The position numbers and the translations under genes are program-made. Of a stretch of DNA of 64,000 nt, positions 1-64,000 are shown in pieces. Location of the stretch: the NCBI GenBank assembly GCA_040437565.1, contig JBDOQK010000016.1, forward strand, positions 496,001 to 560,000. Direction: 5' to 3'. Below the pieces are notes generated by a model. That model made no database searches. It worked only from the letters and a program-made list of their open reading frames with translations, and was not told the DNA's origin. How positions within the stretch are numbered: the stretch's first letter is position 1; every line of letters starts with the position of its first letter. Origin of the DNA: Albugo candida (taxonomy: Eukaryota).

Positions 1-1691
1 TGGCCGAAATCAGGAAACTCAACGCAAGATCATGCAATATCCAAGTTAATCGTGCGATTCAGAATTTTCTATACGAGATGATTCAAGATGAACATGAACA
101 AGCAGCCATCAAGTCACTGCAAATAATGATAGAGCTTTATCGGAAACAAATTTGGCACGATACGAAAACTGTAAACGTGATAGTGACGGCTTGTACAAGT
201 AAGAATACTAAACTCGCAGTGATGGGTATAAAGTTTTTTCTTGGAATGGAATGTGTTGATGAAGAGGAAGTCAAAGCTGATCGAACTGGAGACTCTACTG
301 TGAAAGTTGATTATCATTCTCACTCAAAGAAAACAAAAAAACGACTTCGTGAAACAAGAAATGCAATCTCAAAAATTCGACGTGCACGTAAAGGTGAAGC
401 GGGATCCAAGAACAACGTTTTATTCCCCGCAATAGAATTACTAAACGACCCACAAGGCATTATCGAAAAGCAGTTTCGCATGCTGAAAAATTCTATTCAC
501 CGATTTGAAGTACGATTATTGATGATGAACTTTATCAGCCGAATCATTGGGCATTATAAGCTTATCATGATTCCATTTTATTCACTTGTGCAGCGCTATC
601 TACAATCTCATCAGCAAAATGTGACCAGTATATTGGCCTACCTTGTGCAAGCTTGTCACGATGACATTCCTCCAGATGAATTATTACAAGTTGTCAAAAG
701 TATCGCGACAAATTTCATAACAGAAAGATGCTCCTCTGAGGTGATTGCAGTAGGAATGAATGCCTTACGTGAGATTTTCCGAAGAGTACCCCTTCTGCTA
801 GAGTGTGAGGACATGGAGGTTTTCACATCTGACCTCATCATGTACAGCAAAGCAACGGATAAAGGAGTTGTCATGGCATCCCGTGGTGTCCTCAATTTGA
901 TCCGAGAGTGTCATCCGACTTTATTGCGACGGAAAGATCGCGGCAAGCACCATGATGGAGCGGCAAGACCCAGACCGTTTGGTGCGTCAACCGCGGTTGA
1001 GGGTGTTGATGGTGCTGATTTGTTGGCTGCCGCGGAAGCATCCGGTCGCTTTTCAAATGTTGAACTTTCTCTGGAAAACAAGTCTGGAAAGAATGAATTG
1101 GAATCAGATGATGAGAGCTGGGTAGATCTTGAAAGTGGAGATGAAGCAGATCACGCATGTAAAAGCAATGAGAGCCAGAGAAACGAAGAAGAACGCCTTG
1201 AAGGTACATCGACAGCTTCAGAAATGATATCCAGCATCACTAAAGTGGATCAGAAGGACCGTATTGATGCTCGTCGTATATTAACCGCCCTAGACTTCGA
1301 AAGGATTGAAATTCTGAAAAAAGAACGCGCGGAAACTTCTCGAGACCCCAAGAATCGCTCGAAAACACGCCAACAAACGAACGAGAATGAACATGCGTTA
1401 GGCTCAAATGCCGTGACTCCGAATGATCTCGAAGGTTATACGAAAAAGCGACGTTTGACTCAAGAAGAAAGACTTCGAAGTATACTTAAAGGTCGTGAAG
1501 ATTTTCAGCACAAACGGTCCAGCGGCGGAACTACTAACACTGAAAAGAAACGACTTAAGCATTTCATGATGATCAAGAAAAGTAGAAGGGTACAATCCAA
1601 AGTGCTGAAATCCGCACGAGAAATTCAACACACGAAAAATCGACTGGTAAAGAAGCAGATAACAAAACTCAAGAAAAGAAGGAAAATATAA
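1..1691 (+). CDS. SDA1: SDA1 ribosome biogenesis / 60S export protein (5' end outside window)
   Basis: Reading frame is open from the window start. SDA1-like motifs IELYRKQIWHD, AIELLNDPQG, LVQACHDDIPPD, VGMNALREI and LLRRKDRGK, then an acidic stretch and a basic tail with TTNTEKKRLKHFMM. Confidence 0.9.
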   Translation, partial: AEIRKLNARSCNIQVNRAIQNFLYEMIQDEHEQAAIKSLQIMIELYRKQIWHDTKTVNVIVTACTSKNTKLAVMGIKFFLGMECVDEEEVKADRTGDSTVKVDYHSHSKKTKKRLRETRNAISKIRRARKGEAGSKNNVLFPAIELLNDPQGIIEKQFRMLKNSIHRFEVRLLMMNFISRIIGHYKLIMIPFYSLVQRYLQSHQQNVTSILAYLVQACHDDIPPDELLQVVKSIATNFITERCSSEVIAVGMNALREIFRRVPLLLECEDMEVFTSDLIMYSKATDKGVVMASRGVLNLIRECHPTLLRRKDRGKHHDGAARPRPFGASTAVEGVDGADLLAAAEASGRFSNVELSLENKSGKNELESDDESWVDLESGDEADHACKSNESQRNEEERLEGTSTASEMISSITKVDQKDRIDARRILTALDFERIEILKKERAETSRDPKNRSKTRQQTNENEHALGSNAVTPNDLEGYTKKRRLTQEERLRSILKGREDFQHKRSSGGTTNTEKKRLKHFMMIKKSRRVQSKVLKSAREIQHTKNRLVKKQITKLKKRRKI

Positions 1692-2146
1692 ACTGATTCA
1701 AACAGACCTTTTGATGCCACGTGAAATCGCGATCAAAGAGCTTCTGACGTCTCGCAAATCATTCGGATCGTCTGGGCATGAACTAGTATCGGCAGATGGA
1801 GCGTTTCCTGCTTGTCTAATGCACTTATATGGCAATCAATACAAGTGTTTTTCTCAAAAGTCGGATAATCCACTCCTTTCGGATGCTACTTCGGAGTAAA
1901 AAGAGTGGATAATTTAAGCATTGCTACTACATCTTGGAGACTAGGGTGCGAGTCATAGCGGTATGTTCTTTACATTTGAAGCATTAGATATCTTCACTCT
2001 ATTCTACATTTCCCAATACAATCATTCTTATGACGCGTTGCTTGAATGTGTAAGATACACGTCCACCTAACTTATATGAAACGACATTGACCTACTGGGC
2101 GAACTTTCTTCTCAATATATAACCAGTTGATAATCCAAACAAAAAT

Positions 2147-3878
2147 ATGAAGCAAAATGCAAATCATCGTGCGGTAGTAGGCGGTGTCTCGCCTACTGCT
2201 GGTTCATACAAAGTCAAAAGATACGATTCATATGGCTCTTCGATGAAATCCATTCCAATTGATTGTATTAAACTTGCAACGACTTTGCAAAAACAGCACC
2301 ATACCCCTCACATGAATCATAGCTTCATCAAATCACTATCTTCGTGTTCTGCATCTCCGTCTCCATCGCCTTCTCCGTCTCCGTCTACCTCTACCTCCTT
2401 ACTCCATTCATACTTTGCTACGCAAGCTAAAGGTATCGAGCACAAGCATGACATACTGAATGATGACATGGCTGCGTTCAATGAAGAAGATGACAACGAC
2501 TTGTCCTTTCACAAATCAATCTTCGAGTTTTCTTGCTCCTCAATCACAACAACTCCATCGTCGACAAAGCTTTCATATTGGCAAACATGTTTTCATCTGA
2601 TATCGTTCATGATCGGCTCGGGTTTGCTGTGTCTTCCACTTGCGCTTGTGGAAATTGAATGGACCGGGCTATTACTATTGGTTCTGGCTGGTCTTGTAAA
2701 TATGTACACATCCAAGCTATTAATTCAAGCGCTTGACGTAGTACGTTGGTCAAGTGGAAAGAATGTTTTCTTCAGCGACTTGGGCCGAGAATGCTTTGGC
2801 CAGATTGGTGCTATTTTAACAGCATCACTTGTTTACGTATCGCTGATAATCAATTGTTCAGGTAATAAATTTCGCTTTGCCTGCTGATCTTTTAAAAAAA
2901 TCCATTCAACTTTTTTTCGTAGGATATCTCGGCTTAGCGGCGAGCTTCATCGTGGGTATAACGGATTTTGAACATTACACAGTGCTTTTGATGCTGAGCA
3001 TTTGCGTCTGGACACATGCTTTTGCAAAGTCACTGAAATCACTTGCAGTGTTTTCGGCCTTGAATGTGGCTCTGTGTCTTTGGATGGAAGCTGTCATCGT
3101 TGGAGATGCCATGTATCCGTTGAAGCAGCTTGCATTGGAGCAGTCAGCTTTCGTCTATGAGACTCCTGATCTCTCAAACGCTCCTATATATCTCAAACTA
3201 GCGTATAGCTTCTCATTGCTAGCCAGTGGTTTCGTCAGCCACATCATCGTCCCAAGCTTTTATAACAACATGGAAGATACTAGAAAATGTACCTCAGCCG
3301 TTACCAAATCTCAGGTTGGAGTATTGATGCTGATGTATTTACCAATTTGTGGTATCTCTTATGCGGTATATGGACCAAACATGGAAGCACCAGTGGTTTT
3401 CAATATGCGGAACACATTTGTTCGAAACTTGACAATCATCTTGTACAGCACGCACTTGCTATTGTCTTATAGCATAACGCTTTTCCCGGTCCAAGGAGCC
3501 TTTGAAGCCTATCTAGTGCAGCGGGAGGAAAAATTCGTCAAATACCACGAGAATCATGAACAAAGCACCTCATCTTTTCCAGGAGGGCTTGACAGCATGT
3601 CAGATCCATCTCAACACCTCACTTTCCGAAAGAAGCTTGCTTGCCGCTCCGTTTTGATCGTGATGACAATGTTGTTTAGCAATTGGTTTTTGCCCAGCAC
3701 ATTGGACGTCTTTGCATTTATGCTGATTCCATCCATGCTTTTATCATTGGTTTTACCATGTCTCTTTTACTGGAAGCTGTGTCAGGAGGAGGCTGGATGT
3801 CTTGATGTCATAGCAATCATATTCGTGCTTACACTTGCCGTATTAACCACAACTTGCACGCTAAATATCATCATCTAG
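2147..3878 (+). CDS. Amino acid/auxin permease (Aa_trans/AAAP) family transporter, 2 exons
   Basis: MIGSGLLCLPLAL motif and multiple TM helices. A GT-AG intron at ~2862-2922 joins ORFs 2147..2887 and 2877..3878 in frame. The N-terminal tail has SP repeats. Confidence 0.85.
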
Positions 3879-4686
3879 AGAGCTATTCCAATATTATTTT
3901 TGCTGATCCAAGATTCTGTACACAAATGATTCGATTATGCACTCGCATATCGCGGCTGAGACGACGATAGTACAAACTCTACACAATCGTGTGTCACGCA
4001 TTTTATTGCAAAGGCTAGTGACAATACCAGAAAGTAGAAAGGATGATACATAATAGTTACAAGTCAGAATTGGATGTTGTTCGTACAAGTAAAATCACGG
4101 GGCGTATTTGTTGGATTCTTCTAAATTCTTACATTAGCGATGTTGGTTCAGCACTCTCACGATGCACATTTGACTGATTTTGAAGTCATCTAGACGCATT
4201 GTATGTCGACATAGGACATTGTGAGATAAAACGCATAGCATCATCATCGCCTTTTTGACGAACATTGATATCTATGCAGCCTTGAGAAGGCAGAGAGTTG
4301 CGGAATTGCAACCTTTCCCTTTTGCTACTATTTGTGTTTTTTGCCGTAGACCGGACGGGCCACAGCAAGACCGCTACAATGAGAAGCGACATTGAATATA
4401 AATTAGGATTGATGTTTTGATGTCAATGTCCTTAGTGTGCTTAAAACGTTCTTAGGTTGCAGGTATACAAATAAAAGAATGGATTGCGTCAAAGGCATTG
4501 TATGATCGTAGTTTTGCATGTGTGACCCCATTCCGCTGCGTTTGTTATGAATCATAATCAAGAACCATCAACTCCAACATGATTCATGCGCCTGTGAAAG
4601 AAGCAAAATGTAGATTATCGTATACATGCAGCAAAGAAAACCATTATCTCGCTGATAGATTAAGAATAAAGCCCTCCTCTCTCATC

Positions 4687-5378
4687 CTAGAGCATCGGAT
4701 AAAGTTCATTGTTTGCACTTCGAGCAGTTCTGAGCCTTGCTCGCCTCCTATACAAGCGAGCTTTTGTTCCAATGTATATCCCAGCAAGCACCAGTATAGT
4801 CACTCCGAAGTGAACGGCCGTCAGAATGAAAGTGACGCACGTCCCGAAGAAGGAAGAATCAAGTGTTTTGTGGATATCAGTATCAGCTACCGACAATGTT
4901 GAAGGCGAAAGATGAATTTGTGTTGTATTAAGACAGCCTTGATACTCGTCCGCTGTAGTCCACCACTGCATGGAGCAAAGCAGAGATGCACGACATAAGG
5001 CATTAGTACACGGTGGTTGCCGATGCGATTGAGCCTTCGTATTCCAATAGTACTGCTCAAGAATATTGNNNNNNNNNNNNNNNNNNNNNNNNNNNNNNNN
5101 NNNNNNNNNNNNNNNNNNNNNNNNNNNNNNNNNNNNNNNNNNNNNNNNNNNNNNNNNNNNNNNNNNNNAGCATCTGTGCCATAAGTTGATACAAATTGCA
5201 AAGAGTCATACAAGTTTGTGGAGATATTCAGATGGACATCTGAAAGATGCAAAATACGCTTTGTAGAAGTAGCGAGCCGCAAGTTCCCATTTACTTTTAT
5301 CGATTGGTGATGGATCGCGTACGATTGCAAGGCTACAGACGCGCTGAAAATGATTAAAATACTGAGAATTTTCCCCAT
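4687..5378 (-). CDS. Acid sphingomyelinase-like (SMPDL3-type) metallophosphoesterase, middle lost in gap 5069-5168
   Basis: Signal peptide followed by ILHLSDVHLN...YGTDA. After the gap it reads EQYYWNTKAQSHRQPPCTNALCRASLLC (Cys-rich ASM-like C-terminus) and then a C-terminal TM helix. Confidence 0.7.
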
Positions 5379-5849
5379 GGTGACTTATAAGAGTAAAGAC
5401 GTTCACAATTTTTGGTTCGCAATCGCTCAGTGTTCAATACCATTTTATTTATGGACAACAGTTTTAAAAATAGGTAGCGAAGTTGCCTTTACATTTTTGA
5501 CACCATCCGCGGCTGCTTTTCTGCAAAAACGCGTGAAGGATGGTAGCTATATGATTGCCGGTTTAGATTATAGATGTGTATGGTGACCGAGAAGGCGCAT
5601 GAAGCTTATCAACTTGGATGATCACTGATAGAGCAAACCGAAAAGATGTAAAAGTGAACGAGTAGAGTGAAGGTTTATCGATAGAAGTTGTGGGACGGAG
5701 AGACTGCATGCAGATGAGCACTGACAACTTCGCAATTAAATCAGCTCATACAACAAAATACTGTGTAGCCATGAATTTCCTGCTTCTCTGCACGCAGGTT
5801 ATGTGATCGAGTACGGTCGAGTTGTCTACCACGACTAAAAGCGGCATTA

Positions 5850-6173
5850 TTGATTAAGAATGACCTGGATGATTTGCTTTTTTTGGATCCGAAACAACCA
5901 ATATCCCACGCTACAACTGGTTGTAGCGGATACTCGCCATCAATCTCAGATTCACCTGATCGTCTTTATTGGTTCCAAGTGTACACAGTTTGGTACTGGG
6001 GAGTATTTTTAGCACTGATGCTGGAACCGGAGCCATTTGAAAATTTCAGCCCAGATTACGATACAATGGGAGCTATTTAAAATGCCTATCTTAGCAGTCA
6101 ACTTGCCAACTCTATCGAAAGGAGAGGAAGTTACTACCTAGCAAGTTCTGCAGCAAGCAGTGATGGAGCTTAA
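5850..6173 (+). pseudogene. Decayed copy of the 3' end of an unknown membrane-protein gene
   Basis: Reads VWYWGVFLALMLEPEPFENFSPDYDTMGAI-stop. The inverted copy at ~15467-15624 has CAA (Q) at this codon and continues NAYVSSQLANTIERRGSFYPASSPASSDGA*. Confidence 0.45.
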
Positions 6174-8715
6174 GCGACTTCTAGTCTAATGGCTTCTTCG
6201 ATGCGGGCGGTGTTATGAGTAAGTCAATTGAGCATCATATCTGTATCCCGAGGGATAAGACCCTATCATATTGCTCAAGGTTCTTGATCGACAAGATGCA
6301 ATCGTATGAAACGTGCAGTACGTGCGCAGTTTTAAGTGGCTGACCTGCATCATGAAAATCAGAAAATTAAGTCAGCCTAGATCAGACCATTTTCTGCTCA
6401 ATAGATGACAATGGGGAGTCGCAACAGTTGAGCTCGACTCCAAGTGACACGCTGTACACTGTATTTGGTGACTACAGAAAACCCTACTCATGCATCATTC
6501 CATCATTGATGAACCTATGCGTCAGATTAGATGTTCTTTTAGCCTCTTGCTAACATGAATAATAATCGAAGTAACCTTTAAACACCATCTACGATATACT
6601 ATTCTCATAATCCGCTTGTTCGATCCGTATCTGTCCTTGAATGGGTTCACTAAGCATTCAAAGTCATCAAGAGATCATGTTGATATTGGAAAGGACGATC
6701 TGATTGTCGATGAATGGGTGATTAAAAGGCACATATTAGCCATTACCGACCATTCTAGCTCCTAATGCATCATTATCAATTTTACGCAATCAAATTACAC
6801 ATTTTTGTAGCATGTTTGACCACATGACTCATATCAGTTTTGATCCAGACAATACCTTCCTGACGAGCAAAAGGCGTATTTATAGTAAATAGTGTATCGA
6901 ATATATTCTGTATGGCACGCACGGCCCATAGTACAAGGTTACAAGCCTCCTATATGTTGGCTTCTCTCTCAGCGCAACAAACCATCTCGGCTATATCATG
7001 TTATCAAGTTTAAGACCGTCGAACTTTTATATGTTTGGCTAACTGTATACAAGGATAGAGTACTTGGTTGCTGCGTAGTAGTAAGCTGCGACTATGTCAT
7101 GCAGTACCTTACGGTAATACAGAATGGCTCGCACTATGTAACTGAGGAGTTGGAGAAAATGAATATACTCGATCTGAAAATGTAAAGTGAATAGCTCAAT
7201 CGAGTAAACTCATCTCATCTTCGCAATAAGTCTGTCGCTACTAGCATTGCTGCGCATATGTCGTAGTCCTCGTCATGGTTCCTTACTTGCCTATATCAGA
7301 ACGAATGTAGCTGTTTCAGAATTGATATTCACTCGTATAGCAACGTCAGTTACAATGCATCGAAAGGCTAAGCTCTGTATATATGATATGAGCAGATTAC
7401 CAAGACACATCAGTCTCAGCATCATTTCCGTATTACATACTAAAGCTAATGTAGCCTTTCTATGATGGTGGATTTGGTTGAATGAGTCTAAACCTCTGAA
7501 CCATTTGATATGCTCGGTGAGAACAGAAACAAGCAGCAAACTCAAATCCGAGTGAGGCATTGCATTTTTCTGCGGAAATTCCACCACTTTCCACTACATT
7601 CTTCTAAAAAATACAACATTCTGACTGCACCCTGCAATCGCGAGACTGTGAGAATAGTCAAGAGCAACGAGAATCGCTTGTTCGTGTGCCAAGACGATAT
7701 CTGTATCCCAGCTAGCATAATACAATCACAAGTAAGTCAAATATACGATCGAGTTACTATTCACGAATGGGTACTCATTTGTGATATACAAAAACAAAGT
7801 CTCCTCATGATGGAAGTTTTCGACTTACGTCCATTTGCAGGTTACTCATCTGACCTCTTGACGATTGAAGAAAGAATCGAAAAAACTCTAAAGTCGGCAG
7901 AGAACGAAGACATACCACCAATCTACAAGTGTCGTTCTGTAGAACACAGCGGTGACAACTTTGAATTACATTCTCCGGATATGAACTCATTGATAAAGAG
8001 AAGGAGAAGAAACACTCCTTACTATTGTGTATTTGGAAGAGCTACGTGTGTCAGCTCTATTTCCATCCAGCAAGATGCAACATGCACGCATTATTTCATT
8101 AAGGTCGAGCATCACGATACAGAACGTGGAGAGCAAACTTTGGTCAATGTTATGATGATCGGTTCTTTGAGCACACATTTGCACATATGTATGACACCGG
8201 GCAGGTTCATTTTTCTATCCGAAGCTGTCAAAGTGTATTCGCAAGAATGTAAAACNNNNNNNNNNNNNNNNNNNNNNNNNNNNNNNNNNNNNNNNNNNNN
8301 NNNNNNNNNNNNNNNNNNNNNNNNNNNNNNNNNNNNNNNNNNNNNNNNNNNNNNNAACGTGGAGAGCAAACTTTGGTCAATGTTATGATGATCGGTTCTT
8401 TGAGCACACATTTGCACATATGTATGACACCGGGCAGGTTCATTTTTCTATCCGAAGCTGTCAAAGTGTATTCGCAAGAATGTAAAACATTTCTTATGCA
8501 AAGTAAAAATCAAGTATCAGATTGGAGCAAAAGACAAAACCGCATTCTCCTTGGGATCAGCCATCACAAATTTTGACCAATTTCTTACCGTGGAAGATCC
8601 AAGTCACAACAAAGAATGTGCTCACAGGACGAATCTTGCAAGTCATGGGAGACAGGCTCTTTGCTTATGTATGAAGGGCAAGTCACTGATCTTCGTTGGG
8701 AAAAGTGTGTTGGCA
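6012..8715 (+). repeat. Left arm of a diverged inverted segmental duplication of ~13070-15624
   Basis: Continuous reverse-complement similarity, e.g. 6540-6715 vs 14880-15050 and 8356-8715 vs 13070-13429. The right arm has an extra ~300 bp at ~13900-14230. Confidence 0.9.
7510..8715 (+). pseudogene. Truncated, frameshifted 5' copy of the CTC1-like gene
   Basis: Matches the N-terminus of the 10092-13885 gene. Small indels near 8550 and 8630 break the frame, and homology stops at ~8715. 8123-8255 is repeated after the gap as an assembly overlap. Confidence 0.75.
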
Positions 8716-10091
8716 GGTGAGCGAAGATGCGTTGTTCCAGGAAAATTGCCAAAACTGAGGTTTTATTTAAGACACTGTTAAGTTCTTTCAACAAAAGACA
8801 CTTTTAATTGTACTATTTCTCGTGACGATATGGTGAGATAGTCATTGATTTGGGTGGATTAGCTGTCCAATGCGTCATCTTTTCACAAAGCTACGCTCGT
8901 TGTAAGGGCAGCCCTCACCATACACGAAATTTGCAGCCTATCATCCATTTAAGAAAGGTGTCGAAATGTTCTTTTCTTTTCTGATCACATCGACGCATCT
9001 CTAACGAAGTCATGATCTGCATGGCAAGCCCGTTCTTGAACAAGACAGCACGATAATTGTCTACTATTTGCTGGTTGATGGGCTCGGTTGCTATCGCAGG
9101 TCCATAGGTGATATTTTTCTATGGATATCGGGAGGACTCAATAATTATCAGGGCACTATCTTACTTTTGAAGAGTTGAAGGTCGGGCAACACCCAAGACG
9201 TCGGTCGGTGCTGAAGATAAGACTTATGGCTGGTGAACGAGGACCTCACTGGTCGAGCAATGATATAACTATCGGTAAGTTCTTCAAGTTCACGTTCCAT
9301 TTCAATCGGATACATGACAGAACTTTTGTAAATAATCGATTGTTGACTCCATCAGAAACGCTCGTGGAGGTGTAGCTTCGTGTAGCTTCACTGAAGAACC
9401 TTGTCTAGAGTGACCAGGAGATAGTGAAGCTCAGTTATCATTGCATGATGGATGAAGTCCCTGGTTCGATTGACTTTAGGCTCGTTGCAATTTACGGAGT
9501 CGCAATCAAGGTGAATTGCATATAAATTCTGAATTCTATGTAATGCTCTAGATCAGATAGAATTTCGTAGAAGAGCGAAGCAGAGTCGCGATACTTCCAC
9601 AGAAACGTCAGTAGATGTGCATAAAACACTGATATAATTATTTGTCTGGAAACGTAACAGTCAGCTTCGTGGCCCTACTTGCTCACAAAAGCGTTCATAT
9701 AGTGTTCACGCCTAGCCTTACAGCAGACATGACTCACGGGTAGGAAACGTTCTTCATATAGCTATCATTGGACGGTGCTTTGTTGTAGTAATTATTTCAA
9801 GTACACATTTTCTGCTGTGTCGTTGAATGCCATACTCTAATAAAGAAACCTTGACCGGATAATTGTGACAAGCCGACAGGCTTTTGCTCTACTCGATTCG
9901 GCATAATTGATAGGCAGCCTTGTACCATGATCGTTAATTGCGATTCAAGTCATCACTGAGGAAGCGTTGTGCAGCCGAACGAGGTCAGCCACTTCTCATA
10001 AGCATATGAACAAACTTTCAGCAATTCATGGAAGACCATGAAGACACAATTTGAACCATAAGAGCACTTGTCACAGTCTTCCATAGATGGC

Positions 10092-13000
10092 TCACATGGA
10101 GCCATCGAACTCTTCCGATGTCGCAACAAGTCGGCGAATCTCCTCCTTCAGCTGTAAAGTGTCCACTCGTTTTGCTTCAACGCGAATAACAGGACGCGTC
10201 GTAGTCGTGACTCTGAAATCTCCATAAGATACGCTTGATGTGCAGCTAAGATCATCGTAGTAGTTCGGATCCACTTTTCGCTGTTGTTTCTTAGAGTAGA
10301 AGCGCTGTCCGATGATGATCAGTGGTGTGCGATGGTGGTTCACGCACAGCTGGATAACGTTGCTCAGCTGTTTCTCGTAGTATCCTGAACGAAATCCTCC
10401 ACATAGATCTTGGCTATTAGACTGTAAAGAAAGCTGGTGCGATGGTGCTATGTCGGGCTGAACGCAGGCTGAGAAAAAGTAGCCGAGGTTGGACATCTTA
10501 TGAGTCATAATATTCTCAAAATATTTTCTCTGCGTCTCGCTTGCACGTAACAAGTTCCAGGCAGTGCGATTTTCTGCGAACACTTCTACTTGTGCACTTC
10601 CGTCATCAATTAGACCTCGTACGCAAGTATGAAGATACGTAATGTCACGAATAATTCTTTCTCGAATAATTTGGTCATGTTCTCGAAAAGGGTACAAATT
10701 TTGCAACTCGCATGACTTTCGAGGATTTTGTTGATGCTGCCAATCATAATTATCAACTTTCTCGAGCAACAATTCGGCGTGGCAAGATCGACACCTTCGT
10801 TTAAGTACAAAATAGTTGATGTGAACTACACGTGCCACCCATCGATGCCATGATCGATCGATTAGGTGACTATGGCGATATAACTGGAGGAGATGCGATG
10901 TCTTCATTTTTACTTCGCTTGTAGGAAAAACCTTTTGGCTTTGTCCAAGCTGCTGTATGCTCGAGTGTTGTCCCCAATTTAAATGTACTTTGTAGCTTGA
11001 GCGCGCTATATAAGTATCGAGGTTCATGAAAATCACGTTCAATCCCATGCGGAAGGCACCGTGGAAGCCAAATTTCGTCAGATTGATGTGCACCTCAACT
11101 GTTTCTGGAGAATCAAAATCTTGCAAATCGCATGTGAGCATGACTTCGGTAGTATCGGTAGTCATCACCGGCCTTGAATTCAAGCGCTTCGACACTCGAA
11201 TCGACTTGATCTGTCCTACCACAGATCGTAAATGCGTTTGATGCAAGGCGGGTTCGAGGAGGATCAAATCTTTCCCTTCCTGCTCACTGGATTGCTTTCT
11301 TCTGAATTGCGAAAGATCGCGTGGACTTCCAACTGATAAAGAATCAAGGAACATCGCGGGCAAAATATGCAAAAGGAAGTAAATGCGACCGGTCATATGC
11401 TTACATTTTTTCCATTTGCAGGGAGTACTAGAAAGATTTTGAAGCCACTTTGAAATTCCGAGTTTAGCCAACTTTTTCGAGCTGAGTAAATTGTATTGTT
11501 GTAATTCACAATCTGATACAAAGAGATTCGTGGTTGAGTCAGAGTGAGCGTAGAGGGTATCATACTTTTGCTCACAAGGAGCATCGAATTGTCCGATGAA
11601 CGACGACAAGAATGCCACTGATTCTTTGGCAAGCCTTTCTTCATGATATCCGAATTCTTCTACCATAACTTTATGAAAGCGACGGATTGAATCGATCAGT
11701 CTTGTGTCAGATGGCTGTAATGAAGCAACATGCATCCGCTCATGACCAATTGCTGTAAGGTCGGAAGTTGCATCAACTTGTTTTCGTAACTTTGTAATCT
11801 TATAGTTTTCGCCTGTTTTAATGAGCCAAGGCACGCATAATGCAGGCATCAAGACTTGCGTGAAGCGCAGGGTATTGGTGTTTTCGCTTGAATGCGTTAT
11901 CAGTCCTCGTACAAGTTGGTAATCACATATTCCACGTGAGCACAATGATCGTGTTGTCGTAATTGGATAAAAGCTCGTGACAAACATTAGCACGTCAGAC
12001 TCTCTGTCTGCTAGTGCATTCGAGCTAGTTTGATGTTGTTCCGCTACCGAGACATTTACAGGGACCATATCTTTCAAAGCAGTCAATAACGAGTATGCCC
12101 ATGACATTTCTTTCAAGAGCGGCTTTGTAAAACCGACGTAGTGACATGCGCGTACTCGAACATTTTTGATGATATAAACTTCGTCAGTGGGTTTGCAAGA
12201 CTGGGATAGCTTGGCCCAAGCTAATTGCTCTTCTTCCGGAGTGTCTATTGCTCCTGACAATGTGACTGCGATCTTACTTGTTCGGTCGCTGAGTATTAGA
12301 TCACCGTTACTTATTGTGCCACTTAATCTGCCGACAATGAAGCAGTTTTTTATATGTGTATCGAAGCTACCATGTTGTGATATCTGATCCACGTTATCAG
12401 CCATGATTTCAGAAGCGATAGTAACGAGTTGTGAGATCGTCGTACAACGCTGTCTCACAACGACTCGTATTGCATGTGGGATCCTGATACTAGAGCACTG
12501 CGTAGGCATTCTTTCATGATCAAAATTGAGAAACAAAGTTCCGAGTGTACATGGCCGGAAGTTTTGTTTCAAATGGTTGGATAAGTGAGGTGAAAGAGCT
12601 TGGACTATTCTCATGGTTAGTTGACGTCTTTTTAGCATCGGAAAATGATGCATAGGTCGAAAATGGCCGTATTTGTCCGATCCAAAATTAAACTGCTGCG
12701 AAAGTGAGCAGAATAAGCTTGTTAGCCAGTAAGTTATAAGTAGTGGTTGGTATTGGATAGCGCCGAACTCAGAAGGTAGCGATATAGAAGGCTTCAGTAC
12801 CTCATTTTTTGTGACGCTGATAAAGTCGGTCCCGTCCAGCTCCTCGAACGAAGCGAACTGTGTGACGGTAATATGGCTACGTACACAGACTCCAATGGCC
12901 CAAATCTCTCCTTCGAGCATGCTCTTGTCAATAAAATGAGCATGGTACACTCGAATTCGCGTTCCAATTCTTATTCTAGACAATTCATTGATATTGGGAT

Positions 13001-13885
13001 AATGATATAAAAGTAGCCAAACACAAAAGCGGCTAGAACCGGACGCACTTGTACATGTGCTGTCAAGTTGCAAACACTTTTCCCAACGAAGATCAGTGAC
13101 TTGCCCTTCATACGTAAGCAAAGAGCCTGTCTCCCATGACTTGCAAGATTCGGTTCCTGTGAGCACATTCTTTGTTGTGACTTGGATCTTCCACGGTAAG
13201 AAATTGGTCAAAATTTGTGATGGCTGATCCCAAAGGAGAATGCGGTTTTGTCTTTTGCTCCAATCTGATACTTCATTTTTACTTTGCATAAGAAACGTTT
13301 TACATTCTTGCGAATACACTTTGACAGCTTCGGATAGAAAAATGAACCTGCCCGGTGTCATACATATGTGCAAATGTGTGCTCAAAGAACCGATCATCAT
13401 AACATTGACCAAAGTTTGCTCTCCACGTTNNNNNNNNNNNNNNNNNNNNNNNNNNNNNNNNNNNNNNNNNNNNNNNNNNNNNNNNNNNNNNNNNNNNNNN
13501 NNNNNNNNNNNNNNNNNNNNNNNNNNNNNTCGAAAACTTCCATCATGAGGAGACTTTGTTTTTGTATATCACAAATGAGTACCCATTCGTGAATAATAAC
13601 TCGATCGTATATTTGACTTACTTGTGATTGTATTATGCTAGCTGGGATACAGATATCGTCTTGGCTCACGAACAAGCGATTCTCGTTGCTCTTGACCATT
13701 CTTCCATTAGCGTTTAATGTCTCGCGAGTGCAGAGTTTTGTCAGAATGGTGTATTTGTTAGAATAATAATAGTGAAAAGTGGTGTAATTTCCGCCGAAAG
13801 ATGCGATGCCCCACTCGGATTTGAGTTTGCGACTTGTTTCTGTTGTCACCAAGCATATTAAATGATCCAGAGGGTTTAAAGTCAT
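10092..13885 (-). CDS. CTC1: CTC1-like subunit of the telomere CST complex (multi-OB-fold); start uncertain, interrupted by gap 13430-13529
   Basis: >1200 aa. Contains GVCVRSHITVTQF, LILSDRTSKIAV, a CRSC knuckle and C-terminal LIDDGSAQVEV...AWNLL, which resemble CTC1 OB-fold motifs. Family call is from motif recall, not an HMM search. Confidence 0.6.
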
Positions 13886-16710
13886 TCAATTAAATCCCCA
13901 TCGCCCTATTTTGAGATTTGCTGTACATCAGACCTTTACTTGTTTATCAAGAAAATGCTGTTTGTGACATGAGAGATGAACAGAAGTTTGATCCCAACAT
14001 TGTTAACTAGACACTTTTACAGCCGAGGAAGCACAGTCTTGAACACTTTCTTCTGTTGCATACGATGTCGCTGTCGCAATGTACAAAAATGGATCAATTT
14101 TTTTCATAGTGCCTATTGACAAACCAGTCGGCATTTACTCAACATCTCTGTATGCATGTAGAAAAGCTAAATTAACTTTAGTTATTTGAGAAATGCTCTT
14201 GATTTGATAGAAAAAGGTGCACATGTCGATGCCGTGTAATACGGAAATGATGCTGATCAGGGTTTAAGACTGATGTGTTTGGTTAATCTACTCATATCAT
14301 ATACACAGAGCTTAGCCTTTTGATGTATTGTAGCTGACGTTGCTATACGAGTAAATTTAATTTTGAGACAGCTACATTCGTTATGAAAAAGGCAAGTACG
14401 CATTTGAAATCATGGCGAGCACTACGACACATGCGCAATATAGTGATAGACTTATTGTACATATCTTTGGATCGATTATTCTGATTACCATAAGGTACCG
14501 CATGAGATTGTCGCAGCTTACTATTACGCAGCAAATAAGTACTCTATCCTTCTATACACTTGGCCAAACATATAAAAGATCGATGGTCCCAAACTTGATA
14601 ACATGATACAGCAGAGAGGTTCGCTGCGCTGAGAGGGAAGGCAGAAGAACGCTTGTAACCTTGTACTATGGGCCGTGCGTTCCATATAGAATATGTTCGA
14701 TCCCCTATTTATTCTGAAGACGCGCTTCGCGCGTCGGAAAGGTTTTGTTCGGATCGAAAGTGATATGAGTCATGTGGCCAAGCTGATGCACGGAGGTAGA
14801 AAGTAGAGAAGAATCTTTAGGAGCTAGAACGGTCGGTAATGGCTAATATGTGCCATATAATCACCCTTTCATCGACAATTAGACCGTCTCTTCCAATATC
14901 AACATGATCTCTTGATGACTTTGAATGCTTAGTGAACCCATTCAAGGACAGATACGGATCGAACAAGCAGATTTTGAGAATAGTATATCGTAGATGGTGT
15001 TTAAAGGTTACTTCGATTATTATTCATGTTAGCAAGAGGCTAGAAGAACATCTAATCTGACGCATAGGTTCATCAATGATGCAATGATTTATGAGAAGGG
15101 TTTTCTGTAGTCACCAAATACAGTGTACACCGTGTCACTTGGAGTCGAGCTCAACTGTTGCGAGTCCCCATTGTCATCTATTCAGTAGAAAATGGTCTGA
15201 TGTAGGCTGACTTGTTTTTTCTGATTTTCATGATACAGGTCAGCCACTTAAAAGTGCGCACAAACTGCACGTTTCATACGATTGCACCTTGTCGAACGAG
15301 AACCTTGAGCAATATGATAGGGTCTTTATCCCTCGGGATATAGATATGATGCACAATTGCTTACTCATAACACCGTCCACATCAAACCTGAGAATAAAAG
15401 TAAGCAATTTAAGCTCTTGGCAATGTGGTTGAGTATGTGAAGAAGCCATTAGACTAGTAGATCCCTTAAGCTCCATCACTGCTTGCTGGAGAACTTGCTG
15501 GGTAGAAACTTCCTCTCCTTTCGATAGTGTTGGCAAGTTGACTGCTAACATAGGCATTTTGAATAGCTCCCATTGTATCGTAATCTGGGCTGAAACTTTC
15601 AAATGGCTCCTGTTCCAGCACCAGNNNNNNNNNNNNNNNNNNNNNNNNNNNNNNNNNNNNNNNNNNNNNNNNNNNNNNNNNNNNNNNNNNNNNNNNNNNN
15701 NNNNNNNNNNNNNNNNNNNNNNNNACTCCCCAGTACCAAACTGAGAAATATGTGTGTGTTTCTATAGACTTGGTCGTTTATCAACATACATTGAACAGGA
15801 TCAAAAGAGTACAAGCGAATAAAATCCTCCAGCAAAAAACAAGAGATTTTGAAGCAAAACACACCAAAGAACACTCCTGACGGTATGAACACTAGTGCTT
15901 CATGGCTATATTTCCTTCTGATTCGGGTGAATTGAGACATTACGGAAGGATTAGTTCATTCTGGAGGAGATGCCAACAATCCAAGCAATCCTTTCGATCA
16001 GGACGATCCTTTTGGCAACGTCACTTCGGACCGCGACATATTGGCGCCATACGAAATGGCACATGATGTCGACATCATTTTTTAGTATTGCCTGTCTACA
16101 TTTGCAACAGAACGTGCCGATGAGAGTGACTTGCAAGTGTCTATACAACTAAACTGTCTATTGATTTGCCTTATTTGAGCAAACCTTAATACTATCTGTA
16201 GCCATGAAAACCCATTGTATGGCTATGCAGAAAAGCATTTTGTTTTACGAGACACACGCCCTTCATCTTTCATCTGCTTTAAAGTCCGTCGCACTCCTCT
16301 TCGCCTCGAGAAACGACTCTGTTGGGAGAAAGGAATGCTTCAGACTCCTCTTTTGGANNNNNNNNNNNNNNNNNNNNNNNNNNNNNNNNNNNNNNNNNNN
16401 NNNNNNNNNNNNNNNNNNNNNNNNNNNNNNNNNNNNNNNNNNNNNNNNNNNNNNNNNAATGGCGATATGACTAGGGACGAGCGATTAACAATTTGGTGCA
16501 AGCATACGTCCGTTACCAATTAGAGCAGAAATTGACTCAGTGAGTATGTAAGGCTTCTACAGCTTTACATCATTCGTATGCTTCGTCGATTCGTGAATGT
16601 TTTAGCCTCCGAGTGAAGACTTGGAGAGCGAAGCCTCGACTTGCTTGCACCGATGATACCACGTATCTGAGTCGCGTTCCTCATCGCAAATTGCATCGTT
16701 GATGCTGTCA

Positions 16711-19334
16711 TCAAATAATCATTGTCGATGATGCGATTGTAGCAGTATTGCTGGTGGCATCGTCTTCTGCTGTTGTGTTCACTTTTTTGTTCAAATGATT
16801 GGGAATTGCAGAACTGATTGAGTATACATCTGCTGGTAACAAAAAGAAGCTCGAAGCCTTCATTTCCAAGTCGTTCCGATCTTGCTCACTCTCATAAGTG
16901 AACCAGGAGAGAGCGATCTCCGAGTCAGCGTTTGTAGTCTTTGAACGATGAACACAGCTTCTATGAGCGTTTGGACATGACTGAAAATCGCTTTCCATGA
17001 CGCACAAAATCCAGTTATTCACATCCTTCACCACAGACCCACAGATTCCATTGGGATTATCTTTCCGGGCAGAATCGATTGAAATCGAAGAGAATGGGAA
17101 CAACACTTCAGCGTACGCTTGTGCTTTGTTGCGAGCATCGGAATGCTTTCCGTTGTTATGGAGAAAGTGGTGACATAGTTGACGCCATTTGAACTCGTCA
17201 TTTGACAGAGCTAAGCAGCGGGTATCCGACGTGCAAATTGAGTCATAAGCGCGTTTGAAAAAAACCGATGCAGATTCCACTTGCGGGATATACAGTAGAA
17301 CACATTTGGCAAGTCTTGATAATATCGCTGCATCTTGTTCGAAATCGGTCCAAAACCATTCCGGTGACGCATTATTTCGACTCCTTTCCCATGTCACACC
17401 GTCTTCAAAAATGCCTTTCTTATTGATATAATGACTCAATTGATCCAATAAGACTCTCCGAGTGCTAAGGTACTCTTCACTTTTCATCGTATTGGCATGA
17501 GACGGATGTCGCAACGTATCATACTGAGATCCACTTAGCTGCTCGTGAACATTAACGATCATGTTGTTGACTCTGCGTCTTCCAACTGAAGACAGACCTG
17601 TTCCATGAATGCGTGGATCGAGCAGTAATGCGACAAGTTGATGTTCTTGGATAGTTTCTTGAACGATATTTAACCACGAAAGCTCAAACGCGTTGATTTC
17701 TTCACTTGTTAATACACTCGGAATCTCATCCAAAGACGTTTTAATGTCTCGCGTGACGGATAGAATCCACAGCCAGCATTCCAGAATTTGACTTGATGAT
17801 ACTTGTAGCGTTTCGCTTGCCGCAAAAAGCCACACAAACGGTTTGAAAATTTGATGAAGTGCAGACAAACGATACCAAAAGTGATTTTCTTTTTGGAAGT
17901 AATCCATCACACGCTTTCGATGTTGACCGATGCATTGATCTTCATTTGTGTGGGCCAGATAGTCATCTTCGAGTAACGCGTTCTGAAGCTCTTGGTGTAC
18001 ATTCAGCAGTCTATTGATCAGTATTGGTACGTATTTCCACGAAAGATGACCGCGTTCATCGTTTTTTTCGATCTGAAATTGCAAAAAATGTCGACAACAA
18101 TAATCAGAGCCCAATGCGAGTGATTCCTTGTACACAAGCGCTTCTTGTTGTTCCAATGTGATCAAAGAATCAATGAGTCTGCTCGCCTCCTCCAGAGTTG
18201 TGATTACGCCAGAGCTGGATGCTAGTAGCTTTTTCAACATGTAAAAACTCTGTCGGATCAAACAGCTTCCAAATAACTTGATACGTCTCTCTTCACCAAG
18301 CATATCGGTCACTGATGTGCACTTTTCAGGAATGCACAAATTGACCATACAATTCTGCGATATTCGAACTTCCAATTCAAAAAGCGCTTTTTCCAATGTC
18401 AACCGCAGTCGCTGGCAAGGCGTCTCAGATGATGGGTTTGAGCTTTTACAGGAGGTCCACAATTCGAATTGGCGGCGATCGTCAAAGAGCATGACATCAA
18501 CGCTATCATCCTTATAATTCTGTTGTATTAACGTCAAATACTGAGTTTTCTTGATAAGATCTTCAATATCACTATCCAATTGCTTGTAAAGTGTCACCAA
18601 TCCATCGACCGGATCGATCCATAATCCATGACCGGAATGACAATTTGTATCGGAAAGAGTAGTGTTCCCATGCTTTCCATTCACAGGCGAGAGTCCCGTA
18701 ATTGAGAAAGTGAATTTTTGGAAAGCTTTACGAAGGTCTTCATCTTTGAGGAAAAAAACTGGAAGAGTATTGGTCGCACATACGCTGATAAATCGCTTGA
18801 CAAAGAGATTCCAATGCTCAAAGAAACCGGTGGACATTAATTGAGATTCAGAATGCATCAATCCGTTGTCGTTCATATATGCGACCAAATTGGCGCTCTT
18901 AGGGTCAGAGTTGAGCTTCATTTTCTGTTTTAATGGAAACGTTGTGTTTGTGGGACTTATTTCTCGGGTTCTTTTTGTGTGTTTTTCTCGTTCACAATCT
19001 AATTGTACGTTTTCAGGCGCGTGCGGACATTTGAAGAGAATATGGTGAGCCATACGGGAAGCAACGCCAGCGCATCGAAAAGAGCAGAATTTGCATTGTG
19101 CGTGCACTTTATTCTGTTCCATTCGAAGTTGAGAGAAATACTCCCACACAGCACTGGGACGTCTTCCAGACCGCTGGTGCGATTTCTTGAAGGTTTCTAA
19201 TGGAGTTTCGACATTAGGCAGCACGTGAGGGTCAACTAAAGTGATTTGATGAGCTAAAGTATGGAGGACGGGGTCGTTAGATACGATAGAAATCTCGAGA
19301 AAAGGAGTGGCTTACCTTTTGACGATGCATTCAT
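16711..19334 (-). CDS. BED zinc-finger protein derived from a hAT transposase (probably domesticated)
   Basis: zf-BED SAVWEYF...CKFC...HILFKC, hAT-like ALLLDPR and hATC-like WFW...LSRLAKCVLLYIP. Predicted exon 1 (ATG 19334, MNASSK) plus intron 19254-19315 is in frame with the 837-aa ORF. Confidence 0.75.
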
Positions 19335-19915
19335 TTTAGACGTTCTTTGTCAAAATATATAGTATAAGAGACATGCGATTAAGTACGATTGAATATGTGG
19401 TTGCTATTTCATTTAGAACGACAATGACAAGAACTTGGCTTGCGGCACGATACAATTCAGTTTGATTTTGGCACTCACTGTGGGTAAAGCTGCTACCTTT
19501 AGTGCTTGCAGTGTTGGGGACGTATACTGTATATTCTTCCAGCGAGCGTAGATCATGAGACGGCGAACGGATGACTTGACTGCTATCCTTCTATATACAT
19601 GAAGGTATGATGTTGTCGTTTCTGACTGAGTTGAGTTGGAACAGAGAATTTGCACACCGCAAAACGACGTCAGCATGCAACTTTGGCCGATTGTTTCACT
19701 GATGGGAACGATGGACAGCATTCATTCCAAACATCGCACCAAGAAACCGGTTTGCGCACTCATCATACTTTTTGTATCCAGATCGCCGTGATCGATGTGG
19801 TACCCGGATACTGTAATGGTTCTTCATGTAATTAACGCTGTCGGCCCGGATGAGAGTCGAAACGAATACGAATAGAACGCCCTTGTAATTGTTGCATGTT
19901 GTACTTACATTTGAG

Positions 19916-20386
19916 CAAAACGTTGCTTTGACACTATGCATCTCTCGTTGCTTTCCTCCAGTGCGCAGGACACCAAGATCTTTGAATATAACTGCTTTTT
20001 TAATTAGGTTAACTGTCAAGTTGTTTTCTATAACTAAATACTATTTATCTATGAAAATCTGCATTATTGGCTTGTGGTAGACTTCTACTATAACTTCCAT
20101 ATCACCCGCATATTTCACCTGCCGCTATTTTTGGATCTCACGGTACACGTTGCCGCCAGATCTAAAAATAGCTCTTCCGCATNNNNNNNNNNNNNNNNNN
20201 NNNNNNNNNNNNNNNNNNNNNNNNNNNNNNNNNNNNNNNNNNNNNNNNNNNNNNNNNNNNNNNNNNNNNNNNNNNNNNNNNNATGCCCACCTCCAGGTGC
20301 TGTTTTTGACCAAGTCGAAATTGTCAATTAAAGGAAGATCGTCTCAAAAATGTCATCCTCAGTGCAGGTCGCTCCCACCCGCATGT
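19916..20386 (+). repeat. Second copy of both ends of the 35627-37846 element, interior in gap 20183-20282
   Basis: 19916-20182 matches 35627-35892 (near-identical from ~20003). 20283-20386 is identical to 37687-37790. Confidence 0.9.
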
Positions 20387-20459
20387 ACGTGTGCTGTACG
20401 AAATCAATGAGCTGCAGTCACAGCTAATACATATTTCTTCGCATTTGAACCCAACTCAG

Positions 20460-21185
20460 GTCACTCACAATATGCAAAACCAAACGGGTCGGTGCTAAAA
20501 AAGGTATTCATTTATATCCGACACTTTTCGATACGAATTCAGCTCGTACATCACTTCTTAGGCTTTGAGCTTTTGGAAAAAAGCGGATGCACTGAAAATG
20601 CGCTTTCAAGCAATGCTAGGTGAAATCCAGAAGGTGTACCTTCAAATGTAGAAAAGATTGGGCTCAGAGAATTTGTTCATGTGTCAGACAAAAACAGCAA
20701 TGTCCAATGAAGCAGCAGAAGCTTTTTTTTCACTTACTCAGGCTCAGTACGAAGCGGAAGATTTTCGTAATAAGGTGATCGAATCAGTTTCGACGGCATA
20801 AATTTGTATGCGGAATCGGATTGATAATGTCGCTGGAGTGAAACTCCCGGTGTTCACAGAGGTCGAAGTCAGCCGCGATAAGTCTGACAATATCGATCTG
20901 TCGGGTGGCGGAGGAAAAATCCAGCTATGTCGAGAAAAGTTTCGAACTCTGCTCAGTGCTCTCATCAAATTGGCATCTTTACAGATTGGAGACTGAAAAT
21001 GAGATACGTTTGCGTTTCTTACAGCTTTTCCATGAGAAGACTTCTTTTCTTACATTGGATGAAACTCTGAAAGTCACAAATCGCAGAGTCAACGCACTTG
21101 ACAATTTATTATCCATATTTGTTCTCTTATCACATATTTTGAACAAAATTTCTTCGTGTAGGTAACAATCCCACGCATCGTGAGG
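20460..21185 (+). pseudogene. ATP6V1D: V-type ATPase subunit D pseudogene (intron-containing, truncated)
   Basis: Reads GAKKG/FELL..ADALKMRF, NVAGVKLPVF, LIKLASLQ, TSFLTLDETLKVTNRRVNALDN, VTIPRI. There is a frameshift in the A-run at ~20577, an in-frame TAA at ~20799, and the C-terminus is missing. Confidence 0.85.
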
Positions 21186-21433
21186 TCAGTACACTTGGAA
21201 CCAATAACGACGATCGGGTGAATCTGAGATTGATGGCGAGTATCCGCTGCAATCAATTGTAGCGTGGGATATTGGTTTTTTCGGATTCAAAAAAAGCAAA
21301 TCATCCAGGTCATTCTTAATCAATAATGCCGCTTTTAGTCGTGGTAGACAACTCGACCGTACTCGATCACATAACCTGCGTGCAGAGAAGCACGATTTCA
21401 TGGCTGCACAGTATTTTGTTGTATGAGCTGATT
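21186..21433 (-). repeat. Inverted diverged copy of ~5735-5987
   Basis: Reverse complement aligns with 5735-5987 (shared IKNDLDDLLFL.PK.PISHAT..CSGYSPSISDSPDR). Confidence 0.9.
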
Positions 21434-21533
21434 NNNNNNNNNNNNNNNNNNNNNNNNNNNNNNNNNNNNNNNNNNNNNNNNNNNNNNNNNNNNNNNNNNN
21501 NNNNNNNNNNNNNNNNNNNNNNNNNNNNNNNNN

Positions 21534-21915
21534 CAATATTCTTGAGCAGTACTATTGGAATACGAAGGCTCAATCGCATCGGCAACCACCGTGTACTAAT
21601 GCCTTATGTCGTGCATCTCTGCTTTGCTCCATGCAGTGGTGGACTACAGCGGACGAGTATCAAGGCTGTCTCAATACAACAGAGTTTTATCTTTCGACTT
21701 CAACATTTTCGACAGCTGATGATAATTTGAACCAAAAGCATGATTCTTCCTTCTTTGGAATTTGCGTCACTTTCATTCTGACGGTCGTTCAGTTCGGAGT
21801 GAGTATACTGGTGCTGGGTGGAATTTACATAGGAATACATGCTCAGCTTTATGCGAGTGGAACAAGGCTAAGAAATGTGGGAAGTGCAAACAATGAACGT
21901 TGCCCAATGCTCTAG
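21534..21915 (+). CDS. 3' end of a second sphingomyelinase-like phosphodiesterase paralog
   Basis: Identical to 4935-5068 (reverse complement), then a diverged but open frame to the stop. The 3' flank 21915-22185 is paralogous to 4405-4687. Confidence 0.65.
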
Positions 21916-24900
21916 CGTGAGATGGTATAGCTGTATTCTCAATCATATATATCTATGCTGCATGTACGCAGTAATCTATATTTTGCTTTTCCAGACGCTC
22001 GGATCATGGCAAAGTTGATGACTCTTGAATGTGGCTCGCGAGGAACGCAACGGAATCGGGTCATACATGCAGAACAACGATCATTCGATGCCATCGCAGC
22101 AATCCGTTTTTTTATTTTGTATACCTGCAACCTGAGAACATTTCAAGCATACTGAGTACATTGACATCAAAACATCAAACCTATCTGATACTTGGCGTCG
22201 CTTATTGAATGATCTTGGTTCAGCTTTAGCTAGTCGTTTTTCGGCGAAACGCACCGACAGTTGCACCAGGGAGTGATAGCAAGTCCGAAAGTGTTTGTCT
22301 TCTTCAACGTTGTATTAGATATCAATGTCGTCAAAAGGTGACGACTGTAGTATTGCTTTCGGCTGACAAAGTCCTGTGCAGAAAGAAGTTTAGATACCCT
22401 CAAATCTCTCATATTGAATCGTTAAGGCGCTCAATCAACACAAAGAACGGAAACGCAAGTGGAAGATGTCCGTTCACGACATCAAGCAAACACGAAGTAC
22501 GCGATCACAACTCGGCACTTAAAAAACACAATCAGAATCAGGAGGTACGTCTTCCCTCGGATGTTGCAATAGAAATGGCACGCTTTGATTTGGATAAATA
22601 CCTCAATGAGCTTACAAATTTCTCACTGACTTGAGAAAAAAAGTATCTTCCGGAGTCGATGTTGTCAACAGCCTCAGGTTAATACGTTATTGTGGAGCTC
22701 CTCAAAAGGTTATTTGCACTCTATCCTGTCCTTGTTTGTCTTTCACTTGAAGGATGAAAAAGATGCACAATAATGACGATCGATGTTCCATAATAAAAGT
22801 AGGCAATGTTGCTAAGGTAAGGTGGTATCACAGATTGCAATTATCTGTTTGACAAGTACCAAAAAGACGGATTGGGGACGCAAAGTGAAAGTCGTAAATC
22901 TGCAGTATGGTGAGGTAGAGCGTCAGCAAGCGTTCGTCTTGAATTGCGTGTGAAAATACAACCAAAAGAAGTGCCAAACAACGCAACGTTTCTAGCGACA
23001 AGCAGAGAGTGGAATGGTGTGTCCTAACTTGGAAATCTGGAACTAGGTCACACGGAATTGAGTTCTTCCAAACAAACAGTTGGCATGTATCGTGACGGAC
23101 ATGATGTTATTGTTACTAAACTGGTCGGAACTTTCAATTTGACCGACAGCTTAGTTTTCTACGACCTCTAGCACTCTGTATTTGTCTTTCCAAATAGAAT
23201 TGGACAAATGAGTAAAAACACAGTCACCCTGTAAGCGTTTTTGATGTTCAAACACACGCAAGATGACTGAAAACCACAAGAGCTTTCTGAAGAGTTTCTG
23301 CATTCCATCGTTGTAACAAAGAAAACTTAGCTTTCACGTGGTAAATATGAATTAATATGGCTGTTTGGCATCGTTTTGCCATGATGTTCGCACTTCACGA
23401 CGAATGTGCGTTTTTCCGTCAAGAAGGAAGCATGCTCTGAATTCAACTAAAGCCGTTCCTACCGAAGTAGTCGCATAATTTACAGAGGCGATGATGCTAC
23501 AGTTAGAGCATCAAAAGTGATTGGTGTACGTCACTACAATACTCGTAAAAGCTCGCAATACAGTGGCAGGCAATTACCAAGGCTCCAAAGCACATTGGTT
23601 TTTGCGTGCATCAACTCATCCTTCACGTACGACTTCAATAGAAAGTCGCGATCGTTCATATTATCTTTTCCAAGGCCACGTAGCAATTTGAATTGAATCT
23701 TAATTTCCGTCGCGATTGTGCAGTGTTCTCTTTTTTTGCAGTTGACTACGAAACAAAATATGAGGCGGGAGATAAGCAAATTCGGAATACGATGCAACAA
23801 ACCTTCCAGAAGCTAGACGATGATGCTGCTTTAATAATGCGGACAAAAACCACTGTCCAAATTATATCCTTCTCGAGTTAGTCAGGAAAATTGTAGCATT
23901 GATTAGTGTCTATTGAAATGGAAGCGCGCCATGTATATCCTCGCGATAAGCATGTCATTATTTTGAATACAGTTAGTCGCATCCTATGTCTCCACAGGAT
24001 GTTGTGAGCTCAATGCCATAGTTTTGTCGTCGCGTTCTGACTAGCATTGACATCTATGCAGAATCAAAAAGCACACTCTTGTAGGCTTGCCAGCGCTCTT
24101 GTTTGTTGCTACTATTTGATTTTTTTCGCGGTGACTATTTGAAGTGGAATGAACCAGCTTGCGACAAGATATTGTGTGATGTAGTTCTTTTCATATCGAT
24201 GTTTCCAATGGTGCATTTACGCATAGTCGATTGCAAAAAAGTATACATTGCTACAAAGTAATCATCTATCGTAATCTTCCCATGTCGCTCTTTCCGCTGC
24301 ATTTGCTGGGGTCAATCAAAATTTTGTACTCCGTGTATCGACACGTGAACGAGTCGTGTATATCTCGCGTTACTCCAGTGATAATGCGAGCCTTGCACAA
24401 TGGTTTCACGGAATATGTTGACACAAACACAATATTTGGACAAGAGTGTATCCACCAGTTTTGAAGCTTCGACAAGTTGATATAACGTTCTCAACGTGTT
24501 TCGACCCATCAATTTCGAAGCTGCTTCATTGGACTTCTCCTCGTCTCACTTTACACAAGAACTTGACATAGATTCCCATTGCCAAACATCCAGAATCGTT
24601 TCCTCCTTCCTTGCCCCCTTCTACCAACTCGTTCGTAACACCGAAAATTGGTATAATACCAGACCTTTTCTTGGTGCAATGTAATCATTACTAAGACCAG
24701 ACAAGATGCCTTCGGAACACTCAAAAGCCGGTACGATGCTTTATGAACAGGTCGCCACATAGGTCTACAGGCTCAGATGGAACTTGACAAAAGATAGCCT
24801 GCAATTTGCCTTATTGTCGGTATTGTTAGAGAAGTAGGATCAACCCCGCCACGTTTGCTGAAGAAAGACATTCTCTTAGAGTGTATACTCCATATTGCTA

Positions 24901-24929
24901 GGAAGATAGAGGTCATCGTGATAATTACC

Positions 24930-26896
24930 ATGCGAACAAGCATTTTGTTCTCAGTTCCTCTTGGCTCTTACCATGCTGTGGAAACAACGCATATTTGATT
25001 CATACGATGATACCGCAAGAATAGTACAAGATGGTGAGGTGTCACCATTGCATTCGGAGTCTTATCACGCACGCAAACTTCACGCATTACATGCAGAAAT
25101 CGAGTGATTGGGACCTTGCAGCTTCAATTGGGCTTGATATACTGAGCTTTGCTGCAGAGGTTTCGGATGATATTCCATTCTCATACTCGAGAGCAAATGC
25201 ATTGGAATGCGAGAATGTCATTACATTGTTATTTAGAATTATGAGGTATTGGTGGAAGATAATAAACTGGGGCGCGAAACAAGAGAATTGATGATTCTGA
25301 AAGTGGTCCCGTTCGTGTGGTTGATGCTAATTTGGAAAAGAAAAAAAAACAAGGGATAAAAATGAGCACGCGCTGTATCGATGCAAGCAGCGACATTGAA
25401 GGAAACATATTGTCAAAACAGATCAGACTTTTTGGCGTTAAAATCAATGCAGACGTACCAATGGGCACCAGCCAAAGTGACGATGTGTCCAGAGAAGTAT
25501 CTTATTCGAGCCCTCACTCAGTTGAACAACGACACAGCATTGCCTTTTTGCAATATCAAAAAGAAAGCACAACGTTTTGCGTCCTACTCCAACCTATATA
25601 TTATGGACGAAAGATTGCCTTCGTTGTTTGGATCCTCGCGAAAAGTCGAAAGATATCCGATTATACTCTCACACTCTTGAAGGCAACATCGATGGCTAGT
25701 ACGCTATACATCTAATGAAAAACCAGAAAACACAAAGAAGAAATGTAGTAGTATATGTGATTTGATCAAATGGCAATCCGAGAAGGAATGTCAGGTCGCG
25801 CAGCTTGACAATACAGTACAAAAAAGCGCCCAGGCATATTCCAAAGTCTTCGATGACTATGCGTATACTGAATTCGGTGTTACCTACTCGAAATCCAATG
25901 CGGAAAGTTGCTTATCATGTGTCCAATCCAACATCAGCCCGCTTGTTGCGTGCACTCAAAACTGTCAGTTCGATTTTTGCGGCATTACCGAACGAGCGAA
26001 TTCTTTAGTACGCTTTCGAGCAAATTGCAAGGAGAAGAATATCTGCAGCACCATTACCGTTGGGACCGATTCGATGATCGGTTCAGTATCGAGCATCCAG
26101 CGTCGAATTTGAAACATGCAGCTCAAGACTCAAGTGACAGCAAGTTGGAAAGCTGGACAACTCCATATAATTGCATGCATGTAATGACTGCTCCATTTAC
26201 CACGACTAGGAACCACTCACCAATCCAACAAACACCCAAAAAATCCCTCAAAGGTGAGACTGAACCACAGTGTCTCACCTGTTTGCTGGATATGCTCAAG
26301 GTCATGAAGATATTGTTTGAAGTACGACCCATCGCAGTTAAAGAAAAGCTAGTGTTTTTTAGTGGGGAGATAGCCATACAAAATCTGGTGATCAACTGCG
26401 CGGGGAATTTACGAGGGTCACAGGTCTGTCGAAGCCAATTTGTAAATCGTTAGAAGAGAAAGTAGACGTTGATCAACCGGAAGCAACCGGATCTTTTGTC
26501 GCAAATGTCCATACGGATTTGGCGTCGAAACTTCCTTCAGGATCAGAACAGAGATCATCTTTTTATGACGCTAACAAAACTCTTAGTGCTACGTCATCCA
26601 ACGAATTTGTTTGGTTTCTACAACTTGAGGACAAGATAGTTGAATAGTTACAGGATATCAGAAACTTGATATTTTGCATCGCAATGGTCAGCAATTCGTA
26701 CGTTGTCTCAACAAAGTCATGGTTTCTTCTCACCAGCCCTTCCAAGTATGAATATGTCATAAAAGTGTGCAATATACCTGAGGAATTCTACATAACCAAT
26801 TTCCAACCTGGGGAAATGAGCGTTATTTACAGCCCTTGGATATGTACAGTGTGTCGACCTCCTTGGGTTATAGCCGGAACCAACCCCAGAAAATAA
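24930..26896 (+). pseudogene. Probable decayed CHxC/CCG-type secreted effector gene
   Basis: Broken signal-peptide-like start, CHHC at ~25040, later CLSCV and CLTCL modules. Same-strand ORF pieces are separated by stops and frameshifts. Confidence 0.4.
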
Positions 26897-29143
26897 ATTC
26901 GTGAGTACCAAAAGGTGTGCTTCGTGCCATGACACTTTACTTTCTTCATGAGAGAAAAATGAACCTCTGATAAGAGCTTGCTCATCGACAAGATGGCACG
27001 ATAGACAAGATCATACATAGGCTGTATTTGGGAGGCTTGTCAGCCATTTAGATCCTGTAGCAATTCTTATAGCACATTGCAAAATATTAAAAAAGTGTTT
27101 GCGATCTCTCTTTTCGTTTAACAATGATCAACTACGGATTTGTTCGTGCTCTGACGAAAGTGTCGTCACCATTTGAAGGTACCTGCAATAAACAATCGGA
27201 ACACAAACGCTGGCTTTTAAATTGGAGGTATTCGACTGGTAGGATGAAGGCATTTCATTGATGTTGACGGTAATGTGATGTGTAAATATAGAAGGTCAAA
27301 TTTGACACTAAGTGAAGTTTGGATTTAGGGGATGTAGGACTACCTCAGTTTATCACAAGCAACCATGCGCATATTAAAGATAATAGGGCCGATGCAACAT
27401 TCTTGTGAGCATACTTCGGAGCGCATTACTTTACAGCACTTCTCATGATGGCAAATGGCATTCCTGATGCGATTTGCTTTAGCCGAAAAAGAGTCTCTTC
27501 ATCGAAAGAAAGTTCAGCTGTAGTGGACAAATGAAGTAATCGGATGTGAAGAGATCTGATAGCAAAATAAGAAACATAGGCTGTCAAGAATTGAAGTACA
27601 AACGACGCACTATGTACCATCTCGTCTATCAGGCTCGCAATATCAGCATCAGCCTCACGTTGCCTTTCGGCACTATTTGTTCGTTGCGTCTTACGGTCTC
27701 GTCAATGATTTCGGTTTGCTGTATCTCCATTTCTCTCAAATACCGGGAAGAACGATGTTGGACTCGCAAGTAATCAATTTTCTGCCGGTTTCCTGTTACA
27801 CTCAAAGTCATCTTTCTTCGATAGCCGAGTTGTGATTCTTGCCTTTCGGGATTGTTTCTTTGGCTGAGTCTTACTTTAGTCGACCCTCCTGATTCGCCCG
27901 TATCATTATACACGTTCCTTCGCTAGCTGTAGAGCCAATTCTTCTTTATCGTTGGGCAAGTTTGCAATTAGTCAATGTCAGGGACATATCTACATCCAGT
28001 TGTCCCCTTTACACCTCTTTAGTGTCGGTCCAATACTGCTACCAGTGATTTTGAACATGAAAGCTACTGGTCCGGATAACGATCAGGGTACCACGCGCAG
28101 ACATCATTGGTCACATCATGTCTGAAGGATTGCCTTGATGGTGATCATATAGTCCGGTATACAAAGCGAGCAACGTTAAGCATAGTAAGTTGCAGGCCGT
28201 CGACCATCGCATAGAGTCGGTTTTACAATAAACGGTGCTAAATTCACAGAGACTGAATATTGTTTTACCTTCCTCAGAAGCAAATCAATAAAGCCAATCA
28301 GTCGGACATACGGAAGATAGCACGTTTTCTCACACGCTTTCTCATAATTCTGACACATGTACCAGCCCAATTGTACAAAATCCAAAGTGATGAGTTGTTA
28401 CCTTGCTGTGATTAATGCACCTGTTTGGGAAGCGGTCTGCCTACCAACTAAGATGAGGACTTTATCTGATGGATTGTCCAAAGGTCTCACGCCTATACTC
28501 CTCTTTGCATGGGACTAAAAACACGAGCTCCATCATTTCACGATATGCGCCGATGGTGGCGAAATCGTCACTAGTCTCGCGTATCTAGGATTCAGAATAC
28601 TACATGCTGAAGCGTATGGTGCCCTTCTTAGCACCGTAGCTGTAAACGATTACCTATTGCCTTGTGGATGTGAGGCTAGCACGTGTCGTCAACATCAAGC
28701 AATACAGCCAGACATTTAGCTCTGGCTCCGTGTTGTACACAAGAGAAGCAAGTGAAGACGATCAAAGTCACCATGTGGAGGAAGGTGCGGTGGTGCAGAG
28801 ACGGATTATAGCCAGATGTGTCTCGAATGAGCTTGTTGCCGGCACTTTTGCGACATTCACGCCTTCGAAACCTATCACTTTGATCTTTGGTCCTTCATTC
28901 ACCTCATTTGTTATCAGCAGAATTGCACAGATAACAGCTGCAAAAACATACACTGTATAATCAACTAAAAGCGTTTCCAGCGTCTTTGGAGTTTCCTGTA
29001 AGTCTACGAAACTTTTTCACTAATTCGTCANNNNNNNNNNNNNNNNNNNNNNNNNNNNNNNNNNNNNNNNNNNNNNNNNNNNNNNNNNNNNNNNNNNNNN
29101 NNNNNNNNNNNNNNNNNNNNNNNNNNNNNNCGCTAGAAGCAGA

Positions 29144-31044
29144 ATGGTAAATGCTCAGCCGAGTCCAAGCGCATCCTCTGTCTCTGACGAATGGGATAGC
29201 AGAATGAGTTTGATGACACGCAAAGCGCATTCCAATTATGAGAAATACATCCACTCATCTATCTCTACAGACTGGACAAGGCAACAAGGAGATGTGTATT
29301 CCCTATCAAGATCACCAGTACCTCCGCCCAGTAAAAGCTCTGATGTTGCCATACATCCGGAACAATACAGATCATGGCTCAATCGATTTGTATCAAAGCC
29401 TGCCGGTCAAAGTTTATCGACATGTATGATACTGGCAATGCCTTGGGCCGCTTTTATTGTCTTTGGTCAGTTGAGCGATGTCGATACTTATCTTGAATGT
29501 TGACCCAGAGTCTTCTCTTCCTTTATGTCAGACTCTATATTTGTGCATGTACGCTCTCCATACATGATATCAATGGGCTTCTCGTCATTCTTTCCCCGCT
29601 TCCTTCCATCGATGGTGCCGCTTGTATTTGCTCCATTGCTTGGGGCTGCTTCAGATCGGTCGACTTCTGAATGGGGCCGAAGAAATATGTTTTTGCTCAT
29701 TGCATGCTCACTGATCACGCTTTCTGGAATTCTATTTGCCTGTTCCAGCTTATTTTACCCTACGCACCACAATATCATCGCTCTTCTTTTTCTCTGCTTG
29801 ATAACAGGATGCGTATTGATGCAAGTACGGCCACAAAATAAGTGACCCGGATCGTTTACGCTAACTTTGATCCTGATTCAGATTAGCTTGCGCGCTCGGA
29901 TTATGGATACTTTGCCACTCTCACTTCAGGTTCACGCACAAGTTACATTAGCATGCTGGGATGGTGTTGGTGGTGTATTTGGAATGATCTTATTTCGAAA
30001 TACTGCCGTGTTGGCGCTTGCAGATGAAGTTACTGGCTGGGGTGTTCTCATAGCCCTCGGTAGTGCCATATTACTAATGATTGGTGCTACAATGACGTCC
30101 ATGTACCTTCGACCGGAGCAGCCTTCTCGAAGAAAAGTATCAGGCCCTCGATATCAGATCGTGCAGTCAGTGAGATGTGTCCTTCATCAGATTCAGTATT
30201 GCCCAAAGCTTCTCCGCATACTTTGTGTCGTTCACTTTGTGCTATAGTATGATTCTTTATTTATACGAGTGATTCAATGCCCGATATCTCATTTCGGTTT
30301 AGTTTGGCGTGGTCGGCATTTCAGACACAAACGTATGATTGGTGGGGTACAACCGTATACAAAGGATGCAATCATGCTTCTCGTAAGCAGCGTACTCGCG
30401 TCATAGTCTTTTTGCTGATATCCGATTCAGACTGTGGAGTAAAAGAGATTGAGATGTACAAAGATGGATTGCGAACCGCCAATTTTGCGCTTATCACACA
30501 GGTACCTCAATACTAGTATCTTCCGATTATTGACTTTTTCCTGCAGAGCAGCTTTCAAGTGATTGTGTGTCTCTTATTACTATTTCTTATGCCTCGCGTT
30601 CCGGACATTGCAAAACTAACGCGGTCATCCGTTATATTGGCATTTATCGGAGGTCTATACGCAACAACTCAACCTCACTGAGCTAAATTCCCTTCCATTT
30701 GCGTAGCCGGATCTCTTGTCATCGCTGCAGCAGTCGGTAGTACGTCAAAATCGTTAACTTTCATCGCGTTTGTGCTTGCTTCGTGTTTTCACACTATGGA
30801 GCTCGTCTTCCCGTTCTCTGTCATTGGGATTATGGGCAAAGAAATCGAAAAATCGGAATACGCGTTCACGAACAACGGGCTTTACATTGGCGTTATTTCG
30901 GTATTTTCAGCACTGTCCGATATCAGCGTTCAAGTGTACGGGATCGACAGCATGGCTTCCCTTGGTACAGGTAATAAAATGGTGCTCCCATGTGTTTTAT
31001 TCTGCTCCAGTATTTTATGCCTAACTGTGTTGAAATACACTTGA
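29144..31044 (+). CDS. MFS glycoside-pentoside-hexuronide (SLC45/SUT-like) sugar transporter, multi-exon
   Basis: APLLGAASDRSTSEWGRRNMF signature, LRARIMD, TYDWWGTTVYKG and NNGLYIGV, with TM segments spread across ORFs separated by short introns. Confidence 0.75.
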
Positions 31045-31572
31045 ATTCTTCACGTCATTAAAGAAATATAACTATACATCAGTATCCATTTACATGCATT
31101 CACATGGCAAAGTTCAAATGTTGGTCGATTGACTCGCGCTACGAGCACACAGATTTCGCGACCCGAATTTGCGACAACTTTTTTTTCCAAAAGACGAGCG
31201 CGCAATTGCCATCAAATCAATGGCCACAATGTACCTGAAAAGGCGGCAATTCGTAAAGCGGAAAGCTGTGTACACGAAATGATACAGCGAAATTTGCTTC
31301 AGTCCATCCCTAACGAAATAAAAAGCAAAGTCGCAGAAAGGTTTGATGTCTCAGTTGTTAGGCGTCTCACTGCCAATCGCATTTACAAAGGGAAGCGCTG
31401 ACACATAGACCAAGCGGTGAGGCGCGCTCAATTCCGTGCAGTACGTCATCTGTGTCGCAAAATTGCATCTATGAGAATTTCCTCGCGCAGACAAAAGTAC
31501 AGTTCACGATATAATAAAAGACGGTCTGCAAATTGAGATTTCTCATTGATAAGAAATACATCAGAAAATGGT

Positions 31573-34500
31573 TTATTCCTCCAAATATGAGATATCGTCC
31601 CATGGATGGCGGTAGAGAGGTTGCTTCAATCGTTTTTGGTCCAAAAAGTGGCCAATGAAGCCCATACTTCGACCTAATACAAATAACCCATTCAAACATC
31701 CATTTTGGATCTGTTCTGTTGCTTCCTCCAAAGTAAAGGCTCCACAGTTACGCAACAGGTCGACGAAACAAACAGCAATGCAACCATCCACATTGAGTAT
31801 CAAATTGCTACGTTTCTTCGTCGTCACTTGTTCGACCTCGAGAGCAAATTGTAAGATATCTGTTGCCGGGAAATGATGAAGTGCGTATTCTTTGACGATT
31901 GTCACTCTTTTGTCTGGATTTGAAGTCGATTTGATGCGATGTCCGATACCCATGATTAATTCTCCTTTTCGTTTCATCTCTGCTACAAACTCTGCTGCCG
32001 TGACTCCTGAATCAAATGCGTTGGTGAACATTTCAGCAGCTTTATCCAATGCACCACCAAATCTTGGTCCGATTGTCAGCAGTCCAGATACAAGTGAAGA
32101 AATCAAATCCTTTCCGGCCCGGGCAGTGACAATAGTATTGTGTGCTCCAGCAACAGCAGGCCCATGATCAGCTGTGACCATCAAAATCATCTCAATAAAC
32201 TTTGTGGCGTATGAAGGCAATCTTCGTTTGAACCACAACAAACCCAGAACACCACCAATACCGAGGTCTTCTTCAAAGATCTTGGATATCGGCATTCCTG
32301 CATATGTCAATTCTTCACCACGGTCATCTGTGATAGAAGAGATAAAGTTTGCCGGTTTTCGAATAAGTCCGAGGTTCTTTGCCCACGCGTAATCCATCGG
32401 AACTTTGGGGACAGGAACTTCAGGTTTTGATATGATGACGCCTTCATCGACCAAGTTTGTATACACTTTGTGAATCACCTTTCCAAACTGATCGAATGTA
32501 TCGGGAACGATCGCACCTGCTTTGGCGAGAGCCCCATTCTTAGCAGACGCAGTTTCAGACTCGCCGGACGCACATGCGCCCGCATGGCCAAACTGCACTT
32601 CAAACGGGAAGATGTTTGCACAAGTTCCAATGCACCACGCAATTAACGGCTTTTTGATTTGTCCATTTTGAAGAGCACGACAAACGTCAAATTCATCGGT
32701 TCCTCCAACTTCTCCGAGCAAAACCATCATTTTGATGTCCGGATTGGCTTCATACCGCAACAAATGTTGAATAAACGTTGAACCAGGGTACTTGTCTCCA
32801 CCGATAGCAACTCCTTCGTACACTCCGTCTGTCGTCTGTGAAATGATATTATTCAGTTCATTGGACATGCCACCTGATTTCGATACATACGCCACACTTC
32901 CAGGACGATATAGCTTGGAATGAACAATATTATCAAGCATTCCACCAGTATTCCCAATACGCAAGCATCCCGGCTTGATGCCTCCCACAGTAGCTGGTCC
33001 AATAATTCCCACATTCTTCTCATTTGCTTTCTTTATTATCAATCTCGTTTGGGCTTCTGGAACTCCTTCGGCAATGATAGCATGCGTTTTGATGGTATCT
33101 GCGTGCTGTAAAGCTTCCATCGTGGAAGAAAATACAGAACGGAAGGATGAGAAATTGACCAGTACACTCACATCAGGATACTTCTTGACTGCTTCTTTAA
33201 GGTCCTGAAACACTGGAATTAATCGTTCGCCAGTTCCCCAGTAGAATTTGAGGTAGTGATTTGGTGCGAATGGGAAAATCAGCGCCGCAACACTCGGATT
33301 ACGACGTTTACACAAAAAGTCGAAATCCAACATTCCTTGAACAGCTCGTTGCTGTAAACCATACACAATACAACGAGTATCTTCCTGCAACCGAACAATT
33401 TTCTCGTCTTGGAATACAGGAGAGTGTGCTAATTGTGTTTCCACGGCACCGGAAGATGCAAAACTTTGGTCCGTTGGTGGGTCGGTTCCATCAGTGGTAT
33501 CCTTGCGCTTTTCTGCTGCAACTTGAGCGTTGCTTACCGCAACACTCTTGATCGGTTTCTTGGAACTCGCAGTTTCTGCGGGATTTGGCGGTTCTTGTAG
33601 ACCCAAAGCCATTGGAACAATCGCAGTGATATGCGTCTCTGGACCAAAAACATCAATTGGAACTCCAGTCTCTTTACCGACTTCACGCATCTGTGTGAGC
33701 CCCTCCTGGCAATTCGGACCACCACGTCGAACCCAGATGTGTACTTTGCGATCAATCAGTTTGGATTGGTATTCTTTGATGGCGCGTATAATTCCTTTGA
33801 ATGTCATTGCGACATCTGTGAAATTTGCGATACCACCTCCAATGATAAGTACTTTTCCACGCTCATCATACTGCCGTGTCATCAAATCCAGGATTGTTCG
33901 GGCGTACTGATACGTGTGGGCCTCACTTGGCGCACCTGAATACTCACCATAATTGGCTAATTCATGGCCAGCACCCAAGTCTGCAATCGTATCCGCATAG
34001 ACAACAGAAGCTCCTCCACCGGCAACCATGGTCCAAATACGACCTTCCTGGTTCAATATCGTTAATTTTAATGATGCACCTGTCTTGGAATCTAAATCGG
34101 CGATGAATTCTTCTTCAGGTAATTTGGCTCGACCGAATGCTGGTGGAAATTCTAAATCATCACCCCATCTCTCACCAACAAGAAAAGAAGCTGTCTCGTC
34201 GAGTTTGGCAGCCAGATCCAATACGCACAGCTTTTTATTGACAAGTACGATTGGATTGATTTCCATATACACAAAGTGCAATTCTCTGTACGCATTGAGC
34301 GATTTCACAATAAAATTTGACATGAGCTCTTTACGCTCATCCGGCAAATGGACCAACAAATTAGCTGTGATTTCTTTGGCATTGACTTGAGACTCAATAT
34401 CCACAAGTAATCGAGCTGCTTTCTGGTCTACGTGGCCCACATCAACTCCACCTTGATGATAAAATAAAATCTCATCGCCTTCGCGTTTTGAGATAATGCA

Positions 34501-34884
34501 AAGATAATGTTCATCCGTTGGTGCATGCTTTACAAAAGGCTCCACGATGAAATGAGTTAGGATTCCTGTGATTTGCTCGACTTTGATCGGATGATTCGCT
34601 CGTTGACGAATCCATTCTTTAACATCGGTCCAGGTAGCGTTAAGTAGCAACAGATTGGCCTTACCACGCCGTTTTATTAATTGATCGGGTTTCACGACAA
34701 GTGTGGTCTCTCCACTGGTAAGCCAAGTGTTTTCTTGCTCGAGTATGGTAAAGTATCGTTCCTCGCCTACTTTTTGCAGTTCTGGAGCGCTGATTTGCAC
34801 ACAGCGTGTTTCTAGATTAAAGTCTTTTAATGCTTTCACAAGTATTCGCTTTCCATTATACTCTCGAATGGCTTTAGCTGACAT
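31573..34884 (-). CDS. ACLY: ATP-citrate lyase, single-chain (fused) form, intronless
   Basis: [34 protein letters not shown] (phospho-His) and the citrate-synthase-like end [11 protein letters not shown]...GIGHRIK...LYRHPWDDI. Confidence 0.97.
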
Positions 34885-34979
34885 TTTTGTCCGTTGCTTT
34901 ACACAGGCAAATTTCGAAAATGGACTGATAATAGCACAAATGAGAGTCTTGTAATAAGGCGATGATTTATACTATAAAT

Positions 34980-35075
34980 TGACGTCAGTTGCAACCAACG
35001 AATGACATCATCAAAGATACTTGAAAGCTGACTATATTGATTTAGGATGTTGCATTTGCACCTGTAATGACGTCG
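34980..35075. promoter_or_regulatory. CRE/bZIP-like motifs upstream of ACL
   Basis: TGACGTCA at 34980-34987, TGACATCA at 35003-35010 and TGACGTCG at 35068-35075, about 100-190 bp upstream of the ATG. Confidence 0.4.
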
Positions 35076-36164
35076 TTAGGCACGTATGCCATTTCCGGAA
35101 ACTTGGAACGTGCTTCAACGTTCTAATTTTGAATCAATATGAAAAAATATATAAGATACGTAGTGAAGACTCTTTCTGTATTGTACTTCAAGCTCTAAAA
35201 GAAAGTGGAAGATGTCAAGTTGAATAGATAGTCATTACGGTGCGTCTTTGGAGACACTTGTGGGGATGGAATGTTCCAATACTGTGATTAAAGGAGAATA
35301 GTGCATTCACTTGTGACAAAGATGGCGATGTGAGCTCACTACACTTGAAAAGATCTCTATATATGTGTGTATTTGAGATACTGTCGCATAAGGGAAGAAG
35401 TTTGAGCGATTTTCGGTGAAAGAATTACAGGCTTCGAACATTCACTCTTATAAACTCGGAACGATGTTAATTTATAAATCTAGCGAACGAGAATCACCTC
35501 CGACTTCCTGTCGAAACATCAGCGATGTGAAATTCAATTTCTATAAGTTGAATACCGTTTGTGTGTCATGAAATCGATGATGAGTACTGTTCAGATGGGC
35601 TCTAATGATCAGCACAATCGTAAATACAAAAATAGCTTTGACACTGTGTATCTCTCGTTGGTTTCCATCAGTGTACAGCACACCAAGATCTTTGAAATCA
35701 AACTGTTTTAAAATTAGGTTAACTGTCAAGTTGCTTTCTATAACTAAATACTATTTATCTATGAAAATCTGCATTATTGGCTTGTGGTAGACTTCTACTA
35801 TAACTTCCATATCACCCGCATATTTCACCTGCCGCTATTTTCGGATCTCACGGTACACGTTGCCGCCAGATCTAAAAATAGCTCTTCCGCATCATGAGTT
35901 GCACTTATCAATGAGTACATCTCATTTTGCGTGTCATTTGCATCAATTTGATCACTGCAAAAGACACTCAAAATGAGATCTACTCATCGATTTCAACTCA
36001 TCATCCGGTTCCGCTTCCGATTGCTCGGAAAGCGCCGCCTTTCGCAATCGACGATGTCTCCAATCAGCATCCACTTATGCTAAGAGACTTGCAAGGTGAA
36101 GTCGGTATGTGTCAATATTCCTTCGTTTCTTTGTCTCGAACGAATTACTAACTATTTTATCAAA

Positions 36165-37268
36165 ATGCAGCGAGAAAGAATGACCACGACGGCCAACGTG
36201 CCCAACAGAAATGTACCAATGCAAAGAACATCAACGTCGACTCGGAAGCGTGTCGGCGGCGGATACGCGATACAGCCGCAAACGGGAACATCAGCGCCGC
36301 GCGCCATCCAGCAGCGAGTCAATTCCGTCACGCGTGCAGCACCAATAGCAGTAAATCGACCGCGTCTCAGTGACTACAACCAGCTGAAGGAAGAAAATGA
36401 GCAGCTGTTGCGCTTGTTAAATGAGAAATCAGCCCAGCTGGAAGGTGCAATGTTCGAGATCGGCGGACTCAACTCAAAAGTTGTTGATCTTGAAACCCGA
36501 CTGGAGAACAATCAGAAAAGTACGGCGGAAAAGGCAACGGAGATCCAACATGCGTCCGAAAGCTGCGCGACTAAAGTCAGCGAATTGGAAATCCTCAGTC
36601 GGGAATTACAGGAAAATTTGGAATTGAAAGAATCCCAACTAGAAGATGCCGAGATAGCGATAAGCCAGCTCGAATCTACTCTGGAGTTCAAGTCGACTCA
36701 AATCTGCACACTTCAAGATGTGTTGGAAAAGTGCGTCTCCGATGTAATCGAACTCGAAACCCTCAGTGAAGAACTGATCGAAACCCTGGAGTCAAAAGCA
36801 GCTGAGCTTGAAGATGCAAAGAAGACGATATGTACTGTTGGAAGCTCAGGAAACCGGCTGAACACCGGTATTGATGCGGTGGAGTGTCCATCGGCGACAC
36901 CCAAAACGGATGACAGGAGAATCATTCAAGACTTATTACAAGATTTGGGGAGCTTGACGACCCAACTACACGAAGCGCAAGACCAGATCAGCAAACTTGA
37001 AGCAGAACTCCAAGTCTTCGGTATGCGACCCGAGAATGGATACGGGAACACGGCGCATTTTTCAACTGCGGAACCCGAAGTGGATGGAAGTGAAAAAGCG
37101 CTACTCGAAAAGGTCAACCAAGATCTCTTACAAGCGTTGGAACGAAAAATGAGGCAGTACTACGAAGCACAAGATCAAGGCCGTGATCTTAAAGCGGAAG
37201 TTGAAGACCTAAAGAATCGGTTACAGAAAAACTTTCCGGATGTTGCAAAGTCTCGAGACAAGCTATAG
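36165..37268 (+). CDS. Uncharacterised coiled-coil protein (~367 aa) inside the element
   Basis: Intronless ORF with a basic low-complexity N-terminus and long L/E-rich heptads. No enzymatic motif recognised. Confidence 0.7.
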   Translation: MQRERMTTTANVPNRNVPMQRTSTSTRKRVGGGYAIQPQTGTSAPRAIQQRVNSVTRAAPIAVNRPRLSDYNQLKEENEQLLRLLNEKSAQLEGAMFEIGGLNSKVVDLETRLENNQKSTAEKATEIQHASESCATKVSELEILSRELQENLELKESQLEDAEIAISQLESTLEFKSTQICTLQDVLEKCVSDVIELETLSEELIETLESKAAELEDAKKTICTVGSSGNRLNTGIDAVECPSATPKTDDRRIIQDLLQDLGSLTTQLHEAQDQISKLEAELQVFGMRPENGYGNTAHFSTAEPEVDGSEKALLEKVNQDLLQALERKMRQYYEAQDQGRDLKAEVEDLKNRLQKNFPDVAKSRDKL

Positions 37269-37298
37269 TGGCAGCTCATTCGCCCAAAGCTCATTCAT

Positions 37299-37586
37299 CT
37301 GATGACCTCATTACGTCATCGGATGTGGATGTGCGGAACGATACCTGTTGACCTCATTACTTCATCGGATGCGGATGTGTGGAGCGATACCTGATGACCT
37401 CATTACGTCATCGGATGTGGATGTGCGGAACAATACCTGATGACCTCATTACGTCATCGGGTGTGGATGTGCGGAACGATACCTGTTGACCTCATTACTT
37501 CATCGGATGCGGATGTGTGGAGCGATACCTGATGACCTCATTACGTCATCGGATGTGGATGTGCGGAACAATACCTGATGACCTCA
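37299..37586 (+). repeat. 46-bp tandem array (6 units plus a partial unit running into a gap) with a 138-bp higher-order period
   Basis: Unit ctgatgacctcattacgtcatcggatgtggatgtgcggaacgatac starts at 37299, 37345, 37391, 37437, 37483, 37529 and 37575. Variant order is A-B-C-A'-B-C. Confidence 0.97.
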
Positions 37587-38000
37587 NNNNNNNNNNNNNN
37601 NNNNNNNNNNNNNNNNNNNNNNNNNNNNNNNNNNNNNNNNNNNNNNNNNNNNNNNNNNNNNNNNNNNNNNNNNNNNNNNNNNNNNNATGCCCACCTCCAG
37701 GTGCTGTTTTTGACCAAGTCGAAATTGTCAATTAAAGGAAGATCGTCTCAAAAATGTCATCCTCAGTGCAGGTCGCTCCCACCCGCATGTGATATGCCCC
37801 CGCTTGCCACAAGCTAGGCATTTATTTTTCCTTTTTTCAGGTTGATGCTCTAATGCTCAGCACAATCGTAAATATAATATATGTTCATATTGTATGTGTT
37901 GTGATGCTGACGATGCTTCCGAGAGATCGCGTCGTCATAGGCAGAAAAACATATTCCAAGCACGTGATTGGTAATTTATCAATTCCAAGGCACACGGTCC

Positions 38001-40455
38001 ATGGATATTCGATCGTTTTTTCAGGATAGAGACACCAATAAAAGCTGTAAGGAAAATAAATCCTCAGATATATCGTCCGCTTCTACATCGAATAAAATTC
38101 AGATAAGCTGTCCACTAAAAGTAACTAGACCACGGCGACAACGCAAGGAACTTATTATCATTAGTAGTGAAAGTGAAGGTGGCGAAGCAATCGAAGAACC
38201 AAAAGCAAAGAAACAAAAAGTGGTCAAGTCGAATGCGCTAATTGAGAATGTGACATCAAAACTTGCATCTTCTTGCCAGTTAGAGCGACCGAAGCCACAT
38301 CCAAATTGTTTGAATGGAAAGACCTTTGCGCTGAGTGGCATTTTTGATGATCTCTCACGCGATGATTGCATTCATTTGATCAAAGTATGCGGGGGATCTA
38401 TCAGCAATTCTGTGACACGAAATACAAATTATCTGGTTCTAGGAACAGAATTGGAGAATGGAGCCGATCCGACAACCAGTATGAAATACAAGGAGGCGAT
38501 GAGGAAAAATGTGCAGATTATCAGTCAACTCGAGTTGTACGATCTCATCAAAAATGCACCAAAAACTTCCGTGAAACAATCGGACGAAACTACTAGGCAT
38601 CAGGAAGCACTGTACGTTCTATGTCCAATACAAAGTGTCCTTTGTTCTCATCATGATGCTATTTTAGTGTAAATAAAGCATCTATGAATTGTCTTTGGGT
38701 CGATAAATACGCACCAAAATCATTTGACAACATGATTGGAAATATTGAGTTAGGTAAACGATTGGGCCAGTGGTTGAATGACTGGAACAACATTCACGTG
38801 AAGAAAATCAAAAAGGTGCCACCAACCAACAAACTATCCGAAAATCGCGGTGCCAAATGTGTCCTTCTATCGGGTCCGCCCGGTATCGGTAAAACCACAA
38901 TAGCTACTCTTGTGTCAAAGCATTGTGGATTTGAGTGTATCGAGTATAATGCAAGTAACACTCGAAGCAAAAAAGTTCTCAAGGCAACTTTGGGTGACAT
39001 CCTTGGATCACAAGCATTGAATCTACATCCACGTAACACGCAAAAACAAGCTGGGAAGAATCCGAGACCAGCAATGCAGTTGTCGAGGCGAGTCGTCATC
39101 ATGGATGAGGTGGATGGAATGTCTGGAGGAGATCGTGGAGGAACTGCTGAATTGATTCAATTGATCAAACATTCTAAAACACCTGTTATCTGTATATGTA
39201 ATGATCGTCAATCAACAAAAGTACGCTCACTGGCTAATCATTCGTATGATTTGCGTATGCGACGACCAACAAAGACGCAAATCGCCAAACGTTTGTTGGA
39301 AATCGGTATAGAAGAGGGTCTGGAAGTTGAGAAAAATGCAATGGAAGAAGCGGTTGAGCGTTGTGGCAATGACATCCGTCAGTCACTAATGCAAATGCAA
39401 AAGTGGAAAATGATTACCAATAAAGTGACGTATGCCGATTTGGTTGGACAACAGCCACATGAAAAGGATGATGTGCTTCGATTGAATCCCTTCAGTGCCA
39501 CTCAACAGATCTTCCAGCAGAATCTCACTTTTGCAAAACGCAATGAAGCCTACTTTGTTGACTACGATCTATTGCCTCTAATGATACAAGAAAACTACGT
39601 ACAAAGTATAATGAGCACACGCAAAACCAGCGATGAAAAACTGAATGCAATCATGAACGCAGCCGCTTTCATCGCTGAGGGCGATATTGTCAGCAAATAT
39701 GTGCGAATGCAACAACGTTGGGATTTGCTCACAAAACAGGCAGCTTTGAACGTTGGAGCTTGCATCTACGCCAGCGGATATCTAGGACACCCAGAATTCT
39801 CCAAATGGCTGGGGAAGAATTCAAGCGCAAACAAATCGAAAAGACTGCTCAGTGAACTCTCTCTTCGAATGCGAACGCATGCATCCGGATCACGGGAAGG
39901 TAAGAAAACGTATTTACAATCATTCTTGACAGCAGATCTAATTGTATGCTTCGGATAGTTATCCGTTTGGACTATGTGCCGTATATGAAAGAGATATTGT
40001 TGACGCAACTCGCATCCGGTGAAGATGACTGTATTAGTGCAGCCATTGAGCGTTTGGATGCTTGTGAGATTTCGAGAGAAGATCTGACCGAAGCGATGGA
40101 GTCATTCAAATTTCCCGGTATCAAACGTCACTCTTATGCGGATTTGGATTCCAAAGCCAAAGCGTCATTCACGAGATCGTACAATAAGACAACCCACACA
40201 GCGCAAGCACTGGTGGAATTAGCGTTGACGAGCGGCAAGAAGACACGTGCGACGGTGTCTGCGCCTCAGAATGAAGAACTACCGATCCCATCAGATGCAG
40301 AAACTGATGAAAGCGATGATCCAAACAAGGATGATGCGGATCTAAGTAAATTCATGAGAAATATTAAAAAGCGTAAAGCAGCAAAAGCTGATCCGAAAAG
40401 TAATCGTCGCAGTGGTCAGAAGCGCAATGCAAAATCCAACACGAAACGCGTGTGA
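38001..40455 (+). CDS. RFC1: Replication factor C large subunit, 3 exons
   Basis: MDIRSFF start, BRCT (CLNGKTFALSG), LWVDKYAP, Walker A GPPGIGKT, MDEVDGMSGGDRGG, ICICNDR, KWLGKNS and KASFTRSYN. Confidence 0.95.
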
Positions 40456-40558
40456 GTGGATGAAGTTCAGGCGTTCAGTCAGCATACCGACTTAATAAGA
40501 TTTCATGCATTTCGTAATTGTATCATTTCTCTTTCTATTTTTCTGGAAACTGGCTCCA

Positions 40559-40690
40559 ACGTCATAGAATTAGGATCGAAAAGCGGGATGACGTCATAGC
40601 GCGATGGATTTCAATAGTAGCCAGCACAAAGCGTGTTAAGGAGGGGTAGGTTCTTGTGTTCATCCACGTCACCTATCGCCATAACCAATC
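40559..40690 (+). promoter_or_regulatory. CRE/bZIP-like motifs and CCAAT upstream of ACC
   Basis: ACGTCA at 40559, TGACGTCA at 40589-40596, ACGTCA at 40666 and CCAAT at ~40685. Confidence 0.4.
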
Positions 40691-40830
40691 GTATCGCCGT
40701 CACAATGTCCTTACTTTAGAAAAATGCAAATTGAATTGAAGCAAGTTCAATAAAGCGACGCAATTAACCCTTCCCCGACTTCTTGCTTTTTCGAATTGGA
40801 TCCACTCTCTCTCCTTTGAATGCATACAAC

Positions 40831-43800
40831 ATGAGCGATCATTCTAAAATTCCCATCGAAAGCCAGACAGCACCAAACCACGAGCTTTTTTCGGAGGAAA
40901 TGGGTGTACACGAAACAACGCCCCCTTCCCAGATAAAGCGGTCGATCGACAATCATTCGCGAATATTCCAAAGTGTGAAGGAATATGTCAAGGAAACGCA
41001 AGGGAAACGTGTGATTGAGACCGTTCTTATAGCAAACAATGGGATTTCAGCGGTTAAGGCGATTCGAAGTATTCGAAGTTGGTCGTATGAGATGTTTGCG
41101 GACGAACACAAAGTTCGTTTTGTGGTCATGGCCACGCCAGAAGATCTTCGCGCCAATGCGGAATACATTCGGATGGCGGAACATGTTGTGGAGGTACCTG
41201 GTGGAGCTAATAATAACAATTATGCAAATGTCGGACTTATTGTGGAGACCGCAGAGCGGTATGAAGTCGATGCTGTATGGGCTGGATGGGGACACGCCAG
41301 TGAGAATCCTCTTTTACCCGATGCGTTAAGTAATACGGAGCGCCAGATCGTCTTCATTGGACCTCCTTCTCAACCGATGCGAGCGTTAGGCGACAAAATT
41401 GGGTCGACTATTATTGCGCAAAGTGCTCGTGTACCAACTATTGCGTGGAATGGAGATGGGATTTATGTCGACTACAAGGAAAAGAATGCGATTCCCGACG
41501 AGATTTACCAGTCTGCACAGATAAATAATGGAGCTCATTGCTTACAAGAATGTAAACGGATTGGTTTCCCTGTGATGATCAAAGCCAGTGAAGGAGGTGG
41601 TGGTCGAGGTATCCGTAAGGTGACGGAAGAATCACAAGTTCACAACGCGTGGGAAGCAGTACGGGGTGAACTACCAGGATCTCCCGTTTTTGTTATGAAG
41701 CTTGCACCAAAGTCACGTCATTTAGAAGTACAGCTACTTGCCGATGAGTATGGTAACGCGATCGCATTAAGTGGACGAGATTGTTCTGTTCAGAGGAGAC
41801 ATCAGAAAATCGTTGAAGAAGGTCCCGTTCTGGCACCATCACCAGCTATATGGGGAGAAATGATGAAGGCAGCCACACGACTTGCTAAAGAAGTACAGTA
41901 CGTTAATGCTGGCACGGTCGAGTACTTATTCAGTGAGCGACCAGAAGACCAAGAGAACCCATTCTTCTTCTTGGAACTAAATCCCCGACTACAAGTCGAA
42001 CACCCTGTCACAGAAATGATCACACATGTGAATCTTCCAGCTGCTCAGCTTCAGGTTGCAATGGGAATTCCGTTGAGTTACATCCCAGATATCCGTCGTC
42101 TTTATGACCACGATGGATTTGGCAAAGAGGCGATTGATTTCGATACTGAACAGCAACTACCACCTCATGGGCATGTCATTGCAGCACGAATCACTGCTGA
42201 GGATCCAAATGCAGGATTTCAACCAACTAGTGGAGCGATCAAGGAGTTGAACTTTCGTAGTACACCCGATGTTTGGGGATACTTCTCAGTTGACTCTTCA
42301 GGTTTGGTTCATGAATTTGCCGATTCGCAAATTGGGCATCTATTTGCCTGGGGTACAACACGTGACAGAGCAAGGCAGAACATGATTCTGGCTCTGAAAG
42401 AATTATCGATACGGGGTGATATTCATACTACTGTCGAGTATATTGTGAATATGATGGAATCGGAAGATTTCAGGCTTAACAAGATCGATACCACTTGGCT
42501 CGATGATCGAATTGCACGGCACAAGGAAGTTCGGTTGCAAGGTCGACCTGATCCTTTGATGGTTGTCATGGTAGGAGCTGTCTGCAGTGCGTATCAATCC
42601 GCCAATGCACGCATTGAAGAATTTGTAAGTCAATTAGAGCGAGGCCAGCTGCCTTCCAGCTCCTTACTCAAGCAATGTGATGATCTCAAATTGATTTACG
42701 AAGGTATCAAGTATCAGATCAAAGCCCATCGCAGCGGGCAGATTTGGTTCACCCTCGAATGTAATGACTCCTACGTTCAGGTAGAAATACGTACTTTATC
42801 TGATGGAGGGTTCTTGATTCTCCTAAATGGCAANNNNNNNNNNNNNNNNNNNNNNNNNNNNNNNNNNNNNNNNNNNNNNNNNNNNNNNNNNNNNNNNNNN
42901 NNNNNNNNNNNNNNNNNNNNNNNNNNNNNNNNNTCTCAAATTGATTTACGAAGGTATCAAGTATCAGATCAAAGCCCATCGCAGCGGGCAGATTTGGTTC
43001 ACCCTCGAATGTAATGACTCCTACGTTCAGGTAGAAATACGTACTTTATCTGATGGAGGGTTCTTGATTCTCCTAAATGGCAAGTCACACGTTGCGTATG
43101 CAACAAAAGAAGCTCAAGGACTACGTCTTGTTGTAAATGGGCACACGTGTGTGTTTACGAACGAGTATGATCCAACTCGTCTGGTCACCAATACAGCTGG
43201 TAAGCTGGCTCGCTATCTGGTCAATGACAATTCAAGATTGCGTCGTGGAACCCCGTACGCTGAAATCGAAGTCATGAAGATGTACATGCCTTTACTCGCA
43301 CAAGAGGACGGTACTATCAAATTTATGAAATCAGAGGGGGCTGTGCTCGCTCCCGGTGATTGTATCGCTATGATGGACTTGGATGATCCAAGCTGCGTAA
43401 AGAAGTCCGAGTGTTATTCTGGCAAAGTACCGAAGAAAGAAATGGCCCCTGAGCATGCAATGGAACGAAAGAAACCACTACACAAATTTAGATGGTCGCT
43501 TGAAACTATCAAGACCGCCTTGGATGGATTTTACGTCCCAGATGACTTACTGGACCGCTCATTCAACGATTTATTCGATTCACTCAACAATCCACACTTA
43601 CCGGTTGAAGAAATCAAAGAATATCTGTCTCCTCTGGCGGGATTGATACCCCTAGAGTATTTTGCTAGAATCAATGATGCACTGCATCAATACCGAATAA
43701 AAGTGAGTGACTCATCCGATTGCAGAGTTGAAGATTTCAATGTAAACGATGTCGAAGTCATCCTGCACCAGTACAAAGCAAGCCTGGATAATGATCGTGC

Positions 43801-46800
43801 AAAATCGGATTTTGAAGCAACGGTTCTGGGTCTCAAGACTATTTTGGCAAAGTATCGAAATGGGCTCATATCCGGTTATGAAAGCGTCATAGCAGGATTC
43901 ATCAACCAGTATCTGGTGGTGGAAAAGGCATATGCCAATACTCAAAATGTTGAAGACGTGATCACAGCTTTACGTCATCAGTACACGGACGATTTGGTTC
44001 GCGTGTTCGCAATCGCTCATGCTCATAGAGAGCTTGGACGACGAACCAAACTGCTTCTTCGAATCTTAGAATTTGCCTCACGTCAATCTTCCAAACTTGT
44101 AAAAGCACCATCGATCATGCCATTACTAGAGCAGCTGGCCAATTTGAAACACAAGCAATACTCTTTGATTGCACTTGAAGCACGGCAGCTACTGATGGAT
44201 AACAAGATGCCCTCCTTTCGGGACCGAATGCATGAAGTGGAGGGATTATTGAGAGAAATGGTCAATGATCGTGAGTCCCCAAACGTGAGCGACAAAGTTC
44301 AAGCGCTTCTCGATCACTCACAGCCTCTATTTGACATACTTATACCGCTACTCAAACATGGAGATGTCAGAGTCCGTGAAGCTGCACTGGAGCTGTACAT
44401 CCGGCGGATTTATCGATCGTATGTGCTTGAATCAGTCGAAAAGAAATGCAATGGGGAAATATTTGCACAGCAGTTTCAATTCCGCTCTCCGATTTACGAT
44501 GCATTAGCAGTTGGGATCGCACCCGCCGAAAGTTACCACGATCTTTCCTCATTGCTGAATAAAACTGGCGACGATGATGACACTTTCAAAGATAAAGCAG
44601 TCACCACGCCGACAACTTGCACGGAATCGCAGAAAATCTCTCCCAACATTCTTCGGCATGGAATTATTGTGAGTTTTTCGACGTTGGAAGCGGTCAAACG
44701 TTGCTGGAGCGAAACTTTGCAACTGCTACCAGTACAAAACAACATGTTGACTCTCAAGAAAACGGGACCAGTCAACGTCGTTCACATTCTTCTGACCGAC
44801 GAAGGAGCCAGAGAAGATGTTTTCTTACAACATGTCGAAGGATTTCTCAAAGCCAAGTCGGATTCATTGAGGAATCATGGCATCCGTCGTGTCTCTATTG
44901 CAATTAGAGCAAATATTGTGGCTACGGCCTCAAGTCACTCTAGTGACAACGCCCTATACCCTTCAGTGTACACATTTTCCAATCGACTCGACTACAGCGA
45001 AGATCGTATTGTTCGGCATTTAGAAGCTCCGTTGGCCTACAAGCTTGAATTACGCCGTCTACGGAATTACACTGTCACACCTCTCAATTCTGAAAACAAA
45101 AATGTGCATCTGTATTTGGCGGAAACTAAGAGTGTTGCACAACCGCAAGGAGAGAAAATCCGACGTATATTTGTTCGTGGAGTCGTACGTACAATCGACA
45201 AATCGAATGATGGCACCCGATCCGAGTTTGATGCTTATCCCGGTCCCGAACGTACTCTTGTTGATGCACTGAACTCCCTTGAACTGGCAATGGGAAGCAG
45301 CACGCTCGATGGAGGCTCAACGATCAAGAACAACCATGTTTTTCTCAATATTTTACCAGTTGCCACCGTTGATCCCCAATATCTTGAAGGTGTCATCCGG
45401 ATTCTCGCGTTTCGATACGCACAAAGATTGGAGCAATTACGTGTCACTCAAGTCGAATTGAAAATCAGCGCGAGGTTCAATGATGATGCTGCGAAAATCC
45501 CCGTCCGCCTGATTGCGTCCAATCCGACTGGTTATGTATTGCGGGTGGACTCGTATGTGGAAGCTGCTGGACACGATGAAACGATCTTTTCTTCTATTGG
45601 TGATGACGGTAATGGCGAATTGGATGGACTCCCAACTTCGACACCTTATCCCGTATCATTTCCATTCGACAAGAAGCGGGAACTGGCTAAAGCAATGTCA
45701 AATACGGTGTACGCATACGATTTCGTAGAGCTTTTCGAGTACTGTGTCATGCGTTCATGGAGAATCCATGCGCACAGACACTCGTCTGAAAAGATCTCAA
45801 TTCCGAATGTCGTACTCGAATCAAAGGAACTGATTTTAGACTCTTCTGGCGATCTTGTAGAGACCTCTCGTCCTTCAGGTCAAAACACATTTGGTATGGT
45901 TGCATGGCTGATGAAGATGTACACGGTCGAGTATCCCGAAGGTCGTGAGATTGTGGTCATATGTAATGATATAACGTACAAAGCCGGCTCCTTTGGTACT
46001 ATCGAAGATAAACTGTTCGAACAAGCTTCGAAACTAGCTCGTAAGCGTGGAATTCCTCGTATATTCTTGGCTGCGAACGCTGGAGCACGACTCGGTATGG
46101 CAGAATCCATAAAGTCTCTGTACAAAGTTTGCTGGAAAGACAATCAAGACCCAATGAAAGGATTCAAGTATATCTATCTTACACCACAAGACTACACCGC
46201 CCTTGCATCACAGCATGCGGTAGCTGCACGACTACTCACTACTGAAAATGGAGAAGATCGCTACATTCTAACAGATATTATTGGTGTGGAGAATGATCTT
46301 GGCGTCGAATGTCTGCAAGGAAGTGGAAGTATTGCCGGCGAAACCGCTCGAGCCTACCAAGACATCTTTACGTTGACGTATGTATGTGGTCGTAGTGTCG
46401 GTATTGGTGCGTATCTCGTACGTCTTGGTCATCGTACGATTCAGAATAAAACACATTCCCCAATCATTCTTACCGGATTTCAAGCACTCAATAAGCTTAT
46501 GGGGAGAGAAGTGTATACATCGAACGATCAGCTTGGTGGAGTCAAAGTCATGCACACTAATGGTATCACTCACATGACGTCCAAGAATCCTTTGAGTGGC
46601 GTCTCTTCCATACTGGAATGGCTGAGTTTTGTTCCTGCAGTGCGTCATGGACCACTCCCTATCCGAGACATTTCTGGTTGGGACGTCGTGGAGCGAACGA
46701 TCGATTACGTACCATGCAAGTCGAGTCAGTATGATCCCAGAGCGCTTTTGTGTGGTAAAGTAGATGAGAGTAGTGGACAATGGCTTTCGGGAATGGCAGA

Positions 46801-48031
46801 CAAGGATTCCTTCATTGAAAGTCTTGATGGATGGGCTAAGAGTGTCATTGTCGGACGAGCTCGTATTGGAGGAATTCCATTTGGTGCCATCATCACAGAA
46901 GTTCGCACATCAGAGAAAATCATCCCTGCTGATCCAGCATCACCATCAACGCAAGAAAACATCATTTTACAAGCTGGTCAAGTGTGGTTTCCTGATTCAG
47001 CACACAAGACAGCAACCGCTATCAAAGACTTTAAAGGCGAAGATTTACCTCTATTCATCTTTGCGAATTGGCGTGGATTTTCAGGTGGTCAGCGTGATAT
47101 GTTTGACGAAGTACTTAAATTTGGTGCAGCTATTGTCGATGGTCTTGTTGGTTATGAACAACCCGTCTTCGTCTACATCCCTCCATACGCCGAACTACGT
47201 GGTGGTGCGTGGGCTGTAGTCGACTCGACCATCAACAAAGGTATTATGGAAATGTATGCGGATAGTACTGGAAGAGGTGGCGTCCTGGAGCCAGCAGGTC
47301 TCATTGAAATCAAATATAGAAAGAAACAAGTACTGGAACTGATGCATCGTCTCGATGCTAAATTGAAGGATTTAACGGACAAGGCTGCAGCAACTGACAA
47401 TGAAGATACGGCTTTGCAAACTAAGCTTCGGAGTGCCATTAAAGAACGAGAAGATGAGCTTATGCCAATGTACATACAAATCACGACAGAATTTGCTGAG
47501 CTTCATGACACTCCTGGTAGAATGAAAGCGAAACATGTCATTCGAGATATCGTGGAATGGAAGAATGCCCGCAAGTTTTTCTATTGGCGTCTCAAGCGGA
47601 AATTAGGAGAATTTGCACTTGGACGAGATATAGCACAATCTCTCACAAAAGAGAGTTCGACAATGCTCGACGCAGAGCACATCATGAAAGGATGGTTTGC
47701 AGAAGCCGTAAATGCTGGGAGAATCGCGCGTCCAAACAATGAGACGATTGCGGAGCTTTGGGAGAAGAACGATAAAGATGTTCTCATGTGGTTATCCAGT
47801 GACAAGGAATGGCTCCAAAATCGATTACGCGGTTTATGGAGAGAGCATACGATCAATGGAGTCGTATCCTTAGGACTTCGCGACCCGAAAGCTGCCGTTA
47901 TCGGGATTTTAGATCTGTTGCATCAACTTCCCGACAAGGACCAAGAAGAAGCACTCTCCGCACTTCGTCGTGGCTCAATATTCCATCGAAGTACTTCCAG
48001 TGGCAAATTGAATTCTCCGGTCAACAAATAA
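40831..48031 (+). CDS. ACC1: Multidomain acetyl-CoA carboxylase; gap 42834-42933 is an assembly overlap
   Basis: Biotin carboxylase (VLIANNG, ELNPRLQVEH), biotinylation motif EVMKM and carboxyltransferase (GRSVGIGAYL, NWRGFSGGQRDM). ~42684-42833 is repeated exactly after the gap, and merging the copies restores one ORF. Confidence 0.97.
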
Positions 48032-48072
48032 AGCACGTGACAATTTTGTAATTTCTAACCCTTTTTTAAATG

Positions 48073-50374
48073 TCAATTTCTTTCAAGCTTCTCCGTTGTC
48101 GCCAACTGTTCCATTTCTGTCAGATCAATGACTGATTTTGAAGATCCACTGAGAAAGCTGAGATCATGCTGAGGTGTCACTTGAATGGTACTAATGTCCT
48201 CTGACCGCATGGAAGCTTTCTCGCAATTTGTGCCATTCCCCTCACATGTTTTGGAATCGGATATTTGCCCGGGTCTTGTACGCATGTATGCGCGCCAATC
48301 CATCTTTTTCAATGATACAAGAGGTCCCAAATCACATGCATACTTTTTGACGAGATCTCGCGTTTGGAGTTGGAGCTGTGCTCGTCGACGAGGTAATCCA
48401 TCTTGCAAAATTCGATATTTTGGCATCAATCGATACAATAGTGGCAAAATGGTCTTCAACTCGATCATTCCTGCTTCGACAGAACGTACACCAAAAAAGG
48501 AGAATAGCGGGAAGGATAGAAATAAAAGAGCAATCGAAGACCAGTACCAATCGGTGAGGACAATAGCTGCCAAGGAATACAAAAAGTAAAGCGTTGGGAT
48601 AGCGATGCTGGAAAATACAATCTTTTTGCTCAAAATGACATCACGCGCAGTGACTTTCACTTTCGAACTGGCCAAAGCCTTTTGCTGCTCTCTTCGGGAA
48701 ATATATCGTGCCATGATCCCAACTGGAACATTCAGCACAAACGATGGAATGGATGCCAATGCGAAGATCAGAAATCCATATAACGCCGATCCAATGACAT
48801 CACGATAAGCCCACCAAGCGATATAAGGTACCTGATGGTCTTTAAGCCCCATGATTCGAAGCGTATCGTGATACTCTTGCAGATTGTTCCGTAAAGTGTC
48901 GAGATCCTTGCTTGCATGCGGCAATACACTCAAGACTTTGTATCCTTCAGCGAATCTTCTATTGAGATCCTGCGTCTCGGCAGCACTCAATCGTACCCCG
49001 GACCTCTGATAGAGCCTTCTAGCTGTAAAGATTAGCTGCATAAGATCATAATTTGGTGCTGTTACAATGACTGCACGCATCCCTTCTTCGATTTCATGCA
49101 GGAAATCATTACACGCCTTGCGATTATCAGTTGAATAAACTTGCATGATATGGTCGCTGACGGCAATAGGAGGTCCAAACTCAACGACAGCTCGCCCACG
49201 AAATCGATGTCCTCGGAAATATGTCAAACCCACAGGTACGACAAGCGCGTTAATGTTGTAATTCGCTTTGACTCCAAGTGCCATGATAGCGACTCCAACT
49301 TTTAATGGCAGTAAATCAGTTCGGTCATGAGATCCTCCTTCTGGGAATATTCCAATACAATCTCCGTGCTTGAGATGATTATATACTTCTCGAAACATAT
49401 TTGATTGATCAATTTTCTTCAAAATTCCATATTGACTAGGCGTTTGGACTTGTTTTTGCTCATTGTCCATCAGAACGGACTCGAGATACATATCCGTATC
49501 ACTTGTCACTTGCAGAACTTTAACAGGGAGACCACTAGCGAGCACAGAGTCTCCTTGAAAGCGCACTTGGTCTCCTGGACTCACTTGTTTCAGGAATGAT
49601 GTTCCCTGACCAATCAGTTTGAATCCTCGCTTCTTGACAATTTTGCAATCTTTCTCCGATAAATTGACTTCTTCGGTGGCGCGAATCGCATCATCGACCT
49701 CTACTTCCATCGTGACAGTACCTTGGCCAGATATGACATGATCTTGAGATCGAAGAACCGGAATACACCCGATGCTTCTTGCCAACGGTCCGACCACAGG
49801 GAGACGCAACGATTTTTCCGCTATGACAAATCCAACCTACAACACGTTTCGTAGCATCACAGAGTACTGACGAGCCTGCTTTACCTTCCGTTTGCTGTTC
49901 ATCATCACCATAAGCGCATCAACGAATTGATTGGCATGATTTCCTAACGCACACATTCTTCATTTGCGAGAGATACTTACATTCAAGTGACATTTTGTGC
50001 AACCTGTGAAAATGACGGGGCCTTCTATGGGAATATTGTCTATTCCAATGACATCGATGCTTTTGAAAAAAATGCTTAATACACTGTGAAAATAGACTCG
50101 GACACAGCGGTAAATTGCTTCCGAAATATTACTCCATAGGAGCACAAGCATCAGCAGAAATGAAAGAACACCCAAATACCAAGCCGGAAAGCCAAGAAAT
50201 TTAGAAATTGCTTTCACGGGGCTTTAAGAATATAGAGATATTATTTGACTAACGAATGGAAGGATACATCTTATGTACGCACTTGAGCGATTCTGTGGAA
50301 AGTGCCATCAATAATGAAAGCGCAAGAAATTGTATCCATACATCATTTAAAACGTCAGCTTTGTGGAATTTCAT
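48073..50374 (-). CDS. Glycerol-3-phosphate O-acyltransferase (Sct1/Gpt2-like), multi-exon
   Basis: GPVIFTG/NHANQFVDA (HxxxxD, ~49915-49945), FVIAEKS, IGIFPEGGSHDRTDLLPLKVG, FRGRAVVEFG, ARRLY and C-terminal TM helices. The start at 50374 is inferred from a plausible first intron. Confidence 0.88.
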
Positions 50375-50746
50375 GATTATTCGAGTAAATAGGATTCGTG
50401 TTGGAATAATGTCACGAAAAACACAATACCAGTGAGATTCGAATTGATACTCAGACGCTGCGATTGCGATAGAGCGCTTCGAATACATATTTCAAGTCAA
50501 ATACAATAGAAACGGCTTTTCGAGTGAAGATACATTATATGCGATAGCTGTACATTGACAGCGAAAGACTCACAAGATATAATATAAACGTCTCCAATGC
50601 GGTATGATTGCGTACACAAGGTTCATAGATTCGCTTTAGTCACAATGCACAATTGAGCAACGAAGCAACTCGCTGATACAACATTCCTTTCGCATTCCAT
50701 ATACTCGCTATTTTTGTAACTTTGATCGGACAATTTGTAAAACTCA

Positions 50747-51887
50747 ATGGGCGATGAAAACCTCACTCCTGTTGATGTTATTATCCGAAAGCTATTAGCT
50801 GTCCGAGACAAACCGCAGACAGAAGTTCGAAATTTGACAAATGAAGAGCTGATGTTTCTTTGTCGTGAAACTCGATCGGTAGACACTCGTACATCAGTTC
50901 ACATTTGTCGATTCTTTGTGATCGGTGTAGTCAGATCTTTTTAGATGAACCAATGCTCATTGAAGCCCCCGCTCCCATCAATATCTGCGGCGACACACAC
51001 GGCCAATATGCAGATCTCCTTCGTCTTTTCGAAATGGGCGGATCGCCGAGTGAACAGGACTATATTTTTCTCGGAGACTACGTCGATCGAGCTATGCAAA
51101 GTATTGAAACGATATGCTTACTATTCGCCTACAAGATCAAATTCCCTTCGCGGATGTATCTACTCCGTGGAAATCACGAATGTGCTTCTATCAATCGCAT
51201 TTATGGTCAGCATGCAGTCTGCACTGTAGACGCAACTTGACATAACTTGTGCAACAGGTTTCTATGATGAATGTAAAAGGCGATATACCATCAAGATTTG
51301 GCGTACGTTTGGCGATACATTCAATTGTATGCCTGTGGCAGCCGTAATCGCCGGCAAGGTGATGCATCCGATGTCAACTATGTACACACTCAACTTTGTA
51401 TCGCGTTAGATATTTTGTACTCATGGCGGGCTATCCCCGCATTTGTATACTTTTGATCAGATTAAAAGTATACGAAGACCCACAGATGTTCCGGATGAGG
51501 TAATACTACAATTCCTGGTCTATCATTCCTATTTGTGTCATTCATAGTCGGCGATAGGGGTTGTTGTGCGATCTCCTTTGGTCGGATCCGGACCGTGACA
51601 GCCAGGGATGGACAGAGAGCGATCGTGGCGTATCGTACATCTATGGAGCAGACGTTGTGGAGCAGTTTTTACAGACTCATGATCTTGATTTGATCTGTCG
51701 TGCGCATCAAGTCGTGGCTGATGGGTACGAGTTTTTTGCAGGACGGAGACTGGTTACCATTTTTTCAGCTCCAAATTACTGCAATGAGTTTGATAATGCG
51801 GGTGCGATGCTGGTAGTTGCAAAGAATCTCACATGTTCCTTCAAAGTTCTCTGTTCGGCTGATAAAAAGCGATTAGAATCGCGATAG
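50747..51887 (+). CDS. PP1: Ser/Thr protein phosphatase PP1-like catalytic subunit, multi-exon
   Basis: GDTHGQY, GDYVDRA, LRGNHE, HGGLSP, RPTDVPD, DLLWSDP, RAHQVV and FSAPNYC. Confidence 0.92.
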
Positions 51888-52075
51888 TATGGTTTTTCAT
51901 CACACAAACTCATACAGTCGATAAAGTATTGCAAAGCGAGAAGAAGGTTTAGAAAAGTACATTTTACATCGTAACAAAAATTGAAACCCGAAAGAAAGTC
52001 GTTTGATTCCGCCTCTTATCGTCTCATTCTCCGCGGCTGAGCCGAGTTGGAGTCGTTCAGCCTTTGAATGCGTCT

Positions 52076-52981
52076 TTACAGAGAGTACCCATGAGCTGTT
52101 CCTGGCAAATCTTCCGATCCAGATGGAGCTTTGAAAGGCCCTTCATCGTATTGACGGAAAGAATTTTGTGCTTGCGGAGCTGGAGGTGCTTCCGATGGCG
52201 TTGGAATCGGCGGGGACGGATTGGTGGGAACTGGCGATGGAGAAGGACCGGAGGGAGCAGGTGGTGGGGGAGAGGGAACATTCGGAGGGCTTTTAGTAAT
52301 ATCCTTTCCGGGTGGAGGATTGGGTCCCTTTCCCGTCGAATCAGTAACCTGAGCTTCCCAGCATGTGCTATACGTGTCTTCTTTGCTGTTAAAACTCCAT
52401 AACCAGTGGAAGCTATAGGTACCAGGAGCGATATCTCTTTCTAGTTGGAAACACATTGTGCATAATGCTCTCTCCATATTTTCACAAAATCGCGGACAAT
52501 GCTGAAATCCGTTATAATCCACGGTACCATATTTATGCGCTCTATTCAAGTGATCATACGTTTTGGACACGCTTGCGTCGTCATACAGCGGATGACGGGT
52601 GATAATCACACCATAATCCGGCACATATGGAGTCGTACAAGTCGCAGCAACATGGTTTTTCGGTGGATACGCAAGACATACAAGCTGACCAGGCTTATAA
52701 ATTGCCATTTCGATCCCATTGTAATTATCATCGGCCTTGTTGCATTGACATCCATTGGCACTCCTATAATTGAATCCCGTATCAATTCCAAACCCCTCTC
52801 GAGCCTGACGCTGCCCACATCGCGGACGACCGTGACATTTGCCCGCATTCCAGACTTCTCCGTCGACCGATCCATTCTCAAATCGATAATCAGTGCATTC
52901 AATCCACGAATGCGATTGAGTAAAGTGTAAAAGATGGATACACAGGAAGACACCCAAACGTATCGAAGCATATCGACTCAT
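52076..52981 (-). CDS. Secreted Cys-rich protein with N-terminal His after the signal peptide (LPMO-like) and Pro-rich tail
   Basis: Signal peptide ...FTQS|HSWIECTDY, then PPKNH and GTYSFHWLW...YSTCWEA. Clear paralog of 55162-56088. Confidence 0.85.
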   Translation of the reverse strand: MSRYASIRLGVFLCIHLLHFTQSHSWIECTDYRFENGSVDGEVWNAGKCHGRPRCGQRQAREGFGIDTGFNYRSANGCQCNKADDNYNGIEMAIYKPGQLVCLAYPPKNHVAATCTTPYVPDYGVIITRHPLYDDASVSKTYDHLNRAHKYGTVDYNGFQHCPRFCENMERALCTMCFQLERDIAPGTYSFHWLWSFNSKEDTYSTCWEAQVTDSTGKGPNPPPGKDITKSPPNVPSPPPPAPSGPSPSPVPTNPSPPIPTPSEAPPAPQAQNSFRQYDEGPFKAPSGSEDLPGTAHGYSL

Positions 52982-53800
52982 TCTGTTCCAACAGAACTTA
53001 TCTTAGAATATCGCAAAATGGAAAATGTGGACTAGTGGCACAGCATAAAATGTGTCTTGCAAGGCCGTTGGAGAAAGAACATGAACGAAATACAACTCTG
53101 AAACGATCTGACTCAAACGTGACGAAAAAGTCTGATTTGTAATGGACAACAAGGGCAAGCCATTGGGTGATGTTTACTATTATCTATCTCACGTATACGC
53201 CTTCAAAGTTTAACACTAGAGAAAAGTATACAGATCACCGCATTGTAAGGTTGATTTCTTCCCTGCAGTGACTGAAAAGTGATCATCGTTCTTCAACCGC
53301 CCCCAATGCGGCTTCGAGGTAACTGATTCGAGTCTATCACGATCTATGAAGCATCCACGTCTTTTCTTTCGTCAGTATCGACATCCTGGCGTGTCACCCA
53401 CACCATTCGATTTTTTCCTCTGTTACGTAGTCAGTAGACTTACTGCGTGTATACAGCTGCATGAGAGCTAAGGACGATAGATATTTCACGGATGAATACG
53501 GACATAATTCGAAGAAAAGGGATGACCCTTTATCATCACTTCTTCATCGCATACTCACGTGCTGGGCACTTTGTGCGCAGAATCAGACTAAATCAATAAA
53601 TGTGAACACTACAAAATATCACCAAATTGCCAGCAGTTTCTGTAATCACATTTTAACTACGATTTTGTATGGAGTTGGCTCCAGATTTTTCTCGAGCTCA
53701 TGCAAAAGACTATTTCTAGCGCTATAAATTCCTATAAATTGTAGAAATCGTGTGACCCTGCTCGCAACTGACCTTTGCAATTGATAGCGAAGCGTGAGAT

Positions 53801-54884
53801 ATGACAGAAAGCGATTCAAATGAGTTACGAGAGAAAGTAAGTGATCGAATGGTTCAATTAAAAGTATTCATACAAAGCGTTTTAGTTGAATGAGATAACG
53901 AGACAGAACAGATATCTCCAATTAGAAAATGATCTTCTTGAGACTTATGCGGCGCGTTGTGAGGACAAGCTCGTTGATGGAACAGACGAAGGAAATGGAA
54001 AGGAAGAACAAGAGACCAAAGCTTCGCGACTGAGACGCGGTCGTGTGCAGGTGACGCTCACAATTGAGCAGAAAAGTAATATCTGTAATGCCGAATTGGA
54101 GGAAGCAAAAAAGCAAAGTAGCGATTTGAAAACCGCCTCGGAGCGATTGATTGACACTTTGCGTGCCGTATTGGAAGAAACAGATATTCGACTCGCTGAA
54201 TTGAGGAAAGATGCGTATGAGTTCAAACGTGACGTCGTCGTCGGGGCGGAGAATTTTCGCACCGGTAAAACGATTGCGGAGAAAATGACCCGGTACCTTG
54301 AGGAGAAACTGAGGCAAAAGGATACTGTGATTGAGAAATTACAGCTTAAGAACGCAGCCTTACAAAATAAGGCACGCACTATCGATACTCAGCTTCGTCG
54401 TAAGGAAGAAATGGGTGATGTTTTGCATTACATTGACTTCCATCAACTCCAAATTGAGAACAAGCAATACATTACAAAAGTCGGTGAAAGGAATGAAGAG
54501 CTACTCAAGCTGAAGCAAGCAAGCGGAATAACTGTGCAATTGTTGAATCAATTGAAAAAGAAATTACAAGACCTTGTTGAGGAGAGCGAGACAATCCGCT
54601 TGGATATTTGCTCACGCAAAGCATTGAATGGAAAGGTCACTGAAGATATTGTACATAACACACAACAGTGCGAAAAAGACATTGAAAAAGCGCAAAAACT
54701 ACAAAATCTGCAAAATGTAGACAATCAGGAAGATTCACCGCAGATTATGGATCATATTCTCCAAAGGGCAAAGATTTACGAATTTCGAACAGAAATCAAA
54801 GCGCTGGAGCGCAAAATAGAAATCGCGGAACGAGGTGTGAAATTGCAAAGGGTTCAGATGCAAAAGGTTGTAAAACTCGGATAA
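53801..54884 (+). CDS. CCDC113: Coiled-coil flagellar protein CCDC113-like (DUF4201)
   Basis: Exon 1 at 53801-53836 and intron 53837-53885. Motifs AYEFKRDVV, IEKLQLKN and EEMGDVLHYIDFHQLQIENKQY. Confidence 0.8.
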
Positions 54885-55161
54885 AACTGCTTTTTGGATA
54901 AGGAAAACGTTAATACTTCCGATCAAAAGTAAATAAAAAAGCTCCTAAATTAGCATATCGTGTATGAAAAATGGAACCATCTGATTCTGGTGGTGATTCA
55001 TAACGGCATGCGATGGTGCTTGGGCTCAGCAAAACACGTTCATCCGACTCGAGATATCGCGAAACCGCTTACAACGGCACTGGAAAGGTTTCGCAACTGC
55101 AAGTTGTCTCACTTTATCTTACAGACTCTCAATTCACAAATTCTCTAATTCACAACACGTG

Positions 55162-56088
55162 ATGAAAACGATCAACTTTCGTATCATTGGTCTTGCATTC
55201 GCTTGTCTTGACCTCGTGCGTCCAACAGTGTCTCATTCGTGGCTTGAGTGTACTGATTATCGATTCCAAAGCGGATCAAAGGATGAGACTGTGTGGAACA
55301 AGAACAATTGCTTTGGTCATGCGCGATGTGGCGCTCGTCAAGCTTCTGCTGGCTTTGGAGTCGACACAGGGTTTAATTTCCATAGCGGTCAAGGATGTCA
55401 ATGCAGTGAAGGACCCGATAATTATAAAGGCGCAATAATGGCCAAGTATTCTCCGGGTCAGCTTGTTTGTTTGGCTTATCCGCCGAAAACTCACGTCGCA
55501 GCGCCCTGTACGAATCCGTTTATACCTGATGCAGGAGTACAGATCACGCGCTCGGCATTATACAATGACGGTGTGGTAGCAGCATCGTACTCCCATTTGA
55601 ATGGAGTTCACGAAAAAGGTGTCGTCGATTTCAAAGGCTTTCAGAATTGTCCAAGATTTTGTGAGGATATCCAAGGAGCTTTGTGCACAATGTGTTTCCA
55701 GTTGGAGAATAATATCACACCCGGAAAGTATACTTTTCATTGGATTTGGTCATTCAACTCGTTGGAGGATCAGTATTCGGCTTGTTGGGAAGCAGAAATT
55801 GGCGAGCCCGGTTCAGTGACAGTTGCAGGGACGGCTCCATCCAATGTGTCGGCAACCATTGAAGCATCTCCAGCAGTTGTTCCCGTCGATACAAATGCGA
55901 CAGCCGTTATCCCAATTCAAATGCAAGTCAATAGCTCCGCACCTTCTCCTTCTTCCACAGGGAGTGTCACTGTGCAATCACTTCCCTCGCCAACAGCAGT
56001 CTCTAATCAATCGGAAACTCCAATTTGCCGAATCGATCCATCGACTGTGCCTGGCCACGAAGCAAGCGCAGGTGGAAATTCTTATTGA
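55162..56088 (+). CDS. Secreted Cys-rich LPMO-like protein, paralog 2, with Ser/Thr/Pro-rich tail
   Basis: Signal peptide ...PTVS|HSWLECTDY, then PPKTH and GKYTFHWIW...YSACWEA. Confidence 0.85.
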   Translation: MKTINFRIIGLAFACLDLVRPTVSHSWLECTDYRFQSGSKDETVWNKNNCFGHARCGARQASAGFGVDTGFNFHSGQGCQCSEGPDNYKGAIMAKYSPGQLVCLAYPPKTHVAAPCTNPFIPDAGVQITRSALYNDGVVAASYSHLNGVHEKGVVDFKGFQNCPRFCEDIQGALCTMCFQLENNITPGKYTFHWIWSFNSLEDQYSACWEAEIGEPGSVTVAGTAPSNVSATIEASPAVVPVDTNATAVIPIQMQVNSSAPSPSSTGSVTVQSLPSPTAVSNQSETPICRIDPSTVPGHEASAGGNSY

Positions 56089-56248
56089 ATGTAAGAGGGC
56101 GCAAGTATCAGAATTGCTACACGTCGATTGCATTTGTAGTTTTAAATGTCGCTGTATTGATTAATCAAGTAATTCAATCCTTTCCGAGCAGTTTTCTAAA
56201 CGATTTCATCACTGAGAGCTTTGGTAAATTATCGCGCTACAAATCGCA

Positions 56249-57327
56249 TCAGTTAGGATGCATTCTCAGTACACAGTCAAACACTCCAACCTCGGGACTT
56301 TTCATTGCTTCAGCCTTTTGACGCAAATTGATCCATTGCCGTCGTCCCAAAGTACATTTTTGCATTGTTTCTTGAAGGCGAAAACACGGGAATAATAACA
56401 GCGGGAGTCGAGTGTTTAACGCTTTAAACTCTTTGTAATCGAGGATTCCATCATTGCTAAAGCGCTTGTAAAGCAGAGTGCTCGATTCTTCACAGAGTGA
56501 GATAAAACGTACCGATCAAATACACTAAAAACGTTTTTCATGTTGCCCGGGAAAAGTGAGCCATTGGGATTGACCAAAGCAGTTAGAGGCTGACACTCTC
56601 TGCATCGAATAAAACCTGATCGTTCAGTATCAAATATATTGAAAGCGACTGCATCATTTTGTTGAGAAACGAGAAAACAACTCCAATCATTCGCTTACAC
56701 TGTAACATTTCTTCGCGACTAAATGTGCAAAAAAGTATCATCGCGTGCACAAATTCTTCCAAATCGATCTGAAGAGCTCATAAGCGTTATGACAAATCAC
56801 AGAAAGAGAACGAACGAACCGTTCCGTCATTATTCATTTCAATCATTTCAAATAAGCGCTCCGAGAAAACTGTCTTTGGTTCTTGCAAAAAGTCATAAAA
56901 TTCCCAGTAATCGATCGAACCGCTTCCGCTGTTATTCTCAGTGTAAGCTTTCAGTATGGAATGCAGCAAACAATCGAAAACGCACTCAAAATCGATTTTG
57001 TCAAAACACTTTTTCAGCTTTTTGAGTTCCCGCTGGCTCACTGAATAGAGACTTTATATTCCCACAATACAAATCGTAATTCGTAGGAATACCTCGCATC
57101 CGCATGGCAATTGAAGCAGTTTGTGTGCGAGACAGAACGATATTTGGATCATTTTTGGTGTATAATGGCGTGCTATCAATTTTCTTGAATGATTTTGGTC
57201 TTAAAAATGGCATAATTTTTTTCTTTCCCGTTACAGAAATCCTTGGAAGCGTGGTAGTAGAGTCTTTACGCGAAGGCGTATACATATTTCTTCGAGTCAG
57301 ACCGCTCGGTACATGAGAGAAAGCCAT
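56249..57327 (-). CDS. EF-hand calcium-binding protein, multi-exon
   Basis: FDKID..GSGSIDYWEF, EMNNDG, FAFNIFD and DGILDYKEF...FPCFRLQETMQ, spread across short introns. Confidence 0.65.
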
Positions 57328-57593
57328 TTTCTTCTTTGCTGACCCGATCGTGTCTTTTGTAAACGCCTCCACGCTAGAAATAGCTGAGAACAAAAATGGA
57401 TCAAAGCACTCGGATAACGATCTGTCGTCGTCCCAAATTGTCCAAAATCAAAAAACTGAGTATCACGTGGCACTCAGTTGTCCAGCTTTTGTCNNNNNNN
57501 NNNNNNNNNNNNNNNNNNNNNNNNNNNNNNNNNNNNNNNNNNNNNNNNNNNNNNNNNNNNNNNNNNNNNNNNNNNNNNNNNNNNNNNNNNNNN

Positions 57594-58366
57594 AAATGTG
57601 CAAAAAAGTATCATCGCGTGCACAAATTCTTCCAAATCGATCTGAAGAGCTCATAAGCGTTATGACAAATCACAGAAAGAGAACGAACGAACCGTTCCGT
57701 CATTATTCATTTCAATCATTTCAAATAAGCGCTCCGAGAAAACTGTCTTTGGTTCTTGCAAAAAGTCATAAAATTCCCAGTAATCGATCGAACCGCTTCC
57801 GCTGTTATTCTCAGTGTAAGCTTTCAGTATGGAATGCAGCAAACAATCGAAAACGCACTCAAAATCGATTTTGTCAAAACACTTTTTCAGCTTTTTGAGT
57901 TCCCGCTGGCTCACTGAATAGAGACTTTATATTCCCACAATACAAATCGTAATTCGTAGGAATACCTCGCATCCGCATGGCAATTGAAGCAGTTTGTGTG
58001 CGAGACAGAACGATATTTGGATCATTTTTGGTGTATAATGGCGTGCTATCAATTTTCTTGAATGATTTTGGTCTTAAAAATGGCATAATTTTTTTCTTTC
58101 CCGTTACAGAAATCCTTGGAAGCGTGGTAGTAGAGTCTTTACGCGAAGGCGTATACATATTTCTTCGAGTCAGACCGCTCGGTACATGAGAGAAAGCCAT
58201 TTTCTTCTTTGCTGACCCGATCGTGTCTTTTGTAAACGCCTCCACGCTAGAAATAGCTGAGAACAAAAATGGATCAAAGCACTCGGATAACGATCTGTCG
58301 TCGTCCCAAATTGTCCAAAATCAAAAAACTGAGTATCACGTGGCACTCAGTTGTCCAGCTTTTGTC
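57594..58366. repeat. Exact duplicate of 56721-57493 across a gap (assembly overlap)
   Basis: Identical sequence and ORFs on both sides of gap 57494-57593. Confidence 0.9.
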
Positions 58367-58482
58367 GCTTGTAGTGATTTAAATGTAACAAACTTGAGAC
58401 CACAGGGTCGATGAAAGGAATAGCAGGGAATCGAGCAAATGCATCGGCTAACAAGGACATTCACTACGACAATCAAATATTT

Positions 58483-60578
58483 TTATGATGACATCGTACC
58501 TGTTTCGGGGTCATACTTTTCCACATTGAATAACGGGCAACGAGGGCAATTGGTATTCCAACAACCTTCAGCGACGCTCTGACGGAATACAACAGATCAA
58601 TTTCGAACGAAATAATATCACAAATGTACATACTTCGATCTCATAGCCGCAAATCTCGCATTGTGGGACTACATTCAAATCTGTGATTGTTGTGTCGATT
58701 GCATCGTTCTCTCCATTTAACGCCGAGTATAGATTGAGTTGAGCTTGCCACTCGACCAAATTTGGTCGTTTTTTGAATCGTTCGCATCTCCGTAATACGA
58801 ATCGTTTAACAAGCTCTTGGAATGCTAAATAACGTCCGGGTGTAGTGCCCATTAACGTCATTCCACGAGGTACAATAAGTCGTTCTTTTGTTTTTCCATT
58901 TTGACGGCTGCGTGGAAGAGATCGGGCAGAATTACTTTCTTTTGAAGGCTCTTCATCGACAAGTCGAAGATCTCTTTTTTTGAATGTCTTGAGTATGCGA
59001 GAACTTCCAATTTCGACTGTGCATGTTTCTCGATCTCCTTTTCTGACATACCCAAAGCTTTTGCGATTTGGTAATAGAACTTTTCGGCCAATCCAAGAGA
59101 TTCCATAACTTCCTCTCGTGGTAGAACGTGGCGTTCGTTTATTGCTTAGATTGTCATCATCTTGCGAATCTTCTACTAAACCACTGTCCTCCACTTCAGT
59201 GCGATTCTCATCTTCATCGTCATCTCCTAATCTACTTCTCTCCTCGTCATCGTCGTCTTGAGATCGATCAAGCTCATTTTCTGCTCTACTTTTGGCGTGT
59301 AATTCCTCGATGACATTGATATTCTCCAGCAGGGTCAATTCATATGCGCGCTTTGCAGTGTTCTCATTGGAATTTTCAAGCCGTAATTGAACCCAACCAT
59401 TCCCAGAGCGCAACACTCGACCTCGAGAGCCTTTAAATTTTCCAACATTTATCCGACATTTTCGATCGACCCACATTTCCGGATCCAGTGACGATAACAG
59501 ACACGACTCATCTACGTCAGAGTCCTTTTCCGAAGAGTGAGCACTACAACCAGAAAGGCCTACTCAAATCACATACCTTGTCACTGGATTCGCCGTTATC
59601 GTCATGTGTACTTTCATATCCTGCTTTTATCGAGTCTTGTTGGTGACCACACGGTCGCAAATGCCGCTTTTTAATCGCAATGATTGGATTCTTTGATTCA
59701 AGAACACGGATTTTACAGGTTCCCGATAGCCTCTGCGGTCGTCCAATATCAAAAATAAGTCAATTACGCAAAGAAGATTCGTCACCAACCTCTAAAACGA
59801 TCCCATACTTTCCATTATATTTCTTCAAATCACGTTCTCGTCGTGACAGGTTTCGAAGCTGGATTCTTACGCGAGCATCGACATCGAGCTTCTCATCTTC
59901 ATCCTCAACTTCAGCATCATTTTCTGTCTCTTGCCTGCGTGCTGAGAGATCTCCATTTTCTGCTCTTTCGTCTTCCTGGCTGAGTTCATTCGATGAAAAT
60001 TCTTTGCTCTGACTGGAAAACATTTGAAACTCTGTCTGATTGTTCACCTCTATAGAATCACGTCAATACAAAGATCCCAATAGAGCGCTCCTACCTTTGT
60101 GATTCTCATACTCGGAACTCTCGTATCCGGAGAGCACTTTCAGAGCTGAAGGACGATATTTATATACATCTCCATCGTTTATCCGTACTTTGAACCACGT
60201 ATTTGGATGCTGTGGTACTTCCTCAATTGTCCCAATTTTATGAATTGTATGAGGAACACGTTGTTCGACGTCTGAGGTTTTTATTATACGCACTAAAGTG
60301 CCTCTTTCGAGCGCATTTTGAGGCTCAGGATCTGTGCTATACATTGTAGCGGTTCGATACCGCGATTTGGTTCCATCTTCGTCTTTGCGAGCATCAAATC
60401 GTTCATCTTCGATTTCCATATTTTCTTCCTCTTCTTCATTTTCAGTATCCCTTTCTGTGACACCTTTTTTCTTTTTCAATTTTGAGTCACTTTTGAGCGT
60501 GTTTGAAGGTTTTCGCATCGAAGAACGTGTGTTTTGTGAGCCTTTACGACGCGGACGCGTTTCAGCAGCCGACAGCAT
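58483..60578 (-). CDS. Uncharacterised multi-exon protein with several KOW/SH3-like modules, acidic linkers and a C-terminal Cys cluster
   Basis: GTLVRIIKT...IGTIEEV...WFKVRI, RVRIQ...YNGKYGIVLEV, WVDRKCRINVGKFKGSRGRVLRSGNGWVQL and CEIC...CWNTNCPRC. Confidence 0.6.
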
Positions 60579-60695
60579 CGCGACTGTCGGAAATGGTTAA
60601 GATATGGACGTCACGAATGTCGCTATAATGCTGTCGGTAATGTCGAAAACACCAAGCTTAGAAGCGTCAACTCGGATTAAGTATCCGACATTTAA

Positions 60696-61710
<1,015 letters not shown>

Positions 61711-61799
61711 TTCTGTAGTGATTGTATCAAACTTAACAAATATGAAAACTGATATCTAACACGATATCATTAAACGCCGCCGTTCAGTTTTTTACTGTG

Positions 61800-64000
61800 A
61801 TGGATGTGATCCTTGCGATTCGCAATTATCTCGAGAAGATAATCAATGACACGCACTTGGCTGGGATGAAGGCTCTATTGCTAGACACAGAAACGACTAC
61901 GATTGTCAGTATGGTTATGTCTCAATCGCATATCCTCCAACACGAAGTTTTTCTGGTCGAATTACTACAGGCGACTCAATTACACGATGAAATGCTGCAT
62001 CTGAAAGCCGCAGTTTTACTTCGACCAACTTTTGAAAACGTCGAACTACTGAAAAAGGAATTAAAGAATCCAAAATTCTCTCAATATCACATTTTCTTTA
62101 CGAATAATTTGCCTATAGAATTCCTCGAACAAATAGCGGAAGCAGATGAAAAAGAGGCTGTCATTGAGATACAAGAACATTATGCGGATTACTTGGCAGT
62201 GAGCGATACATTATTCCATTTGAATATTAAGGAATCGCTTGCATCGAGTATGAAATATGCGAGCCCTACAACTGCTGGAATCGTGAATTCCAGTGGAGGC
62301 GCACGATCCAATGCTGTTTTTGATAGAAATGTACAGGGTTTATTAGCTGTGTTGTTGTCACTGAAGAAAAGACCAACCATTCGATACCAAAAAGGGTCCG
62401 ATAGCGCTGAGAAATTGGCACGAGAAGTTTCTGCTAAAATCCAGCTTGAGCAAAGCGGATTATTCGACTTTAGACGACCTGAAGTTCAGCCGCTATTGTA
62501 TGTGCTGGATCGTCGGGATGATCCAATCACTCCTTTATTATCACAATGGTCGTATCAGGCAATGGTACACGAACTTCTGACTTTATCGGAAAACCGCGTC
62601 GATTTGAAGAATGTTCCCGGCATACGAAAAGACATGAAAGAAGTGGTTTTGTCAGCAACTTGTGATCCATTTTTTGAGAAACAAATGTACTCAAATTTTG
62701 GCGACTTGGGAATGGCTGTCAAAAAATTAGTGGACGAGTATCAAGCAAAGACACAGACTCATGAAAACATTCAGTCTATTGAAGATATGCAGAGATTTGT
62801 TGAGAATTATCCTGCCTTCCGATCTCAATCAGTTGCTGTATCAAAACACGTCACTTTGATGGGGGAATTGGCTCGACTCGTGGGAACAGATAATCTGATG
62901 GATGTAAGTCAACTGGAGCAAGAATTAGCATGTTCGGATGATCATAATAATCATTTCCGAGAAGTAGTGGCCAAATTGAAACATTCACATATCAAACCAC
63001 AAAACAAATTGCGACTTGCCATCCTCTATGCATTACGTTATGAAACAAACAGCTCCGTGCAAATCAAAGTTGTAAAAGATCTACTTGCTTCTTCGGGTCT
63101 ATCTCCTCGGAGCATAAAACTCATCGATTCGTTTTTGAAATATGGTGGAGCAAACGTCCGGTCTGGTGATCTATTCGGTGATCGGGGTCTCAAGAAATTC
63201 ATGCGCGCAATGACACAAGGTCTACAGGGAGTACCAAATGTCTACGCACAGCATGTGCCTCCTTTGATACGTTGTTTGGAATCGATAGTCAAAGGCCAAC
63301 TTCTCGATAATGAGTTTGGGATTGTGAATGGAAATGTGGTCCCTGGCATAAAAAAAGTTCGAGATGTNNNNNNNNNNNNNNNNNNNNNNNNNNNNNNNNN
63401 NNNNNNNNNNNNNNNNNNNNNNNNNNNNNNNNNNNNNNNNNNNNNNNNNNNNNNNNNNNNNNNNNNNCAAGAATTAGCATGTTCGGATGATCATAATAAT
63501 CATTTCCGAGAAGTAGTGGCCAAATTGAAACATTCACATATCAAACCACAAAACAAATTGCGACTTGCCATCCTCTATGCATTACGTTATGAAACAAACA
63601 GCTCCGTGCAAATCAAAGTTGTAAAAGATCTACTTGCTTCTTCGGGTCTATCTCCTCGGAGCATAAAACTCATCGATTCGTTTTTGAAATATGGTGGAGC
63701 AAACGTCCGGTCTGGTGATCTATTCGGTGATCGGGGTCTCAAGAAATTCATGCGCGCAATGACACAAGGTCTACAGGGAGTACCAAATGTCTACGCACAG
63801 CATGTGCCTCCTTTGATACGTTGTTTGGAATCGATAGTCAAAGGCCAACTTCTCGATAATGAGTTTGGGATTGTGAATGGAAATGTGGTCCCTGGCATAA
63901 AAAAAGTTCGAGATGTGATTGTTTACATCTGTGGGGGTGTCACATTCGAAGAAGCCCATAAGGTGGCTGAATTGAATCAGAAAATTCAAAGTTCGGGTCA
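61800..64000 (+). CDS. VPS45: Vps45 Sec1/Munc18 family protein (runs off the window; absent from the ORF track); 63468-63907 duplicates 62919-63367
   Basis: MDVILAIRNY...GMKALLLD, LDRRDDPITPLLSQWSYQAMVHEL, NFGDLG, VSKHVTLMGEL, LAILYALRYE, NVYAQHVP and GGVTFEEA. Confidence 0.93.
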   Translation, partial: MDVILAIRNYLEKIINDTHLAGMKALLLDTETTTIVSMVMSQSHILQHEVFLVELLQATQLHDEMLHLKAAVLLRPTFENVELLKKELKNPKFSQYHIFFTNNLPIEFLEQIAEADEKEAVIEIQEHYADYLAVSDTLFHLNIKESLASSMKYASPTTAGIVNSSGGARSNAVFDRNVQGLLAVLLSLKKRPTIRYQKGSDSAEKLAREVSAKIQLEQSGLFDFRRPEVQPLLYVLDRRDDPITPLLSQWSYQAMVHELLTLSENRVDLKNVPGIRKDMKEVVLSATCDPFFEKQMYSNFGDLGMAVKKLVDEYQAKTQTHENIQSIEDMQRFVENYPAFRSQSVAVSKHVTLMGELARLVGTDNLMDVSQLEQELACSDDHNNHFREVVAKLKHSHIKPQNKLRLAILYALRYETNSSVQIKVVKDLLASSGLSPRSIKLIDSFLKYGGANVRSGDLFGDRGLKKFMRAMTQGLQGVPNVYAQHVPPLIRCLESIVKGQLLDNEFGIVNGNVVPGIKKVRDXXXXXXXXXXXXXXXXXXXXXXXXXXXXXXXXXXQELACSDDHNNHFREVVAKLKHSHIKPQNKLRLAILYALRYETNSSVQIKVVKDLLASSGLSPRSIKLIDSFLKYGGANVRSGDLFGDRGLKKFMRAMTQGLQGVPNVYAQHVPPLIRCLESIVKGQLLDNEFGIVNGNVVPGIKKVRDVIVYICGGVTFEEAHKVAELNQKIQSSG

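Follow-up and report, generated by a model that had tools for sequence, protein, structure and literature searches.

An insert of more than 2.2 kb separates the head-to-head genes for ATP-citrate lyase (ACL) and RFC1 in the oomycete Albugo candida, and its composite structure is best explained as the product of a one-off templated repair of a double-strand break, a reading of the sequence to which we assign a probability of about 70%. The window analyzed here is a stretch of 64,000 nucleotides (contig JBDOQK010000016.1, forward strand), and all positions refer to it. Between two copies of a 28-bp direct repeat, the insert consists of an 8-nt filler, a copy of a coiled-coil gene, 2 nt, and a 55-nt scrap from the interior of a Mutator-like element (MULE). 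Once the insert and one repeat copy are subtracted, the distance between ACL and RFC1 is 868 bp. The components are as follows.

31573–34884, minus strand: ACL gene, the left neighbor.
35594–35598, plus strand: GATGG, abutting the left repeat and matching both the end of the MULE scrap and the MULE letter that follows (junction compared with 13 MULE loci).
35599–35626, plus strand: left copy of the 28-bp direct repeat, presumed to be a duplicated target site.
35627–35634, plus strand: 8-nt filler; together with the 3 nt that follow, it contains a 10-mer also present in the cargo's small palindrome at 35874–35883.
35635–37790, plus strand: gene copy of the Albugo coiled-coil family, truncated on both sides relative to sister copies; it contains an assembly gap, and its length is thus provisional.
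37587–37686: assembly gap; loose contig ends indicate at least 164–218 more unique bases before 37687.
37687–37790, plus strand: 3′ flank of the gene copy, identical to 20283–20386 and 98% identical to contig C94, ending at 37790.
37793–37847, minus strand: 55-bp internal MULE scrap, antisense zinc-knuckle codons, 83–98% identical to 14 matches elsewhere.
37847–37874, plus strand: right copy of the 28-bp direct repeat, ending 126 bases upstream of the RFC1 start.
38001–40455, plus strand: RFC1 gene, the right neighbor, head-to-head with ACL.

In the mechanism that we propose, a staggered break, or a repair that recopied 28 bases, would have opened the ACL-RFC1 promoter region. Synthesis from the free end would have started with a few bases templated by the cargo's palindrome, followed by at least 2.2 kb from a sister copy of the coiled-coil gene; 55 bases would then have come from a dead MULE, before GATG allowed the end to anneal to the target again, leaving the 28-mer on both sides. 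This order of template switches is suggested by the junctions, and the pathway would probably be SDSA or synthesis-dependent end joining. The hairpin upstream of the gene, its intron, its open frame and the array 3′ of it would all have survived the pasting, and gene conversion with the sisters probably followed. Staggered breaks are described as an origin of duplicated ends in bioRxiv 10.1101/2025.09.20.677491.

We begin with the junctions. The direct repeat is, as first reported, 28 nt long with one mismatch, and it extends to 31 nt with two mismatches. A genome-wide search allowing up to 3 mismatches returned these two sites only (control hits = 0), and the chance expectation of such a repeat in the window is ∼4e-6. 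The simplest reading of the junctions, and a plausible one, is that a 28-mer that was once single has become a target-site duplication (TSD) flanking inserted DNA. At the right junction there is microhomology: the last four letters of the scrap are GATG, the next letter in the MULE is G, and GATGG is also what the target has directly before the left repeat. At the left junction, the 10-mer within and beside the filler has three occurrences in the window (20164, 35628 and 35874), and the filler may have been copied from the cargo's own palindrome, a match that was spotted after the fact. The insert retains the intron and the upstream region of the gene and has no poly(A) tail, and the junction features of repair-mediated duplication (microhomology, filler, absence of poly(A)) are all found here. 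Microhomology, TSD and filler without poly(A) form a listed class of repair-mediated duplication in Table 1 of PMC2671141.

The right end of the insert has a different source from the rest. The scrap derives from a separate ∼3-kb repeat family, whose interior it resembles at 14 matches; this family encodes decayed MULE transposases, with inverted termini and two Pfam MULE-domain halves around a stop, each scoring below cutoff. The original prediction had placed a terminal hairpin with a T-tract at this end. The fold is weak (z = −1.8, 10/200 shuffles), and hairpin and T-tract are incidental, because the sequence is the reverse strand of a MULE stretch coding for a zinc knuckle. The prediction was right that the insert holds no terminal inverted repeat (TIR), transposase or reverse transcriptase.

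The remainder of the insert belongs to a gene family whose copies end at different places. The copy closest in position is the following.

19873–21180, plus strand: nearest sister copy (5′ part, gap, 3′ flank), outreaching the insert at both ends.

Both ends of the insert had been thought to recur, in order, at 19916–20386. For 35635–35892 and 37687–37790 this is the case; the last 57 bases (37791–37847) do not recur there. The 20-kb copy runs on for 900 bp 3′ past the point at which the insert stops, in a stretch that it shares with contig C94 at 95%, and its 5′ extension is sequence common to other copies. More generally, similarity between copies fades at scattered positions both upstream and downstream, with no common terminus. 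We searched 33 copies for flanking repeats, comparing 2.5 kb upstream with 6 kb downstream, a design in which gaps or flank limits could hide repeats and short TSDs (9–10 bp) would not show. A long flanking repeat was found at 1 of the 33, the present insert, with a score of 25 against a best score of ≤14 at 30 others; the 20-kb copy has no equivalent repeat, as had been noted. Long flanking matches at the two other copies (L147 and L187) were rejected as parts of tandem duplications.

The sister lies 15.7 kb away on the same strand and differs from the insert at 2 of 181 bases beside the gene and at 18 in the outer 85 (79% alike). Few differences near the gene and many farther out are what conversion would give, and gene conversion is the likely means by which the insert has stayed near-identical to its sisters. 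In three DNA sequencing runs, contigs fork at 35635–35640 and depth is approximately doubled over the next 100 bases; this depth is not a copy number, and it hints that another identical copy exists outside the assembly. Given the divergence of the sister, together with the forks and the depth, the donor of the insert is uncertain.

We found the family at about 40 places in the assembly by DNA, protein and motif searches, a count that may include gap-split halves of one copy or haplotigs; the description of a two-copy insertion must be given up accordingly. Among 1.84 billion proteins, a profile search identified 50 hits, 20 of which were looked up. Albugo records were attached to 16 of these 20, from A. 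candida (6) and A. laibachii (10 gene models), with one further A. laibachii cluster tallied under A. candida via a member; the others were unnamed or, in one case, a weak match to a fungal coiled coil. Records of the same family include CCI40384.1 and CCI50014.1 (A. candida) and CCA18153.1, CCA21104.1 and CCA15010.1 (A. laibachii), with profile E-values from 1e-161 to 1e-6. These are gene models, and the names returned for them annotate no hairpin, array or function. The family is thus multi-copy in A. laibachii too and, among named strong matches, confined to Albugo. Many copies are frameshifted or truncated. The dN/dS ratio (substitution counts over the coiled-coil part) is 0.29–0.51 in 11 of 12 pairs, which are not independent of one another, and the twelfth pair has only 6 differences; the family is under purifying selection, as host genes are. 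A literature search, with subscription papers and the supplements of Albugo genome papers (possible repositories of repeat libraries) outside its scope, returned no description of the family or its motifs.

These properties bear on the reading of the original prediction, a non-autonomous mobile cassette. Such a cassette (Helentron-, Crypton- or Pack-MULE-like) would be moved by an enzyme encoded elsewhere, and the repeat would be a long target duplication or an att core. The scattered and often broken copies would suit it, as would the combination of internal hairpins with a tandem array, known from DINE-1, and the unique 28-bp repeat at the ends. However, the copies share no termini, 32 of the 33 searched have no comparable repeat, the ends carry neither a TIR nor a subTIR pair and are not TC..CTRR, the right end is foreign coding sequence from the interior of an unrelated transposon, and the family is under purifying selection and present in a second species. 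We consider a mobile cassette unlikely. Among specific element types, a cut-and-paste DNA transposon, MITE or Pack-MULE was rejected since no inverted pair links the ends and termini vary among copies. A Helitron would have a 5′ TC, a 3′ CTRR and no TSD, whereas the insert begins with CA, finishes with TGAT (AT..TTTG on the minus strand) and has a 28-bp repeat. A Helentron or DINE-1 was set aside for lack of 11–15 bp subterminal inverted repeats, a 3′ stem-loop (the fold being weak) and a TT target, and a Crypton because the 28-bp repeat is found at one copy only and neither the protein nor 8 relatives contain a recombinase domain.

The gene within the insert provides a further discrimination between mechanisms. 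Its 5′ region is organized as follows.

36077–36104, plus strand: upstream ATG within a 15-nt block that is conserved; in the spliced form, a frame of 73–76 codons starts at this ATG and overlaps the main ORF out of frame.
36105–36170, plus strand: 66-nt GT..AG intron with a TACTAAC branch site, identified by motif and by the joint in one contig of run X15 (depth 17.6).
36165–37268, plus strand: 367-aa ORF, or 362 aa from ATG 36180 if spliced.

The coiled-coil ORF, of 367 aa, was confirmed; its description as intronless was not accurate. The motif GTATGT..TACTAAC..CAG spans 36105–36170 and is spliced out in one contig of X15, a run taken to be RNA by a guess that the intron joint supports. Loose ends in the same run suggest a second donor at 36096. 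Splicing from either donor eliminates ATG 36165, leaving ATG 36180 with several ATGs upstream, and the ATGCAG at the ORF start, usable as a start or as an acceptor, is conserved in all 12 copies aligned. The spliced contig carries G at 36100, and it and the X15 contig covering the ORF have other letters than the window at 7 of 932 positions, so that the spliced, near-identical transcript may derive from a sister copy or an allele. The protein has a disordered Arg/Thr-rich N-terminus with a KRVGGG motif, followed by long heptad helices with 3.5-residue periodicity. Sequence and predicted-structure checks detected no hydrophobic signal, membrane stretch or enzyme fold; Pfam gave only coiled-coil hits for the protein and its 8 relatives, all sub-cutoff; the ESM Atlas returned only generic coiled-coil clusters; and Foldseek with the predicted model returned nothing at E ≤ 0.001.

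Target-primed insertion yields duplications of variable length and chimeric inserts. The locus could accordingly be read as reverse-transcriptase capture, in which an L1-type endonuclease made a staggered cut and the cDNA switched between a long gene transcript and MULE RNA; the insert is indeed transcribed or covered in X15. Yet the DNA still has the intron, the insert also takes in 250 bases ahead of the hairpin, and neither end carries poly(A) or poly(T), the T-tract being MULE coding sequence that stops 7 bases short of the repeat. A TSD together with poly(A) is the combination tied to retrotransposition in PMC2671141. We judge reverse-transcriptase capture improbable, and a plain retrocopy or LINE-mobilized insert was rejected on the same two points, the retained intron and the absent tail.

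Two non-coding elements of the family are present in the insert, one on each side of the ORF.

35834–35882: small inverted repeat preceding the large foldback, with arms of 20 nt (80%).
35887–36008: large foldback, family-wide, with 36-nt arms at 35907–35942 and 35956–35991 (89%) and outer arms at 35887–35901 and 35994–36008.
37299–37586, plus strand: 46-bp array that extends into the gap, with a family-wide 18-bp palindromic core in every unit.

The hairpin leader proposed earlier is borne out by the large foldback, whose predicted fold is far more stable than expected (z = −9.6, 0/200 shuffles, on the plus strand; z = −12.6 on the minus strand). In 13 copies, 82% of cells are paired and two-sided changes number 16 versus 8.1 in shuffled data (0/500; relatedness uncorrected). 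A gapped comparison of 23 cores, with one broken-arm core excluded, gave a similarity of 0.79 for a copy's own arms versus 0.74 for crossed arms (0/20,000 permutations; relatedness uncorrected); an ungapped version was unsuited, with indels in ∼10 of 24 cores. Arm-to-arm repair of a DNA palindrome would mimic such covariation. Wobble-type differences favor the minus strand (78 vs 32). The foldback thus combines a stable stem with co-varying arms, the features of a hairpin-RNA precursor; Rfam returned only two sub-threshold miRNA-type hits at the locus. Dicer-like and RDR genes are present in A. laibachii (PMC4791657).

The 46-bp array was also confirmed. Its 18-bp core has 5-bp arms around an 8-nt center, with spacers of varied length between cores, and occurs 82 times exactly in the genome versus 0 for the control. 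We checked 11 further core clusters: 7 lie at the 3′ end of a same-strand family ORF, 3 right behind a gap, and 1 at 4 kb after a family hairpin. In a divergent subfamily one core is in frame within the coding end, and the frame of one gene model from A. laibachii continues across two peptide matches to the core; the array would appear to be derived from, or common to, the family's own coding end. A conserved AT-rich block ∼60–100 bases past the cores is probably a 3′ processing signal. The whole array folds no better than shuffles (z = 0.1 and 0.6), so that any RNA-structural role comes down to the closing pair beside the core, which is Watson-Crick in 32 of 56 cases versus 21 in shuffled data (relatedness uncorrected). 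The core contains two CRE-like boxes, which are candidate bZIP sites; bZIP proteins of P. infestans bind palindromes with an ACGT core (PMC11267843). At a guess, for which we would not offer even odds, the gene product may be a tightly controlled coiled-coil scaffold inside the cell, and the palindrome array may serve as clustered bZIP-type sites.

Taken together, these devices raise the idea of a selfish family resembling the wtf drivers, spreading by ectopic recombination aided by the palindrome array, of which the insert would be one spread event. In its fullest form the family would be a selfish gene system of white-rust oomycetes, with two start-site isoforms, a leader hairpin RNA exerting restraint and a CRE/M26-like array drawing recombination, and the locus would preserve a copying event. 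M26 sites, which are CRE-like, activate recombination in fission yeast, and the reverse strand of the core starts with what we take to be the M26 heptamer. Genus restriction, about 40 places, many pseudogenes, fast turnover and local clusters would fit, as would the conversion signature, the conservation of the foldback and a start codon subject to alternative splicing. The same pattern is given by ordinary lineage-specific families, however. Moreover, dN/dS is below 1, not above, and the protein has no membrane segments, whereas Wtf proteins do. Nor do the copies share a flanking repeat such as a tRNA gene: little is shared outside the gene unit among 20 loci, tRNA searches found none in the window and one across 38 loci, and a 5S scan covered the copy in the insert. 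A drive-like family is in our view a long shot.

We return to the repair reading and to the assembly on which it depends (36.6 Mb in 7,503 contigs; 12 gaps of 100 N each in the window). Junction support was read from contigs of four sequencing runs, out of 20 with matching sequence; the four belong to four different studies. The left junction is bridged in all four, the left flank reaching 38–61 bases beyond the left repeat into the insert; the right repeat is connected to at least 53 insert bases, those of the MULE scrap, in three of the four, the fourth (X7) having no cover beyond 37947. No contig crosses the gap at 37587. That the repeat is a scaffolding overlap is hardly tenable: four gaps in the window do have exact duplications on both sides and the insert itself includes a gap, but there is a one-base difference between the repeat copies, their distances from that gap are 160 and 1,960 bases, and each junction is present in contigs of independent runs, which largely refutes an artefact. 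Two of the run haplotypes differ from the window by 6 and 10 letters per ∼1,060. Divergence between A. candida races is ∼1% (PMC4384639), close to these values, which places the insert before that split. A contig joining 35626 to 37875, the empty site, was not found in the four runs, whose contigs lose rare variants, and metagenome scans with the 28-mer repeat and the RFC1 N-terminus as queries gave nothing usable; the insertion is therefore one that we infer from its junctions.

If the repair reading holds, the locus is a clean natural case, from an oomycete, of two-donor templated break repair with an unusually long duplication; it would also show the dispersal of a lineage-specific gene in Albugo by a route that needs no transposase. 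This is of modest interest. The larger gain is the gene family itself, which is unstudied, restricted to the genus and spread over about 40 loci, and which has conserved two non-coding devices. Both of these, the foldback and the palindrome array, can be tested directly as clues to possible control by small RNAs and bZIP proteins in an obligate biotroph, and there is a small chance that the family is the first drive-like one in oomycetes.

It is instructive to compare the locus with known systems. Like the non-autonomous Helentrons DINE-1 and HINE, as described in PMC4067079, it has an internal tandem array and hairpins and no transposase; unlike them, it has a long duplication where they have none, its copies do not end alike, and it carries an ORF under selection. 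With the oomycete Cryptons of PMC3212892, which include Albugo elements, it shares direct repeats at the ends and the absence of TIRs, but Crypton repeats are 4–6 bp long, family-wide and accompanied by a tyrosine recombinase, whereas the repeat here is 28 bp and found at one copy. The likeness to the wtf drivers of Schizosaccharomyces (PMC9562144) is one of pattern only (genus-restricted, multi-copy, with pseudogenes and spread by non-allelic recombination), with no likeness in sequence or fold and no flanking repeat of the 5S/LTR type seen. Compared with the repair-mediated duplications of PMC2671141, the present case differs in scale and setting: the repeat is 28 nt rather than 4–21 nt, the insert exceeds 2.2 kb rather than reaching up to 619 bp, the nearest candidate donor is 15.7 kb away rather than within the <5 kb of the confident class, a second donor is involved, the insertion is deduced from the junctions, and the host is an oomycete rather than a vertebrate. 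In kind it agrees with those duplications, having microhomology, filler, a target duplication and no poly(A), and it may likewise be a copy from a linked locus.

Repeats of an 18-bp palindromic core (2-17 per array, with variable spacers) were observed 3' of the Albugo coiled-coil family genes, both in the window (37299-37586) and at about 30 family loci. Genome-wide, the core has 82 exact matches, compared with 0 for the control. In the divergent subfamily, the coding end itself includes one core copy in frame. At one family copy (L076, on G000:C61), the palindrome array is interrupted by a copia-type gag-pol element of ∼4 kb (L076:5700-9700).

Family places are clustered in the assembly: at least 9 are spread over 280 kb of one scaffold (G000:C6:465000-745000), and a second subfamily forms clusters on contigs C16, C4, and C61. 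In a further copy (L079, G000:C151:1-2250), the coiled-coil region is enlarged by many internal repeats of ∼165 bp. The sister copy at 20 kb lies inside a large, patchy inverted duplication (4253-8708 versus 13074-22336, 79-99% identity), parts of which are repeated on contig C94. This duplication surrounds two long ORFs (10092-13400 and 16711-19122), neither with a Pfam match.

At the insert, one contig from run X15, which is RNA by guess, extends from the insert interior into RFC1 (37761-38300), hinting weakly at either read-through or an RFC1 start within the insert. The MULE family (loci L092-L097) is decayed; its copies are ∼3 kb long, end in inverted termini, and are about 80% alike. A distinct repeat of ∼365 bp is also present at L092 and has at least 27 matches at 90-95%.

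Elsewhere in the window, assembly gaps are flanked on both sides by exact duplications (8123-8488, 42684-43083, 56721-58366, and 62919-63916), which are most likely scaffolding overlaps. Two related ORFs in inverted orientation (52076-52981 and 55162-56088), 67% identical in DNA sequence, show weak matches to DUF7492.
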